The notes under the pieces were generated by a model. It was not told where the DNA came from. It was given only the letters and a program-made list of their open reading frames with translations, and did no database searches. From NCBI GenBank assembly GCA_023379345.1, contig JAMCUV010000104.1, positions 1-55,022 on the forward strand: a stretch of DNA of 55,022 nucleotides. Reading direction: 5' to 3'. Source of the DNA: Thermoplasmatota archaeon. GTDB lineage: Archaea; Thermoplasmatota; Thermoplasmata; Thermoplasmatales; Thermoplasmataceae. Position numbers and translations under genes: made by a program. Positions 1 through 55,022 of the stretch are shown piece after piece (within the stretch, counting starts at the first letter, position 1; the number at the start of each line of letters is the position of its first letter).

Positions 1-3
1 AAA

Positions 4-76
4 CGCCCCGAACGGGATTTGAACCCATGTCACGGGCTCGACAGGCCCGTATGATAGGCCGCTACACTATCGGGGC
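4..76 (-). tRNA. tRNA-Asp (anticodon GTC)
   Basis: The reverse complement reads GCCCCGA...TTCAAATCC...TCGGGGC G. It has a 7-bp acceptor stem, the anticodon loop CTGTCGA (GTC) and a canonical T-loop. It closely resembles typical archaeal tRNA-Asp. Confidence 0.9.
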
Positions 77-192
77 GGTTCCAGTGTATCATCGGACTTT
101 ATTAAAAATTATCTCACTTTAAGACCCTACAATGTACGGTGTTGTGTTTGCACGTACGAAACAAATAATACCATTGCTTCAGTAAAGCCCCC

Positions 193-1320
193 ATGAATGC
201 TCTGAAGGCAAATGTCCTATACGATGGAGACAGTGTTAAGAAGAATGTTTACGTGGGGTTTTCAGACAAGATTGAATATGTAGGGAGTGAGAAGCCTGAC
301 GCTGAAATTATGGGCGAAGGAGTTGTCACTCCCGCCTTCATTGATGGCCACAGCCACATCGGAATGGTGAGGTCGGGAGAGCCGTCCGCCGAAGAGGAGT
401 CTAATGAGCACATGGATCCTGTGCTTCCTATGCTCAGAGCCATAGATAGCGTTTATATGGACGACGCGGCCTTTCAGGAATCGGTCGAAAATGGAGTTCT
501 GTATTCCACCGTACTTCCTGGCAGCGGCAACGTACTCGGAGGCATGGGGCAGTTAATCAGGAACTTTGCGACCAATGTCAAGGACGCTCACATAAAGGAC
601 GTGGGCGTCAAGGTGGCATTTGGTTACAACCCGAGAAGCACCGTCGATTGGAAGGGAGACAGACCATACACAAGGATGGGTGCTCTTGCCATCCTCAGGG
701 AGAGACTCATAAAGGCAAGGAAGATCAGGAGCATTATTCAGAGCGGTAAGAAGACCATGGATGAGATCGATCCTGGTGATGAGGTATTTCTTGACATACT
801 GGATGGCAAGCACAAGCTCATGGCACACACGCACAAAGCTGATGACGCCTATGTCCTTATGGATCTGGCCAGAACCTTCGGCATCAGGATAATATTGAAC
901 CATGGACTTGATATCACCGACCTCAGCGTTTTGAAAGACCTGTCTGCACAGAATATACCACTGATTTATGGCCCCATGGACTCTCTGCCTTACAAGGTTG
1001 AGCTCAAGCATGAGACCTGGAGGAATGCCAGGATAGTCATGGACTCAGGCATCAAGTTCGGACTAATGTCGGATCATCCAGTCATTCTTCAACGGAACAT
1101 ATTCCTGACTCTCAGACACTTCCTTCGGTTCGGAATGAGCAAAGAAGAGGCTATATCGCATCTCACCTCAACGACGGCAGAGATCATAGAGGCAGAAAAC
1201 ATAGGGCGCGTGAGGAATGGATACGACGCATCACTGGTGCTATGGAACAAGGATCCATTCGATCTCGAAGCCCATCCCGTGATGGTTTTTGGTGAGGGTA
1301 AAAAGGTGTTTTCAGACTAA
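193..1320 (+). CDS. Metal-dependent amidohydrolase family protein
   Basis: 375-aa ORF with the N-terminal motif PAFIDGHSHIGM (HxH metal ligands) and later His/Asp positions typical of the amidohydrolase superfamily. Substrate unknown. Confidence 0.75.
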   Translation: MNALKANVLYDGDSVKKNVYVGFSDKIEYVGSEKPDAEIMGEGVVTPAFIDGHSHIGMVRSGEPSAEEESNEHMDPVLPMLRAIDSVYMDDAAFQESVENGVLYSTVLPGSGNVLGGMGQLIRNFATNVKDAHIKDVGVKVAFGYNPRSTVDWKGDRPYTRMGALAILRERLIKARKIRSIIQSGKKTMDEIDPGDEVFLDILDGKHKLMAHTHKADDAYVLMDLARTFGIRIILNHGLDITDLSVLKDLSAQNIPLIYGPMDSLPYKVELKHETWRNARIVMDSGIKFGLMSDHPVILQRNIFLTLRHFLRFGMSKEEAISHLTSTTAEIIEAENIGRVRNGYDASLVLWNKDPFDLEAHPVMVFGEGKKVFSD

Positions 1321-1386
1321 AAGCCGCATTGCATTAGTGCAAAGCCATTAGAATGCCCGCACGATTGGGTATGGAGAGCATCTACC

Positions 1387-2397
1387 ATGATTGTGGATGA
1401 GGTTGTGTATGAGCATATCGCAAAGAGGGCTCAAAGCTACGGCATAGGCAATACGCCGCTCAAGAAAGTCTTCACTTCCGATACCGGCTCATCGGTTTAT
1501 GCCAAACTCGAATATTTCAACAGATTCCGATCAATCAAGGACAGAGCAGCCTTCTTCATGATAAGCACTGCCATTGAGACTGGGCAACTCAGCAGGGATA
1601 AGAAAATCATCGAGGGCAGTTCTGGAAATACGGGCATTGCCGTCGCAGGGATAGCCGGCTTGATGTGTTTCAGCTCAGAGATACTGGTCTCGGCTGCCAC
1701 GAGTGAAGAGACAAAGAAAATGATCAGGAGGACAGGAGCAAACCTCATAGAGGTAGAGGATGAAGCAAGCAGGGAAGGCAGGATCAATATCGACGGCGCT
1801 CTTCAGGTCCTGAGAAAGAAGATGTCTGACTTTCCTGATGACTATGTCAATCTGAACCAGTATGCCAACATCGCGAACACAATGGGGCATTACTACACCA
1901 CCGGCCCGGAGATCGTGTCATCTCTTAAGCATAATCCATCACATATAATAGTCTGCATTGGTACAGGAGGTACCATAACCGGGCTGGCAAAATACTTCAA
2001 GGACAAGAGTCCTTCCACCAGGATCATCGCAGGTGAACCTGCAAAAGACCATCACATACAGGGGCTGAAGAATCTATCGGTTTCTGAGACGCCAGAGATA
2101 CTCAGGAAGGGCATGGGGAACATAGATGCATGGGAACATGTCTCTGACAGCGAAGCAAGATCAGGGGTACTGGAAGTCCTGGAGAACGAGAAACTGTTCA
2201 TTGGTCTTTCATCGGGCGCCAACTATATGCTGGCCAGGAAGCTGGCCTCAAGCACCAGAGATGCATGCATTGTCACGGTCTTCCCGGACAGCGCTGAGAA
2301 ATATTACAGCACCTATACCAGGTCTGGGCTCATGACTCAGGAGCAGTTCAGGGAGAATGAGAAGCTAATCCCTCACCCGTGGGCTATTCCCCCCTGA
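1387..2397 (+). CDS. Cysteine synthase family PLP-dependent enzyme (CysK/CysM/O-phosphoserine sulfhydrylase-like)
   Basis: 336 aa. Contains SIKDRAAFFMI (PLP lysine motif) and GSSGNTGIAVA (phosphate-binding loop). Confidence 0.8.
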   Translation: MIVDEVVYEHIAKRAQSYGIGNTPLKKVFTSDTGSSVYAKLEYFNRFRSIKDRAAFFMISTAIETGQLSRDKKIIEGSSGNTGIAVAGIAGLMCFSSEILVSAATSEETKKMIRRTGANLIEVEDEASREGRINIDGALQVLRKKMSDFPDDYVNLNQYANIANTMGHYYTTGPEIVSSLKHNPSHIIVCIGTGGTITGLAKYFKDKSPSTRIIAGEPAKDHHIQGLKNLSVSETPEILRKGMGNIDAWEHVSDSEARSGVLEVLENEKLFIGLSSGANYMLARKLASSTRDACIVTVFPDSAEKYYSTYTRSGLMTQEQFRENEKLIPHPWAIPP

Positions 2398-3130
2398 ATT
2401 CCGGCTTCCTCTTCTCCCGGAATGCCCTTACTCCTTCTGCAGAGTCTGCAGTCTCAAACATTGCAGCAAATTGCTCCTGCTCATATTTCATGAGCGGAGA
2501 TGGTTTTCCTCTCACCAGTTCCTTAATCCTTGCGATGGAAATGGGAGCTTTTTGCGCGAACCCCTTTGCCATTTCCACAGCTTTCGCGAATGGGTCATCC
2601 ACTACACTGCTAACGATGCCGAGGGAGAGTGCCTCCTCTGCACTGACGTATCTTCCGGAACCGGCAATCTCCAAGGCTCTTGTGACTCCGACGATCTCCT
2701 TGAGCCTCTGTGTACCGCCCCATCCAGGAATTATGCCAAGGTTCACTTCGGGAAGGCCCATCTTTGCCTTTGGATCGCAGACACGGAAATCACAGGAAAG
2801 CGCAAGTTCAAATCCTCCACCCAGTGCGTATCCTTTTATGGCCGCTATCACAATCCCCGGGTATGAAGCAATGGCATCCATGACATCATGCCCTCTGAGT
2901 GCAAACTCATAAGCTTTCTGTGGAGTGAGATCAGTGAACTTTGTGATGTTGGCTCCGGCTGAAAATGCCCTGTCGCTCCCCTTCAGGACAATTGCCCGCT
3001 TTTTTGACTCCCTGATTGTTTTCCTCACTTCCTCGAGGGTTTCGACATCAAGAGGGTTGAGTTCGCTTTCCAGTTTAATCGCGACAATACCTATTCCACC
3101 ATCTTCCTCATATTTTACGGATTCGGACAT
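2384..3130 (-). CDS. Enoyl-CoA hydratase/isomerase (crotonase) family protein
   Basis: 248 aa. Has the crotonase signatures AFSAGANI and IAAIKGYALGGGFELALSCD. Confidence 0.85.
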   Translation of the reverse strand: MSESVKYEEDGGIGIVAIKLESELNPLDVETLEEVRKTIRESKKRAIVLKGSDRAFSAGANITKFTDLTPQKAYEFALRGHDVMDAIASYPGIVIAAIKGYALGGGFELALSCDFRVCDPKAKMGLPEVNLGIIPGWGGTQRLKEIVGVTRALEIAGSGRYVSAEEALSLGIVSSVVDDPFAKAVEMAKGFAQKAPISIARIKELVRGKPSPLMKYEQEQFAAMFETADSAEGVRAFREKRKPEFRGE

Positions 3131-3140
3131 CTTTTACACC

Positions 3141-4316
3141 TCATACCAGTTCAAGTGACAGGGAATGTGCGCCTCCACCACCATGGCAGAGAGTGGCAAG
3201 TCCTGTTTTCAACTTTCGGCTGCGAAGAGCGTTCAGCAGTGTGACTATGATCCTGGATCCGCTGTTTCCCAGTGGATGTCCCAGCGCTATTGCACCTCCC
3301 AGTACATTGAATCTGTCGGGATCTATCCCAAGTTGGTCTCTCACTATGATGGAAGCCACGGAAAACGCCTCATTGTGCTCTACCAGATCGAAGTAATCTA
3401 TTTTGTGGCCTGACTTCTCTAGAAGCTTCCTTGTGGATGGGATCGGGGCCTCCACGAAGTCACGTGAATTCAATGAGGCCTGTGCAAAATTTTCTATCCT
3501 GGCGATGGGTTTGAGCCCAAACTCTTTAACTGCCTTCTCGGATGCAATAAGTAGGGCTGAAGCACCGTCAGAAAGCTGAGACGAATTTCCAGCCGTCAGG
3601 ATGCCGTTTCTTTCAAATGCAGGATTCAGCTTTGCCAGATCATCCATGGTGGTCTTCCTGATCCCTTCGTCTTTCTTGAGCGGTTCCAGAGGAGCCAGCT
3701 CTTTAGCGAAAATTCCCTTTTCAGAAGCTTCAAGGGCCAGGCTCTGGCTTCTTACAGAAAATTCATCTGCCGACGCCCGGGATATATTGTACTTCTTCGC
3801 AGTGTTCTCTGCAGAGACTCCCATGTGTTCAAAGTAAAATGCATCCAACAGGCCATCCCTGAGCATCAGATCATCTAGCTTGAAGTTCTTGAACAGCAGT
3901 TGCTTAGGCCCCCATCTCAGGTCAGGAGGGAGGGCGAGAGGTGCGTTGCTCATGCTTTCCATTCCTCCGCCGATTATGAGGTCCCTCTCCCCAAGCCAGA
4001 TTTCCCTGACAGCATTCTCGACAGCAAGCATTCCGGAGGCACAAACAGTGTTGACGGTATACTTGACAGCATCGTCGGGAAGCCCTCCAAGAGTGCTGCT
4101 TTGTCCGGCTGGATTCTGGCCGTTTCCTCCCTGTATGACATTTCCCATAATGACTTCTTCAATGTTCCTGGGATCAACGCCGGATTCCGCGATCACTGCT
4201 CTTATTGCAAAACCGCCGAGCTCCACGGCCCTGAGTTTGCTGAGGCTCCTTCCGAACTTCCCAATGGGGGTCCTCTTTGCACTTATAATGTATGCTGATC
4301 CCATGATATCAATCAC
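3141..4316 (-). CDS. Acetyl-CoA C-acetyltransferase (thiolase)
   Basis: 391 aa. Shows the active-site Cys context VNTVCASGM, plus NEAFS, GHPLG and the C-terminal CHGGG motif. Confidence 0.9.
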   Translation of the reverse strand: MIDIMGSAYIISAKRTPIGKFGRSLSKLRAVELGGFAIRAVIAESGVDPRNIEEVIMGNVIQGGNGQNPAGQSSTLGGLPDDAVKYTVNTVCASGMLAVENAVREIWLGERDLIIGGGMESMSNAPLALPPDLRWGPKQLLFKNFKLDDLMLRDGLLDAFYFEHMGVSAENTAKKYNISRASADEFSVRSQSLALEASEKGIFAKELAPLEPLKKDEGIRKTTMDDLAKLNPAFERNGILTAGNSSQLSDGASALLIASEKAVKEFGLKPIARIENFAQASLNSRDFVEAPIPSTRKLLEKSGHKIDYFDLVEHNEAFSVASIIVRDQLGIDPDRFNVLGGAIALGHPLGNSGSRIIVTLLNALRSRKLKTGLATLCHGGGGAHSLSLELV

Positions 4317-4398
4317 GGATTGAGCTTTGAAATTTATAACTTTGTTGTAAACTGGATTTTATGTGCAAAAATAAACTTTGGATTGGAGATCCAGCAGC

Positions 4399-4626
4399 TT
4401 ATTCAGCGCTGTATGTCTCCATCTCTTTCTTAAGCTTGGTGTCCTTCTTGATTACGTATCTGGTGATGTAACCTGAGATGGCATTGAGAGTCTTCTTCGA
4501 AACCCCAGTTATTCTGGACTTTACGAGTTCCTTGTTCTTATGAAAGTCCTGTGAAAATGACCCGGGATTGCTCTCTACCATGCTTGTTGCAATAGACTTG
4601 ATGTTTGAAGGTCTAATATTACCCAT
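4399..4626 (-). CDS. rps17e: 30S ribosomal protein S17e
   Basis: 75 aa beginning MGNIRPSNIK, with the basic, short S17e-like layout. Confidence 0.8.
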   Translation of the reverse strand: MGNIRPSNIKSIATSMVESNPGSFSQDFHKNKELVKSRITGVSKKTLNAISGYITRYVIKKDTKLKKEMETYSAE

Positions 4627-4709
4627 GCGCTCACTGGTAAATGCCCACGCTATAATAATGTTTTTTGTGAGTCAGGTCGACAGTTCCCGAACAACAATCA
4701 GCAATGTAT

Positions 4710-5168
4710 TCAGGACTTTGTCTCTTCCTCCGACTTGTCTTCAGGACATACAAGAACGGGTATTTCCGACATTTTAATTATGTCTGAACTCACAGAGCCG
4801 AGGATGACCTTGCTGAGGCCACCAAGTTTTCTGGTTCCCGTGATAACAAAATCTGCGCCCTTCTCCTTTGCAGTCTTAACGACGATAAAAGAAACTGGTT
4901 CCCCGCCTGCATCTGCTGACAGGAATTCGACGTTTGAAACTCCGTCTCCAACCATTGCCCTAGCCTGGGAAATGATGCTCTCTGCAGTTTCATCCTGCTT
5001 CTCATAAACGGTGGCTGGAACATATGACTCAAAGGAAGCACCAGATCCGATGATTGTTGGTTTAACGTAGAGGACATAGAGCTTTTCAAGCACGGGGTCA
5101 AGTTTCATTGCAAATTTCAATGCGGTCTTACTGGGGGCAGAGCCGTCAAAGCAAATTATTGCTTTCAT
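4710..5168 (-). CDS. Universal stress protein (UspA family)
   Basis: The sequence MKAIICFDGS...GADFVITGTRKLGGLSKVILGSVS is the classic USP ATP-binding motif. Start moved to the internal Met because the upstream extension looks spurious. Confidence 0.8.
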   Translation of the reverse strand: MKAIICFDGSAPSKTALKFAMKLDPVLEKLYVLYVKPTIIGSGASFESYVPATVYEKQDETAESIISQARAMVGDGVSNVEFLSADAGGEPVSFIVVKTAKEKGADFVITGTRKLGGLSKVILGSVSSDIIKMSEIPVLVCPEDKSEEETKS

Positions 5169-5225
5169 ATCATGAATAAATAGCCACCGGTACAAATAAA
5201 TGTTTGCCTCTCACCATGATCGCCT

Positions 5226-6314
5226 TCAACGGTGCATCCATGAACGCTTCCTGTCGCCCTGTCCCATGAATTCCTCAAGGATCTCCTTCTGCCTGGATGA
5301 GAGTTTCTTGGGCACGTAGAGCTTGATCATTGCGTTTACGTCTCCCCTGTTGTTTGAATTCATATGATAGAAGCCCGCTCCCTTTATCTTGATGATCTCT
5401 CCAGGCTGGGTGCCTGATGGAATCTTAAGAACATACTTATCGCGGAAGATCTGGATTTCTCTCTCGGTCCCGAGGGCGGCTTCCGGAAACGAGATTTCCT
5501 GCTCTATGTAAAGGTCATCCCCGCTTCTTGCAATACCGGGCTCCTCCGTAACGTTTAGAATGACGAAGAGGTCACCGGTTCTCCCATTCTGCGATTGCCC
5601 CTTCCCCTTGTACCTTATCTTTAGGTTATTAGGTGCTCCCTTTGGTACGCTTAATTCAAGTATCTCGGTCTTGGCCAGGCTACCGTATCCCTTACAAACA
5701 CTGCATGGCTCCCTGGGGATCTGTCCCCTTCCGTTGCATTTCCTGCATGTTGTGACAGTAACCATGCGGAAAAATCCCTGTCCCTGAACCACCCTTTCCT
5801 GCCCGGTGCCATTACATGTGGGACATCTGGTCTGAACCCCTCCCTGGGCGCCGGTCCCTTCGCAGGCTTCGCACCGGGTGTTGTGCCTGAACTTTATGTT
5901 CTTGGTTGAGCCGTAGTATATGTCTTCAAGGGACACCTTTACCCTTACTGCAAGGTCAAGGTCAGGTCCCTGATTCCTGAACCCACCGAAGAATGAATCG
6001 CCAAAATTACCACCGAAAATCCTGTCAAATATGTCCTGGAAATCCGAATAGTGTGTGAAATCCTGCCAGTTGAAATCGGTTCTGCCTGAACCGAAATCAA
6101 CACTGCCTGTCCGATCGTAGACCGATCTCTTTTCGGGGTCAGAAAGAACCTCGTATGCTTCGCTTATCTCCTTGAATTTCTCTTCAGCCTGTTTTTTGTC
6201 AGTAGGATTTGCATCTGGATGGTACTTCCTGGCAAGCTGCCTAAAAGACTTCTTTATGTCTTCCTGTGAAGCTTTTTTGTCTACTCCCAGTATCGCGTAG
6301 TAATCCTTGTTCAT
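5226..6314 (-). CDS. dnaJ: Molecular chaperone DnaJ
   Basis: J domain with HPD (KYHPDANP), a G/F-rich linker and four CxxCxGxG zinc repeats ([32 protein letters not shown]). Confidence 0.95.
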
Positions 6315-6325
6315 TGTCAGATCGG

Positions 6326-8185
6326 TTATTTCGTCTCTTCCGCGTCAACGACATTGTCTTCGTTCCCGCCCTTTGATTGAGATTCGCCGCTTTCCTGACT
6401 GCCTGACTGTGAGGAGTCTGTATTGACGGTTTCCTCAGGAGCCTGCTGGTACATTTTGGCACCTACCTCCTGGATCTCCTTGCTCAGCTTATCCATGCCT
6501 GATTTGATTTTCTCCTGATCCTTTGATTCAATGGCTTCCTTAAGCTCCTTGAGCGAACTCTGAACCTGCTCCTTAGTCTGGCTATCAATCTTATCCCCTG
6601 CATCAGCAATGGTCTTCTCCACCGTGTATACCAGGGAATCTGCTTGGTTGACCAGTTCAACTTCCTCTTTCCTTTTCTTGTCCTCCTCGGAAAACTCTTC
6701 TGCCTGTTTCCTCATCTTTTCGATCTCTTCCTTGGAGAGCTTGTTGCTTGCTGTTATGGAGATGCCCTGCTTCTTTTGGGATCCTTTGTCCACAGCCTCA
6801 ACGTTGAGTATTCCATTCGCGTCTATATCGAAGGATACCTCTATCTGCGGTATGCCTCTGGGCGCGGGAGGTATCCCCACGAGGTTGAACATACCCAGTG
6901 AAACGTTGTCCTTTGCCAGAGGACGTTCCCCCTGGACAATGTGCACAGTAACTGCAGTCTGCATGTCTGCTGCTGTTGTGAACACCTGCGATTTTTTTGT
7001 TGGTATGGTGGTGTTTGCGGGAATGAGAGGGGTAACTATTCCTCCCAAAGTCTCAATTCCAAGGGTGAGGGGAGTGACGTCAAGGAGTACAATATCCTTG
7101 ATTTCTCCAGTCATGATTGCACCCTGCAGCGCAGCCCCGATTGCGACACATTCCATTGGGTCCACGCCCCCCTCCGCTTTTCTCCCGAAATAATCCTCAA
7201 CGAACTTTCTGACATAGGGGATCCTGGTCGGCCCTCCGACAAGAATAATCCTGCTGAGATCCTCCTTCTTCAACTTGCCAGACTCAAGTGCCATATCGAT
7301 GGGTTTTCTTGCCCTCTCAACTATGGGCTTGATTAGATTCTCCAGTTCGGCCCTTGTAATGTTCATCTGAAGGTGCTTGGGCTGTCCGGATACTGAAGTC
7401 ACGAATGGGAGGTTTATTTCTGTGGCCATTGTGGTGGAAAGTTCAATCTTCGCCTTTTCTGCGGCATCCTTGAGCCTGATGTATGCCTGCTTGTCTCCCT
7501 TGAGATCTATGCCTTCCTTTTCCTTGAATTTCTGTGAAATGTAGTTGATCAGAGCCTCGTCCATGTCTGTTCCGCCGAGCTGTGTGTCTCCTGAGGTTGA
7601 AACAACCTCAAACACTCCATCCCCAAAGTCCATGATGGTGACGTCCAGCGTTCCACCACCCAGATCAAAAACCAGAATTTTCTGCGAGGTCCCCTGCTTG
7701 TCTATTCCATATGCAAGGGATGCCGCAGTGGGCTCGTTGATGATTCTTTTAACTTCAAGGCCGGCGATTTGGCCCGCGTCCTTTGTAGCCTGTCTCTGGT
7801 TGTCGTTGAAATATGCAGGAACAGTTATCACAGCCTCTTTAACAGGCTCCCCAAGAAACTGCTCTGCATCCTTCTTTATCTTCTGGAGTATGAAGGCTGA
7901 GATCTGCTGAGGAGTATATTCCTTCCCATAGACCTTAAACTTGAAGTCCGTCCCCATCTTTCTCTTTGCTGCCATTACGGTGCCTTCCGGATTGAGGAGA
8001 GACTGCCTCTTAGCCGGTTCACCAACCAACAGTTGCCCGTCCTTTGTGAACGCCACATAGCTGGGAAAGGCCTTTCCTCCCATAGAAACACCCTCTGCAC
8101 TGGGGATAACTGTAGCCTTTCCTGAAATTACTACTGCAGCCGCTGAATTACTTGTTCCCAAATCAATTCCTATTATCTTAGACAT
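6326..8185 (-). CDS. dnaK: Molecular chaperone DnaK (Hsp70)
   Basis: 619 aa. Contains [19 protein letters not shown] and [11 protein letters not shown]-type motifs. Confidence 0.97.
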
Positions 8186-8191
8186 TTTCCA

Positions 8192-8758
8192 TCACTTTTT
8201 AGATACTATTACCTTAGACGACCTTAACACCTCATTATTGAGCAGGTATCCTTTCTGGATTTCTTCCTCAATAATTCCGTCTTCGCCATTTTCGGATATC
8301 CCAACAACCTCATGGAGATAAGGATCATATTTCTTTCCCTTTGCCTCTATTGTCTTGAACCCAAATTGGGACAGGGCCTTCAATATCTGTTCCCTGAGGG
8401 AGGAGAGGCCCGGTACGTCCTCTCTGGAAATTGCGGAATCCAGAGAGTCGAAAACGGGAAGCAATGAGCTTATTACGTCTTTGCTAGCAAATTTCTTGAT
8501 GGTTGCCGCTTCCCTCTCTTTTGCCCTGAGAAGGTTATCCAACTCAGCCAGCTGGCGAAGAAGTTTATCCCGTTCTGAAGAAGACCGTTCCTTCAGTCTT
8601 GCCATTTCCAGTCTGAGCATAGCGTTTTCCCTTTCTTTCCTCCTGGAAGCTAAAACCCTGGCCAGTTCCATGTCGGTCTCGTAGTTTTTGTAGCGTTGTC
8701 TCTCTGTGCCAGAAGGGTAGGCCATCGTGTGTAAATTTATCCTTCTATATAAACCCAT
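8192..8758 (-). CDS. grpE: Nucleotide exchange factor GrpE
   Basis: Coiled-coil N-terminal region followed by a GrpE C-terminal beta domain (YDPYLHEVVG...LRSSKVIV). It lies directly upstream of dnaK. The start may instead be the Met at 8725. Confidence 0.85.
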   Translation of the reverse strand: MGLYRRINLHTMAYPSGTERQRYKNYETDMELARVLASRRKERENAMLRLEMARLKERSSSERDKLLRQLAELDNLLRAKEREAATIKKFASKDVISSLLPVFDSLDSAISREDVPGLSSLREQILKALSQFGFKTIEAKGKKYDPYLHEVVGISENGEDGIIEEEIQKGYLLNNEVLRSSKVIVSKK

Positions 8759-8909
8759 CTAGTCTGGAGGCTTTGCACTCAAGGTCCATGTTGGACCTAG
8801 ATTGATTCAAAGACGCCTCTCAAGCGCAAGACCTGGTCCCTCCACCTGCAGGTTTCCAATGGGGAGGGTAAGGTTCAGAGCCGGCAAATCTCCATGGGTG
8901 CCCCCACCT

Positions 8910-10475
8910 CTATATGATCTGGGGCACCACAATCTGCCATATTATGAGAAAAACCATAAAGAGCCCTAGGAAGTACATTATTCTGTTTACGTTTTCCTCC
9001 TTGGCTAGGAAAGAGAATACCTTCCTCCTGGAGGCAATCATTAGAGTGTCCCGCGTAAATTGTCCTCCATCGAATATGAAAATCGGAAGGGCATTTGTAA
9101 GACCCAGCAGGAAATTCATCCAGAACAGCCAGAAAACCATGTCTGTGATTATCCAGAATATGGATGGAGCTGGAACCGTGAAGAGCGAAGAAACGCTGCT
9201 GGGAACTGGAGTTAAACCGAGAAACGGCAGGGCAACGGTCTCTATCACGCCTCTGGTAGTAAAAGTAAGTGCAGAAGCGCCGAATATAGTGCTCTTCAGC
9301 TCATTCATACCTATTCCTGTAAGACCGATATAGGCGGGCACGAATCCCATGAAGCTCTGGTTTTCAAATACCTGACTGTTCTGGGCAGGGGCGTACTGAT
9401 TGTAGAACGAGTACTTAGATACCGTCGTTACATTGTAGTACTTGTAAACCTCAACGGGAGACGCTCCGGAATAGTTGAAATCTATCATTACCACCGGAAT
9501 TGTTGTTCCTGGCGCAGTGGAATTGAGTACCTGATCGACCTGGCTGTATCTCTCTATCATGGTGCCGTTGATTGAGTAAAAGATCTGACCGGGTTGCAAT
9601 CCGGCTTTCTCGGCAGGAAAGCCTGGATACGTCGAATAGACATATATGCCACTAGGAATGGAAACGTGGGTTATCACAGAACCTGTCGCAAACGTTGCTT
9701 TAAGAATGGTCCCTGGTGGCGCTGACGGACCGTATCCAAGCTGGTCAATCGATGCACCTGAATAATTGCCGTAAGAGATCAGCTCGCTGCCCTGGCCTAT
9801 TCCGAAACTGCCAAGATAATTATTCGGAGGCTCACTGAGTATGTACACTCCGTCATGGACTGGGCTCGCTGCCGGCATCATGACTCCAACAAGCAGAACG
9901 AAGAAGATAATCGCCAGGATGAGATTTGTTGCAGGCCCTGCTGCGAAGACCCTCCTCCTTATTACCGGGTCAGCCTTGGAAATTTCTTCCTGATCGGGCT
10001 CTACAAAAGCACCTATGGGTATGACGAGAAATAGGGCCCCGACAGAATTTACCCTTATGCCGTTTTTCCTTGCAATGACTCCGTGCATTATCTCATGGAT
10101 GACAACTGAGAACACCAGTGCAAAGGTTCCATAGAACACAGGAATGAAAGGATTGATACCTGGAAGTATAAGAAATGAGGATACTGACGGAGCCGAAGTG
10201 GCCTTTATCTGGAGGGAAAGGTATGCTTCAAACAGCAGAAATGCCACTCCCATGAGAAGAAAAGCCATGGTGGCCACCACCACAGCTCTAGAAGTGAGTT
10301 CCCGGGGGAAAATCTTCGCAAGCTTGTCAAGCCAGCCACGGTTCTTGAGCGCCTTGACCATTATGGCCGGTCCGTAGAAAGATATGTGCCGGCTCTTCCT
10401 GATTTGTGGAGTCAGTATCACCAGAAGAACAATCCAGAGAACAACAGCCAGAAGGATGATTTCCAGGCCACTCAT
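8910..10475 (-). CDS. M50 family site-2 protease with PDZ-like insert
   Basis: Polytopic membrane protein with the HEIMHG zinc motif and the distal NALPIFIFDGG (NxxPxxxxDG) motif. A large extracytoplasmic insert sits between them. Confidence 0.85.
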   Translation of the reverse strand: MSGLEIILLAVVLWIVLLVILTPQIRKSRHISFYGPAIMVKALKNRGWLDKLAKIFPRELTSRAVVVATMAFLLMGVAFLLFEAYLSLQIKATSAPSVSSFLILPGINPFIPVFYGTFALVFSVVIHEIMHGVIARKNGIRVNSVGALFLVIPIGAFVEPDQEEISKADPVIRRRVFAAGPATNLILAIIFFVLLVGVMMPAASPVHDGVYILSEPPNNYLGSFGIGQGSELISYGNYSGASIDQLGYGPSAPPGTILKATFATGSVITHVSIPSGIYVYSTYPGFPAEKAGLQPGQIFYSINGTMIERYSQVDQVLNSTAPGTTIPVVMIDFNYSGASPVEVYKYYNVTTVSKYSFYNQYAPAQNSQVFENQSFMGFVPAYIGLTGIGMNELKSTIFGASALTFTTRGVIETVALPFLGLTPVPSSVSSLFTVPAPSIFWIITDMVFWLFWMNFLLGLTNALPIFIFDGGQFTRDTLMIASRRKVFSFLAKEENVNRIMYFLGLFMVFLIIWQIVVPQII

Positions 10476-10780
10476 TATGGCGGGTAATTGCCTGGCTCAA
10501 TTAATATACTTATGATTCAAAAACGTGATCGGTAGGTTGCAAGAAGTCCCATATACAAACACTACTCAACGGAGTGTTGCTGGTTAACCAATCAAGTCGC
10601 AATGGCCAGGAAATGTTAATTCTATCCGTGAAGACCTCTTTGATTCCCGCCTTGACCTGTTTTATGCAGGGGACTTCTTTAGAACAACTCAACTTTGAAC
10701 CGTAGACATCGGCTAAAACGCGTTTTTGCATACAAGATCTAGAAAGCTGACCTAATAAGTTCGAAGGAAAATTCAGGAAA

Positions 10781-11104
10781 ATGCTTAAAGAAATGCCTAT
10801 TAGAGCGGGAATACATAAAAAAATGATTAAATATGGAATAGTGCTCACAGTCTTTATGAGCCATGACCGAAAGGTTGTGATTTACCTCCTTGTGATGTCG
10901 ATCATTGTGGGTGTCGTCTTTTACTTCATCTTCGAATACCAGTTCACAGTGTTCTTTGCGAGCCAAAATGCAGCGCAGAGCACGCCCGGCATGGCGGCAT
11001 TCCTTGCCACGGGCATGGCTGCCGGGGCGTTTACCATTTCAATGCTCATTTATCCATTGAAGAGTAAAATCGACAAGAGCTACGACTGGGAGGATTTCAA
11101 ATGA
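10781..11104 (+). CDS. Small membrane protein, first gene of the oxidase operon
   Basis: 107-aa ORF with 2-3 hydrophobic helices. Its stop overlaps the start of oxidase subunit II (ATGA). No family recognised and the start is uncertain. Confidence 0.45.
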   Translation: MLKEMPIRAGIHKKMIKYGIVLTVFMSHDRKVVIYLLVMSIIVGVVFYFIFEYQFTVFFASQNAAQSTPGMAAFLATGMAAGAFTISMLIYPLKSKIDKSYDWEDFK

Positions 11105-11547
11105 TGTCTAAGGGGAAAATCGAGACGGTTTTCATGGCAATGGTCATAGTTGTCCTGGCTGTCTTTGCAGTTGCAAATTACGCAGCCATAATGCAGACCA
11201 AAGGATCTATTGCGCAGGATGCTTCGCCTGTCACCAACGCCTCGGGAGAGGTTATCCATGTCATTGGCCACCAGTGGGCGTGGACGTTTATCTATCCAAA
11301 TGGCACTCAGGCCGAGAACAACCTTGTTGTCACTGTAAATACAAGAATTACCCTTATTGTCAATTCAAGCGATGTCATTCATGATCTCTACATCCCCCAG
11401 ATGGATATACAGAGTTACGCAGTACCTGGACAGAACAATACCGTTTCATTTACTCCCACCAGCACTGGTCAGTTCTTTTTTGAGTGTGTGGAATACTGCG
11501 GTGAGTTTCACTACGAAATGAGAGGATACCTGACGGTGATCAGCTAA
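11101..11547 (+). CDS. Haem-copper oxidase subunit II (CuA domain)
   Basis: One N-terminal TM helix, HQWAWTF, and the CuA ligand pattern CVEYCGEFHYEM. Confidence 0.9.
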   Translation: MMSKGKIETVFMAMVIVVLAVFAVANYAAIMQTKGSIAQDASPVTNASGEVIHVIGHQWAWTFIYPNGTQAENNLVVTVNTRITLIVNSSDVIHDLYIPQMDIQSYAVPGQNNTVSFTPTSTGQFFFECVEYCGEFHYEMRGYLTVIS

Positions 11548-13226
11548 TGGCAGATTATTCAACCCTAATGCTGACATCCGGTGTAATCCTGTCCCTTATA
11601 GGTATTGTCGCGTTTGCAATCTACTATATTATAGCCGACAGGAAGGCTAAACTTGCTGAAATGGCCAGAGAACGAGGCTATCAAAGCACGGCACAGTTCT
11701 ACAGGGATTTTGTTGCTAACAAGAAAAGAAGAATATCATGGAATATCATGGTAGACAATGACGCAAGAAGCCTTGGACTAAGGTACCTTCTCACCTCCAT
11801 TTTGTTCTTTTTCATAGCAGGAACGTTCGGACTGGGGATGAGACTCAGTCTAACATACAACGTTCCACAGACATTTTTTACATTCCTTACTCCAGACGCC
11901 TACAACATCCTTCTAACAGAACATGCAACACTCATGATTTATATGTGGGCCGTAGGAGCTGCTGTGGGTCTTGGTTACTACCTGTTGCCTTCCCATCTTA
12001 ATCTCACAAGAGACGGCCGGGGCGGTTATTCTTCCATTGCCTACTGGATCTGGCTCTTCGGTGCAATAATATTCCTGTTGTCCAGATCATCCTTCAGATG
12101 GTATCTGTACCCTCCGCTTTCACTTCAGCTCAGTCAGAATGGGGGCGGACTCTTTGCCTGGATGGGCATTCTTGGAATGATCTTCATATTTATCGGCCTT
12201 TTGATCGTCGCCATAGTCATTGTCCAGATCATCCTGTTCGACAGAAGCAAGGATATCAAGCTTGGCAAGATGTCTCTGTTTTCATGGAGCATTCTTGACA
12301 CCGCCCTGATGATGATAGTCTCAATCCCGCCCATTCTTGTGGGTTTAACGATGCTGATGTATGATTATTATGCTCCCATATTCTTCACGGCTTCAGCCCA
12401 CAACGTCCTGCTTTTTTTGATCCTGTTCTGGTGGTGGGGCCATCCTATTGTATACATTGCTGTCATTCCTTATTTTGGAATCATCTACGAGATTATTCCA
12501 AGATTCACAGGCACCAGCATTTACAGTTACAGATCCGGTGTACTTGGTCTGGGATTGCTCACCATTCTAAGTATGACCGTATTCGGCCATCACCTTCTTA
12601 ACTCAGGTCTTGGAGTGGCCTGGGATATCCTGTTTGAAACCACCTCTTTCATCGTCGTGATACCGTCGGCAATCACCGTTTTCAACTGGATTGCAACGTT
12701 CTGGCAGGCCAACAAGATCAGGCTTACCACTCCCATGCTCTTTGTCCTGAACGGAATTATAGATTTCATAATAGGTGGTATAACCGGTGTAATGCAGGTT
12801 TATCAGCCCGTAAACCAGCTGGTTCATGGGACTTACTGGGTTACTGCCCACTTTCACTTCATATTTATGGGAATAACTGTGGGCATAACGATGGCTGCGG
12901 TTTACCTGCTCTTCCCACTGATCACAGGGGGAAGGATGTATAATGTACTCTTGGCCAGGGTACATTTTTACCTGACCGCTATTGGGTCCATGCTCATGTC
13001 AACGGCCTGGGCCGTGGGAGGGTTTCTGGGGATGCCTAGGGCAGTTGCTGGGTACTTCAGCTGGTTCCAGGCATATCAGGATGCTTCAATCATAGGCGGA
13101 GTCATAATTGGAATAGGGCAACTGGTATTCCTTGCCAACTTTGCAATGAGCTGGCTCAAAGAGCCGACAACATCTGACGAGTCAATACTGGAGAAACCGT
13201 TTGCGGTCCCTGGAGTTGATGCCTGA
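11547..13226 (+). CDS. Haem-copper oxidase subunit I
   Basis: 559 aa with at least 12 TM helices. Contains WWWGHPIVYI (CuB His plus cross-link Tyr) and HFHFIFMG (haem ligands). HPIVY in place of HPEVY resembles B-family oxidases. Confidence 0.92.
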   Translation: MADYSTLMLTSGVILSLIGIVAFAIYYIIADRKAKLAEMARERGYQSTAQFYRDFVANKKRRISWNIMVDNDARSLGLRYLLTSILFFFIAGTFGLGMRLSLTYNVPQTFFTFLTPDAYNILLTEHATLMIYMWAVGAAVGLGYYLLPSHLNLTRDGRGGYSSIAYWIWLFGAIIFLLSRSSFRWYLYPPLSLQLSQNGGGLFAWMGILGMIFIFIGLLIVAIVIVQIILFDRSKDIKLGKMSLFSWSILDTALMMIVSIPPILVGLTMLMYDYYAPIFFTASAHNVLLFLILFWWWGHPIVYIAVIPYFGIIYEIIPRFTGTSIYSYRSGVLGLGLLTILSMTVFGHHLLNSGLGVAWDILFETTSFIVVIPSAITVFNWIATFWQANKIRLTTPMLFVLNGIIDFIIGGITGVMQVYQPVNQLVHGTYWVTAHFHFIFMGITVGITMAAVYLLFPLITGGRMYNVLLARVHFYLTAIGSMLMSTAWAVGGFLGMPRAVAGYFSWFQAYQDASIIGGVIIGIGQLVFLANFAMSWLKEPTTSDESILEKPFAVPGVDA

Positions 13227-14802
13227 TATGAATGATAAGGCCGCAGGTAAACTTGTTGGAGTAATTTTTGCAGTCATTATCCTGCTTGCAATGGGCGCCA
13301 CGCTATTCACCACAGTGAATTATCCTGTATCTCAGACTTTCTCCTTACCCTCTGCTCCCGCGCATCCCCCACATGAAGTCAACATCACCTTATATGCCGA
13401 TGCCAGTGGATGGGACTACCTTCACGGACCAAGCAACCCAACCATTACTATCCTCAATGGCACGCTTGTTCACTTTACTGTTATAGAGGAGGACAATCAA
13501 CCACATACTCTTACCATCAACCCTGGTTCTTCAGAATCCAGTTATTCCGATACCCTGCTTTCCACCTCACAGATCACAACCACTCCCGGTCACATATCAT
13601 ACGTAACCGCTTATTTCGACACAGTGGGAGTCTTCACTTACTGGTGCACCATACATCCAACCACAATGGTTGGCCTTATAAATGTGGTGTCCTCACTTCC
13701 GTCTAATGTTTATAAATTCCCAACTCCCCCTTCAAGCGCCACCGTTACCGCACATGTATCGCTGACCGCAACAAATTCTGGATTCACCAGCAGCAATGGT
13801 ACAAATCCAAACCTCTTCTTTGGGAACGATAGTCTCGTGAATTTCACGATCATCCAGAATGGAACCAGTATGCACGACTTTATTGTTGCCCCAGGTGACA
13901 ACGTTTCCAGTTTCAACTCCACGGTAATTAATGCCACGGAAATTGGCACAACGAACGGGAGATCAGTATCGGTTAACCTGTACTTTAACACAACTGAAGA
14001 ATTCACCTACTGGGATTCATATTATCCCTCGAAGACAGTTGGTCACATCTTCATCACCAGGAGCACCAGTACAGCCTCGATTGCGGTGACCGATCTTGGC
14101 CTTGTGACAGGCGGCACCCGAAACTGGACTTTACCAGTGGCCATTTCAACCGCCGTTGTCCTGCATTTTGAGGATACATCCAAACTGAACTACTCTGTCA
14201 TGGTTTCCTCGGACCGTTACTCTGCAGTATCGAACGGTACTTTGGTCTCAACCACAAATGCATCAACCAGCGTTGAAATTGCATCATACAACTTCACAAA
14301 AGTTACCCTTATCGACAACAAGGTTACCAGTGGCTCCACTGGGAACATCCTGTATTATGAGCACCTCCGGAACATTACGCTTTATGCAAACCACTTGGGC
14401 TGGAATTATTCTGTGGGATCTGTGAATCCTGTTTTCAACCTGACTCTGGGGACGATGGTCAATTTCACACTGATCAATGGGGACGGACTTAATCATACGC
14501 TGGCAATATCATATGGCAACCTTCCATATGCAGGAACCACTGAGAATGTAACTTCAGTAAACAGCACTGTGAAAACCTCCTTCGGCTACTTCCTGTTCCA
14601 AATGTATGGAACTTATACCTACTTCGATACATATCACCCATCATCAGCTGTATCCAGTATCAATGTTACAAACGAAACCAGTGCTTCTGCATCTGTTGCA
14701 ATACCTTTTACTCATATGTATGCATATCCATCGGAAAACAGTGGAACCCAGTATACATACGTCCTCTCAGGTACGGTCAATGAGCCTAAGAGATATAATT
14801 AG
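13219..14802 (+). CDS. Membrane-anchored multi-domain cupredoxin (sulfocyanin-like blue copper protein)
   Basis: N-terminal TM anchor. The first domain carries a complete type-1 Cu ligand set (QPH..., YWCTIHPTTM). It is followed by repeats whose equivalent positions are degenerate (YWDSYYPSKTV, YFDTYHPSSAV). I count 24 N-x-S/T sequons. The ATG at 13219 overlaps the end of subunit I. Confidence 0.8.
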   Translation: MPDMNDKAAGKLVGVIFAVIILLAMGATLFTTVNYPVSQTFSLPSAPAHPPHEVNITLYADASGWDYLHGPSNPTITILNGTLVHFTVIEEDNQPHTLTINPGSSESSYSDTLLSTSQITTTPGHISYVTAYFDTVGVFTYWCTIHPTTMVGLINVVSSLPSNVYKFPTPPSSATVTAHVSLTATNSGFTSSNGTNPNLFFGNDSLVNFTIIQNGTSMHDFIVAPGDNVSSFNSTVINATEIGTTNGRSVSVNLYFNTTEEFTYWDSYYPSKTVGHIFITRSTSTASIAVTDLGLVTGGTRNWTLPVAISTAVVLHFEDTSKLNYSVMVSSDRYSAVSNGTLVSTTNASTSVEIASYNFTKVTLIDNKVTSGSTGNILYYEHLRNITLYANHLGWNYSVGSVNPVFNLTLGTMVNFTLINGDGLNHTLAISYGNLPYAGTTENVTSVNSTVKTSFGYFLFQMYGTYTYFDTYHPSSAVSSINVTNETSASASVAIPFTHMYAYPSENSGTQYTYVLSGTVNEPKRYN

Positions 14803-15640
14803 GATCACCAAGGCCGAGATCACTTTTCTCATACTGGTAGTCGCAGTAACAGGCTTTCTTGCTGCTCCGGGTGCCTCGACGAGACTCATAATACTTCTGC
14901 CCCTGCTTGTGGCCGGAGGGCTGTCATCCATTTCTGCATCCCTTTTCAATAACATATACGACAGGGATATAGATGTCATAATGGCAAGGACCTCCTACAG
15001 AAGCAACATAGTCAACCAGGAGAATTACAGGAGGTTCATCGCATATTCATCGATTATTCTTATTTTTGCCAGCGCAGTTGCATATTTCCTGATAAATTTA
15101 CTCACGCTTCTCTTCATCCTGGGAGGCTTCGTCAGCTATGTCCTTCTTTATACAATGGTTCTGAAGAGAAGGACGTCGCTAAATATTGTCATAGGAGGCA
15201 TAGCCGGTAGCTTCCCTGCCCTCGCAGGATGGTCCGCGGTCACAGGTTCGGTTTCCTTGACGGCCATTTATATAGCACTCCTTGTCTTTGTTTGGACTCC
15301 CACTCATTTCTGGAGCCTTGCCATGGGGACAAAGAAGGACTACACATCGGCAGGGGTACCCATGCTCCCGTCGCTTGTCCCGGAAAACAGGGCTTTTGGA
15401 TACATCGTTGCTAACTCAGGCATAATGGTCATCTACAGTCTCCTGCCATTCTTTCTTCCTGAACTTGCGGTGGGGACGGCATATTTTTTCGTGGCAATAA
15501 TCCTCGATGCTATACTCATTTACTTTATGGTGGCCATCTATGTTAAGAACCTGGCAGCATCTTCCTTCAAGCAAGCATTTCACTTCTCAAACCTCTACCT
15601 CCTGGTGCTTTTGGTTTCCATCTGGTGGATAATTGCATGA
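14780..15640 (+). CDS. ctaB: Protohaem IX farnesyltransferase (haem O synthase)
   Basis: UbiA-family polytopic protein with NNIYDRDIDVIMARTSYR and a second Asp-rich region. Start set at the ATG at 14780, because the ORF extension upstream overlaps the cupredoxin gene. Confidence 0.88.
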   Translation: MSLRDIIRITKAEITFLILVVAVTGFLAAPGASTRLIILLPLLVAGGLSSISASLFNNIYDRDIDVIMARTSYRSNIVNQENYRRFIAYSSIILIFASAVAYFLINLLTLLFILGGFVSYVLLYTMVLKRRTSLNIVIGGIAGSFPALAGWSAVTGSVSLTAIYIALLVFVWTPTHFWSLAMGTKKDYTSAGVPMLPSLVPENRAFGYIVANSGIMVIYSLLPFFLPELAVGTAYFFVAIILDAILIYFMVAIYVKNLAASSFKQAFHFSNLYLLVLLVSIWWIIA

Positions 15641-17064
15641 AAGTTGCTTCCAGAGATCTATTGGTGCTGATCCTTACTGATCTTTCAATAGTTCTCTACC
15701 TTTACTTTCAGTCCATCTCGGGTTATCTCATAACGGAACCGCAGGCACTTCCCACGTTATATGCTCTGCTGGCCATACTGTTCATCCTCTCTGTTCCAGC
15801 TTCGGTGGCATCCCGACGTCTTCATACGTACGCCAGGTACCTGCACGCGTCGTTTGTCTTCTCGCTCATTGTGCTTCTTCTCCTGAATGAGCGTCTCATC
15901 GCGACCCCATTTATCATCATGCCGTTGCTTGTTTCGCTGATCACGTACGCAGACAGGTACCCGGGAAGGCGCAATTTTATTGTTCTGGCACTGTTCGTGG
16001 GGATAGAATTCCTGTTTGTTTTCATATCCGGCATCATCAGATACGAACCGGTCAGTGTGAATAACATCATCCTGGGGTCCATTTATGATGATGAGAACCC
16101 TGCAGGAGTCCCAGCCCTTTTCGCCTACAGCGACTATGTATCTTCAGGGCACCTTGTCATGACGCTGAGCCCCGTTTACCTCCTGCTTACGGGTTTTCTG
16201 GCGTCAGTCATTACCCAGAATTTCTCGATGATCTATAATCTGGTCTCAGGAACCGGGAGATATCTCAGACCAGACCTGGTGGGTTCAGGTCTCGTGCTGT
16301 TTTCATGCCAGTGCGAGGGCATTCTGGCTGCACTGCCATCGCTGGCATCCCTTGTAGTCAACCTCATATTCATTCCATTGATAGCAGAAAGCGCCATTCT
16401 GGTGGTGATGACAAACCTGCTCCTTCAGACCTATTTCCTGAGGAACCGAGGCTTTCCACCCTTCGAGAGACATAGGGAGCAGACCTCCATGAAGGCTCCA
16501 ATATATGCCATTCTGCTACTTGCTCCCATTATCCTGCTGATTTATGGCAGCTTGCTTGGGTGGCAGTACACCATATACTTCTTCTTTGGCATGAACATCG
16601 TCATGTACCTCGATGGCATGCTTTTCTTCATAATCCTTGCGAAGGTGGCAAATCTCAACCTCAAACCGGGTACATTAATGGCTTCCGGAATCTTCACCCT
16701 GTGCTCTACTGCAATGTTTGTATGGTTCATTCCCCCGCTTGTTGCCAGCGTGCTGCAGAACTTCGTTCTCTATGGAGTGATGATCCTTGTTACATTTGCA
16801 GCCGGCCTTGGAACGGGTTTCGTTTACTCCACCATCAGTACAAAATCCAGGGGGATTTACTGGGAGACCATTGCCATGATGATCAGCCTGCTTGCCCTTG
16901 TCATGCTCTACTATACGGCAGAGTTTGGGTATTCTCCATGGGCCTCATTCGGAGCATCTGAGGTATTTTTCTTTTCAATCGTCCTTGTGGCTTTATCCTA
17001 CCCTCTGCTGTGGATCACGACTAACGCTGCCCTGAGCAGGGTAGCCGCGGCAAGGGCTGCATGA
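15637..17064 (+). CDS. Polytopic membrane protein of unknown function (oxidase operon)
   Basis: About 475 aa with roughly 12 hydrophobic segments and a CQCEG motif. Both its start and its stop overlap neighbouring genes (ATGA junctions). No family recognised. Confidence 0.6.
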   Translation: MKVASRDLLVLILTDLSIVLYLYFQSISGYLITEPQALPTLYALLAILFILSVPASVASRRLHTYARYLHASFVFSLIVLLLLNERLIATPFIIMPLLVSLITYADRYPGRRNFIVLALFVGIEFLFVFISGIIRYEPVSVNNIILGSIYDDENPAGVPALFAYSDYVSSGHLVMTLSPVYLLLTGFLASVITQNFSMIYNLVSGTGRYLRPDLVGSGLVLFSCQCEGILAALPSLASLVVNLIFIPLIAESAILVVMTNLLLQTYFLRNRGFPPFERHREQTSMKAPIYAILLLAPIILLIYGSLLGWQYTIYFFFGMNIVMYLDGMLFFIILAKVANLNLKPGTLMASGIFTLCSTAMFVWFIPPLVASVLQNFVLYGVMILVTFAAGLGTGFVYSTISTKSRGIYWETIAMMISLLALVMLYYTAEFGYSPWASFGASEVFFFSIVLVALSYPLLWITTNAALSRVAAARAA

Positions 17065-17693
17065 CTATGGCTGAAAACAGATTCCTTCTCTACTTCATCC
17101 TGGTCGAGGCCTTCTTATTCGGCACGTTTTTCGGTACCCTGGCGTTCGAACGCAGTTCAGGTTTGGCAGGCCTCTTCTACGGATTTTATGTATATATCAC
17201 GCCCGTTCTGCTTCTGGGTCTGTGCCTTACAGATCCGGCTCTACGTGACAAACTCAGGTCACTAATAGTTTCCAGCGATCTCATCATTCTGATCGTCGTC
17301 ATCATTGGCTGGGGTATCGCCTGGCTGTATCTCGGCCTGAGTCCCTGGGGGCTATTTTTTCCATACGCCTTCATCGACGAGCTCAATTTCCGCTTCGTAT
17401 TCCAGAACAAGATCTCGGCTTATGCTGGCAGAGGCAGGGCAGTGATTTTGCAGGCCATTGCCTTTACAGCGCTGTACTCATCCTATGTTATTTTCGAAAC
17501 AGCAGGGTATCCCGGATTATTTCTTCCGCTGTTCTTCCTCGATATGTTTGGCATGGGAATGCTCTATGGTGCCTTATACTATCTCAGGGGAAACATATAC
17601 TCTGACATAGCCATACACATTTCGCTGTATGCAATGATCCCACTGCTTCCAGCATATCTCGGTTTTATTCCATATTCTCTCCTGCCCACGTGA
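17061..17693 (+). CDS. CPBP (CAAX/Abi) family intramembrane protease-like protein
   Basis: 210 aa and polytopic. DELNFRFVF matches the EExxxR-type motif 1, and a later HISLYAM resembles the HxxxN/D motif. Confidence 0.55.
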   Translation: MTMAENRFLLYFILVEAFLFGTFFGTLAFERSSGLAGLFYGFYVYITPVLLLGLCLTDPALRDKLRSLIVSSDLIILIVVIIGWGIAWLYLGLSPWGLFFPYAFIDELNFRFVFQNKISAYAGRGRAVILQAIAFTALYSSYVIFETAGYPGLFLPLFFLDMFGMGMLYGALYYLRGNIYSDIAIHISLYAMIPLLPAYLGFIPYSLLPT

Positions 17694-17695
17694 TT

Positions 17696-18835
17696 TCAGG
17701 CATGGAACTGTTGACCTACGGACCTCACCGCCGCCAGGACTTCCTTCCGGAGCAGCATGCTGTCTGGAGCTGTTCCTCCCCTGATTATATCCCTGACGTC
17801 CGTGCCGCTTATCCTGATTCTAGATGAGGGCCCGTGGGAGCACTCAGTTATAGAGGTGACCTTACCGCAGTCCTTACAGTAAGAAGCCTCCCCTATCTTC
17901 ATGATCTCAATGCCCAGGTCCTCGAAGGATTCACAGTTCCGCTGGGCATCAAGCGGTCCATAATAGTTGCCGACTCCAGCATGATCCCTGCCCACAATGA
18001 AGCGGGAAGCGCCAAAGTTCTTTCTCATAATCGCGTGCTGCAGTGCCTCCCTGGGTCCGGCATACCGCATTTCATAGGTGATGGGAGATATGAGCACCCT
18101 TCCTTCCGGATAATGGTGGGCCTGCATTGCGTCATATGCTGCGATTATGGCGTTATCACCGAAATCTCCACTTTTCTTTCTTCCGGTCACCGGATTTATG
18201 AATAAGCCGTCGCTGGATTCAAGAGCCTTCAGGTGGATGTATTCATGGCCCAGATGTGGAATGTTCCTCGTCTGGAATGCAGTCACCTGCTTCCAGCCCT
18301 TACGCCTGAAATATTCTCTTGTGTCGCCAGGATAAAGAATTCTGCTCTGAAACGGGAATTCAAATGGAAACACATACCGCATGGGCCCGGCAAGGATGTT
18401 TCCTCCACAGGACATGAACGCGGAAACACCAGGGTGCTTCTCATCTGTGGTTCCGAAGATGTGTCTGGACGCCTCCTTAAGATCAATCTGAAATTTTTCC
18501 GAAATAACGATGACAGCCACAGGTCCGTTGCAGTCATGGATCAGGATCTCTTCCCCTTCACGCCCCCCCTGATAGTCAGGCTCACTGACTTGAAGCAGCA
18601 CGGGGATTGGCCAGATATTTCCGTCGGGGAGCCGCTGTTCCTTGAGAACTGAATCCGTCTCTTCACTGGTGTTGAAGCCGGTCAGCGGACTGTAAACTCC
18701 GGTGGAAATCAGTCTCGCAGCGATCCTGGCCCCTTCCGGCACCATGATCCTTTGGTCTGCAGAGAACTCAAGAGCCTTCTCTGCATCTGCCACCCCGACT
18801 GAAACCAACTTTCCTCCATGGGGTTCTGGTATCAT
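17696..18835 (-). CDS. sat: Sulfate adenylyltransferase (ATP sulfurylase)
   Basis: 379 aa with QTRNIPHLGHEYI and GRDHAGVG motifs and a C-terminal Cys-rich zinc-like region. Confidence 0.92.
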   Translation of the reverse strand: MIPEPHGGKLVSVGVADAEKALEFSADQRIMVPEGARIAARLISTGVYSPLTGFNTSEETDSVLKEQRLPDGNIWPIPVLLQVSEPDYQGGREGEEILIHDCNGPVAVIVISEKFQIDLKEASRHIFGTTDEKHPGVSAFMSCGGNILAGPMRYVFPFEFPFQSRILYPGDTREYFRRKGWKQVTAFQTRNIPHLGHEYIHLKALESSDGLFINPVTGRKKSGDFGDNAIIAAYDAMQAHHYPEGRVLISPITYEMRYAGPREALQHAIMRKNFGASRFIVGRDHAGVGNYYGPLDAQRNCESFEDLGIEIMKIGEASYCKDCGKVTSITECSHGPSSRIRISGTDVRDIIRGGTAPDSMLLRKEVLAAVRSVGQQFHA

Positions 18836-19587
18836 TTCCGGTCAACCTTCGTTATGAACCCAGTATGAACATCTCCAGACTGTGTGTGGATTCCGCACTC
18901 CTTCTTTCCGCCTTCCCACCACCACCTCCCTGCCCTCAGGTCTTCGCCTGCTGCAACGGCCCTGGTACAGGGAGCGCAACCTATGCTGGGAAAACCCCTA
19001 TCATGCAGGGAGTTGTAAGGAACGTTATTTTGCCTGATATAGTCCCACAACTGCTGTGTGCTCCAGTCAGAAAGAGGATTTACCTTCAAAAGATGAGGCC
19101 TTACGGGATCGGAGGCGATCTTCACGACACTCGACCGTTCCTCAGACTGCTCCTTTCTTACCCCTGTGATCCAGGCGCTGTGGCTTTCCAGTTCTTCCTC
19201 CAGCGGAATGACTTTTCGGACCCTGCAGCACAATTTCCTGAGTTCCACAGACTTGTAGAATAGATTTGGTCCGTGAACAGTTACCATTTCGCTCAACTGC
19301 CCGGTGGCGGGGGTCAGAGTTCTGATCTCTATGTCATAAGTCTCCCTTACCGACTGCATGAGAGCATACGTTTCCTCGTGAAGTCTGCCGGTGTCCAGGG
19401 TGACGATCTCCGGCAATTCGCTTATCTCACCGCGCATGCGCACAATCATGTGCAGAATGACCATGTCTTCTGCTCCAAAGCTGCATGCAAACATCGACTT
19501 GTTTCCAAACGTTTCAGCAGTCCATCTTATGAGGGTCTCTGCATCCATAGATTCCTCCGTTAATCCTGATGCTTTCCACAATTCCAT
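18832..19587 (-). CDS. cysH: Adenylyl-/phosphoadenylyl-sulfate reductase (CysH family, Fe-S type)
   Basis: PP-loop-like fold with the C-terminal KKECGIH motif. The CC (LCCRVRK) plus CAPC cysteines are typical of [4Fe-4S] APS reductases. Overlaps sat by 4 nt. Confidence 0.88.
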   Translation of the reverse strand: MELWKASGLTEESMDAETLIRWTAETFGNKSMFACSFGAEDMVILHMIVRMRGEISELPEIVTLDTGRLHEETYALMQSVRETYDIEIRTLTPATGQLSEMVTVHGPNLFYKSVELRKLCCRVRKVIPLEEELESHSAWITGVRKEQSEERSSVVKIASDPVRPHLLKVNPLSDWSTQQLWDYIRQNNVPYNSLHDRGFPSIGCAPCTRAVAAGEDLRAGRWWWEGGKKECGIHTQSGDVHTGFITKVDRK

Positions 19588-19657
19588 TGCACCTTATCTG
19601 CCTGAGGAAAATAAGGCATATTATGTGCTACAACTCTTCATATAATCTGCATAATTT

Positions 19658-19699
19658 GCGTATATATGATATAGATACAGACATTATATTCATATACGC
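19658..19699. promoter_or_regulatory. Inverted repeat GCGTATAT-N26-ATATACGC in the cysH/comA divergent promoter
   Basis: Arms at 19658-19665 and 19692-19699 are exact reverse complements. They sit in a 129-bp AT-rich spacer with several TATA-like boxes. Confidence 0.35.
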
Positions 19700-19716
19700 T
19701 GTACCGCTCTCTCACA

Positions 19717-20694
19717 ATGGCTAAATTTCTTCAGAGCGTGATTGATGCTTCCAGGCCCAAACCACATGTCAGTGGCGTGACAATGGTTCTTGATCGGGTT
19801 TCCGGCGGCCTCGGTCCTGTGGCAAGATCGCTCTCCGAGTTCATTGATGTCGTCAAGATCGGCTGGGGCATCCCATTTCTGATTGACGCAGACGAGCTGG
19901 AGGGATGGGTCAGGGGCTGGACCTCCCTGGGGGTAAGTGTATCCAATGGAGGGACCCTGCTTGAATACTGCACGACCAAGAGGAAGCAGGAGACGTGCAT
20001 ACGTGAACTATCCAGGACAGGCTTCGGGACCCTTGAGATTAGCGAAGGGCTCATTGAGATTCCGAGAACAGAGAAAAGAGGCATGGTGGAACTTGCCAGA
20101 TCCCTGGGAATGCGTGTGCACATAGAAGTAGGAAAGAAAGACTCCAGAAATCAACTGACCCTGAAAGCGACACTTGACAGGCTCCACGTGGCCATTGATC
20201 TTGATCCGGACATCGCGATTGTGGAGGGACGGGAATCGGGGAGAAGCGTCGCAATTTATGATGACGCAGGGGGAATAAAGTGGGACTGGGTCGATGCCAT
20301 TGTATCGGAATTCGGGCTTGGAAAGATCATGTTCGAAGCGCCACAGGAAATGCAGCAGACCAACCTAATCCTGAGACTTGGAAGTGAGGTGAATTTGGGT
20401 AACGTGGGTGTCGGAAGCGTTGCTGCCTTGGAGACACAGCGTCAGAGCCTCCGGGGGGATACATTCGGGATCCACTCAGTACTTCCTGACATAAATGGAG
20501 GACCTTCTTCCCGTTTTGTCTATTACATCATAAGCTCCCATGGCACCGTTGATCAGGAGAGAGTCATGAAACTGACCGGCCTCAACCGGAGGACAACACA
20601 GAATTCGCTTTCGTCCCTCATCAGGCAGGGTCTCATCCGGGAGACAAGAGACATGACTGACATGAGGAAGAAGCTGTATTCACTAAATTCATAG
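19717..20694 (+). CDS. comA: Phosphosulfolactate synthase (ComA family) fused to a C-terminal winged-helix domain
   Basis: Residues 1 to about 250 align by eye with methanogen ComA (VTMVLD, VKIGWG, IVEGRESG, IMFEAPQ, LRGDTFG). The last 70 aa or so (VDQERVMKLTGLNRRTTQNSLSSLIRQGLIRE...KKLYSL) look like a MarR/TrmB-type wHTH. Confidence 0.85.
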   Translation: MAKFLQSVIDASRPKPHVSGVTMVLDRVSGGLGPVARSLSEFIDVVKIGWGIPFLIDADELEGWVRGWTSLGVSVSNGGTLLEYCTTKRKQETCIRELSRTGFGTLEISEGLIEIPRTEKRGMVELARSLGMRVHIEVGKKDSRNQLTLKATLDRLHVAIDLDPDIAIVEGRESGRSVAIYDDAGGIKWDWVDAIVSEFGLGKIMFEAPQEMQQTNLILRLGSEVNLGNVGVGSVAALETQRQSLRGDTFGIHSVLPDINGGPSSRFVYYIISSHGTVDQERVMKLTGLNRRTTQNSLSSLIRQGLIRETRDMTDMRKKLYSLNS

Positions 20695-20732
20695 GACTAT
20701 CCCCATGAAAACGCCCCCTTAGAGGGTTCCAG

Positions 20733-21593
20733 TCACCTGTTGCTAAGAAATACGCCAAATGAAATTACGGCAAAACCGGATGCCGTGAGCAGGCTTATTC
20801 TCTCGCCAAGTAAGATGCTGCTGAACACAACTGATATCGCTGGAATTATGAAGAAATAAGGGGAAATTTTAGAGATGGAATAATTTCTGAAAAGGATCAG
20901 GTATATGAGGTAAGGAACATAGGTCCCAACAAGGCCAAGATAAAGTCCCACACCAATGAATTCCGGGGTCAGGCCGGAGAACGGGGATCCTCCCACAACG
21001 TATGTCAGCACTAGGATTACGGGAAGTGAGTATGCGTACTGCAGGACGTTAATCGTCCTGACATCTATGTGTGCGGTCTTTTTCTTGAAAACCGCGGTGC
21101 CAGCGGCCCAGCTCAACGCACTGACAATGAGAAGCACAACTCCAAGATAACCATTGAGATAGACATTAGCTGAAGCAACCATTATTACGCCAATGAATCC
21201 TATGATCATGCCGGCAATGGTGCCTTTGCCTGGCTTCTCTCTAATGAATATAACAGAAAGTAGCACGTTGAAGAGAGGGTATGTGTATACCAGAATGGAG
21301 CTCAGGCTGGCACTGACCATGCTTTCGCCAATGAACCATAATCCCATGAAGCCCACTATATTGAGCATGGAAACAAGCAGCACCACGACATTATCCCCAT
21401 GTCTCACTGGGAATTCTTTCAGCTTGAAGACGAGAAAGGGGAATGAGGATACCAGTGCGAAAAGGATCCTGTAAAAAAGGACCACCAATGGCGGCTCCAT
21501 GGTAAATGCGATCTTTAGAATGGGGTAGTTCAGGGCATATGAACATGCCATAAAGAGGAAGAGGAGAGTTGCTTCCGAATCCTTCAAGTCCAT
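20733..21593 (-). CDS. EamA/DMT superfamily transporter
   Basis: 286 aa with ten hydrophobic helices arranged as two EamA-like halves. Confidence 0.8.
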   Translation of the reverse strand: MDLKDSEATLLFLFMACSYALNYPILKIAFTMEPPLVVLFYRILFALVSSFPFLVFKLKEFPVRHGDNVVVLLVSMLNIVGFMGLWFIGESMVSASLSSILVYTYPLFNVLLSVIFIREKPGKGTIAGMIIGFIGVIMVASANVYLNGYLGVVLLIVSALSWAAGTAVFKKKTAHIDVRTINVLQYAYSLPVILVLTYVVGGSPFSGLTPEFIGVGLYLGLVGTYVPYLIYLILFRNYSISKISPYFFIIPAISVVFSSILLGERISLLTASGFAVISFGVFLSNR

Positions 21594-21706
21594 TCCTCAA
21601 TCTCTTCGCCATATTATATTCCACTTGAGCGGGGAGTCTTTGCAACCCGGTGGCATGGAAATGTGCGTTAATTCGAAATGACATTTGCATCGTAACGCTT
21701 TGGGTT

Positions 21707-21724
21707 AACAGGTTCGAACCTGTT
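21707..21724. repeat. Perfect 18-bp palindrome AACAGGTTCGAACCTGTT
   Basis: Read directly from the sequence. It lies in a 664-bp non-coding gap upstream of the EamA gene. Confidence 0.6.
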
Positions 21725-22257
21725 CACAGCGATCTGTGTTACCGGTGTCATTGGCTTTTCCGTCACCCCTGCAGTCATCAGTTGCGGGAGTTACAGCGAT
21801 CGCAAGGATGGAAATTGTAACAAAATCTGCACCTGAACTCCAATATTAACTGGTGGCATGACGTTCAGTCCCATGGCCCCAGGTCCCGCTATGCCAAGCA
21901 CTGGGTTAGCAAAATCCCTGCCTATCCCAGTCGGTGAATTTTAAAACGTGTAGTAAAATATTAACACCTGCATCATATGATATCCATTGGGTAGAAGACG
22001 TACACACTCATAGCATATTGGTTCTGCGACGTGCCTATATTGAACTGAATGTGCTCGTTCGGGTGCAGAGAGACGCGTTGTACATCAGGTCGTTCCTCCT
22101 CTTTGTAACATCTCGCCAGGGATTGCTTCTTCCCTCGTGAACCGGGAGATAGAATTACAAGTCCTTTCCGTCCAACAGACATTGAGATCATCATTCATTG
22201 CAAGGGGTATCTTCTGGGCAAAATAGGAATACATAGAACAGATTCGCCTATTGCAAG

Positions 22258-24093
22258 ATGAGGCTGAAACAGTCTTCGCTGGATCTCTATTCATTTGTCT
22301 CCGTATATAGCTCTGAAATTGCAGGCAGTTTTATCAAGAAGATCCATCAGGTAGGAGCCAAATCATTCATATTCCAGATTTACCGTAGCGACACAAAGAG
22401 AAGGAACCTATATGTGTCCCTGGAAAGAGGGGTGGCCTTCATGGACGCTGATCAGGGCAGGGAGCCTGGAATGCTCGCCCTTACATTGAGGAAGATGCTC
22501 TCCGAGAGGAAGATCGAGGAGATCAGGCAGCACTCCTTCGACAGGGTGCTCATCCTGAAGCTATATGGAGGACAGCAGCTGATCCTGGAAATGTTCAGGG
22601 AGGGCAACCTGATCATAACACAGGATCAGGTCATCACTTTTGTCCTGAACCCGAGGGAATGGAAGAACCGGAAACTGATCAAGGGGGAGAAATACGTTCC
22701 TCCGGTTTCCATCAACCCCTTTGAACTCACTTCGGAGGATGCGTCAGCCATTCTTTCGGGAAGCACGGGAACCATAGTCCAAACCATTGCCACGAGAATG
22801 AACACGGGAGGAGACCTGGCCGAGGAGATATGCTTCAGAATAGGCGTGGGAAAAGATATCAAGGCTGTGGACGTCTCCGATCGTGCAGTTGAAATACTGC
22901 GTTCTTTCCATGAAATTGCAGACGAGGCAGGAGCAGGCAGGGCGTATTATTACGATGAAGAGCAGGTCCTGTCCCCGGTAACCATGAGGTCTCTTAGGAA
23001 AGACCCGGACAGAATATTTGATGATCTGGGCGAGGGGCTCTCCTTCTATTTTGCCAAGTATCCAGAGACCACCATGCAGGAGAAGCCACTGGCGAGGAGA
23101 ATAGAGTCTCAGCGGAGAAGCATAGAGGAGTTCATGAGACACTCCGCAGTCATGAAAGCCCTCGGTCAGGAGATCATCTCCCAGCTGCCATATTATGGCG
23201 GTATGCTGAAAGCTCTCAGGGAGGGCATAAAGTCCGGGACACTCAAGCCCGGGGAGACAATCGACGGGATGCCAATAAAGAGCATTGACTACGACCGCGG
23301 GAAGGTGTATCTGCAGAAGGGGGAGGCTGAACTTCCGCTGAACGTCGCCAGAACCGCAGGAGAGAATGCCAGCGATCTGTTCTCCATTTCCAAGGAATAC
23401 GTGGAGAAGGCGCATGGAGCGGAGGTCGCGCTGGTAGAATCTGAAAGACTGCTGGAACATTCAGAAAAACAGGCTAGGCCAAAACGGAGACAGAAGAACT
23501 GGTTTGAGGTATACCACTGGTATATGACTGCGGACGGCCAACTGGTGCTGGCTGGGAGAGACAGAAAGACCAATGAGAATCTCGTCAAAAAGCACCTGGA
23601 GCATAACGATCTCTACGTGCATGCGGACCTGTACGGTGCCCCGAGTACCGTGGTTAAGCGTTCGACTTCCGGAGAGATAAATGAGGAATCCGTCAGGCAG
23701 GTGTGCACGTTTGCAATCTCCTTTTCCAGGGCATGGGCTGCAGGGATTGCATCTGGCTCGGCATACTGGGTGTTTCCGGAACAGGTGAGCAAGACCGCTG
23801 AATCCGGAGAGTATGTCTCCAAGGGTGCATGGATAATCAGGGGAAAGAGGAATTACGTGTTCAATCTCAGAATGGAGCTTGAGATAGGACTCTACCAGTA
23901 CGGGGACGCAGTAATTCCCATGATCTCTCCGGTGGGCATACCCAGAAACGTTGAAACCAAACTTGTGAGGATAGCCCCTGGAGACACGAAGCGCCTGTCG
24001 GTTGCGAGAAGGATAGCAGAAATCCTTGCTGTGGATGTGGAGGAGATAGAGTCCATCCTCCCCCCGGGAAATTCAAGGCTACTGGAACCCTAA
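22258..24093 (+). CDS. NFACT family protein (Rqc2/RqcH-like ribosome quality control factor)
   Basis: 611 aa. Has an N-terminal FbpA/NFACT-N-like region, a coiled-coil middle, and an NFACT-R (DUF814) signature: WFEVYHWYMTADGQLVLAGRDRKTNENLVKKHL...VHADLYGAPSTVVK. Confidence 0.85.
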   Translation: MRLKQSSLDLYSFVSVYSSEIAGSFIKKIHQVGAKSFIFQIYRSDTKRRNLYVSLERGVAFMDADQGREPGMLALTLRKMLSERKIEEIRQHSFDRVLILKLYGGQQLILEMFREGNLIITQDQVITFVLNPREWKNRKLIKGEKYVPPVSINPFELTSEDASAILSGSTGTIVQTIATRMNTGGDLAEEICFRIGVGKDIKAVDVSDRAVEILRSFHEIADEAGAGRAYYYDEEQVLSPVTMRSLRKDPDRIFDDLGEGLSFYFAKYPETTMQEKPLARRIESQRRSIEEFMRHSAVMKALGQEIISQLPYYGGMLKALREGIKSGTLKPGETIDGMPIKSIDYDRGKVYLQKGEAELPLNVARTAGENASDLFSISKEYVEKAHGAEVALVESERLLEHSEKQARPKRRQKNWFEVYHWYMTADGQLVLAGRDRKTNENLVKKHLEHNDLYVHADLYGAPSTVVKRSTSGEINEESVRQVCTFAISFSRAWAAGIASGSAYWVFPEQVSKTAESGEYVSKGAWIIRGKRNYVFNLRMELEIGLYQYGDAVIPMISPVGIPRNVETKLVRIAPGDTKRLSVARRIAEILAVDVEEIESILPPGNSRLLEP

Positions 24094-25016
24094 TTCTTAA
24101 CTCTCCGCTTCAGTTCGGTGATTTCGCTAACGTCTACGGGATCGATCCCCCTCTCCAGTGCCAGGTAATAGGACAGATAGTCGCCAAAATGGATCAGGTA
24201 AAACAGTCTGGCCAGCAGGGATTTCCCTCGTGGCCGTATGAGAGTGAAATCTGTTTCAGTAATCTCAGAGATGGCCTTTATTCTCTCCGACACAAACCGG
24301 TTCTCAACGGGGTCGAACGCGATGAAACTGATCTTGTCCCTGAGAAAGGTACGACGCAAAGCCACTATGTCGTTGTGGGCCATTTCTGGGAAATATCCGC
24401 TGTAAGCAAGACACTTTGAGTTCTCGTTGAACTGGGTTTTCCACCTGTATGCAATGGATCGGAACGGCCAGAAACCATATATGAAGGGAATGCTGCCTTT
24501 CTCGTTCAGGGCTTCAGCCATCTTCCTGATGTCAGAATTGTTGCTGTCCATGGCAGCAAGGATGTCACGGGTCTCGTTGTAATCGGAATTTCCAAAGGAC
24601 ATAAATGTCCTGAAGAGCGGGATCAGAAGATAGCCAAGTGAGGATCTGGGCTGAAGACCCGCCGGCACGATGAGCGGGTTATATGACTCGGAGCCCAGGA
24701 TTCCACCCGAGGTAATGGTTCTTATATGGGCCCCGTTTCTGGCGCACTCTGCAAGAGCATCGACAGTTTCCACAGTATTTCCCGAGTAACTTATGCCTAT
24801 GGCAAGGGTGGTGCCATTGACAAAATTGGGGACATTCCTGTCATTGACAGTTATGACGGGCATATCACTGTATATTTCCTGAAAAATATTCCCCACCAGA
24901 CCAGACGCACCCATTCCAAAAATAAGGATCCTGTCGAAATCATTGTCGTTGGGAAACACATCAAGCTTCTGCTTGAACGTGATCTGCCCTGCCAGACTTC
25001 TGAGCTCTTCTATCAT
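24090..25016 (-). CDS. Bifunctional phosphoglucose/phosphomannose isomerase (SIS domain)
   Basis: 308 aa with ILIFGMGASG and ISYSGNTVET SIS motifs. Its size matches the archaeal PGI/PMI family. Confidence 0.8.
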   Translation of the reverse strand: MIEELRSLAGQITFKQKLDVFPNDNDFDRILIFGMGASGLVGNIFQEIYSDMPVITVNDRNVPNFVNGTTLAIGISYSGNTVETVDALAECARNGAHIRTITSGGILGSESYNPLIVPAGLQPRSSLGYLLIPLFRTFMSFGNSDYNETRDILAAMDSNNSDIRKMAEALNEKGSIPFIYGFWPFRSIAYRWKTQFNENSKCLAYSGYFPEMAHNDIVALRRTFLRDKISFIAFDPVENRFVSERIKAISEITETDFTLIRPRGKSLLARLFYLIHFGDYLSYYLALERGIDPVDVSEITELKRRVKN

Positions 25017-25096
25017 AATGCAGCAGCACGATGCCGCTCATAAAATTTACACAGGCAGTAAACGTTCTTACTATTTCAGTATCAGCGGCCCCTCAC

Positions 25097-25900
25097 TCAT
25101 TGAGATTTACGGGGCAATTCCCCATGCCCCAGGAGCATCCCGAAATATCCGGCAACGTAGTAATAGTCAAACTTAGTCCTGATCCCCGATTCACTGAGGA
25201 AACCATGAAGGATCAGCATGTTCCAGTAACTGTCAGGTTTTGCGCGGGTAATGGTCTCTTCGCTCAATTCTAAAAGGGGGGAGAGATTGGAGTTCTTCAC
25301 GGACTCCGTTATGAGAGAATCATAGTATGCTGCATCTGGTGAATACCCATAAGGCCCACTGGAGGAATGAGTGTGTGCTTGATCCGCACTGATGATCACA
25401 GACACTTTTTGATCATACCCCTGAACGGCCCTGAATAACATTCTCCCAAAATGTACCAGTGAGTCTCTTCTCTGGACCCTTGGCTGCCCCATCATTGAGA
25501 TCTTCCTCTTTCCAAAGAAACGAAGCGGTATGGCAGTACCGAAATCCATTGGAAATATGGAATTTGGACCGGAGGACGTGATCAATGATGCGGCCTCCGT
25601 GAATCCAGGATCAAGGCGGAGAATGCTCTCGGAGAGCGCCCTGTCGCTCTCATAGGTTCTCCTGAGGACCCCAGTTTTAAGCCTGTAACTGACCTTAAGG
25701 TAGCTTGACATGATAACGGACACATTCTTGCTCAGCGAGAGAGAATGAGGAGATATGATGGCCACAGAATCCGATACGTCTGTGCTGCAGACCTGCATGA
25801 TCTTATCCGCCATCACCCGGCTGCTTTCGTCCGGGAGGTCAATTATCTCATCGCCATGCGGTATCAAGTAGAGCCCGGCAAGTGACACTAACGATCGCAT
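25097..25900 (-). CDS. LigB-superfamily (class III extradiol dioxygenase-like) protein
   Basis: 267 aa with YLIPHGDEI, IISPHS and SADQAHTH His-rich motifs like LigB/DODA-type folds. The call is tentative. Confidence 0.45.
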   Translation of the reverse strand: MRSLVSLAGLYLIPHGDEIIDLPDESSRVMADKIMQVCSTDVSDSVAIISPHSLSLSKNVSVIMSSYLKVSYRLKTGVLRRTYESDRALSESILRLDPGFTEAASLITSSGPNSIFPMDFGTAIPLRFFGKRKISMMGQPRVQRRDSLVHFGRMLFRAVQGYDQKVSVIISADQAHTHSSSGPYGYSPDAAYYDSLITESVKNSNLSPLLELSEETITRAKPDSYWNMLILHGFLSESGIRTKFDYYYVAGYFGMLLGHGELPRKSQ

Positions 25901-26515
25901 GCCCTCTCTGGTTATATAACCTGTACCTTGCAGAAAACAATAACGGATGAGGGGATTTGTCCGATCCTGTCATAACCGATTTTGTCCACCACTGGAACAG
26001 TAAAGCACTTTTCTGGAGACTCACATACTCTCCATCCTGAAGGATGTGAGGCTCTCACTTTTTGTTCTGTTTTCGCCTGGACCTTTCAGGTGCAGATGGT
26101 TTTGCCAGAACGTGTGGAGAAATTTTGACTTCATTCCAGTTCTGAAGGTTGCATACATGTCTCCATGCGCGCAATCTGGATGTGCCCGCAGTGCATTGCC
26201 CTGCTCAGAATGGAGAACTAAAACTCAACCTCCGAATTTTCTGGCTTGCACATTACATCCATGATACTGGCATTTCAAGGCTTTGGTGACTACCTGATGG
26301 AAGTGCCATAATTATGTAAACTTGTGAGCGTGATGTGGTTGACGCTCTCAGAATATTTGCATGGCTTCCGTATATTTTGCCTCATTTTTTTCTTTGGCTC
26401 TCAACTGTGGACATTCATGGGAACGGTCTTCTTCAATGTGACCCAAGGAATCCCTGACTTATATGATCCACTGCAGAACATTTCACTTATTATATCCACG
26501 TAGGATACGGGAGAT

Positions 26516-26629
26516 ATGATGTGCCAGAATTGCAGAAAAGAAGCAACTCCTGAAGAGATTGAAGAAAATGAGGGAAACTGCCCTTACTGCGATGAGCCTT
26601 TTGTAGATTACGTGCCTGATTTGAAATAA
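26516..26629 (+). CDS. Zinc-ribbon miniprotein (37 aa)
   Basis: MMCQNCRKEATPEEIEENEGNCPYCDEPFVDYVPDLK has CxxC-N15-CxxC spacing and is preceded by a purine-rich GGGAGAT. It is below the 60-aa cutoff of the ORF track. Confidence 0.5.
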   Translation: MMCQNCRKEATPEEIEENEGNCPYCDEPFVDYVPDLK

Positions 26630-26723
26630 CGTTCCCCTGCACTCTAGGGGATGATCCGGCACCATTCACCTTAGCTCCTTTGAGCCAGACATAAATAAAT
26701 AATTCCCGTGGTGATTACATCGC

Positions 26724-27179
26724 ATGACCATAGTAAAACTGGAAACTACCATGGGCGATATACGGCTGGAAATCAACGACAGGGAAATGCCCATAACCGG
26801 AGGTAATTTTCTGAAGCTGGTTAAGAGCGGGTTGTATAATGGCACCATATTTCACAGAGTGATACCAGATTTCATGATCCAGGGCGGCGATCCCAAGGGA
26901 GATGGCACGGGCGGACCGGGATACGTGATCAAGGATGAGTTCACCAAGTCTAACAGGAATAGCCGGGGAACCATATCCATGGCCAATGCCGGTCCAAACA
27001 CAGGTGGCAGCCAGTTCTTCATAAACACGGTAAACAACAACTATCTGGACACGAAGCACCCGGTCTTCGGTAAGGTTGTCTCAGGCATGGAAGTGGTGGA
27101 CGCTATAAGTAAAGTGCCCACAGACAGGAATGACAGGCCCCGTACCCCGGTCAGGATTAACAGAGCCTCCGTCGAGTAG
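26724..27179 (+). CDS. Peptidyl-prolyl cis-trans isomerase (cyclophilin type)
   Basis: 151 aa with [15 protein letters not shown] and [11 protein letters not shown] motifs. Confidence 0.93.
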
Positions 27180-27215
27180 GCTCTTAATTCAATTTTCCTG
27201 TACCCGCCTGCGATC

Positions 27216-29519
27216 CTAGACCAGATCGTCCAGCCCGTGATCCCATCTATTTCTGGCTTCTTCAATATCTACGTCGGCCAGAAGCAGCGATAGATCGGTG
27301 AATTTGATTCGTTTCCCTCCTGTTCGACCTATGGTTGTTAGCTGAACGTCCCTGAATGTGGATTTGAGTCTTTCCAGCAATTCTTCCCTCACCTCCAGAA
27401 GGATGCAGTTACCGGACTCTGAAAACATCTTCACCAGGCTTCTGGAACTCGAGATGTCTGTAAGATCAATGTCAACCCCTACGGATCTTCCAAGCGACAT
27501 CTCCATGGCAGACATAACAATCCCTCCCTGTGTAACATCATGGGCGGAAAGGATCAGCTTATTCTCTGCTGCCTCAAGCATCGCTGCTCTAAGCTTCTGC
27601 AGCTCATCCAGATCCACGTCAGGATGCGAGGAGCACCCCTTCTTCACATGATCGAGGAGCATGCTTCCGCATAATCCTGGAGTCTGCCTGCCTGCAAGCA
27701 CAACTATGCTTCCGTGCTCCATGAAATGATTCGGTATGGCATTCCCGGCATCATTGATGATCCCCGCTATGAGTATGGTTGGAGTGGGGGCGATATTATT
27801 GCCTCCAGACCGGTTATAAAAACTCACGTTGCCCGCCACAACAGGAATACCAAGCTTCCTGCAGAAGTCCCCAATCGCCCTGACAGATTCAATGAACTGC
27901 CCCATAACCATGGGATCCTCAGGGTCGCCAAAATTGAGCGAATCGACCAGAGAATGGGGATCCCCTCCCGAACAGAGGATGTTCCTGAACCCTTCTGACA
28001 GCGCTAACAGAGTGCCCCTGTAAGGGTCCACTGCGCAATGCGCCGGTAGCGATCCCGACGTGATGCATATCCCCTTGTTCGAGCCAGAAACGGGCATGAC
28101 AATAGCTGAGTCCGAGTGTGTTTCAATATTGGGCAAACCAGTAAGCGGGGCCTTGTAGGTGCTTCCCATCACTGTATAGTCATACTGTCTCACGATTCTC
28201 TGCCTTGAGCAGCCCGCAGGGGAACCTGCAAGCTCCAAAATCAGATCGTCGTATCTCTTCATCTCCCTTGGAAGCACAAGGTCTCTTGGAACGTTTTCCG
28301 GCACAAGGAAGTGTCTTGCATAGAGAGGGCCGGAAGTCATAAAGTTGAGATCAAGATCCAGAACAGTCTTCCCCTCAAACTCGATCTTGAGGTTGTTCCC
28401 CTCCACCACCCTTCCAATCACTGAGCTCTCCACGTCCCAGGCATCCGTTATGGATACCAGCGCGGAAAGGTCTTTTTCGTCTATTCCCAGAAGCATTCTC
28501 TCCTGGCTCTCGCTTATCCATATCTCCCATGGTTCCATTCTCTCTTCCTTGAGTTTGACCCCGGTAAGATCAATTTCACCGCCAAGACCACCTCCCAGGC
28601 AAAATTCACCAACTGCACTGGACAGGCCACCGCCTCCAAGGTCCTTCATGCCTAATATGAGTCCCCTGTCGTTGGCTTCAAGGATGGCGTGGATGAGGGG
28701 TTCCTTTATAATGGGGTTCCCCAGCTGCACAGATCTTGCATTCTCCTTGTCTCCTGCCTTTATGGATCGGGAAGCGAACGTCACACCATGTATGCCGTCT
28801 CTTCCTGTACGACCTCCCACGAGTAAAAGCAGAGTTCCCGGCTTCGTTACAAAACTTCTCCGGATATCGCTCCTCTTGGCTATGCCCAGGCATCCCGCGT
28901 TAACCAGAGGGTTGCTGTTGTATGACTCGTGGAAGTCCACTGATCCGGACACATTGGGGATCCCGACCCTGTTGCCGTAGTCTCTGATCCCGCCCACGAT
29001 TCCTCTCATCAGGAACCTTGTCGACAGCCTGTCCCCGGCTTCAAAGTCCGGTTTCCCGAAAAAGAGCGAATCCATGAGCGCAACTGGCTTGGCGCCCATG
29101 CAGAGCACGTCCCTTATGACGCCCCCTACGCCGGTGGCCGCTCCCCCGTATGGCTCCACAGCACTGGGATGATTGTGGCTCTCCATCTTTATAACGTATG
29201 CGTGATCGCTGTCGAATTCCACTACGCCCGCATCGTCTTCCATTGCGAGGATGGTGTAATCTGTCCGGAGGTTTCCAAGATATTTCTTCAGGTAGATCTT
29301 CGAGGACTTGTAGCTGCAGTGTTCGCTCCATGCCTGTGCCATTGCCTGAAGTTCCACATCAGTTGGTTCCCTCCCTATCCCCTTGAAGTACTCCTGAAGC
29401 CTTCTCATTTCCTCGATGTTCAGCGACAGCGAGTAGCGTTTACTCAATGAGATCAGCCTTCTTTCGTCGGCTTCCCTCAGCCTTACGCTCTTAACTCTGA
29501 ACTTCCTATCTGCCATCAT
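27216..29519 (-). CDS. purL: Phosphoribosylformylglycinamidine synthase subunit PurL
   Basis: 767 aa with the duplicated AIR-synthase-like PurM architecture, including ESHNHPSAVEPYGGAATG and DLGGGGLS. Confidence 0.95.
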   Translation of the reverse strand: MMADRKFRVKSVRLREADERRLISLSKRYSLSLNIEEMRRLQEYFKGIGREPTDVELQAMAQAWSEHCSYKSSKIYLKKYLGNLRTDYTILAMEDDAGVVEFDSDHAYVIKMESHNHPSAVEPYGGAATGVGGVIRDVLCMGAKPVALMDSLFFGKPDFEAGDRLSTRFLMRGIVGGIRDYGNRVGIPNVSGSVDFHESYNSNPLVNAGCLGIAKRSDIRRSFVTKPGTLLLLVGGRTGRDGIHGVTFASRSIKAGDKENARSVQLGNPIIKEPLIHAILEANDRGLILGMKDLGGGGLSSAVGEFCLGGGLGGEIDLTGVKLKEERMEPWEIWISESQERMLLGIDEKDLSALVSITDAWDVESSVIGRVVEGNNLKIEFEGKTVLDLDLNFMTSGPLYARHFLVPENVPRDLVLPREMKRYDDLILELAGSPAGCSRQRIVRQYDYTVMGSTYKAPLTGLPNIETHSDSAIVMPVSGSNKGICITSGSLPAHCAVDPYRGTLLALSEGFRNILCSGGDPHSLVDSLNFGDPEDPMVMGQFIESVRAIGDFCRKLGIPVVAGNVSFYNRSGGNNIAPTPTILIAGIINDAGNAIPNHFMEHGSIVVLAGRQTPGLCGSMLLDHVKKGCSSHPDVDLDELQKLRAAMLEAAENKLILSAHDVTQGGIVMSAMEMSLGRSVGVDIDLTDISSSRSLVKMFSESGNCILLEVREELLERLKSTFRDVQLTTIGRTGGKRIKFTDLSLLLADVDIEEARNRWDHGLDDLV

Positions 29520-29761
29520 TCGCCTGCCGTTTTGATGCGATAATTTTGAATGATCTTGTTGACCAGCAACTTTTCGGCAATATTCCTGGCGATTTTCTCG
29601 GCCTCTTCCCTGCTTCCGGATATATCGAGCATATAGGTCTTCCTGATAGAGACCTGTTTCACTCTGTCGTATCCCAGTATAAGCAGGTTCTTTCCAATGT
29701 TCAGCGCTTCTGGATCCTCAACTCCGGGGAGATATTCAATCTCTACCCCTATCCTGACCAT
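29516..29761 (-). CDS. purS: Phosphoribosylformylglycinamidine synthase subunit PurS
   Basis: 81 aa, overlaps the purL start by 4 nt, and has PurS-like sequence (DPEALNIGKNL...). Confidence 0.85.
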   Translation of the reverse strand: MVRIGVEIEYLPGVEDPEALNIGKNLLILGYDRVKQVSIRKTYMLDISGSREEAEKIARNIAEKLLVNKIIQNYRIKTAGE

Positions 29762-29783
29762 GGACGTGGAATTCTATGCCGTT

Positions 29784-30497
29784 CTAAATTTTATCGTCTC
29801 TGCTGCTATGTCTGACTGCCTGGATTATCGGCTCAAGAACCGGTCTTACTTCAGCGGATTTCTCGGCAATGGTTCCCGTGACGATGATGTTGGCTCCAGC
29901 CTTTGCAGCACGCGATGCGGCACAAGGATCCCGGATGCCGCCCCCCACGATAAGCGGTACTTTCAGGACTGCCTTTACTGCCGAGATCATGTCAGGCGGG
30001 ACAGGGCTTGTGGCTCCGCTCCCTGCTTCCAGATATATCAGCCTCATTCCAAAAAACTGTCCTGCAAGGGAGTAATCCTGTGCAGATTTGAGATCCTCGC
30101 TGCGGATGAGATCTGCCTCTCCCACCCTGCCAACAGTCATTCCGGGCTCAACGACGATATAGCCCATGGGAATTGTCTCAAGTCCCATTCCCAAAAGGTA
30201 GCGGGAAGCCCTCGCCTGCTGCCTGATTATGAAATCAGGGTTCCTTGAGTTGAGCAGGGACATGAAGTAGATTGCATCGGCCTTGCCGCTCACCATGGAG
30301 CTGGAGCCGGGAAAAATGATGATCCTGCGGGAACATGAAGCCTTTATTTGGTCAATGGTTCTGTCCATCATGCCCTGGTCTATATTCGTGGAACCCCCGA
30401 CCATTATGAAATCGGTGCCCGCTTCCTCTGCCTCCCCGGAAATTTCTCCGGCTCTTGCCGGATCCTGGGAAGCGGGATCAATGAGGGTCATATGCAC
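29784..30497 (-). CDS. Geranylgeranylglyceryl phosphate synthase (PcrB/GGGPS family)
   Basis: 237-aa TIM-barrel protein with IMVGGS and IVGGGIR motifs. Confidence 0.85.
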   Translation of the reverse strand: MHMTLIDPASQDPARAGEISGEAEEAGTDFIMVGGSTNIDQGMMDRTIDQIKASCSRRIIIFPGSSSMVSGKADAIYFMSLLNSRNPDFIIRQQARASRYLLGMGLETIPMGYIVVEPGMTVGRVGEADLIRSEDLKSAQDYSLAGQFFGMRLIYLEAGSGATSPVPPDMISAVKAVLKVPLIVGGGIRDPCAASRAAKAGANIIVTGTIAEKSAEVRPVLEPIIQAVRHSSRDDKI

Positions 30498-30538
30498 CTT
30501 TCTTCTTCGTGAAAGCCCTCTTATCTCAGAATATACGC

Positions 30539-31357
30539 TCAGAAAAGACCACCTATTGCAAAGGACGCAAGCCCGAATATCATGGCAAGTTTTGAAACAT
30601 TCTGGCTCCTGGACACGTTGCCTGGCATGAGGAGCAGAGATGCTATGAATGTAGCATCTGCTACCAGCACGGCAATCAGGTACTCAATCCCAAAAATGGA
30701 GAGCAGATAGGGGACCAAGGAGACTGCAATTGCGCTCAGCACTGAAACTGATGCGACAATCCGGGCACTTTTCAACCCATGGGACTTGGGAAACGTCATC
30801 CTGTCCACGTCTCCTTCCATATCCTCGATATCCTTTATCACCTCTCTTGAGAGATTTGCCAGGACAGCCATGAAAAAGAGCAGTACCATCCTGGAAACGG
30901 AGTTGACTGATATGCCCCCAAAAATAAAGATCAGCCCAACGAGGACGCTTACGCTCAAGTTGCCTGTGAGACCCAGGTGTTTGGTCCTGATTTCATAGAG
31001 CAGTAGAACTATCTCTGCTGCGGCGACTACGGCAAGTGAAATGAAGCTAATGAAAATGAAAGAAAGGATCGGAGAGACGAGAAAAAGCAGAATACCTGCA
31101 GCGAGCGCATTCTCCTTTTTTATTTCCCCTTTTGGCAATGGTCTCTGGGGATGGTTCATCCGATCTGTTTCAATGTCCAGATAATCATTGAAAATGTTCC
31201 CTCCCGAGGTGACCATGAACACGATCGCAGAACCGATGCTCACGGGCACAAGATATGCTGATATGCCAAATCCTACGGCAATGAAGGCCGATATCCAGGT
31301 GGCCGCTATGCCCATGACGCCGTTGACGGGCCTGAGTATGGCTATCCACCTGTTCAT
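30539..31357 (-). CDS. Digeranylgeranylglyceryl phosphate synthase (UbiA prenyltransferase)
   Basis: 272 aa and polytopic, with NDYLDIETDRMNHPQRPLP and a second DxxxD-like motif. Adjacent to GGGPS. Confidence 0.85.
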   Translation of the reverse strand: MNRWIAILRPVNGVMGIAATWISAFIAVGFGISAYLVPVSIGSAIVFMVTSGGNIFNDYLDIETDRMNHPQRPLPKGEIKKENALAAGILLFLVSPILSFIFISFISLAVVAAAEIVLLLYEIRTKHLGLTGNLSVSVLVGLIFIFGGISVNSVSRMVLLFFMAVLANLSREVIKDIEDMEGDVDRMTFPKSHGLKSARIVASVSVLSAIAVSLVPYLLSIFGIEYLIAVLVADATFIASLLLMPGNVSRSQNVSKLAMIFGLASFAIGGLF

Positions 31358-31428
31358 GGCGGGTCATTGTACATACTGTTAATTAAATTTCTTGGCCTGA
31401 ATCTCTATTACTGATCTGTCTGAATATA

Positions 31429-32481
31429 TCAACTATGCATGGGAATCAGGCTCTGAACGGTCTTCCTTGTTTCGCCGGGATCAGAGGTTTTTATCCCGGT
31501 GCCAGAAAATTGCGTCCTTCCGCACCTGATGCCTGATTCTGTCAGAAGCTTTATTATCTTATTTATCTGTGGCATGTCGCCTTTCCTCCAGGATGCTTCA
31601 AGCGCAGAATCTATGAAGAAGACTTCCAGGTTGTCGCTTGAAAATGACTCCAGATACCTGTCAGCAATGCTTATCCACGGCGGTATTTTCAACATATGGG
31701 CTATATCCTGCTGATGCAGATTGCCAAGCCATAGGGGGCCTTCGCGTGTGCTTGGGAGATCCGGAGACACAATTTCATGTTTATCAACGGTTGAAATACT
31801 GGAAATAAGACGATCCGCAAGCGCTGCACCTGTCCTGAGCCTGAAGAATAGCCTGTAGTAGTGGGAGTTCCAAACCGAGAGCACGGGGACCGCGGCGATG
31901 TCCATTGCTGCAGCGTGCCTTATTACAGCGGATATCAGGAGACGGACGCCAGTTTCATGCTTGAAGTTATCGCAGATTATCCTCGCGCCATATCTCCTGT
32001 AAGTCTTGGATGGGCTGGACCCTGTCAGGCCTGTAAGATCCGTGGCAGTGATCCCTAGCATGCCGCCGTTTTTTACACTCTTGATTCCATCATACAGGAA
32101 AGAAATTGGGCTGCCATATGGGTCAATATCCACATAGTCGAAACGCCTGCTGGCGGCGATCTCCTCGAACCTGCCGTGGATAATTTCCACGTCGGCATCA
32201 TTGAGCTTTGCATTTTCCTTTATTATGCTCAGAGAACGCTCGTCAGGCTCGGCTATGGTGACTCCAAGGCCGAGCTCTTTCGCAATGCGTATGCCTCTTA
32301 TTCCAGTGCCGCCGAAACCGTCCAGCACCTTCTGGGGAAGGAACGTGTTCAGCACTGCAATGGTGATGTTTCTGTTGGTCTCCTGTGACCTATTGAAAAA
32401 ACCTGGTGACTTTTTTCCTGGACCTGTTCCACCCTGATCCAGGCCAGCTCTTATTCTTACCTTTCCCTCAGTGAAGATCAA
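31429..32481 (-). CDS. trm1: tRNA (guanine26-N2)-dimethyltransferase Trm1
   Basis: 350 aa with FFNRSQETNRNITIAVL, LDGFGGTGIRGIR and DIDPYGSP motifs. Confidence 0.9.
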   Translation of the reverse strand: MIFTEGKVRIRAGLDQGGTGPGKKSPGFFNRSQETNRNITIAVLNTFLPQKVLDGFGGTGIRGIRIAKELGLGVTIAEPDERSLSIIKENAKLNDADVEIIHGRFEEIAASRRFDYVDIDPYGSPISFLYDGIKSVKNGGMLGITATDLTGLTGSSPSKTYRRYGARIICDNFKHETGVRLLISAVIRHAAAMDIAAVPVLSVWNSHYYRLFFRLRTGAALADRLISSISTVDKHEIVSPDLPSTREGPLWLGNLHQQDIAHMLKIPPWISIADRYLESFSSDNLEVFFIDSALEASWRKGDMPQINKIIKLLTESGIRCGRTQFSGTGIKTSDPGETRKTVQSLIPMHS

Positions 32482-33023
32482 ACGATTCCTTCTTCCCCCT
32501 TAAGGACTTTGATGACCTTGAAGGGAAGGATGTTTCTATTAATGGGAGTCAGGTCAAAGACCCTGACGCCTTCCAGGCTCTTTATTTCCTGCAGTACCGG
32601 ATTCCTCGATTTCTTGTGCAGTGTCACTATGAGGGGCTTATCGGAGTTCAATGTGAGATCGATCTCCTTCTGGACAATCTTTGTGGTATTCTCAAGTTTG
32701 CCTATTTCATCTATCACGATGTAATCTGCAACTTCACGGGCCTTGACAAGGCTTGGCGCCACAAATTCTTCGAGTATCCTGGTATCCACCCCGATCTTGT
32801 CAATCTTTATTCTTGATATGATGGAACTGTCCGCGAATTTAATTTTCTTCTTGGTGTTGAGATCATATAACGTGTAACCCGTAATCTTGCTGTTTGTGTA
32901 AAGTTCACCCATCAGAAGGCCGTGAATAACTGCGCCCTCGTTTTCCAGCATCTCAATAATCTTTTTGACCACTTCGGACTTGATAGACCCAACTGGCCCA
33001 GTTATTCCTACCTTGACCGCCAT
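32478..33023 (-). CDS. THEP1-like NTPase with atypical Walker A
   Basis: 181 aa whose layout matches archaeal THEP1. Walker B (IVIDEIGKLE) is intact, but the P-loop reads GPVGSIKS rather than GxPGVGKT. Confidence 0.6.
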   Translation of the reverse strand: MAVKVGITGPVGSIKSEVVKKIIEMLENEGAVIHGLLMGELYTNSKITGYTLYDLNTKKKIKFADSSIISRIKIDKIGVDTRILEEFVAPSLVKAREVADYIVIDEIGKLENTTKIVQKEIDLTLNSDKPLIVTLHKKSRNPVLQEIKSLEGVRVFDLTPINRNILPFKVIKVLKGEEGIV

Positions 33024-33395
33024 TCAGCTTCCTCCAATATACATAAGAGGATAATCCATTTCATCAACATATTTCAGGTAGGCATCCACAGATTCTGCAC
33101 CATATCTAATGCGGATGTGTACCCTGAGCATGTCTCCAGAGAGTGTTATATACTTATAAATGCCCTGCCTCTTTTTGACTATGTCCGGATCAATCCTGAC
33201 CTCGGCATCCTCAACAAAAGGCTGGACTTTCACGCTTTCCTTGATGGCATTTTCCAGGGACGTGACATTGCTCAGGTTGACTGGAACCCCTACGTACTGG
33301 TGATATACCGTTCCCAGTTTGATTCCTGCTTCAAATATTGCCCTTTCTCTGTCAGTGCATCGGAAAAAGTGCTTAGCGGGGTCCTGCATTTTCAT
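33024..33395 (-). CDS. MptD-like dihydroneopterin aldolase family protein
   Basis: TDRERAIFEAGIKLGTVYHQYVG matches the archaeal MptD/COG2098 signature. Start moved to an internal Met that is preceded by a TATA-like TTTATCTATAA. The long N-terminal ORF extension was judged spurious. Confidence 0.6.
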   Translation of the reverse strand: MKMQDPAKHFFRCTDRERAIFEAGIKLGTVYHQYVGVPVNLSNVTSLENAIKESVKVQPFVEDAEVRIDPDIVKKRQGIYKYITLSGDMLRVHIRIRYGAESVDAYLKYVDEMDYPLMYIGGS

Positions 33396-33468
33396 ACTGA
33401 ATTGCAGCATTATAGATAAATATTTACTGATAAAATTAATTGGAACGTCTGTCTTGCGAGACTGGATC

Positions 33469-33708
33469 TTAAGGTGAAACCCGCTCTTGAAATAATGGCC
33501 TTCCGATTTCAGTGAGCGCGTTAGCGTTGGTAGATCTCTGTTCTCCACGAGCGTATCTTGTGGCGTTTCCCTCCCTGACACAGTCCTGCATTGTGGATAT
33601 TATTGCGGCTTTGATCTCTCTGTCTATGGTCAGGCTCCAGAGGCACATCCTGTCCGTTAATCCCGGCTCATGTGTTATGTTTCCGCATGCTGAGCATCTT
33701 CCGGACAT
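33469..33708 (-). CDS. Hypothetical 79-aa ORF (coding status doubtful)
   Basis: ATG-initiated ORF with a single CxxC and no recognisable family. It overlaps another long frame and lies in a region with RNA-like features. Confidence 0.25.
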   Translation of the reverse strand: MSGRCSACGNITHEPGLTDRMCLWSLTIDREIKAAIISTMQDCVREGNATRYARGEQRSTNANALTEIGRPLFQERVSP

Positions 33709-33821
33709 GTTCTTGGGGCGGGTCGGTATTACAACCGCACCTGCGTTTACAGTGACGATTAACGTTCTCCTGTATCTTTAGCACCGGTCAGGGTGACAGT
33801 CCGTGGAATGAACCAATGTAC

Positions 33822-33895
33822 GGGAACGGGTATAACCATCTGGCATGCCAATGGATGCATCCTGTGCGTGTTCGATAAGCAGTTTGTCCCGTCCC
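33822..33895. other. Structured element: stem enclosing two adjacent perfect 10-bp palindromes
   Basis: GGGAACGGG (33822-33830) pairs with CCCGTCCC (33888-33895) with a 1-nt bulge. Inside are TGGCATGCCA (33841-33850) and GGATGCATCC (33853-33862). No convincing ORF covers the element. Confidence 0.35.
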
Positions 33896-34013
33896 GCCAT
33901 GAAATGGGTGGGGGGTTTCCCGCTCACAAGTGCTAAGTACCCTTCGCTCCAGACATCGCCTCAGTGCAGACACCAAAACTGTTAATTATAGTGTATCTAT
34001 GGCACTCCGTAAA

Positions 34014-34304
34014 ATGGAGCGGAGGGAGACGCCGGAAAGGCAGATCGAGGAGTCAAAAACTTCAACCAGGCCCAGGCTTACAAGCATGATCCCACTTCCA
34101 AAGATCACGGTAAGGAACATATACAGGTTTTTCGGGCTGTTTCTGGTGGTACTTGGTCTATCATTCTACGTTGGATGGTCCATAATTTATGGGACGTGGA
34201 CAGACATAGGCCTGTATTCCTTTGTTGCGCCCGTAGTTGTATTTGGCCTCTTGACTCTTCTCCTGATGCACGAGAAGGACATTGAAGAAGAACGCTCTTC
34301 ATGA
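34014..34304 (+). CDS. Small two-TM membrane protein
   Basis: A charged N-terminus is followed by two hydrophobic helices (FFGLFLVVLGLSFYVGW, LYSFVAPVVVFGLLTLLLM). A TTAATTATAG TATA-like box lies about 27 nt upstream of the ATG at 34014. The start is uncertain. Confidence 0.5.
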   Translation: MERRETPERQIEESKTSTRPRLTSMIPLPKITVRNIYRFFGLFLVVLGLSFYVGWSIIYGTWTDIGLYSFVAPVVVFGLLTLLLMHEKDIEEERSS

Positions 34305-35687
34305 ATGACCGATCAGTTCAGCTTCCCTTGTGGTACAGATAATCCTCAATCTTCGTAGCATGCCGTCTCGGTAGAAATAACACTCGGAGTATGGATCTCT
34401 TTTCCCTCCTGGCAGGAGGTCTGTCCGCATCTCGCCAAATCTGCTGGAGGTTAGGAAGCTTATTCCGTTCCTCTGCCTGTCTTTGTTCCTGAAAATGAAG
34501 TTCATACTGCTGTTTGAAAGCATGGATTTTCCCTCTGACGTTCCCGTGAAATCTTCCAGGTTCTGACTTATGCTTATCACTGAAGCATTGTAGTGACGTG
34601 AACTCCTGTAGATTGCGTCCAGGTAGCTGGTTGTCCGGGCGGATTTGAAGTATGTATGTGCCTCGTCTATGAGAATGATCTTCCTCGCTCCATTACCTGA
34701 CCTGAGAAACCTGTTTGTGATATCAATGGTTGCCTCAAGCAGGTCCGACCTTCGCTCCATTTCGTCAGGAGACTGCCTGATTATGTTCAATCTGCTGAAC
34801 GAAGCCTTGTCTATGATCTTCCCGTTTGCGGAAATCAGGTCTTCCTCTCCTATGACTGTGGAGGATTGAGAAAACAGTCCCGATCCATATTCTCCCATCG
34901 GGTCTATGACCAGAACGCTTTCTGCCATACCTGTCAGAAGCGCTCGCATCAGCAGTAGTTTTGAGAAGAATGATTTTCCGCTGCCTGTCTCTCCAACCAC
35001 AACCGAGTTGTAGGAATTCCCTCCAAACGGGTCGGCGAATACCGGCTTCTCGCTTTCTGCATCTATCCCCAGCAGTAGACCGCTCCTGGGTGGATTACTC
35101 TCATAGTACAGGGGGATTATGGAGGATACGGATCTGCTGTCCATGATGTATCTTGAACCATGGCTACCAAGGGGGTTGACGAGCTTTCCGACCCTGCGCC
35201 TTGAAATCACAGGTTCGTGTGTCAGGTCAAAACCAAGCAGGGACATTGCACGGGCGAACCTCCGGAGGTTTCCATTGAGATCTGCGGGGTGAGATCCTGA
35301 AACAACAAATGTCATCGACACCTGAAAGAGTGCGTCGCCATCCCGTGTGACCCTCATGCTGAGAAGCTCGAGTGAACGCAGCTGGATTTCCAGCTTATTT
35401 TTCAGTGGTCTGTTGCTTTCCGAGGTCAGGCGCTGATCCGAAATCCTGTCCGCGCCAATTCTCTTGAGTATGGATCTAGCCTTCACGTCAGGATATCTTT
35501 TCATCACCACCCTAGTGTATACTGGAAAACTTAGCCCGTCGATGAGTTCATAGATCATCTTGATACGGTTTTCTGCCACGTTATTCAGCGAGAGAAATGC
35601 ATAATGCTTCTTTCCCGATAGATAGTACCGCCTGACGTGAAAGACAGTGGAACGTTCCCTTCCGTGATCCCCGTGCAAATGATCCAT
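34299..35687 (-). CDS. VirB4/TrbE/CedB-like T4SS ATPase
   Basis: Walker A VVVGETGSGKSF, Walker B KIILIDEAHTYF, a downstream RHYNASVISISQNLEDF motif and a C-terminal NFIFRN motif, plus an N-terminal VirB4-like domain. Start set at the ATG at 35687, 4 nt after the upstream stop. Confidence 0.8.
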   Translation of the reverse strand: MDHLHGDHGRERSTVFHVRRYYLSGKKHYAFLSLNNVAENRIKMIYELIDGLSFPVYTRVVMKRYPDVKARSILKRIGADRISDQRLTSESNRPLKNKLEIQLRSLELLSMRVTRDGDALFQVSMTFVVSGSHPADLNGNLRRFARAMSLLGFDLTHEPVISRRRVGKLVNPLGSHGSRYIMDSRSVSSIIPLYYESNPPRSGLLLGIDAESEKPVFADPFGGNSYNSVVVGETGSGKSFFSKLLLMRALLTGMAESVLVIDPMGEYGSGLFSQSSTVIGEEDLISANGKIIDKASFSRLNIIRQSPDEMERRSDLLEATIDITNRFLRSGNGARKIILIDEAHTYFKSARTTSYLDAIYRSSRHYNASVISISQNLEDFTGTSEGKSMLSNSSMNFIFRNKDRQRNGISFLTSSRFGEMRTDLLPGGKRDPYSECYFYRDGMLRRLRIICTTREAELIGHS

Positions 35688-35691
35688 TGTT

Positions 35692-36402
35692 TCACTCCAG
35701 GAAACTGAGGCACTCCAGAGTCTCCTCTTCTCCCGGATCCCTGCAGGCAAAGCCATAGCTCTCCAGGTAGCGTCTGACACCTGCGGTCTCGTTTTCCAGG
35801 GTGGTCTGATTCACCTCATGTCCGGTAAGTATCACGTATGCCGACTGATAAAAACTGCCTCTGCATGCGTGTGCTACAAGATTCTCATAATCCTCCAGCT
35901 GATTGATATTCCCACCACCCGAAAACGCAGGTAGAGGAACTCTGCTTGAGTCCACCGGGATGCTAAGAAAGATCGCATCTGTACCCATGGAATTGAACGT
36001 TTTCTCCATCAGTGTAATGGCTGAGGCCCTCTCTGAGTCTCCAAGCCTCAAAATGGATCTCTGAGCAATGCCTGTGATGGAAAGCAATCTTCCATGGAAG
36101 GCGATTATGCAGTTCCTTGATGTGATTCTTGAATAATGTGTGTGAATCTCGGCTCTCTTTGGGGCGGTGTGATATACGACCGCCCTAAGCACTGCTGAAT
36201 ACAGCGGGGTGTCATCCCTGGAGATCAGGACCAGCGGAAAGACCATCACTGTAAAGAGAATTGCTGCAAAATAGCTAATTTCCATCAGCACCGAGGAGAT
36301 GCACACCGTTAGGACGACCATCACGACCCTCTCATAGGACATCCCAAGTATCCTGCTCCCATAGTCAAGAACGTTTGATGGAAACGGTGTATCTTCTGTC
36401 AC
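35692..36402 (-). CDS. VirB3-like two-TM segment plus soluble VirB4-N-like domain
   Basis: 236 aa. Two N-terminal hydrophobic helices (VVMVVLTVCISSVLMEISYFAAILFTVMVFPLVLI) are followed by a soluble domain. Its position immediately upstream of the ATPase matches T4SS gene order. Confidence 0.55.
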   Translation of the reverse strand: MTEDTPFPSNVLDYGSRILGMSYERVVMVVLTVCISSVLMEISYFAAILFTVMVFPLVLISRDDTPLYSAVLRAVVYHTAPKRAEIHTHYSRITSRNCIIAFHGRLLSITGIAQRSILRLGDSERASAITLMEKTFNSMGTDAIFLSIPVDSSRVPLPAFSGGGNINQLEDYENLVAHACRGSFYQSAYVILTGHEVNQTTLENETAGVRRYLESYGFACRDPGEEETLECLSFLE

Positions 36403-36405
36403 GGG

Positions 36406-37368
36406 TTAATCCCCACTCCTGTACGCAAGTTCACTTGCGTACACCTTGCTCCAGTCCAGCGGTGTTTCAGGAGACGTATATGGTCCGCTGAGTCCCTTCA
36501 TTTCATGCGACAATCGGAAACCTGTCAGGCTTGAGAGTGCTGATGTTGCATCCCCGGCCTTGGTCACCGCACTGAAGGCTCCGGAGAAACCTGAAACTCT
36601 TGATGCAACGTTTTCAGCTGAGATTCCCTCAAACATTGAACCCAAGATGGAGGAGTAAAAAATCCTGCTATTGCTCATGAGAATTAACGGAAGAGCGGAA
36701 CTGAGGAACAGAAGAGCCAGCTGCAGGGGAAAATCCCCCTGGAAAAAGCTCATGGCCTCAAGGACTACCAGGACGAAGAATGGGAGGATGGAAAGTTCAG
36801 CAAACATTTTCCACATCGCAACCGCATATTTTTCTGTCTTCTGGAAGGCAAACATGATGGAGAACAGAGGCAGCACCAGTATCATGAAGATCAGGATTGC
36901 CTGGCGGATCTCCAGGGTTCCCAGGAGTGCTATGATAGAGAAGAACAGTGCCGAAAGAAAGAGAAACGTTATGATCGATGAGGCGCTGCCTGCCGGACCC
37001 TGTACCTGGGATCCATAGTCGAGAATGCCCGTAAGGTTGTACCAGTCTGTTCCACTGCCGTTCCATACCACTGAAAATGCGGCAAATGAAGCGGAAAGAA
37101 TCACCCTGCAGATCTGGATCGAAAATAGGGATACTGTGAGCGCAAGCAGGTACCTGATCATCAGGTTCGCCGGGGAAGTGGGACTACCCAGCGAGTTGGA
37201 TACAAGCATGTATATGGAAAGGATGATTATGGCAAGCCCTGCAGCATATACGTATATGCTTGAAGTCAGGAATCCATAGAACTGTAAGATGCCTGTGTTT
37301 CCTTCTATGAGCATCTCATAGGCGTACTTGGGAGCAAGCCCGTAAGTAACCACCACGTTCCAGAGCAA
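36406..37368 (-). CDS. VirB6/TrbL/CedA-like polytopic membrane protein
   Basis: 320 aa from a TTG start, with about 6 TM helices and a soluble tail of about 85 aa. The 81 nt upstream are open and in frame with the preceding gene. Confidence 0.55.
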   Translation of the reverse strand: MLWNVVVTYGLAPKYAYEMLIEGNTGILQFYGFLTSSIYVYAAGLAIIILSIYMLVSNSLGSPTSPANLMIRYLLALTVSLFSIQICRVILSASFAAFSVVWNGSGTDWYNLTGILDYGSQVQGPAGSASSIITFLFLSALFFSIIALLGTLEIRQAILIFMILVLPLFSIMFAFQKTEKYAVAMWKMFAELSILPFFVLVVLEAMSFFQGDFPLQLALLFLSSALPLILMSNSRIFYSSILGSMFEGISAENVASRVSGFSGAFSAVTKAGDATSALSSLTGFRLSHEMKGLSGPYTSPETPLDWSKVYASELAYRSGD

Positions 37369-37449
37369 GGAAGCGGAAGCAATGTAAGCGCCATCGAAGA
37401 AAGAAATAATGTCGCCAATGATGGAGGCGACCTCCGATGCCAGCAGGAT

Positions 37450-37731
37450 TCACGACCCCGTTGCCAGGTAAAGGAATATGGTATAGAGCGTCCCGGACAT
37501 GGCGAGAACATAAATCACTGTGCCTATGAAAGCATTCTTTAGCCTCAGTTTCGCGGAATAGCGCTTGTCCTCGTCGTCGCTGAAGAAATTCAGTGCTATG
37601 GGGATCCAGAGTATGGCTATGAGAATGGCCGATACAGATGCGACAACCTCGTACACCCGATCCATAATCTGGGCGATCTGGGTAGAATTTGCCGAGGTTG
37701 TCATTATTGCAATTAGTGTACTAAATGACAT
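37450..37731 (-). CDS. VirB2/TrbC/CedA1-like two-helix pilin-type protein
   Basis: 93 aa, made of a leader-like N-terminus, a hydrophobic helix, the charged loop SDDEDKRYSAKLRLKN and a second hydrophobic helix. Confidence 0.55.
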   Translation of the reverse strand: MSFSTLIAIMTTSANSTQIAQIMDRVYEVVASVSAILIAILWIPIALNFFSDDEDKRYSAKLRLKNAFIGTVIYVLAMSGTLYTIFLYLATGS

Positions 37732-37755
37732 TTCGGCGAAATAGTATCTGTTTAT

Positions 37756-38253
37756 TTAAAATGTCATTTTCTTCTTTCTTTCCCTGACCTGCTCAAGAAG
37801 TTTTTTCCTGTTTCTGCTTCTCTCCTCTCCCTCCTTCCATCTGGCCTTTTCCTCATCGGTCTCCACAATGAGTCCAGGTACTGGCGTGGGTTTCCTGTTC
37901 TCATCGATGGCCACGTATGTCAGATGTGCAGAGGTGGTAAACCGTAGCTGCCCCGACAGTGTATCCTCTGAAAAAACGCTGATCTCAACTTCCATGGTCT
38001 CTCTGGTAACGTAGGTGATCCTGCCGTCCAAGTGCACTATGTCTCCGAGGTTTATGGGAGACAGGAAAAACATGCTGTCAACACTCCCTGTCACACACTG
38101 TTTTCTGGCATGTTTGGCTGCGATTATTGACGCGACGTTATCAATCCATTCCATGAGCTTTCCTCCGTAGAGGCCGTTCAGTACATTGGTATCTTCCGGC
38201 AGGACCATTCTGTGCAGACTCACCTGCGATTCGCTGGCTCTCTTTTTCTCCAT
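37756..38253 (-). CDS. Acyl-CoA thioesterase (hotdog fold, YciA/BFIT-like)
   Basis: MVLPEDTNVLNGLYGGKLMEWIDNVASIIA and SVDSMFFLSPINLGDIV are typical of this family. Start set at the internal Met just downstream of the permease stop. Confidence 0.8.
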   Translation of the reverse strand: MEKKRASESQVSLHRMVLPEDTNVLNGLYGGKLMEWIDNVASIIAAKHARKQCVTGSVDSMFFLSPINLGDIVHLDGRITYVTRETMEVEISVFSEDTLSGQLRFTTSAHLTYVAIDENRKPTPVPGLIVETDEEKARWKEGEERSRNRKKLLEQVRERKKKMTF

Positions 38254-38285
38254 AGAGCAATAATGCAGACTGGCTCTTAAGTTAT

Positions 38286-39773
38286 CTATTCCTTCCTGCG
38301 CCACATACTTATGGAAAGCTTTACGGGGATGATGACCCATGCTATTGCGGAAAGCATTGCAATTATGATTAAATTTGAACCGAGTATCGACTGGCTAACG
38401 GAAAAACTGTTTCCGATATATGATGGGAAAAGTGCCGGAATTTCAGCATAGTAAGCGAACGGCAGGAGCCCATTCGAAAGATTTGCAGGGTCTGCAGCAG
38501 ACAGGATAGATAACGCCGTGACTGCAGGTCCCTTAACCATGACATAGCCACCATTTGAGTATTGAGCGGAGGCCGTAAGGGCAAGTGAAACGACGATGCT
38601 TACCCCAATGATCAGGAAAATGGCAGAAATCAAACCAGCCACAAATACCATGTTCTTGCTCAGCCTCAGAGTTGAAATAAGGAACATCAAGGACATTAAT
38701 GCGCTGGATGCCACTGCAGATACCAGTGCATAGATGGCAAATGGCAGCGGACTGCCATAATATCCGGTCCTGACAGTGAGTACAGCAAAAGAGGCTGTCA
38801 TGAGTATCATGTACAGGACAGTCAAACCCACCGCACCTGATGCATATCTGGTGAGCACTATCTCCCGTCTTGTCACGGGCCTGACCAGAACGGAGTCCAT
38901 GGTCCCCTCAGCCACCTCCCTGCCAAATACTACATAACCGGCCATGACCCCTGACAATGGAATCATGAAGGCGAGGAAGGTATCAGGCGATTCCTGGCTG
39001 AAATCCTTGAACATCTGCAGAGAGCCTGATGGAGATATGGTTGCAGAATCCTGGGAATATCCCTGCGGGCCATAGTTAAGAAATCCCTGTACACAGCCAA
39101 GTTTCGCCACTGGTATGGATATAACCTGGATTGGGTCCGAGAAATTATAGGTCTGATAGAAATCCCCGTTCGGCGTTTTGAGAACACCGGTCTCCACCTG
39201 GGTGTTGATGGACTTCCTGTGGAAATTTACCACGAGAAAGTGATCCACCGAATCTCCACCTCCAGGGAATATCTGGTCGATCACCACTCCTGGATTCGGC
39301 GACGAAACAGGGACCGGGTCAACGGTTCCGTTGAACGTTCCACCCGGGCATATGACTGAATACTTCTCCACGGGGTTGTACTCATATTGAGACAGATAGG
39401 TTGCCCTGAAGAAGAGAGAATAATTTGCATATCCATTTGCCGCCGTTATGGCATTATCTCCAGTTTCTATCATCTGCGCTGAAAAATATAGAGATATTTT
39501 CGCCCCTCCAACCGGATTTCCATTCTCATAGGCCAGATAGTTCATGAGATATATGGAGTCGTTCTGAAGGTAAAAGCCTGAAATTAATACAGGACGGTGC
39601 TCTGCAACGACGTTGCTTACGCTTGGCGTCAGAGCCAGGAGTACACCCAGCAGCAGGAACAGGGAAACAGCAACTGCGGTCCCCCTCTTACGCGACTGGT
39701 GGAAAAGCTCAGCTTTGAGTCTTTTGATCCACTTTCTCAATGAGTCGTAAAAACGCATTTTCGAGACTTCCAT
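38286..39773 (-). CDS. ABC-2 type transporter permease with a large extracytoplasmic N-domain
   Basis: 495 aa. One N-terminal TM is followed by a soluble domain of about 220 aa and then six TM helices (NosY/ABC-2-like). Confidence 0.7.
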   Translation of the reverse strand: MEVSKMRFYDSLRKWIKRLKAELFHQSRKRGTAVAVSLFLLLGVLLALTPSVSNVVAEHRPVLISGFYLQNDSIYLMNYLAYENGNPVGGAKISLYFSAQMIETGDNAITAANGYANYSLFFRATYLSQYEYNPVEKYSVICPGGTFNGTVDPVPVSSPNPGVVIDQIFPGGGDSVDHFLVVNFHRKSINTQVETGVLKTPNGDFYQTYNFSDPIQVISIPVAKLGCVQGFLNYGPQGYSQDSATISPSGSLQMFKDFSQESPDTFLAFMIPLSGVMAGYVVFGREVAEGTMDSVLVRPVTRREIVLTRYASGAVGLTVLYMILMTASFAVLTVRTGYYGSPLPFAIYALVSAVASSALMSLMFLISTLRLSKNMVFVAGLISAIFLIIGVSIVVSLALTASAQYSNGGYVMVKGPAVTALSILSAADPANLSNGLLPFAYYAEIPALFPSYIGNSFSVSQSILGSNLIIIAMLSAIAWVIIPVKLSISMWRRKE

Positions 39774-40629
39774 TTTCCCTAGAAATCGACGATACCCTGT
39801 AACCGCGGCGTATCAGTTCAGCATTGAGTTCTGGGGCATCAATGTTGGCGTCCCTTATCCTGAAATTTCTTCCCACTGCCGAGACCTTCCCATACTCCGT
39901 GAGCACTCTCTCAGTATCCTCCCCGGGGTTTTCAATCCTTACGGTCAGGTCATTTCCTCCATGCGCATACATGTCCTCCGGGAGTAACTCGCCGATTATC
40001 CTCCCCCTGTGAATCACAACCATCCGGTCAGCAATGCCCTCAAGCTCTGCGAGGGCATGGGTGGAAAGCAGTATGCTGCAGCCATCCTTCCGCATCTCCA
40101 GTATGATTTCGCGGATCATCTTCATTCCTGCGGGGTCAAGTCCATTGAGGACTTCGTCAAAAATAATGTTTCGCGGGCTATTTACAAGTGACGCAGCTAT
40201 GGCAAACCTCTTTGCCATCCCCAGTGAGAATTTTCCCAGCCTCCTATCACGTTCTTCCAAGAGTCCGACCTTGCGGAGCAGTGAATTTGAAAGATCTCTC
40301 CGGTCCCACGTCCCCTGGGAGTAAAAACTGGCCATGTACTCCAGGAGATCACCTGCTCTTGACCCCGGATCAAAATAAGACTGATCGGGAACAAGGCCCA
40401 ACTTCTCTGATGCCAGAGGTTTTTCACGCCTCAGGTCCAGGCCATCAACGATTATGTTCCCGGAATCTGGCTCAAGAAGACCAGCCATGATTCGTATGGT
40501 GGTGGTTTTTCCGGCACCATTGAGACCGATAAACCCAGTCACACGGCCATCCGCTGAGGTTATGGAGACGCCATCGACCGCAGGCCTTTCACTCTTTCTG
40601 AAGGTCTTTGTTACAGATTCCGTCGCTAT
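39709..40629 (-). CDS. ABC transporter ATP-binding protein
   Basis: Walker A GLNGAGKTT, the signature FSLGMAKR and Walker B IIFDEVLNGLD. The conserved N-terminal strand (TESVTKTFRKSERPAVDGVSITSADGRVTG) lies upstream of the GTG used by the ORF track. I extended the feature to an ATA codon at 40629, so the start is uncertain. Confidence 0.85.
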   Translation of the reverse strand: MATESVTKTFRKSERPAVDGVSITSADGRVTGFIGLNGAGKTTTIRIMAGLLEPDSGNIIVDGLDLRREKPLASEKLGLVPDQSYFDPGSRAGDLLEYMASFYSQGTWDRRDLSNSLLRKVGLLEERDRRLGKFSLGMAKRFAIAASLVNSPRNIIFDEVLNGLDPAGMKMIREIILEMRKDGCSILLSTHALAELEGIADRMVVIHRGRIIGELLPEDMYAHGGNDLTVRIENPGEDTERVLTEYGKVSAVGRNFRIRDANIDAPELNAELIRRGYRVSSISRENGSLENAFLRLIEKVDQKTQS

Positions 40630-40736
40630 CGTGCTTACACAAATTGGCCCATGGATATATATTATTTCAGTCCAATCGTTTGACCGGGTCTTTCCGCGGG
40701 TAAAAACAAAATAACGCCTTTCACATTTGACAGAGA

Positions 40737-41432
40737 ATGAGCTTGAAGGAACAGAAGCAGCATGCTGCCGCTGAGGCGGTCAAATTTATTCATGACAATA
40801 TGGTTGTTGGCCTGGGAACTGGTTCCACCGTGGCACATCTTCTGGACATGCTCCCGGATATGCTAAGCGATCTCAGTCATGTAAAGTGGGTTGCGACTTC
40901 TGCAGAAACAGAGATAAAATGTTCCGACCTTGGGATCATCACGATGTCTGATGTGGATGTGCCCATAGACCTGGATATCGACGGGGCAGACGAAGCTGAC
41001 CTGAAGGGGAACCTGATAAAGGGCGGAGGTGGTGCCCTCCTCAGGGAGAAGGTTGTTGCTAGGAACAGCAGGAGGGTCGTCATAATTGTGGATTCCGGGA
41101 AACTGAAAAGGGACGGCCTCGGTGATTTTGGAGTCCCGGTGGCGATAAGCCCGCACCTCATGACGCTGACTGTGAGGAACATTGAATTGCTTGGCGCGAA
41201 GTGCGCTCCGAGGGGGAACGGCAGATACAGAACAGATGACGGGAATGCCATTGTGGATTGCCACTTCGGGAAGATCAGTAACCCTGAACTCCTTGAAGCC
41301 AGGATTAAGCTGATACCTGGCGTGGCCGAGGTTGGAATATTCCATAACCTCTGTAACACGCTCATCGTGGGAAACGACATGGGGACTGACATTTACGAGA
41401 TTGAGCGGAAGACGCCCGGCTATCGCAATTGA
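40737..41432 (+). CDS. rpiA: Ribose-5-phosphate isomerase A
   Basis: 231 aa with VGLGTGSTV, IDGADE and KGGGGALLREK motifs. Confidence 0.93.
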   Translation: MSLKEQKQHAAAEAVKFIHDNMVVGLGTGSTVAHLLDMLPDMLSDLSHVKWVATSAETEIKCSDLGIITMSDVDVPIDLDIDGADEADLKGNLIKGGGGALLREKVVARNSRRVVIIVDSGKLKRDGLGDFGVPVAISPHLMTLTVRNIELLGAKCAPRGNGRYRTDDGNAIVDCHFGKISNPELLEARIKLIPGVAEVGIFHNLCNTLIVGNDMGTDIYEIERKTPGYRN

Positions 41433-41453
41433 CAGCCGGTACCTTAAAATAAA

Positions 41454-41810
41454 TTATTTCTGGAATGACTTGAGTTCTGAGATGGTCTGGTTTATCTCTG
41501 CAATCTTGTTGCTGAGGTCCAGGATGATCTCCTCCAGGATTGCATTAAAGTCCTTGGAAAGTTTATATCCATGAATAGGCCTGCCCTTTCCTTCCTTTTT
41601 CATGTTACGCTTGTTGATCCAGCCCTTTCTCCTCAGCCACTGCATAGCAATGGAGACCTCAGGCTGTCTGAGACCTGTTTCCCGCTCTATCTCAACACTG
41701 GTTATCTCTCCTTTGTCCCTGATATACACAAGCGTAAATGCAGCGCTGCGTGGAACATCCGAGATTATCAGGAACTTGGCAAGCTTGTTGCTTTCGTCAG
41801 AAATTGCCAT
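41454..41810 (-). CDS. Winged-helix (ArsR/TrmB-like) transcriptional regulator with C-terminal coiled coil
   Basis: 118 aa. EITSVEIERETGLRQPEVSIAMQWLRRKGWI forms the HTH, and a wing follows (GRPIHGYKL). Confidence 0.7.
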   Translation of the reverse strand: MAISDESNKLAKFLIISDVPRSAAFTLVYIRDKGEITSVEIERETGLRQPEVSIAMQWLRRKGWINKRNMKKEGKGRPIHGYKLSKDFNAILEEIILDLSNKIAEINQTISELKSFQK

Positions 41811-41884
41811 TATTATCTATTCAAGATATATTGATAATATAAATATTTATGGTAATATAAATGGTTTCTCTTTGATCGTGAATT

Positions 41885-42148
41885 TCAGGACTTTGCCAGC
41901 GCTTCCAGCTTGCTTATGACGGTGTAGAGCAGTGTTCTGCCCAGCTGTGGCACATTCGGGTCGTTGGTAAGCTCATCCAGCCTTGAAATCACAGTGGCAC
42001 ATCTCAGGTCGAGACTCTCGTTTTGCTTTCCCAGTGTTGATTTTGAGTCTATAGCCTGTTTCCTTATATTCTTTGGAACCGAAGTGTCCTGCGAGAGCTC
42101 ATCAAGCAGGTAAACGACCTCTTCATACAACTGTTTATTCATATTCAA
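41885..42148 (-). CDS. UPF0147 family protein
   Basis: 87 aa with the paired motifs DTSVPKNIRKQA and NDPNVP that characterise the archaeal UPF0147 family. Confidence 0.65.
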   Translation of the reverse strand: MNMNKQLYEEVVYLLDELSQDTSVPKNIRKQAIDSKSTLGKQNESLDLRCATVISRLDELTNDPNVPQLGRTLLYTVISKLEALAKS

Positions 42149-42493
42149 TTACCTCTCCATGATTGTACCGGTATCCTTAACTGTAGAAAGGACCATCATT
42201 GTCTTTGACTCCCTCACACCAGGAAGCTTGCTCATCTCTTCGACAAGGAACTCCTGCAGGTTCCAGAACTCAGGAAATCTCACCTTTATGACCACGTCAA
42301 AGTCTCCGGTCACTATGAACACATCCTCGACTCCACGATGTGCGGAAAGGTTCTTTGCAACCTGATCCACCTTGTTGACGTCTGTTTTGATTCCCACAAG
42401 TGCAGTGACAATCTTTCCTTCATAGTACTTTTTGATCGTAGCCGATACCGTGGTCAATTCGCGGTCTTCACTCTGATTCACTGCCCTCCCCAT
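42149..42493 (-). CDS. Stand-alone Lrp/AsnC-type RAM (ligand-binding) domain protein
   Basis: ALVGIKTD...VEDVFIVTGDFDVVIKVRF...LPGVRESKTMMVL matches the beta-alpha-beta-beta-alpha-beta RAM fold pattern. No HTH is present. Start set at an internal Met. Confidence 0.6.
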   Translation of the reverse strand: MGRAVNQSEDRELTTVSATIKKYYEGKIVTALVGIKTDVNKVDQVAKNLSAHRGVEDVFIVTGDFDVVIKVRFPEFWNLQEFLVEEMSKLPGVRESKTMMVLSTVKDTGTIMER

Positions 42494-42722
42494 ATTTTCC
42501 AACCTCCACTGTAAAATAGACGTGTGTGAGGATAGTAAATGACAAGGTATTATAAAAGCAATCCACAGCGCGATTCCTTTCACGTGTTGCGCATTTCCCG
42601 CAGAGCTTGTTTCATTACCCCGAGATAACGGGTTGAACCGGACTCATTGGATACTTGAGTCTAATGGGCTGGAGCCCTTGTGTAGGCAAAATTATTTATG
42701 GAGTTGTAAATAACCTGAAGTT

Positions 42723-42825
42723 CCCGGCTTAGCTCAGTTGGTAGAGCGGCGGACTGTAGAGGAATATCCACTAATGGAATACCGCCGTAATCCGCAGGTC
42801 TCTGGTTCAAATCCGGAAGCCGGGA
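42723..42825 (+). tRNA. tRNA-Tyr (anticodon GTA) with an intron of about 30 nt after position 37
   Basis: CCCGGCT acceptor stem (C1:G72, the archaeal Tyr identity pair), D arm TAGCTCAGTTGGTAGAGC, anticodon stem GCGGA/TCCGC with loop CTGTAG-intron-A, T arm TCTGGTTCAAATCCGGA and discriminator A. Confidence 0.88.
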
Positions 42826-42841
42826 TAACCACGTCCTTGAT

Positions 42842-43600
42842 TCAGATTGTGATGTCGTTGTTTGCGTACCTGTAGCCTACAGAAATGAATCCGGTATGCC
42901 CGACTCCCTTGCTGTCCGGTCTCGTTGCATCCTTTCTTACAATGAGATTCCTGCGGGTCAGTTCCATGCTTACATGATGGAAAATGTTGTTTTCCCCCAT
43001 CGACACCACAGCCTTCTCCACCTGATTGAAATTGGGAGAATATGTAACAAGCGTGCCCCCCTTTTTTAACAGCCTGGAAGAGGCCTTCATTGCGTTCCAC
43101 GGATCAGGGATGTCTAGAAACACGGCATCGTACCTGTCAGCATCATCGAAGTTCCTGATATCTCCGATGATGTATTCGTGCCCCCTGTCTATACCGAATC
43201 TGTCAAGGTTTTTTCTGGCAATCTGGATGTTATCGCTGTTTATGTCTATGGACTTCAGTATACCCTCCTCTCCTATCTCCCAGAGTATGAAGGCAGAGAG
43301 GATTCCTGAGCCCACTCCTGATTCTATGACCCTGGAACCTCCTGTTATGCCTGAAAACGAAACCATCACCGATGCATCGTGTGGAAGTATCACCTGCGGT
43401 CCGCGCTCAGCTATCGCGGACGCAAAGGCTGGTCTGAAAGGAACAGAGATAAACTGCCTGTTCTTTATATGGAACATGTCGCCGGTATCCAGCACCTGGC
43501 CTGCCCGAAGTTTATAAGAACTGCCGCCGACGCTAAAGGTTGCACTTTCAGTATCGTGGATGCCACTTTCCTCCTTCCCTTGAATGGTATTCATGCTCAT
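42842..43600 (-). CDS. trmI: tRNA (adenine57/58-N1)-methyltransferase TrmI (Gcd14 family)
   Basis: SAM motif VIESGVGSGILSAFIL, DAVFLDIPDPW and an N-terminal beta domain. Start set at an internal Met to remove the overlap with the rhodanese gene. Confidence 0.78.
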   Translation of the reverse strand: MSMNTIQGKEESGIHDTESATFSVGGSSYKLRAGQVLDTGDMFHIKNRQFISVPFRPAFASAIAERGPQVILPHDASVMVSFSGITGGSRVIESGVGSGILSAFILWEIGEEGILKSIDINSDNIQIARKNLDRFGIDRGHEYIIGDIRNFDDADRYDAVFLDIPDPWNAMKASSRLLKKGGTLVTYSPNFNQVEKAVVSMGENNIFHHVSMELTRRNLIVRKDATRPDSKGVGHTGFISVGYRYANNDITI

Positions 43601-43652
43601 AGCTATGGGTAGTCTATATTGATTACTTGCTGTGCATCCCGTGAAGAAAATG

Positions 43653-44012
43653 TTACTCTGAATACTCTGTTTCCATGCCGGTTCTGAGCCATTTCTGGAT
43701 CCCGCCGTCAATGGAAAACACGTTGGTTATCCCATTATCCATCAGGTACTGGCAGGCATAATAGCTCCGGTGTCCACTGTTGCAGATCACTGCAATTTCT
43801 TTGTCACGGTGCTTCCTCAATTCATCCAGACGGTCAGGTATATCCATCATGGGAATGAGTACCGATCCCTTTACATGGCCGGTATTGCTCTCAAATTCCC
43901 ACGGCTCGCGCACATCGAGGAACAGAACATTCTCCTCCCCTTTCTCGTTCATCAGGTCCGCAACTTCGAGAGGAGTTAGTATCCTAACGCTTCCATCATT
44001 CTTGGTGCCCAT
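43653..44012 (-). CDS. Single-domain rhodanese sulfurtransferase
   Basis: 119 aa with the active-site loop CNSGHRS. Confidence 0.85.
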   Translation of the reverse strand: MGTKNDGSVRILTPLEVADLMNEKGEENVLFLDVREPWEFESNTGHVKGSVLIPMMDIPDRLDELRKHRDKEIAVICNSGHRSYYACQYLMDNGITNVFSIDGGIQKWLRTGMETEYSE

Positions 44013-44097
44013 TCAGTCCATCCTACAGGACGACCCATAATTAAGAATTATCGTGAGAGTTCAAGAAATGTTAATGCAGATAATCCGATGCTGTGGC

Positions 44098-44586
44098 ATG
44101 TATAATATCTCCGTTATAGGCGGTGGGGACATCGACGAAAGTACCTGCAAAATTGCTTACAGGGTTGGGGAGTTGCTGGCAAAGAATGGCGTCACGATTG
44201 TCTGTGGAGGACTTACTGGCGTAATGGAATGCGTATCGCGTGGCGCCTCTGATGCAGGCGGGATGGCCATTGGAATTCTGCCAGGGAGCAGGGTGGAGGA
44301 AGGCAACAGATACCTTTCAGCGAGACTTCCAACGGGCATAGGATATGCGAGAGATTTTCTGGTCGTTAGAATGGGAGAGGCAGTTATAGCCATAGACGGC
44401 GCCTCAGGCACGCATACTGAGGCATACTTTGCCCTTTCCGAGAGAAAGTCCCTGATATGCATGGGTGACCTGTCGGTCAGGAGGGAAAAAGAAACTGACG
44501 GGAAGCTTTTCAGAGTCACAACCCCTGAGGAGGCCGTAGACATTGCACTCAAAGAGGCAAAGATTTACAGGGAATCATCCGGATGA
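44098..44586 (+). CDS. TIGR00725/LOG-like Rossmann-fold protein
   Basis: ISVIGGGD...VGELLAKNGVTIVCGGLTGVMECVSRGA...GGMAIGILPG pattern. Start set at an internal Met. Confidence 0.65.
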   Translation: MYNISVIGGGDIDESTCKIAYRVGELLAKNGVTIVCGGLTGVMECVSRGASDAGGMAIGILPGSRVEEGNRYLSARLPTGIGYARDFLVVRMGEAVIAIDGASGTHTEAYFALSERKSLICMGDLSVRREKETDGKLFRVTTPEEAVDIALKEAKIYRESSG

Positions 44587-46055
44587 ACTGAAACCGTTTT
44601 CCTCTTCAGGTAGTCTGTGTTTGTGTAGCGCGCATCTATTCCCATCCGGATAAGTATATTGGCGCCCGCTGCACTCTGGAGGCCTTTGCTGCAGTAAAGT
44701 ATGACTCCCTTTGAATCCTTAAGGGCACTGCCCATGGACCGGAGATCCGACAACCTTGCGTTTATAGCTCCGGGGAAGTGCCATTTTCTGTATTCTTCTG
44801 CATTTCTGAGATCCAGAATGGTCTCGCCGCCCTTGGGTTCAGTAAGTCTTGTATCCCTGCCCTCTATGGATTGCAGGTGATCCCTGATCTGAGATCCCTT
44901 TAACTTCAGCGTCTTTTCCAGCATTTTATTGATAAGTTCTTCGGAGACGTCCTCTGATTCCAGCTCTTCCTCTGTAATCCTTGTGATGGGCTCAGCAGAA
45001 AATATGGCGCAGAATTCTCCCAGGCTCGTTTCCGGGAACGCTCCAATTTTCCTGCACATTTCTGTTATCTCATCTTTGTCCATACCCACAAGTGGCCTGA
45101 GGATGTTGTGGTGCACTGACCTGCTTAAAGCAAAGAGGTTTTCTGCAGTCTGGGACGACACCTGGCCCATGGACTCCCCCGTCACGATGCCGAAATATCC
45201 CGCGTTTGTGGCAATCTTCTCGGCCAGCCTGTAAAGTATCTTCTTAAATGTCACATTGGGGAACCGGAACGTCCTGCCGTCGGTCAGCCTTTCAACCGCG
45301 TCGGAACCATCCACTACGTATACCATTGGGTCCAGTCCAAAATACCAGTTTTCATAGAGTCCCGCGAACTGCCTCAGAAACTGTGCAGTGTCCACTGGAT
45401 GGGCCAGTGCTATGAAGATGGCATCCACCGGACACCCTCTCCTAAGCATCATCCATGCCGCGACGGGGGAGTCTATCCCTCCTGACATGAGGGAAACCAG
45501 CTTACCTTCGCTTCCAAGCGGGAGACCGCCTGGTCCCGGTCTAATGGTAGAATAGAAGAAGGATCTGTTGTCCCTTACCTCCACATGACAGACAAATTCC
45601 GGGTTGCCCAGATCGACGCCAGCTGAGCCATCATATAGGGCACTGCCTATCTCCTCCTCCAATTCCTTGGACGTGAAGTTATGAGAACCGCTTCTCCTAA
45701 CTTTCACGGCAAACTTCCTACCCTTCACACCCTCTGAAAATAACTCCACAGCCCTTCCCGTGATCTCTTCGCTTGTATTGAAATCCATATAAACGGCATT
45801 TGAAACGGATTTGACTCCGAAAACCCTTGATACAGCATCTTCCACCTCTTCCGGAGGACCGCTGCTCCAGAGAAATATCCGTCCTGGCTCCCTTGTAAAG
45901 GAAAAGTCAAGCCCTCTTGATGCAAGCGAGACCTTCAGGTTTGAGATGAGCTTCCTTTCCATAAGGGACCTTGCATGGGGGCCCTTGAGCCCAATCTCGG
46001 AATACCTGACTATATACACGGGGATGGATTTCATTGAGGTTATAAAATGTGTCAT
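44565..46055 (-). CDS. thiI: tRNA 4-thiouridine sulfurtransferase ThiI with C-terminal rhodanese domain
   Basis: N-terminal ferredoxin-like/THUMP region, PP-loop SGGIDSPVAAW, and a C-terminal rhodanese domain with catalytic Cys (ILYCSKGLQS). Confidence 0.9.
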   Translation of the reverse strand: MTHFITSMKSIPVYIVRYSEIGLKGPHARSLMERKLISNLKVSLASRGLDFSFTREPGRIFLWSSGPPEEVEDAVSRVFGVKSVSNAVYMDFNTSEEITGRAVELFSEGVKGRKFAVKVRRSGSHNFTSKELEEEIGSALYDGSAGVDLGNPEFVCHVEVRDNRSFFYSTIRPGPGGLPLGSEGKLVSLMSGGIDSPVAAWMMLRRGCPVDAIFIALAHPVDTAQFLRQFAGLYENWYFGLDPMVYVVDGSDAVERLTDGRTFRFPNVTFKKILYRLAEKIATNAGYFGIVTGESMGQVSSQTAENLFALSRSVHHNILRPLVGMDKDEITEMCRKIGAFPETSLGEFCAIFSAEPITRITEEELESEDVSEELINKMLEKTLKLKGSQIRDHLQSIEGRDTRLTEPKGGETILDLRNAEEYRKWHFPGAINARLSDLRSMGSALKDSKGVILYCSKGLQSAAGANILIRMGIDARYTNTDYLKRKTVSVHPDDSL

Positions 46056-46123
46056 GGTTAACTCGGCGCCAGTTTACTGTCAGTAAGTTTTTTCTATAGG
46101 TTCTATATCGGCTCGTGATCTTG

Positions 46124-46282
46124 ATGCAGGAAATGATTTGCAACATTGAATTCTCCAAGGAAGATGATGACTTTGTGGCCAAGCTGAGAACCGATATCGG
46201 TGGTCTCAGAGAATTCAGGAACCCTGCATTTGAAGAAGTGCTCAACGAGGTCATGCTGGAACTGGAAGAAGAGTTCCTCTAG
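46124..46282 (+). CDS. Possible 52-aa acidic small protein
   Basis: MQEMICNIEFSKEDDDFVAKLRTDIGGLREFRNPAFEEVLNEVMLELEEEFL. A TATA-like TTCTATAGGTTCTATAT lies upstream. Below the ORF-track cutoff, and no family recognised. Confidence 0.35.
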   Translation: MQEMICNIEFSKEDDDFVAKLRTDIGGLREFRNPAFEEVLNEVMLELEEEFL

Positions 46283-46371
46283 AAACCATCTTGATCGTCG
46301 TCAGCATAAACTGGATTTCCCTGATCATGATTGTACCAAAATACAGATATTTTGACTGAGGATGGTTTTGC

Positions 46372-47421
46372 GTGGACAGGATCGTTGTCGCTATCACGAT
46401 TTTCATGTTCGTGTTCCTTGCGGCTGCTCCTGCTGTTACGCAGGCCCAGCCGGGAGCAGGTACCGCCTCGTTGGTCCTTGGCCGGTATCCTGGGATTAGT
46501 GCAAACCTGTCCAGCGGGATCCAGATCGACATGAAGACTGTGGGGCTCATACTTGTCATAAACTACACCGACGAAGCGGTTTTCGGGCCATCCTACGTTC
46601 CGGCGCTTATTCCATACATATCCAACTTCAGCAATGAATCCTGGGGGTTTGTGTCAGGTAATGGCAGCAGGGAATACACGTACTCTGCAAACATCACATT
46701 CAGGCAGGCTGGCCCGGGACTTGCAGAGGCTCTCTCGGGTCAGCTGGTGGGGAACCTGAGTTTCTTCAATGAGGAGAATACCATCAAAGCCCATATCCCG
46801 ATGCAGTTCCAGGCAAAAGTCTACGTTAATATATCAAAGACGGCAGTTTCTTCCCAACGTATGTCCATATCTGGCGCAGCGGGAAACTACACCTATGACA
46901 ACCTCTCCAGTTCCACGGTCGGCATAAACTTCAACGTGATATTCAACCAGCCAATAGGCTATAATGGCTCTCTGATACTTATCCAGAAGCTGGGGGTGGT
47001 GGCGTCAGGACCTCTGACGTCAGAAGACTTCAGGGCAAAGCTCGAGCGGGGAGGTGCCGAGAACCGCGGCTTCTCTGTGGGTAATGGAGGGCTGGAAAAG
47101 GCCATGGCATACTACTGGTGGAAGGGGACTTATGCGGTGAACGGCGTGTCCCAAAACCTGAGCTATGCGACTAAGATGCAGGACAATGCGGTCTTCGTTG
47201 CCTACTTCTATAACTTCAGTACCGGGAATTCAGTTTTCTATCAGGACCCGTACCTGACAATCCCTGGCCTCAACCTTAGCAATGTCAATATCATCGGGCC
47301 GGCAAATGAAGTTATCCAGTTCATCGTGCTTCATTCCGAACTCATCGCTTCCGGTCTTGTGATAGGTATTTTGCTCATAGCCGCCCCCTATGCTGTGTAC
47401 AGGAAGCGCAGAATCACCTAA
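46372..47421 (+). CDS. Secreted, C-terminally anchored glycoprotein-like protein
   Basis: Signal-like N-terminus (ITIFMFVFLAAAPAVTQA), many N-x-S/T sequons, a C-terminal TM helix and a basic tail (YRKRRIT). No family recognised. Confidence 0.6.
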   Translation: MDRIVVAITIFMFVFLAAAPAVTQAQPGAGTASLVLGRYPGISANLSSGIQIDMKTVGLILVINYTDEAVFGPSYVPALIPYISNFSNESWGFVSGNGSREYTYSANITFRQAGPGLAEALSGQLVGNLSFFNEENTIKAHIPMQFQAKVYVNISKTAVSSQRMSISGAAGNYTYDNLSSSTVGINFNVIFNQPIGYNGSLILIQKLGVVASGPLTSEDFRAKLERGGAENRGFSVGNGGLEKAMAYYWWKGTYAVNGVSQNLSYATKMQDNAVFVAYFYNFSTGNSVFYQDPYLTIPGLNLSNVNIIGPANEVIQFIVLHSELIASGLVIGILLIAAPYAVYRKRRIT

Positions 47422-47912
47422 TCCAGCAGATCCAGGAGGGAGAAGGCCAGTGACTCCACGAAACTCATCTTGTACCTTCGCAGGAATAAGAGGACCTCGT
47501 CCCTGTTTCTCAGCCTGACAGATGTCTGTTGACCTTTACCAAACTCCTCCAGTATTCCATCCTTCAGCATGGCCTTCAAAGCGGCGTTTATTTTCTCGTT
47601 CTTCAGGTCACGATCCGTGATCTCCCTGAAGTCATTCCTGATGAGGTGGGTGATTATTTCACGGGAAAACCTGTTCCTGAGGTGAAATGCCAGGCTCCGC
47701 TCCCTTATTGTGCCCGTTTCATTGGAGAAAAACCTTACCAGTTTCCCGTCACGGCGGGAGACGATCCTCCCGCTCTTCTCCAGCTGGTAGAGATGGTATT
47801 CCAACTGTCCCACTGCCAGCCCTGTCTTTCTCTGCAGTTCCCTGAAGTGCAACCCAGGGTTCTTGGAAACCGAATCAAGAAGCATCTCCTTTGTTTGGTT
47901 GATCTCTTTCAA
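47418..47912 (-). CDS. ArsR-type winged-helix transcriptional regulator
   Basis: LHFRELQRKTGLAVGQLEYHLYQLEKSGRIVSRRDGKLVRF forms an HTH plus wing. The C-terminal domain is unknown. Confidence 0.7.
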   Translation of the reverse strand: MKEINQTKEMLLDSVSKNPGLHFRELQRKTGLAVGQLEYHLYQLEKSGRIVSRRDGKLVRFFSNETGTIRERSLAFHLRNRFSREIITHLIRNDFREITDRDLKNEKINAALKAMLKDGILEEFGKGQQTSVRLRNRDEVLLFLRRYKMSFVESLAFSLLDLLD

Positions 47913-48212
47913 CTATGACAGGCCCCTCATGATCCCTGCGTAAAACAACAGGAGTATCACAATCAGAACCAGCTCTACGGTAGAACTGAAAGGCACGGAG
48001 ATTACTGTGAAGTAATCGGCTATGAATATTGCATCCATTATCAGTATGACCACAAAGCTCGCTAAAAGATATTTTACAAGCCCGACTCCTGACTTCCTGT
48101 ATGCCCTTACGGAAATGACAAGGAGAAACAGGGACAGAACCAGTATCAGACCAAGGACAATACCATAGACGTAACCCGCCAGAATATCAGTGGAGAACAT
48201 TTTGCCTTCCAA
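47913..48212 (-). CDS. Three-TM small membrane protein co-transcribed with the wHTH regulator
   Basis: 99 aa with three hydrophobic helices. Its stop abuts the regulator start. Confidence 0.55.
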   Translation of the reverse strand: MEGKMFSTDILAGYVYGIVLGLILVLSLFLLVISVRAYRKSGVGLVKYLLASFVVILIMDAIFIADYFTVISVPFSSTVELVLIVILLLFYAGIMRGLS

Positions 48213-48218
48213 CCAGAC

Positions 48219-48250
48219 GCATAAATAGATTTCGACTTAAGTATTTATGC
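48219..48250. promoter_or_regulatory. Inverted repeat GCATAAATA-N14-TATTTATGC immediately upstream of the membrane-protein/wHTH operon
   Basis: Arms at 48219-48227 and 48242-48250 are exact reverse complements and overlap TATA-like sequence. Confidence 0.35.
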
Positions 48251-48341
48251 GAATTATCTACATGAAGCGAGATACGGGATCATCGCCTCTTCACCTTCAT
48301 TAATTGAAAAATAATAAATAAACAATAAAAATATAACCTCG

Positions 48342-48836
48342 ATGGAGCTACGCAGCAAGATCGAGGCACTGCTCTACGCCAGTGAAACGCCGCTCAGCTC
48401 GGCGGAAATCGCAGAGATCGCAGGTGCAAGCACCGCGGATGTATACAGGGAAATCAGGAGACTCTCCAGATCCTATGATTCAGCCTCCTCGGCGCTGGAA
48501 GTCAGAAAAGTCGGAAACAGGTATAAACTGCAGCTCAGGGAAGCTTACCTGGATCTCGTTGTCCCCGTTTCCCAGCCTGAGTTCAGGAATGATGAACTGA
48601 TGCTGCTGGGTTTCGTCGCGGCACATCCTTCCTGCAAGCGGGGCGATCTCAGGACAAACTTTGGCGCGGACTTTGATTCGACCGTGGACAAGTTCATCAA
48701 AAGGGGTTTTCTCTCTTCGGAGCGTTACCGCAATACCGAGCTTTTCACGGTGACAAAAAAATTCTACAGGTACTTCAATATCACGGACAGGCAAGTTGAG
48801 GATTACCTCAAGAGCACAGAAAAGGTGGAGGAATGA
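48342..48836 (+). CDS. scpB: Segregation and condensation protein B (ScpB)
   Basis: 164 aa. IEALLYASETPLSSAEIAEIAG is the hallmark first wHTH, and a second wHTH follows. Confidence 0.8.
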   Translation: MELRSKIEALLYASETPLSSAEIAEIAGASTADVYREIRRLSRSYDSASSALEVRKVGNRYKLQLREAYLDLVVPVSQPEFRNDELMLLGFVAAHPSCKRGDLRTNFGADFDSTVDKFIKRGFLSSERYRNTELFTVTKKFYRYFNITDRQVEDYLKSTEKVEE

Positions 48837-50131
48837 CGAAAGTCCTGCTGGTTGGTGGTGGTGGAAGGGAGGATGCCATCTGCCGTGCCATGGTGAGATC
48901 TGAGGCATCGGTCTATGCCGTCCTCAAGAACGAAAACCCGTCAATCCTCAGGTTGAGCACTGATCACAGGATCATGGACGAAACCGATCATGATAAGATC
49001 CTTGCATTTGCCAGGGAATCTGGAGTGGAGCTAGCTTTCATTGGTCCGGATCCTGTCCTCAACACCCCGCTGGTTGACAGGCTTTGGCAGAGCGGGATTC
49101 CTGTTGCATCCCCGTCCCTGAGCGCGGCAAGAATCGAGACCTCCAAAGAATACATGAGATCACTTCTTGCAAGACATGGGATCAGTGGAAACATTGCATC
49201 AAGGACATTTACCGATCCCGAGGAGCTTTCCTCTTACGTTAGGGACCTTGAGCACGAGTTTGTTGTCAAACCTTTGGGACTGACGGGCGGAAAGGGGGTC
49301 AGGGTAATGGGGGATCATTTTCAGAATCCTGCGGAGGGGCTTGCATATGCAAAGGACATCCTGGATCATGACGGTAAAGTACTCATCGAGGATAAGGTAC
49401 AGGGTGAGGAATTCTCACTTCAGGTATTCACCGATGGAAGCCATGTCGCTCCCATGCCCATTGCCCAGGATTACAAAAGGGCTTATGAGGGTGATACGGG
49501 GCCAAACACTGGCGGGATGGGTGCCATCACTGATGCCGATCTTTCTCTTCCTTTCCTGAGGGCAGGAATACGGGAGAATGCCCTGGGCATCATGCGGCAT
49601 ATTATAAGGGCAATGAAGGAAGAAGGGAACCAGTTCCGTGGGATCATGTATGGCCAGTTCATGCAAACCAGAAGTGACCTGAGGGTCATCGAGGTAAATG
49701 CCAGGTTTGCAGATCCTGAAGGAATAAACGTGCTCCATATCCTCTACGATGACCTGCTGGAAATACTGTTCGGCATTGCAGAAGGGGACCTGAGGACGTA
49801 CGTCAATTTCAATCCACTTTCCACTGCGTTGAAGTACATAGTACCGGTGGGTTACGGTTCAAAGCCGGAGCCTGGGATGCTTGAGGTCGGGGACCTGGAT
49901 TATCCCAATGTCTCCGTGTATTATGCAGCGGTATCCGGTTCAATTTCCAGTGTGAAGATGACCTCATCCCGATCTCTCGCTATGATCGCGACGGGGCAAA
50001 GCATTGAGGAGGCCTCGGATGCTGTTGAACGTTCCATGTCCTGTATCAGGGGTAACTTCTACCACAGAAGGGACATAGGAAGCAGGGAACTGATGAAAAA
50101 GAAAATTGAGAGTGCAGGGATAAGCACATGA
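48833..50131 (+). CDS. purD: Phosphoribosylamine-glycine ligase
   Basis: 432 aa with an ATP-grasp fold, including KVLLVGGGGRE, VVKPLGLTGGKGV and GPNTGGMGA. Confidence 0.93.
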   Translation: MTKVLLVGGGGREDAICRAMVRSEASVYAVLKNENPSILRLSTDHRIMDETDHDKILAFARESGVELAFIGPDPVLNTPLVDRLWQSGIPVASPSLSAARIETSKEYMRSLLARHGISGNIASRTFTDPEELSSYVRDLEHEFVVKPLGLTGGKGVRVMGDHFQNPAEGLAYAKDILDHDGKVLIEDKVQGEEFSLQVFTDGSHVAPMPIAQDYKRAYEGDTGPNTGGMGAITDADLSLPFLRAGIRENALGIMRHIIRAMKEEGNQFRGIMYGQFMQTRSDLRVIEVNARFADPEGINVLHILYDDLLEILFGIAEGDLRTYVNFNPLSTALKYIVPVGYGSKPEPGMLEVGDLDYPNVSVYYAAVSGSISSVKMTSSRSLAMIATGQSIEEASDAVERSMSCIRGNFYHRRDIGSRELMKKKIESAGIST

Positions 50132-50136
50132 TCTAC

Positions 50137-51021
50137 TCATTCCATGGAGGCATATCCAAACACTCTGGGTGAGGCTGTGGGGCTAGCGATTGCTACTCTC
50201 CTGCGCAACACAGGTACTGGGCGGTCCAGCACAACGGTAGAACCTCGGATTGAACCTCTCTGGTAGCGCATGAAGTCAGAGATGAAAACCTCCATCCCGT
50301 CCTGTGTCTTGGTCTTCAGAGATGGGTGAACGCTGACCGCAGATGCGATGCTTTCCGTAGACGGTATCTTGGAGGCGCTAAGTACAGACCCACGGAACAC
50401 ATGCTCAAGATCAGCGTTCTTAAGGGCAAGGCCGACTCTAGATCCGGTCTCTGCCTCATCGAAATCTATGTCCTGCATCTGTATTGATCGCACCTGAACG
50501 TCAGGTCCTCCGCCGGTGTTATGGAGGTCCTGATGCTTCTTCACCGTGCCGGACATTACGAAACCCAGGGCCACAAGACCAACACTTTTCACCAGGAAAC
50601 TATGATCAACGATGACCTGAGTCCCATCGGCATCATGGGCTCCATAATATCCCCAGATCTGATCAGCAAGTTCCACTGGGCTACCGCTGAAGAAGGATGC
50701 ATCGCCTATTCCGGTCTGGGAGACCAGCCTCTTCAGCAACGCCACATCCGTCGCATCGTCTGTCACAAATATAGCCTTGCTCTTTCCCATTAGATCGGAG
50801 GCAATGAGAACCTCGCCGAACTCACGGTCAATCTTTCTGGCAGAGATCACTGCCACATCTGCGGGAAATAGGCTATCTGTGAGGGGCGATATCTTGTCCG
50901 GATACCTTATGGGCTCTATGAGCGTTATGACGCCGTTGTCGTCCTTCCTGTTGTACAGTGCAATGTCGCTTTCAGTTCCCTTCTTCGATATGCTCTTTAC
51001 TATGTCCTGACAGTTATACAT
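50137..51021 (-). CDS. EF-Tu/SelB-like protein with degenerate G domain
   Basis: About 294 aa. It has a GTPase-like N-domain layout but no GxxxxGK[ST] P-loop. A beta-barrel domain-2-like region follows (GTVKKHQDL...VRSIQMQDIDFDEAETGSRVGLALK). The call is tentative. Confidence 0.4.
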   Translation of the reverse strand: MYNCQDIVKSISKKGTESDIALYNRKDDNGVITLIEPIRYPDKISPLTDSLFPADVAVISARKIDREFGEVLIASDLMGKSKAIFVTDDATDVALLKRLVSQTGIGDASFFSGSPVELADQIWGYYGAHDADGTQVIVDHSFLVKSVGLVALGFVMSGTVKKHQDLHNTGGGPDVQVRSIQMQDIDFDEAETGSRVGLALKNADLEHVFRGSVLSASKIPSTESIASAVSVHPSLKTKTQDGMEVFISDFMRYQRGSIRGSTVVLDRPVPVLRRRVAIASPTASPRVFGYASME

Positions 51022-51038
51022 GAACACGTTTATGCTTT

Positions 51039-51944
51039 TCAACTGTTGACCTCCTTTGCCCTTGAAGCAGCTATTGCCTGGTTGCAAACAAGCGATACAA
51101 AGTCTTCGCCTGAATCAGGCATTTTGGTTCTCATATATTCCATTCCCCGTTTCCTGACCTCTGACCCGAACTCGGTGTCCAGGTCATAGAGAATCTCCAT
51201 GTGCTCATAGCAGAATCCCACAGGTACCGCAAGAAGACGGCTGAATCCATGGGAGTTCTCCAGAACCGACCAGACAGAGGGCTCAAGCCATCTTGATCCG
51301 TACTTTCCCCTGCTCTGATAACCATAACCATAAGACCTGATTCCAAGTTCGGATGCTATGGCTGCCGCAGATGCCCTGAAGCTTTCATCATATGCATGCT
51401 CCTCTCCCTGCGAGAGCGGCAGGCTGTGTGCTGTGAACAGCACCAGAGTGCCATTACGGCTCCAGTTGCTGTCTGCCTTCAGGAGCCTGACCCACATGTC
51501 CGTGAACATGGCGTTTTCACCAAAACCGTTGAGAAAGGTGATGTCCGCAAAATTGCCTGCAGATTCAACAGATTCCTCTAAGGGGATCATATAGGATTTC
51601 TCCACGTTCTTGGACGGAAAAGGAAACAGAGGGAGCGCTATGACGTGCTCTATTCCATCCCGCTTCATATCTTCCACCGCGTCCTTCAGCCAGGGCTTCC
51701 AGTGCTTGTTTCCAAGATAAGTCTGAATACCCGTTGTTAGAAGTGCTGATCGGACCGCATCAAAGAGCTTCCTGATGATTTGATTTGATGGGGAGCGTCC
51801 GTTTACCATTGAGTACTTTCTGCTATTTTCCGCAACGGCATATTTTGGGACAGGCCTGCCTTCATAGATACCTTCGAGATACGGCACCACTTCACTCATC
51901 GATCCCGGGCTTCCGTAAGCCATGAGGAGGAGGCCTTCCTTCAT
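51039..51944 (-). CDS. hemH: Ferrochelatase
   Basis: 301 aa with LLLMAYGSP, FTAHSLP and C-terminal EHMEILYDLD-type motifs. Confidence 0.88.
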   Translation of the reverse strand: MKEGLLLMAYGSPGSMSEVVPYLEGIYEGRPVPKYAVAENSRKYSMVNGRSPSNQIIRKLFDAVRSALLTTGIQTYLGNKHWKPWLKDAVEDMKRDGIEHVIALPLFPFPSKNVEKSYMIPLEESVESAGNFADITFLNGFGENAMFTDMWVRLLKADSNWSRNGTLVLFTAHSLPLSQGEEHAYDESFRASAAAIASELGIRSYGYGYQSRGKYGSRWLEPSVWSVLENSHGFSRLLAVPVGFCYEHMEILYDLDTEFGSEVRKRGMEYMRTKMPDSGEDFVSLVCNQAIAASRAKEVNS

Positions 51945-52964
51945 CTAACGGGAATAGGAGTGAACGATATTAACTATATCTCTGAGCGTACCGGGGTCGG
52001 TCCCGGGAAGCACACCGTGCCCCAGATTGAAAATGTAGCCGTCCTGATCAAGCATCGAATCCACAATGCGCCTTGTCTCAGTTTCGCATGCCTGTGATCC
52101 GGACTGAGAAAGCACCGGATCAAGGTTTCCCTGAAGCCCGGTGCCGCTTCTTACCACACCGATCAGCGAGGAGAGATCGCTCCTCCAGTCCATGCTCAGG
52201 AATGTGGCTCCCAGTTCCTTCAACTGATCAACCAGATGCCATGATGACGTTGAGAAGTATATGCTTCTTGAGCTACCAAGTTCAGTAAAGATGTCGGAAA
52301 GAAAGTTCTCCCTGTATTGTTGAAACTGATCCCTGGACATGGATCCAGCCCAACTGTCAAAGATCTGGACCACATCACATCCAGCGGAAATCTGGCTTTT
52401 CAACAGCAGGATCATCGCATCGGTGACATGTCTCAAGATCCTCCTGTATACGTCGGGTTTTCTATACATCAACGACCTCGTTGCTGCAAGGTCCCCATCC
52501 GATTCGCCCTTTATGAGGTAAGAGGCCACTGTCACGGGTCCTCCGCAGAACCCGATCAATGGTGTGGAAGGATGCCTTGATTTGAACAACCTGACGGCTT
52601 CGACAGGCAGATATGGATCCGCTGCGGGCTCATAATCCATGATTTTACTGTTCTGCCCACTCAGCACTGAGTTGGAAATCATGGGTCCCTTTCCATCTTC
52701 ATAATGGAGCGTGAACCCCATTGTTTCCACTGGCAGCAGTATATCTGAAAATATGATGGAGGCATCAACCCCGATTTCATTGACGGGAAGATAGCTGATC
52801 TCCTCCACAGTATTCGGATCTAAGGTAATCTCCATTATGGATCTGTTTTTTCGCAATTCATGATATTTTGGCAGGTACCTACCGGCCTGCCTCATAAACC
52901 ATACTGGGACCTTCTCGTGATCGTTCCCCTCGATGGCTGCAAGGAAATTGTTTTTATTGCACAT
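51945..52964 (-). CDS. hemE: Uroporphyrinogen decarboxylase
   Basis: 339 aa with PVWFMRQAGRYLPKY and FDSWAG motifs. Directly abuts hemH. Confidence 0.9.
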   Translation of the reverse strand: MCNKNNFLAAIEGNDHEKVPVWFMRQAGRYLPKYHELRKNRSIMEITLDPNTVEEISYLPVNEIGVDASIIFSDILLPVETMGFTLHYEDGKGPMISNSVLSGQNSKIMDYEPAADPYLPVEAVRLFKSRHPSTPLIGFCGGPVTVASYLIKGESDGDLAATRSLMYRKPDVYRRILRHVTDAMILLLKSQISAGCDVVQIFDSWAGSMSRDQFQQYRENFLSDIFTELGSSRSIYFSTSSWHLVDQLKELGATFLSMDWRSDLSSLIGVVRSGTGLQGNLDPVLSQSGSQACETETRRIVDSMLDQDGYIFNLGHGVLPGTDPGTLRDIVNIVHSYSR

Positions 52965-52982
52965 TTCAAAAACTGAGAAGGA

Positions 52983-54275
52983 TTAAGGCCTTGTCCTTCG
53001 GATGGTCCTGGGAAACGGAATTGCATCCCTGATAGTATCAAGACCGCATATCCACCATATCAACCGATCCAAACCCAGACCAAAACCGGAGTGTGGAACG
53101 CTTCCATACGTTCTAAGATCCACATACCAGTAATAATCTTCAGGGTTCAGATTATACCTCTTAAGTTTCTCTTTAAGTTCCTTCAGATTCCAAATTCTCT
53201 CTCCACCACCGATTATCTCACCATAACCTTCAGGGGCGAGCAGATCATGACACAGTAGTTCTCCCGGCGTTTCAGGATCTTCCCTGTGATAGAAGGTAGG
53301 TTTGATCGCAACGGGATAGTGTGTAACAAAAACCGGCTTGTCAAAATGCACAGTTATTGCCCTCTCTTCATCTGCACCAAGATCGTCTCCATACTTGAGG
53401 CCGAGTCCCCACTCAGGCATTTTCTGCATAAGTTCTGAATATCTCATCCTTGGAAACGGAGCCCTGATGTTTTCTAGTTTTGAAAGGTCTCTTTTGAGCA
53501 TTAAAAGTTCTTCCTTGTTCCTTTCCAGAACTTCCCTTATAATGTATTCGATCATTCTCTCTTCGTCCCGCATCATGTCTTCATTGGCGTACCATGCAGC
53601 CTCGGCCTCAGCATGCCAGTATTCTGTCAGGTGCCTTCTGGTTCTGGATTTCTCTGCCCTGAAGCTGGGGGCTATGGTGAAAACCTTCTCAAGCGCAAAC
53701 ATCATAACCTCAAGATAGAACTGAGAACTCTGTGCAAGACTTATCTCCTCACCAAAGAAATCAAGCTTGAAAAGGGTCGAGCCGCCTTCAGTGGCCGTTG
53801 ATACCATCATGGGACCCTGTGTCTGATAGTACCCTTCGTTATAGAAGAAATCTGAAAACGCCCTGAAAACCGTGCTTCTGATTTTCATTATTGAGGTCAT
53901 CTCTCTGCTTCTCAACCAGAGGTGCCTTATGTCCAGAAGGAATTCTTCTCCCTTGTCCTTTGTGATTGGATAGTTATCATTTCTCTGAAAAATTCTGTAG
54001 TCAGAAATCTGCAGTTCATATCCGCCCGCGGAGCGCTTATCCTCTTTTACCACTCCAGTAACAGACAGGCTGCTCTCAATGGTTAAACCTGAAAGCTCTT
54101 TAATTTTCATATCACCGAGAGACTCCTTGGACGCCACGGTCTGGACAATTCCAGATGAGTCTCTGATTACAATGAAGCATAGCGATCCACTGCTCCTTAT
54201 GCGATATACCCATCCCCTGATCTCTGCCTGCTTTCCTGTGAGGGATCCTGAGAGGATTTCACCAATCCTGTTCAT
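52983..54275 (-). CDS. asnS: Asparagine-tRNA ligase
   Basis: 430 aa, class IIb. Contains [31 protein letters not shown] and [15 protein letters not shown]. It aligns by eye with archaeal AsnRS rather than AspRS. Confidence 0.88.
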
Positions 54276-54320
54276 TTTCGCTTAGAATCGGTTCTCGTAT
54301 GATATAGTTTCGTTGTGAAA

Positions 54321-54899
54321 TCAGGAAATATGAAGCTTCAGAGGGTATGAATATTTGTGCGGAAGCTTGATCCTGCTCAATTCACTGGGCCCAAAATTTT
54401 CCAGTGCCTTTTTGGTACGCATGTAAACCCTTTCGGCTTCGCCTCGCTGGCCCATCTGTCCCTTGATCATCGAAACACATAGATATATAATCAGCTGAAT
54501 TTCCTGTTTAGTTCTCCCCCGTGCTAACTTCCAGTGCTTTTCCAGAAATTCATGTGCTTCCCAGTACCTTTCCTGCTCGAACAAGGGTCTGATTCTCTTT
54601 AGAAGGCATCCAATTATTTCTTCATTATATGAACAGTCTTGCATGCTGTTCGCTGAATCTGCCATCCTCCAACCTGTCACAAAATACCTTGAAATAATTT
54701 CACTAAGGGTCTTCTCAACATCATCGATGTCAAGATCGATTTCAGAGCCTGTACTCTTTTGTCTTACAATTACGTGGCGGGGTTTAAGTCTGGAAGTGAT
54801 GTAATATTTGTTTGGGGACCCGAAGGTTGATTCAACGATTATTCTCACGCCCAAATACCTCCGCGGTGGAATAAAAGATATTTCATAGTCAGTAAACAA
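54321..54899 (-). CDS. DUF309-domain protein with an N-terminal domain of unknown function
   Basis: The C-terminal half contains FEQERYWEAHEFLEKHWK, the DUF309 signature. Confidence 0.55.
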   Translation of the reverse strand: MFTDYEISFIPPRRYLGVRIIVESTFGSPNKYYITSRLKPRHVIVRQKSTGSEIDLDIDDVEKTLSEIISRYFVTGWRMADSANSMQDCSYNEEIIGCLLKRIRPLFEQERYWEAHEFLEKHWKLARGRTKQEIQLIIYLCVSMIKGQMGQRGEAERVYMRTKKALENFGPSELSRIKLPHKYSYPLKLHIS

Positions 54900-54948
54900 C
54901 CATCCCAGTTAAATAATTTATATTCTTTCATATTCTTCCGCCTGAATC

Positions 54949-55020
54949 GGATAGGTGGCAGAGAGGTCATGCGTGGGACTGCAGATCCCATTTACTAGGG
55001 TTCAAATCCCTACCTATCCT
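54949..55020 (+). tRNA. tRNA-Cys (anticodon GCA)
   Basis: GGATAGG/CCTATCC acceptor stem, anticodon arm TGGGA-CTGCAGA-TCCCA, T arm TAGGGTTCAAATCCCTA and discriminator T (U73, the Cys identity element). Confidence 0.88.
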
Positions 55021-55022
55021 TT

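Follow-up and report, generated by a model that had tools for sequence, protein, structure and literature searches.

A phosphosulfolactate synthase fused to a winged helix and divergent from sulfate reduction genes in Thermoplasmatota: a candidate sulfite-responsive regulator

Organization of the locus

The locus lies on a 55,022-nucleotide stretch of DNA (the window) from an uncultured, aerobic Thermoplasmata archaeon whose source is mine tailings and acid mine drainage. Two genes of sulfate activation and reduction, sat and cysH, face across a short spacer a gene that we call comA-wHTH, in which a phosphosulfolactate synthase (ComA) domain is joined to a winged helix-turn-helix (wHTH), and an EamA-family transporter gene comes next (Table 1). 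The original prediction had placed sat, cysH and the ComA homologue at these same positions, and family models back all three identities. The 4-nt overlap (ATGA) that it described between sat and cysH can be read on the minus strand as CGG AAA TGA / ATG ATA CCA. Nothing here points to methanogenesis, as had also been remarked: genes for a heme-copper oxidase and heme O synthase lie just upstream.

Table 1. Genes, protein domains and control elements of the locus, with coordinates in the window.
Feature	Coordinates	Strand	Remarks
sat, ATP sulfurylase (sulfate to APS)	17696..18835	-	379 aa; second gene of the cysH-sat operon
cysH, thioredoxin-dependent [4Fe-4S]-type APS reductase (APS to sulfite)	18832..19587	-	251 aa
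Divergent intergenic control region, cysH versus comA-wHTH	19588..19716	.	129 bp; phylogenetic footprint, repeats
Conserved block TTAAGnnATTTTATAG (minus strand in relatives: TATAAAAT), putative TATA box of the cysH promoter	19608..19628	-	columns 66-82 of alignment A2
TTCATATA, upstream copy of a direct repeat, candidate operator	19637..19644	+	direct repeat D1, 52-nt spacing; kept in relatives
Degenerate middle repeat copy	~19659-19670		
ATTCATATA, putative TATA box for a leaderless comA-wHTH mRNA and third repeat copy	19688..19696	+	invariant A2 columns
comA-wHTH, phosphosulfolactate synthase domain fused to a winged helix-turn-helix	19717..20694	+	325 aa
ComA (beta/alpha)8-barrel domain	19753..20469	+	residues ~13-251; PF02679, Foldseek
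C-terminal MarR/TrmB-type winged helix	20503..20685	+	residues ~263-323; H1, H2, recognition helix H3, beta-hairpin wing
EamA-family transporter	20733..21593	-	PF00892; convergent with comA-wHTH

Sulfite production from sulfate

Sat combines a PUA_2 and an ATP-sulfurylase domain (PF14306 and PF01747) and scores above the cutoff of NF003166 (402.9 bits, cutoff 387). CysH matches PF01507 as well as TIGR02055, "APS reductase, thioredoxin dependent" (248.7, cutoff 235.3), and the cluster-ligand motif CC...CxxC and the catalytic motif ECGIH in its translation bear out the Fe-S type that had been proposed for it. Gene callers begin cysH at 19548, which gives 238 aa rather than 251 aa from 19587; at the 19587 start, CAT/CAC is kept in relatives. 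Homology shows that Sat and the Fe-S APS reductase turn sulfate into sulfite without an APS kinase.

The order of the two genes recurs, with sat after cysH in at least 18 related loci, and one metatranscriptome contig (18764-18974) spans the cysH/sat junction. Two metatranscriptome contigs from the same mine-drainage study fell on cysH and none on comA, numbers too thin to judge comA expression.

The ComA enzyme domain

Residues 13-248 of the fusion protein match PF02679, the family of phosphosulfolactate synthase (EC 4.4.1.19), over 240 of the 243 model positions (E 1e-59; 202.5 bits, gathering score 25.2), and the domain finds the methanogen structure 1QWG at E 1.5e-43. The score against TIGR03849, the archaeal equivalog model of coenzyme M biosynthesis, was 199.4 bits and did not reach the cutoff of 280. 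Judged by its sequence, this ComA is a distinct subfamily and not a methanogen orthologue.

The AF2 model of the whole protein has a pLDDT of 89.6. Foldseek aligned it with 1qwg (E 9e-23, TM-score 0.87) and with 1u83 (TM-score 0.85), both TM-scores being normalised to the target. The catalytic residues are present: E107, K141 and R172 align with M. jannaschii E103, K137 and R170, which we take to be active-site residues of 1QWG, and they are invariant in 33 diverse homologues. Since both the catalytic residues and the fold are intact, the domain is predicted to bind phosphoenolpyruvate (PEP) and sulfite, and most likely it still makes (2R)-phosphosulfolactate.

A conserved C-terminal winged helix

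The original prediction was right about the identity of the ComA homologue and overlooked a conserved winged helix of the MarR/TrmB type at its C-terminus. In the AF2 model this part has the winged-helix topology, with helices at residues 263-275, 280-287 and 291-303 and strands at 307-311 and 319-323, and a pLDDT of 84-96. After the linker the chain has just this domain, about 65 aa long, and no MarR-type dimerisation helices flank it in the model. P263, Q280, R291, Q295, L301, D312, D315, R317 and Y321 are invariant.

Taken alone, the window's own domain scored below the gathering cutoffs of 25-27 in each case (HTH_36 22.5, MarR_2 20.4 and TrmB 19.3 bits). Across the clade, Pfam matches to MarR_2, TrmB and MarR were found in 14-21 of 24 members, MarR_2 being matched at E<0.01 by 21 of them, and JGI names a C-terminal fragment as a MarR regulator. 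At least 120 homologues among the matches listed, all of about 300-350 aa, have room for the winged helix, which was confirmed in many of them by domain matches or alignment. A profile built from the domain matched PcaV, SlyA and AdcR, and the match extends to the wing motif D-x-x-D-x-R. Not every enzyme-wHTH fusion is a regulator, as the profile's best PDB match, MerB2, illustrates. Together, the winged helix and the divergent gene layout point to regulation as much as to a pathway.

Conservation of the gene neighborhood

In a tblastn survey, all 23 Thermoplasmata-type loci with upstream sequence had cysH directly upstream of the ComA gene and divergent from it, and Pfam tables added three more loci with the pair (L099, L100 and L101). 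In total, the divergent pair occurs in about 17 lineages, among them Thermoplasmatales, Sysuiplasma-like and Methanomassiliicoccales MAGs, and persists down to 48% ComA identity and from 41% to 70% GC while the genes around it differ (for loci of 61-74% GC, ORF calling used a codon-position GC filter). What is conserved as a unit is cysH(-sat) together with the divergent comA-wHTH.

The EamA gene does adjoin the ComA gene as first described; in the survey the two are neighbors again only in the closest relative (L007), and the transporter is tied to the module only weakly. Variability of this and other flanking genes is what one would expect if unrelated genes had come to lie side by side by chance, and the survey contradicts that explanation for the pair itself, which is kept as its flanks change; we regard incidental adjacency as extremely improbable.

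Other lineages have other neighbors. In a high-GC clade, sat, with or without an APS kinase gene, adjoins comA-wHTH, which is co-directional between a PF01663 phosphodiesterase-family gene and an SDR gene, an arrangement that looks like a metabolic operon. Divergent from comA-wHTH we found an SsuA-family ABC importer (sulfonate) in Nitrososphaerales and a YeiH-family transporter, named a putative sulfate exporter, in two Nitrososphaerota MAGs, one of which also has a UDP-sulfoquinovose synthase gene at the locus. What links these neighbors, cysH included, is the supply of sulfite or sulfur, and most are arranged divergently, as is typical of a regulator and its target. The importer and YeiH neighbors suit a regulator of sulfur or sulfite more than an operon for sulfonate synthesis. 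That ComA is functionally tied to sulfite production, as had been proposed from the window, is backed by synteny conserved in about 17 lineages; the accompanying claim of a dedicated biosynthesis module fared less well, resting as it does on one enzyme. Literature searches for the ComA-wHTH fusion, or for ComA in Thermoplasmata or Thaumarchaeota, returned nothing relevant.

The divergent control region

The 129-bp spacer contains repeats and inverted repeats. A phylogenetic footprint of 10 relatives showed two TATA-like blocks flanking conserved TTCAnATA repeats. The block on the comA side, ATTCATATA, is invariant in the 10 relatives, is centered about 25 nt upstream of the comA ATG and occurs once in the window. 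TTCATATA has four occurrences in the 55 kb, two of them inside the spacer. Allowing one mismatch did not reveal an excess of ATTCATATA in the rest of the window, and no regulon could be drawn from it. A scan for sigma-70 promoters and terminators was uninformative, the model not being applicable to an archaeon.

We also considered an 8-mer common to the cysH-comA spacers as the operator. The best one occurred in 11 of 12 lineages; 2 of 100 shuffles did equally well and the motif is AT-rich, and the candidate was rejected. The recognition helix is highly conserved, yet no 8-mer is common to the spacers of the lineages beyond what shuffles give.

Sulfite reductase, downstream enzymes and sulfide use

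The original prediction had made much of the lack of a sulfite reductase. None, of either the NIR_SIR or the Fsr type, was found by Pfam tables and family scans in the 55-kb window or in any surveyed neighborhood, and a regular expression for the siroheme-type pattern CX5C...CX3C matched no ORF of the loci or the window, a crude negative. The observation itself therefore stands; it says little about the genome, of which the window is just 55 kb. No ComB (PF04029), ComC (PF02615) or ComDE and no xcb partner genes were found in the window or the Pfam-annotated neighborhoods (nine in the case of the Com enzymes), nor any cysteate or sulfolipid genes in the window or any Thermoplasmata-type neighborhood.

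These results bear on the proposal that the trio is a dedicated sulfonate-biosynthesis module, in which Sat and CysH would feed ComA, enzymes encoded elsewhere would process the product into sulfolactate, cysteate or taurine, a sulfolipid head group or a cofactor, and the wHTH would be at most an autoregulator. The conserved cysH(-sat)-ComA linkage, with a sulfite reductase in none of the surveyed clusters, agrees with it, as do the intact ComA catalytic residues and the precedent of B. subtilis yitBA-yisZ and yitCD. The PF01663 phosphodiesterase-family protein and the SDR of the high-GC clade could replace ComB and ComC, and sulfonate osmolytes, taurine among them, are present in acid mine drainage biofilms with no known prokaryotic source (PMC3604775). 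The proposal is nevertheless at odds with the missing ComB, ComC and ComDE, with the links to a sulfonate importer and YeiH-type transporters, which do not fit a synthesis operon, and with EamA, the supposed exporter, not being a conserved neighbor; it also leaves the strong conservation of the wHTH unexplained. On balance we consider it unlikely.

A CysK/CysM-family gene is present in the window (1387-2397), which suggests that the cell uses sulfide. The gene would suit a different explanation, in which sat-cysH serve ordinary assimilation for cysteine with a sulfite reductase elsewhere, and the ComA domain is a recruited sulfite- or PEP-binding module of a pure sensor-regulator, its turnover being physiologically irrelevant. 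The divergent arrangement of regulator and target is in line with this, and the differing sulfur-supply partners (cysH, sat/cysC, ssuABC, yeiH) resemble a CysB/Cbl-like regulon; the missed TIGR03849 equivalog cutoff (199 versus 280 bits) is compatible with it too. Recruitment of an enzyme domain as a sensor has occurred with ThiN in ThiR. Recruited sensor domains usually lose active-site residues, however, and here the residues aligned with the M. jannaschii active site are all invariant across the clade. In our judgment this explanation is unlikely too.

Proposed function

The reading that we prefer, tentatively and at slightly less than even confidence, is that ComA-wHTH is bifunctional, at once a phosphosulfolactate synthase and a transcription regulator, and links expression of the sulfite-producing operon to the sulfite level. 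Sat and CysH would make sulfite from sulfate, and the ComA domain would hold PEP and sulfite and make (2R)-phosphosulfolactate. From the domain type, its conservation and the gene arrangement, we infer that the fused winged helix binds the 129 bp of promoter DNA between the divergent genes; cysH-sat, and comA-wHTH itself, would then be transcribed according to the amount of sulfite, PEP or product held by the enzyme domain. Such a "trigger enzyme" would remove free sulfite as sulfonate and at the same time let the sulfite level act back on the genes responsible for making it. Where it occurs in other lineages, the fusion would control sulfonate import or the export of sulfur oxyanions. The phosphosulfolactate could serve as a sink, as an osmolyte precursor or as a signal alone.

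We also considered a more far-reaching version, which we find somewhat doubtful. Here ComA-wHTH would be a widespread, previously unrecognised sulfite-sensing transcription factor of archaea with catalysis as its sensing step, perhaps bound as a trimer to three direct repeats, and in Thermoplasmatota and Nitrososphaerota it would be the master regulator of the genes that supply sulfur oxyanions (cysH-sat, ssuABC, yeiH). As a corollary, the hosts would make a C3 sulfonate that could feed osmolytes (sulfolactate, cysteate, taurine) in sulfate-rich acid mine waters.

Significance

Little is understood of how archaea regulate sulfur assimilation, and sulfite is a toxic intermediate. With a host living in sulfate-rich mine waters, a conserved fusion encoded beside sulfite-producing genes offers a concrete candidate for how sulfite is sensed and limited in Thermoplasmatota and in Nitrososphaerota, a phylum that includes ammonia oxidisers. 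If the coupling proposed above is true, a new type of trigger enzyme would be added. If the enzyme is active, many non-methanogenic archaea would make phosphosulfolactate, which raises the question of which sulfonates result, and caution would be called for when "ComA" in metagenomes is taken to mark coenzyme M or methane metabolism.

Comparison with known systems

Methanogen ComA (M. jannaschii MJ0255, PDB 1QWG) belongs to the same Pfam family and has the same TIM-barrel fold, with about 35% identity and the aligned active-site residues kept. It is a protein of about 250 aa without a DNA-binding domain that works with ComB, ComC and ComDE toward coenzyme M. In contrast, comA-wHTH occurs in an aerobic non-methanogen, has no com partners nearby and encodes about 75 extra residues that form the winged helix.

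Another non-methanogen, B. subtilis, has dedicated sat-like and cysH-like genes beside a ComA homologue in its yitCD/yitBA-yisZ genes (PMC517825). Unlike the locus described here, that cluster also encodes ComB (yitC) as well as an APS kinase (yisZ) and is under sporulation control, and its ComA homologue YitD (PDB 1U83), a more distant relative (E 1e-20, 26% identity), is without the wHTH.

With MarR/TrmB factors such as PcaV, SlyA and AdcR, ComA-wHTH has in common the winged-helix core and the D-x-x-D-x-R wing motif. The helices by which MarR proteins dimerise, at their N- and C-termini, are missing from it, and any oligomer would have to be held together by the ComA barrel. The barrel of M. 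jannaschii is presumably a trimer, which would be an unusual mode of oligomerisation for a wHTH regulator.

A precedent for archaeal enzyme-wHTH regulators is RbkR, the bifunctional riboflavin kinase and regulator of major archaeal lineages (PMC5397151). As in ComA-wHTH, a metabolic enzyme is fused to a winged helix and encoded beside the genes under its putative control, whereas the enzyme and the ligand differ. The DNA-binding domain of RbkR is N-terminal, the opposite of the domain order in ComA-wHTH, and BirA, NadR, PutA and ThiR are further "trigger enzymes".

A winged helix fused to the ComA barrel

The interval holds the three genes named in the original prediction, sat, cysH and a divergent ComA homologue, each recovered by domain and family-model matches (see table; 1QWG is the M. 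jannaschii enzyme). The ComA protein is 325 aa long, against about 250 expected for ComA alone, and the reading of it as a plain ComA had overlooked a winged helix at residues about 263-323. In the AF2 model (pLDDT 89.6), the barrel (20-250) is followed by a linker, H1, H2, H3 and a beta-hairpin wing, with TM-scores of 0.87 against 1qwg and 0.85 against 1u83 (normalised to the target). NCBIfam gave a weak MsvR-like match in the C-terminal part, a profile search with the domain led to PcaV, SlyA and AdcR with the wing motif D-x-x-D-x-R aligned, and MarR_2 was matched by 21 of 24 C-terminal domains, each scanned alone. No paper describing the fusion turned up in literature searches.

ComA of M. 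jannaschii is trimeric. Across 33 aligned homologues with an overall identity of only 43-81%, E107, K141 and R172 are invariant, corresponding to M. jannaschii E103, K137 and R170, the proposed catalytic residues; nine positions of the winged helix are likewise invariant, and the two domains are equally conserved. We infer both enzyme activity and DNA binding for ComA-wHTH. All 120 homologues among the matches listed are 301-353 aa long, leaving room for the extra domain, and about one third carry precomputed MarR_2, TrmB or HTH_24 matches. Clustering the ComA family at 50% (E<=1e-10) gave 294 clusters, and full-length fusions account for about 20 of the best 150, with identity down to 28%; the closest relative without the fused domain in this set is 44% identical. 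Named members of the fusion family are all uncultured (Ca. Sysuiplasma, Thermoplasmatota, Nitrososphaerota).

Features of the window and the matches that identify them
Feature	Position	Strand	Remarks
CysK/CysM-family PLP enzyme	1387-2397	+	TIGR01136 214 bits, below equivalog cutoffs
Aerobic respiration cluster	11100-17693	+	directly upstream of sat
sat	17696-18835	-	PUA_2 and ATP-sulfurylase domains; NF003166 above cutoff
cysH	18832-19587	-	PAPS_reduct domain; TIGR02055 above curated cutoff
TTCAnATA repeats	19637; ~19660 (degenerate); 19689		outer copies 52 nt apart
comA-wHTH	19717-20694	+	Pfam ComA E 1e-59, residues 13-248; 1QWG E 1.5e-43
EamA transporter	20733-21593	-	next after comA-wHTH
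DUF87/TraG-like P-loop ATPase gene group	~34300-37700	-	also weak T4SS-pilin match
tRNA, 103 nt	42723-42825	+	Rfam match; missed by ARAGORN
Rhodanese, 119 aa	~43650-44010		sulfur-relay gene beside ThiI-rhodanese
ThiI fused to rhodanese domain	44565-46055	-	sulfur-relay gene

Conserved linkage with cysH

The predicted Fe-S type of CysH was confirmed by TIGR02055, the model of thioredoxin-dependent APS reductases, and by the CC...CxxC cluster ligands and ECGIH motif read in the translation; APS kinase is therefore not required. The 4-nt overlap with sat is also there, as ATGA on the minus strand (...AAA TGA over ATG ATA...). In a single metatranscriptome from a comparable site, one contig covers the cysH/sat junction, consistent with co-transcription, and no comA transcript was recovered.

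We collected 93 non-redundant loci encoding the fusion, used tblastn to place Sat, CysH and EamA on them and grouped the adjacent ORFs into clusters. In loci of the Thermoplasmata type (ComA sharing 48% identity or more with that of the window; GC 41-49%, but 68-70% in a few), cysH is divergent from and directly adjacent to comA-wHTH in all 23 with upstream sequence, and at least 18 loci have sat next after cysH; five lineages (L021, L022, L025/L092, L099, L101) keep cysH without sat. Three further Pfam-annotated loci, from Methanomassiliicoccales, Thermoplasmatales and Sysuiplasma-like MAGs, have the same arrangement. In the complete 2.2-Mb relative CP009479.1, the public annotation has no gene in the stretch separating sat from ComA (L017:9117-10000); tblastn and ORF calling detected an intact 258-aa cysH there, which thus appears to have been overlooked.

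Beyond these genes the flanks differ, and the EamA transporter, correctly noted as a neighbour in the window, has a counterpart only in the closest relative (L007), so the conserved core is the cysH<>comA-wHTH pair. This linkage is genuine and points to a functional tie between sulfite production and comA-wHTH, as originally proposed; the parallel drawn with B. subtilis is upheld as well.

In the 129-bp spacer, ATTCATATA is invariant in ten relatives. Its centre lies about 25 nt 5' of the comA start codon (ATG), where the TATA box of an archaeal gene with a leaderless mRNA is placed, a role it would presumably serve. A TTAAGnnATTTTATAG block is conserved at the cysH side, with conserved TTCAnATA repeats between the two, and two of the four occurrences of TTCATATA in the 55 kb fall inside the spacer. 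Distant lineages show, as judged by eye only, repeats of differing sequence at ~21-nt spacing, and no 8-mer was common to spacers across lineages above shuffle expectation. On this evidence, a candidate operator is plausible but not established.

Partners of the fusion in other lineages

In a high-GC clade from soil and peat metagenomes (GC 61-74%; fusion at 39-46% identity), comA-wHTH lies between genes for a phosphodiesterase-family protein (PF01663) and an SDR, and sat, often with APS kinase, is inserted directly upstream of the fusion in at least eight loci. The strings are co-directional, PF01663, (APS kinase, Sat), ComA-wHTH, SDR (L034-L098, e.g. L057:8684-12941, L045, L059, L063), with ROK kinase, GH15 and alpha-amylase genes downstream; cysH is almost never present. 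No ComB, ComC, ComDE or sulfite-reductase domain was found in the window or in Pfam-annotated neighbourhoods, and a siroheme-motif search gave no match, in agreement with the predicted lack of sulfite reductase in the 55 kb. The PF01663 protein and SDR might take the places of ComB and ComC as non-orthologous replacements. This operon leaves room for a pathway dedicated to sulfonates whose later enzymes are encoded elsewhere, as does the taurine of AMD biofilms, for which no prokaryotic source is known (PMC3604775); we consider such a pathway rather unlikely.

In Nitrososphaerales (L031-L033) the divergent neighbour of the fusion is an SsuABC-type ABC importer for sulfonates, its binding protein scoring above the SsuA-family cutoff. 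In two Nitrososphaerota MAGs (L018:7282-10975; L102:4474-6912) that place is taken by a transporter of the YeiH family ('putative sulfate export'), adjoined in L018 by a UDP-sulfoquinovose synthase above the equivalog cutoff.

Host and the rest of the window

Two Thermoplasmata MAGs (GCA_023487875.1, GCA_027322455.1) contain this same contig, which is also found in many mine-tailings and mine-drainage metagenomes. ARAGORN presumably missed the tRNA owing to an intron, which is consistent with an archaeal host. The cluster directly upstream of sat encodes a heme-copper oxidase (COX2, COX1) and heme O synthase (UbiA family). All this marks the host as an aerobic archaeon; as first supposed, the window has no methanogenesis genes. 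The cluster also encodes an Rce1-like protease, a membrane protein of 479 aa that matches no family, and a 533-aa protein without Pfam match in which ...Y(W/F)..(H/Y)P... segments recur and a C..H....M motif, resembling a copper site, occurs once. The DUF87/TraG-like group, with several ORFs without family, may represent an element of conjugation or pilus type, and the two rhodanese genes have no evident tie to the sat-cysH-comA unit.

The CysK/CysM-family enzyme, which also matches cysteate synthase CapA, though more weakly, could use sulfide, or possibly sulfite, and hints at a need of the cell for sulfide as well. That ComA-wHTH is purely a sensor in the service of ordinary assimilation seems slightly less likely still than a sulfonate pathway.

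A possible enzyme and regulator

We tentatively favour, at somewhat less than an even chance, a bifunctional enzyme and regulator that would make transcription of the sulfite-producing operon, cysH-sat, respond to the sulfite level. The grounds are that the DNA-binding domain is conserved, that the layout is divergent, and that the partners, though they switch by lineage (reduction, activation, sulfonate import, a YeiH-type putative exporter), all have to do with the supply of sulfur oxyanions. In RbkR, the DNA-binding domain is N-terminal. ComA-wHTH would resemble this archaeal riboflavin kinase/regulator in uniting enzyme and regulator in one protein (PMC5397151).

What the first reader, a model, noticed from the sequence alone, without database searches (positions are those of the whole stretch)
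34299..37731. Minimal VirB2/VirB6/VirB3-VirB4-like (Ced/Ted-like) machine in a housekeeping chromosomal context
Four consecutive minus-strand genes reproduce the core of a type IV secretion or conjugation inner-membrane module. (1) A 93-aa protein has the helix / charged loop / helix layout of VirB2/TrbC and the archaeal CedA1/TedC pilins. (2) A protein of about 6 TM helices with a soluble tail has VirB6/TrbL/CedA topology. (3) A 236-aa protein has two N-terminal TM helices plus a soluble domain, and is VirB3-like in position. (4) An ATPase carries Walker A GETGSGKS, Walker B ILIDEAH and RHYNASVISISQN, as in VirB4/TrbE/CedB. I see no relaxase, VirD4-type coupling ATPase, integrase, partition or replication genes anywhere in the window. 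The flanks are mptD/trm1 on one side and rpiA on the other. As far as I know, T4SS-derived DNA-import systems (Ced, Ted) have been characterised functionally only in Crenarchaeota. The gene content here points to a Thermoplasmata-type euryarchaeon, so a domesticated module may be an undescribed DNA-exchange or secretion system.
Basis: partly seen in the sequence, partly recalled or inferred. Interest (0 to 1): 0.85.

Follow-up and report, generated by a model that had tools for sequence, protein, structure and literature searches.

The report
Chromosomal conjugation-type pilus machine in Thermoplasmatales
A small set of genes descended from bacterial-style conjugation machinery (pilin, membrane protein, motor ATPase) sits permanently among housekeeping genes in a whole order of wall-less acid-loving archaea, which makes it a strong but untested candidate for how these cells exchange DNA or connect to each other.

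Summary
Four co-oriented minus-strand genes (34299-37731) encode three things.

- **Pilin:** a 93-aa protein that passes Pfam's T4SS_pilin threshold.
- **Membrane protein:** a lineage-specific protein with 6-7 TM helices.
- **VirB4-type ATPase:** it is split into two genes, a 236-aa TM hairpin plus N-domain piece and a 462-aa piece. About 15 related genomes encode it as one fused ORF.

A fifth conserved gene, a convergent 96-aa 2-TM protein, travels with them.

The block lies at the same housekeeping position (rpiA-thioesterase | block | mptD-NTPase-trm1-…-purL) in about 37 species-level Thermoplasmatales genomes. Its divergence tracks PurL (Mantel r 0.93). All genes are under purifying selection (dN/dS 0.01-0.19). 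I found no relaxase, coupling ATPase, integrase or att repeats.

By profile and by fold the ATPase groups with VirB4, especially monoderm/mycoplasma-ICE types, ahead of CedB and HerA. The "VirB6-like" call rests on position and topology only. The "VirB3-like" gene is better read as the detached N-terminus of VirB4.

The cluster was listed in one sentence of a 2016 Cuniculiplasma genome paper (arCOG04034/05340/05369) and has never been analysed or tested. I read it as an independent, order-wide domestication of a T4SS, a new variant of the Ced/Ted kind. DNA exchange is the most likely function but is unproven.

The parts
37753..37760 (-). TATA-box-like element TTTAAATA, centred about 26 nt upstream of the pilin ATG and overlapping the stop codon of the upstream 4HBT thioesterase gene. 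It is a candidate promoter for a leaderless pilin/operon transcript.
   Evidence: Read directly from the sequence. Promoter function is inferred from the archaeal TATA consensus and spacing, and was not tested.
37450..37731 (-). 93-aa VirB2-type T4SS pilin. It has a variable N-terminal ~20 residues (possible leader), hydrophobic helix 1, the charged loop SDDEDKRYSAKLRLKN, and hydrophobic helix 2.
   Evidence: PF18895 T4SS_pilin scores 28.8 bits against a curated cut-off of 26.6, and 21 of 22 orthologues hit it. NCBIfam's Mbov_0395 pilin-like conjugal transfer protein hits at 2e-5. Two TM-like helices are predicted. It is the most conserved component: 48-68% identity across the order and dN/dS 0.011.
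36406..37449 (-). Lineage-specific polytopic membrane protein, the positional and topological analogue of VirB6/CedA. It has 6 clear TM helices, a hydrophobic N-terminal segment and an ~85-aa C-terminal tail. The first canonical start is the TTG at 37368. The conserved coding sequence continues up to the pilin's in-frame TGA.
   Evidence: ORF and TM scan. It always lies between the pilin and the VirB4 genes. dN/dS is 0.097 including the 27-codon extension. It has no Pfam, NCBIfam, PHROG or PDB match. The family has only 48 representatives among 1.84 billion proteins. The AF2 model was unusable, with pLDDT 40.
35692..36402 (-). 236-aa N-terminal piece of a split VirB4: a P-x-N…Y…G motif, a TM hairpin in the position of VirB3, and the first half of the VirB4 N-domain.
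   Evidence: It is fused in frame to the ATPase in P0019 and in loci L013, L018-L023, L028, L031, L032, L034, L037 and L039. The window protein weakly hits positions 35-168 of the VirB4_plasma model (E 0.022). The L040 orthologue hits positions 37-275 of the same model at 9e-9. L040 is recovered by a family HMM built without it at 1.9e-14, against 0.02 or worse for shuffles. dN/dS is 0.19.
34299..35687 (-). 462-aa VirB4-type ATPase: the second half of the N-domain plus a compact C-terminal P-loop motor domain. Walker A is GETGSGKS, Walker B is ILIDEAH, followed by RHYNASVISISQN.
   Evidence: Pfam hits are AAA_10, DUF87 and P-loop_TraG. The best NCBIfam hits are VirB4_plasma 5.7e-26, CD1110 VirB4 2e-23 and TraC 2.5e-20, against CedB 2e-7. 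The family profile finds the VirB4 CTD structure 4AG5 at 2e-14, against 3.5e-7 for a HerA-type protein. The AF2 model of the fused relative gives TrwK/VirB4 at Foldseek ranks 1-13, E down to 6.5e-19, with HerA from rank 14. The start at 35687 comes and from orthologue lengths.
34014..34304 (+). Conserved convergent ~96-aa 2-TM protein with the core motif FY..WSI.Y.TW.D.GLYSF. Its 3' end overlaps the ATPase stop by 6 nt. It is co-inherited with the module and its role is unknown.
   Evidence: It is present and convergent with overlapping 3' ends in 34 loci, and it stays with the block when the flanks are rearranged. It shares 40-72% identity across the order and has dN/dS 0.147. hhalign finds no relation to the pilin. 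The start at 34014 is inferred from orthologue lengths. No homologue was found next to the divergent L040 variant.

Best explanation
This is a vertically inherited ('domesticated') minimal type IV secretion-derived apparatus of the order Thermoplasmatales.

**Proposed mechanism**
- A VirB4-type hexameric ATPase is encoded here as two polypeptides. The first supplies its own membrane anchor, taking the role of VirB3.
- The ATPase docks at the single cytoplasmic membrane on a polytopic platform or channel protein, the functional counterpart of VirB6/CedA.
- ATP hydrolysis drives extraction of the 93-aa VirB2-type pilin from the membrane and its polymerisation into a conjugative-type pilus or conduit.
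- These cells have no wall or outer membrane, so no VirB7-10 core is needed.
- The locus carries no relaxase, coupling protein or origin of transfer, and it is fixed in the chromosome. The most likely cargo is therefore cellular DNA passed between cells of the population, as in the crenarchaeal Ced and Ted systems, for recombination and repair.

**What is shown**
- The identities of the pilin and the ATPase.
- The split versus fused VirB4 architecture.
- Order-wide fixed synteny, vertical inheritance and purifying selection.
- The absence of mobile-element genes.

**What is inferred**
- The VirB6-like role of the polytopic protein.
- Pilus formation.
- DNA as the substrate, and the direction of transfer.
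- Any role for the fifth small TM protein.

My sub-probabilities are about 0.9 that it is a functional T4SS-derived chromosomal module, and about 0.4-0.45 that its main job is intercellular DNA transfer. The confidence figure given for this explanation (0.55) is a compromise between those two.
For: **Component identity**
- Pilin: PF18895 above the curated cut-off, and hit by 21 of 22 orthologues.
- ATPase: VirB4 families are the best profile hits, the best PDB sequence hit is the VirB4 CTD 4AG5, and the best folds are TrwK/VirB4 at ranks 1-13.
- The 236-aa gene is the VirB4 N-terminus, shown by the fused forms and the L040 bridge.

**Domestication**
- The order rpiA-4HBT | block | mptD-NTPase-trm1-ubiA-pcrB-purL is the same in about 37 species representatives, including Oxyplasma meridianum, Cuniculiplasma and a Ferroplasma MAG.
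- The block stays intact when the flanks rearrange.
- Mantel r between ATPase and PurL distances is 0.93, with 0 of 999 permutations as high.
- dN/dS is 0.01-0.19 for all five genes.
- There is no GC anomaly and there are no att repeats.
- The window and the flanks of related loci hold no relaxase, T4CP or integrase.
- The nearest plasmid and viral-contig relatives are below 30% identity.

**Precedent and context**
- Ced and Ted are chromosomal T4SS derivatives that import DNA (PMC9905601).
- Archaeal VirB4/CedB/CedD often carry their own TM helices and lack VirB3/VirB8 (PMC11868833).
- Cuniculiplasma encodes a VirD4-family ATPase at a separate locus (PMC5155288).
Against: - There is no experimental or expression evidence for any function.
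- The polytopic protein shows no detectable similarity to VirB6, TrbL or CedA, and its model failed.
- No DNA-processing gene is linked to the block.
- All profile hits of the ATPase fall far below the curated family cut-offs, for example 37 bits against 643 for TIGR00929, so it is a very divergent VirB4.
- The N-terminal part of the fused model (residues 58-251) has pLDDT below 50, so fold-level support for the TM hairpin and first N-domain half is lacking.
- In this genome the polytopic gene has no canonical start codon for its conserved N-terminus.
- T4SS-derived machines with PF18895 pilins and no relaxase in Patescibacteria are suspected of non-conjugative roles (PMC12102498).
Confidence: 0.55

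Rival explanations
1. The machine is the same T4SS-derived pilus apparatus, but its job is not DNA transfer. It would build adhesive or contact pili, or a contact-dependent protein or metabolite conduit. These would serve biofilm formation, cell-cell bridges, or the known physical connections between Thermoplasmatales and their Micrarchaeota/ARMAN partners.
For: - No relaxase, coupling ATPase or DNA-processing gene is linked to the block.
- The pilin is by far the most constrained component (dN/dS 0.011), as expected if the filament itself is the functional product.
- AMD Thermoplasmatales show pervasive pili and intercellular connections of unknown molecular basis (PMC4110969).
- Chromosomal relaxase-less T4SS with PF18895 pilins in Patescibacteria are discussed as having been repurposed away from conjugation (PMC12102498).
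Against: - The only archaeal chromosomal T4SS derivatives studied so far, Ced and Ted, act in DNA transfer.
- These genomes already carry type IV pilus loci to which the observed pili have been attributed.
- No effector-like or adhesin gene is linked to the core block.
Confidence: 0.3
2. The ATPase is a HerA/FtsK-superfamily motor that only resembles VirB4, and its membrane-protein neighbours are unrelated to T4SS. The locus would then be some other membrane-associated NTPase system, for example in defence, DNA repair or segregation.
For: - Public annotation calls the orthologues 'DUF87 / helicase HerA domain-containing' or 'Cdc6-like ATPase'.
- Pfam DUF87 (HerA central domain) hits at 5.5e-11.
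- All VirB4 model hits are far below the curated cut-offs.
- The polytopic protein matches nothing.
Against: - VirB4 models outscore HerA and FtsK by tens of bits.
- The L040 orthologue matches the CD1110 VirB4 model over positions 188-734 at 1e-59.
- Foldseek ranks 1-13 are VirB4 with 450-580 aligned columns, with HerA only from rank 14.
- The adjacent gene passes the curated T4SS_pilin threshold independently. This co-occurrence is specific to T4SS.
Confidence: 0.05
3. The block is a decaying remnant of an integrated conjugative element or plasmid. It would have lost its relaxase, T4CP and integrase, and would be non-functional.
For: - The component set is minimal and there are no DNA-processing genes.
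- The VirB4 is split into two ORFs in this genome.
- The polytopic gene has no canonical start for its conserved N-terminus.
Against: - The location is the same in about 37 species-level genomes.
- Divergence is congruent with PurL.
- dN/dS is 0.01-0.19 in every gene, including the 27-codon start-less stretch (7 synonymous against 2 non-synonymous changes).
- Both the split and the fused VirB4 states are intact across many species.
- There is no GC deviation and there are no att repeats.
Confidence: 0.03

Closest known systems
Ced system of Sulfolobales/Desulfurococcales (CedA, CedA1, CedA2, CedB, plus CedD/CedE)
   Same: - Chromosomal and relaxase-less.
- A minimal set of a 2-TM VirB2-like pilin, a polytopic membrane protein and a VirB4/HerA-superfamily ATPase carrying its own TM anchor.
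- No VirB7-10 core.
- An extra small 2-TM protein is present (CedA2 there, the convergent 96-aa protein here).
- The VirB4 N-domain function is distributed over two polypeptides: CedB and CedD are reported to cover different parts of the VirB4 NTD (PMC11868833).
   Different: - It is in a different phylum (Thermoplasmatota rather than Thermoproteota).
- The ATPase is not a CedB orthologue: 29.9 bits against a 700-bit cut-off, and much weaker than the hits to bacterial VirB4 models.
- The pilin belongs to PF18895.
- The polytopic protein shows no detectable similarity to anything.
- The split here is a simple gene fission of one VirB4, with fused forms in sister lineages, not two paralogous ATPases.
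- No functional data exist.
Ted system of Thermoproteales (TedA, TedB, TedC)
   Same: It is a domesticated chromosomal T4SS derivative with a bona fide VirB4-like ATPase (TedB), a VirB6-like protein and a VirB2-like pilin (PMC9905601).
   Different: - The phylum differs.
- The family profiles found no match to any solved chain other than VirB4/HerA-type ATPases. I did not confirm that Ted sequences are in that library.
- The split VirB4 and the extra conserved 2-TM gene are particular to this system.
- Pilin processing is unknown here.
MPF-FATA conjugation modules of monoderm bacteria, especially mycoplasma ICE (Mbov_0395 pilin-like protein, Mbov_0397 VirB4) and the CD1110/Tn916-type VirB4
   Same: - These give the best profile matches for both the ATPase (VirB4_plasma 5.7e-26, CD1110 2e-23; 1e-59 for the L040 variant) and the pilin (Mbov_0395 family 2e-5; PF18895).
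- The VirB4 N-terminus matches model positions 35/37 onward, the region that corresponds here to the TM hairpin.
- The hosts are wall-less or have a single membrane.
   Different: - Those systems sit on mobile elements with relaxase, T4CP and integrase and at variable locations. This one is fixed in the chromosome, has none of those genes and is vertically inherited.
- Scores are far below the equivalog cut-offs.
Chromosomal relaxase-less T4SS of Patescibacteria (PMC12102498)
   Same: It is MPF-FATA-derived, with a VirB4 and a PF18895/VirB2-like pilin. It is widespread and largely lacks relaxases, which suggests it was repurposed.
   Different: It is bacterial and linked to an episymbiotic lifestyle. 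Its accessory genes differ (VirB1, VirB6/PrgH and VirB8/PrgL homologues are detectable there). It has no shared synteny with this module.

Membership tests
VirB4/TraC/CagE T4SS ATPases | C-terminal FtsK-HerA-superfamily P-loop domain with Walker A and Walker B motifs | tested here: met
   GETGSGKS and ILIDEAH are present. The P-loop is invariant across 13 homologues. Pfam hits are AAA_10, DUF87 and P-loop_TraG.
VirB4/TraC/CagE T4SS ATPases | Closer to VirB4 than to HerA, FtsK, VirD4 or CedB by profile | tested here: met
   NCBIfam gives VirB4_plasma 90.5 bits, CD1110 82.4 and TraC 72, against CedB 29.9, CedD 26.1 and nothing significant for TraD/VirD4. The PDB profile search gives VirB4 4AG5 at 2e-14, against 3.5e-7 and 1e-3 for HerA-type proteins. 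The L040 orthologue hits CD1110 at 1e-59. No tree with reference sequences was built.
VirB4/TraC/CagE T4SS ATPases | VirB4 fold, including part of the N-terminal domain | tested here: met
   The AF2 model of the fused relative P0019 has a good CTD and second NTD half. Foldseek ranks 1-13 are TrwK/VirB4, with E 6.5e-19 to 7e-14 and 450-584 aligned columns. HerA appears from rank 14. This was tested on a 31%-identical relative, not on the window protein. Residues 58-251 were modelled poorly.
VirB4/TraC/CagE T4SS ATPases | Reaches the curated family cut-off (TIGR00929 VirB4_CagE or an equivalog model) | tested here: not met
   37.1 bits against a cut-off of 643, and 90.5 against 590 for VirB4_plasma. 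It is a very divergent member of the superfamily branch, not an equivalog of any curated family.
VirB2-type T4SS pilins (Pfam PF18895 T4SS_pilin) | Reaches Pfam's gathering threshold | tested here: met
   28.8 bits against 26.6 for the window protein. 21 of 22 orthologues hit it at E 0.01 or better.
VirB2-type T4SS pilins (Pfam PF18895 T4SS_pilin) | Small protein with two hydrophobic helices joined by a charged loop | tested here: met
   See the TM scan and alignment A2. The conserved loop is SxDExRRxxAKxRLKN.
VirB2-type T4SS pilins (Pfam PF18895 T4SS_pilin) | Detectable similarity to solved conjugative pilins (VirB2, TraA, CedA1, TedC) | tested here: not met
   The profile search against PDB sequences found only chance-level cytochrome oxidase hits (E about 0.3).
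VirB2-type T4SS pilins (Pfam PF18895 T4SS_pilin) | Polymerises into an extracellular (lipid-containing) pilus | not testable with these tools
   This needs filament purification and cryo-EM.
VirB6/TrbL/CedA polytopic channel proteins | At least 5 TM helices, encoded between or next to the pilin and VirB4 genes | tested here: met
   It has 6 TM helices plus a hydrophobic N-terminal segment. It always lies between the pilin and VirB4.
VirB6/TrbL/CedA polytopic channel proteins | Sequence or profile similarity to TrbL/VirB6 (PF04610) or to solved VirB6 | tested here: not met
   22 family members have no Pfam hit. There is no NCBIfam hit and no PDB hit at E up to 10. The distant representatives also have none.
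VirB6/TrbL/CedA polytopic channel proteins | VirB6-like fold | tested here: inconclusive
   AF2 with a 4-sequence alignment gave pLDDT 39.8 and pTM 0.25, which is unusable.
VirB3 | Small protein with a TM hairpin, encoded just before VirB4 or fused to it | tested here: met
   It has two N-terminal TM helices. It lies directly upstream of the ATPase and is fused to it in about 15 relatives.
VirB3 | Sequence similarity to VirB3 families | tested here: not met
   The window protein has no Pfam hit. The only similarity is to the N-terminus of the mycoplasma ICE VirB4 model. It is therefore better described as the VirB4 N-terminus with a built-in anchor.
Ced / Ted DNA-import systems | Chromosomal, vertically inherited, no relaxase, T4CP or integrase in cis | tested here: met
   
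Ced / Ted DNA-import systems | Orthology of the components to CedA/A1/A2/B | tested here: not met
   CedB scores 29.9 bits against a cut-off of 700, and CedD 26.1 against 600. The other components have no match. Ted profiles were not available to test.
Ced / Ted DNA-import systems | Mediates intercellular chromosomal DNA transfer, inducible by DNA damage | not testable with these tools
   This needs mating assays and expression data.
Conjugative plasmid / ICE (MPF-FATA) | Linked relaxase, coupling protein and integrase or replication genes, with variable insertion sites | tested here: not met
   None are present in the window or in the flanks of related loci. The position is fixed across the order. 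There are no close plasmid or viral relatives.

The most novel reading that the evidence does not exclude
The Thermoplasmatales captured a monoderm-type (MPF-FATA-like) conjugation module independently of Ced and Ted, and fixed it in the chromosome at or before the root of the order. It now serves as a population-level DNA-exchange organelle, or as the interspecies 'synapse' pilus of these wall-less acidophiles. That would give a molecular basis for two observations: the mosaic, recombining genomes long seen in acid-mine-drainage Ferroplasma and 'plasma' populations (Eppley et al. 2007, known to me only as a citation), and the unexplained intercellular connections seen by cryo-ET (PMC4110969). 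A side possibility is that, in the window's sub-lineage, the polytopic protein is made by an unconventional event at the in-frame pilin TGA: reinitiation, a non-canonical start, or read-through.
Probability: 0.35. Interest if true: 0.8.

Novelty: new variant of a known kind. Interest (0 to 1): 0.65.

Why it matters
Domestication of conjugation machinery for cellular DNA exchange has been shown only in Crenarchaeota. [quoted passage not shown]

Here the same evolutionary solution appears in a different archaeal phylum. It is built from a different branch of the VirB4 and pilin families, and it has been kept in one chromosomal position under strong purifying selection across a whole order. That points to recurrent capture of T4SS modules as a general archaeal strategy.

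It also gives a concrete four-to-five-gene candidate for two open observations in acid-mine-drainage microbiology: frequent homologous recombination among Thermoplasmatales populations, and abundant pili and bridges between cells.

Cultured carriers exist (Cuniculiplasma, Oxyplasma meridianum), so the hypothesis can be tested. The split and fused VirB4 states and the built-in membrane anchor also show how a T4SS can work without VirB3 or VirB8 in a single-membrane, wall-less cell.

Tried and rejected
- **AF2 of the polytopic protein.** With the only admissible alignment (4 sequences) the model had pLDDT 39.8 and could not be used for fold search.
- **Profile searches of the pilin and polytopic families against PDB sequences.** They gave nothing meaningful.
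- **Per-member Pfam and NCBIfam scans of the polytopic family, including the less diverged L040 copy and the most distant representatives.** No known family was hit.
- **Word-indexed homologue searches with the polytopic and 236-aa family profiles.** They returned only 3-4 proteins each, which limited alignment depth.
- **Frameshifted pseudogene.** The 89-nt overlap between the 236-aa ORF and the 493-aa ORF suggested one. I rejected this because an ATG sits 4 nt after the stop, orthologues are 462 aa, and both split and fused forms are intact and under selection.
- **The small convergent protein as a second pilin (CedA2-like).** hhalign found no relation to the pilin.
- **Flanking att-type direct repeats or a GC island.** None were found.
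- **More distant ATPase relatives P0022 and P0023.** They sit among hypothetical genes in other organisms and did not help.
- **The sigma-70 promoter and terminator scan.** It does not apply to archaea and was uninformative.
- **Eppley et al. 2007.** The paper could not be read because it is not held.
- **A reference-based VirB4/CedB/HerA phylogeny.** It could not be built because reference sequences cannot be imported. Profile scores and fold ranks were used instead.

Full report
**1. What is in the sequence**

The last ORF is over-extended. The upstream gene ends in TGA, and 4 nt later an in-frame ATG at 35687 opens MDHLHG…. That gives a 462-aa protein, the length of the orthologues.

A hydropathy scan confirms the stated topologies:
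- the 93-aa protein has two hydrophobic helices around a charged loop;
- the 320-aa protein has six TM helices plus an ~85-aa tail;
- the 236-aa protein has two N-terminal TM helices plus a soluble domain;
- the ATPase has no TM helix.

GC content is unremarkable across the region. The only tRNAs are at the window ends. No att-like repeats flank the block. Every other window ORF I scanned is housekeeping: DnaK/DnaJ/GrpE, haem-copper oxidase subunits, sulfate assimilation, ComA, NFACT, PGI, PurL, PurD, ScpB, HemE/HemH, AspRS, ThiI.

**2. Identity of the components**

*Pilin.* The 93-aa protein reaches Pfam's curated threshold for PF18895 T4SS_pilin (28.8 bits against 26.6), and 21 of 22 orthologues hit the same family. 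NCBIfam's closest model is the mycoplasma ICE pilin-like protein, the Mbov_0395 family (2e-5).

*ATPase.*
- The best NCBIfam models are all VirB4-type: mycoplasma ICE VirB4 5.7e-26, CD1110-type 2e-23 and F-type TraC 2.5e-20. CedB (2e-7), CedD (3e-6) and the coupling proteins are far weaker.
- A family profile finds the VirB4 C-terminal domain structure 4AG5 at 2e-14, against 3.5e-7 and 1e-3 for HerA-type proteins.
- An AlphaFold2 model of a fused relative, P0019, has mean pLDDT 62. Residues 252-690 are well modelled and residues 58-251 are poor.
- With that model, Foldseek ranks 1-13 are TrwK/VirB4 of R388, with E from 6.5e-19 to 7e-14 and 450-584 aligned columns. HerA starts at rank 14 and FtsK comes lower.
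All hits are nonetheless far below the curated equivalog cut-offs, so this is a very divergent VirB4.

*The 236-aa protein.* It is not a free-standing VirB3.
- In P0019 and about 15 loci (L013, L018-23, L028, L031, L032 = Cuniculiplasma, L034, L037, L039) it is fused in frame with the ATPase, giving one protein of 595-758 aa.
- A less diverged chromosomal variant, L040, acts as a bridge. Its ATPase matches the CD1110 VirB4 model over positions 188-734 of 752 at 1e-59. Its middle protein matches positions 37-275 of the 894-position mycoplasma VirB4 model at 9e-9.
- A middle-protein family HMM built without L040 recovers the L040 protein at 1.9e-14, while 200 shuffles score 0.02 or worse.
- So the window's 236-aa gene encodes the membrane anchor and the first half of the VirB4 N-domain. 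The 462-aa gene encodes the second half of the N-domain plus the motor.
The Ced literature notes that archaeal VirB4/CedB/CedD proteins often carry their own TM helices, and that VirB3 and VirB8 are absent (PMC11868833).

*Polytopic protein.* This is the weak point.
- It has no Pfam, NCBIfam, PHROG or PDB match, either as a single sequence or as a 22-member family.
- An exhaustive HMMER scan of 1.84 billion representative proteins finds only 48 relatives, and the most distant of them also belong to no known family.
- The AF2 model was unusable, with pLDDT 40.
- Its 'VirB6/CedA-like' role is inferred from its invariable position between the pilin and VirB4 and from its topology.

*Fifth gene.* A convergent 2-TM protein of about 96 aa (34014-34304, +), whose 3' end overlaps the ATPase stop, is conserved in 34 loci (40-72% identity). 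It stays with the block when the flanks change. It is unrelated to the pilin by hhalign. [quoted passage not shown] That could be this gene or the 236-aa protein.

**3. Genomic context across relatives**

A scan of one genome per GTDB species found about 37 Thermoplasmatales genomes with the ATPase. They include Oxyplasma meridianum M1, Cuniculiplasma sp., a Ferroplasma MAG and many AMD MAGs.

Probing all loci with the window's proteins gives the same order almost everywhere: rpiA(-) | 4HBT thioesterase | pilin | polytopic | VirB4-N | VirB4-C | small TM(-) | mptD (DHNA) | NTPase | trm1 | ubiA | pcrB | purS/purL. Where the flanks differ (L013, L019, L021-23, L032, L033, L037), the five-gene block stays intact.

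Further results:
- Pairwise divergence of the ATPase tracks that of PurL across 17 genomes (Mantel r 0.93, 0 of 999 permutations as high). The pilin gives r 0.88. Both are as good as one housekeeping gene against another.
- Against a close relative from another sample (L051; dS about 0.4-0.6), dN/dS is 0.011 for the pilin, 0.097 for the polytopic protein, 0.19 for VirB4-N, 0.094 for VirB4-C and 0.147 for the small TM protein. The neighbouring thioesterase has 0.061.
- The nearest plasmid-borne ATPases (haloarchaeal plasmids, Sulfolobus pNOB8-type plasmids, enterobacterial TraC) are below 30% identical, and the pilin has no plasmid match.
- The viral/MGE contig collection holds only two hits, at 21-24% identity.
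- Even the divergent L040 copy lies among housekeeping genes (HMG-CoA reductase, SpoU methylase, FtsY).

Together these results rule out an ICE, a plasmid or a decaying remnant. They show an old, vertically inherited, functional module.

**4. Most likely mechanism**

*Shown:* a VirB2-type pilin, a VirB4-type motor with its own membrane anchor, and an obligatorily linked polytopic membrane protein are co-inherited under selection, without any DNA-processing or mobility gene.

*Inferred:*
- The VirB4 hexamer docks on the polytopic platform and drives pilin extraction and polymerisation into a conjugative-type pilus or conduit across the single membrane of these wall-less cells.
- By analogy with Ced and Ted (PMC9905601), the cargo is cellular DNA exchanged within the population. 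Host enzymes would prepare the substrate, possibly with help from the VirD4-family ATPase that Cuniculiplasma encodes elsewhere (PMC5155288).
- A TATA-like TTTAAATA centred about 26 nt upstream of the pilin ATG suggests a leaderless operon transcript.

I put about 0.9 on 'functional T4SS-derived chromosomal module' and about 0.4-0.45 on DNA transfer as its main role.

The main rival (0.3) is a contact or adhesion pilus, or a non-DNA conduit. Three things make it plausible: the extreme constraint on the pilin, the unexplained pili and intercellular bridges of AMD Thermoplasmatales (PMC4110969), and the Patescibacteria precedent (PMC12102498).

**5. Comparison with what is known, and novelty**

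The module works like Ced and Ted but is not a member of either. Its ATPase is closer to bacterial monoderm (MPF-FATA, mycoplasma ICE/CD1110) VirB4 than to CedB. The pilin is a PF18895 member. The polytopic protein is lineage-specific. VirB4 exists in interchangeable split and fused states.

The literature I could search confines Ced and Ted to Crenarchaeota. [quoted passage not shown]

The cluster is not wholly unknown, however. Golyshina et al. 2016 list 'type IV secretion components' in Cuniculiplasma by arCOG number (arCOG05340, arCOG04034 VirB4, arCOG05369), and a 2023 'E-plasma' paper mentions a VirB4 component. Neither paper analyses or tests it.

Public annotation calls the proteins DUF87/HerA-domain, Cdc6-like or hypothetical.

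I classify the module as a new variant of a known kind.

**6. An unexplained detail**

In the window, and in the independent relative L051, the pilin's TGA is in frame with the polytopic ORF. The 27 codons between the TGA and the first canonical start encode the conserved N-terminus of the family (ILLASEVASIIGDIISFFDGAYIASAS). They differ from L051 by 7 synonymous and 2 non-synonymous codon changes, and the window's TTG 'start' is CTT in L051. The stretch therefore appears to be translated, yet it contains no ATG, GTG or TTG.

In most relatives the polytopic gene begins with an ATG 4 nt before to 8 nt after the pilin stop. In L001 and L005 a 1-nt indel puts it in another frame. Initiation at the ATC or CTG right after the stop, termination-reinitiation, and TGA read-through all remain open.

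**7. Limits**

- I built no reference-based phylogeny.
- There is no fold evidence for the pilin, the polytopic protein or the VirB4 TM/N-terminal half.
- The phyletic survey used peptide patterns, so absence from Thermoplasma or Picrophilus cannot be concluded.
- No expression or functional data were examined.

Noticed in passing
window 37368-37452 (minus strand); L051 1631-1730: The pilin stop codon TGA is in frame with the downstream polytopic ORF. The 27 intervening codons encode the conserved N-terminus of that protein but contain no ATG, GTG or TTG. The same arrangement occurs in an independent relative, with 7 synonymous against 2 non-synonymous codon changes. Possible explanations are a non-canonical start (ATC or CTG), termination-reinitiation, or read-through.
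   Followed up: partly
window 34014-34304 (+), overlapping the ATPase stop at 34299-34304: A conserved convergent ~96-aa 2-TM protein (motif FY..WSI.Y.TW.D.GLYSF) always has its 3' end overlapping the VirB4 gene, in 34 loci. It is unrelated to the pilin by hhalign, and its function is unknown.
   Followed up: partly
L040 39-6846 (Thermoplasmata archaeon KM4348-28): This is a divergent second type of the same module in a different housekeeping context (HMG-CoA reductase, SpoU, FtsY). It has an extra 817-aa protein upstream of the pilin and a 112-aa ORF between the two VirB4 pieces. Its VirB4 is much closer to bacterial CD1110-type VirB4 (1e-59).
   Followed up: partly
loci L013, L018-L023, L028, L031, L032, L034, L037, L039 compared with the window, L001-L012, L014-L016, L024-L027, L029, L033, L036: VirB4 occurs as one fused ORF (595-758 aa) in some lineages and as two adjacent ORFs in others. 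Both states are intact, so this is a stable gene fission or fusion polymorphism within one order.
   Followed up: yes
window 37753-37760: An archaeal TATA-like TTTAAATA overlaps the thioesterase stop codon and is centred about 26 nt upstream of the pilin ATG. That spacing fits a leaderless transcript. Only 24 nt separate the two genes.
   Followed up: no
window 13201-14802 and 15625-17064 (+): Two large ORFs (533 and 479 aa) have no Pfam family at E 1e-5 or better. They flank a UbiA-family prenyltransferase directly downstream of the cytochrome oxidase subunit II and I genes, and may be uncharacterised oxidase-associated membrane proteins. A Rce1-like CAAX protease follows at 17061-17693.
   Followed up: no
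window 33024-33581 (-), 38286-39773 (-), 39709-40542 (-): The maximal ORFs for mptD (185 aa against 120-129 aa in relatives, with the Pfam match starting at residue 76) and for the ABC-2 permease (495 against 464 aa) are over-extended at the 5' end. The ABC ATPase ORF looks N-terminally short (277 against 305 aa).
   Followed up: no
L024 (DAICSO010000007.1): The contig is titled 'MAG TPA_asm: bacterium', yet it carries the full Thermoplasmatales synteny (rpiA … module … mptD … purL). It is probably a mislabelled archaeal MAG.
   Followed up: no
window 3-77 (-) and 54949-55020 (+): The window begins with tRNA-Asp(GTC) and ends with tRNA-Cys(GCA). Both are far from the module, and neither is associated with any integrase.
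   Followed up: yes
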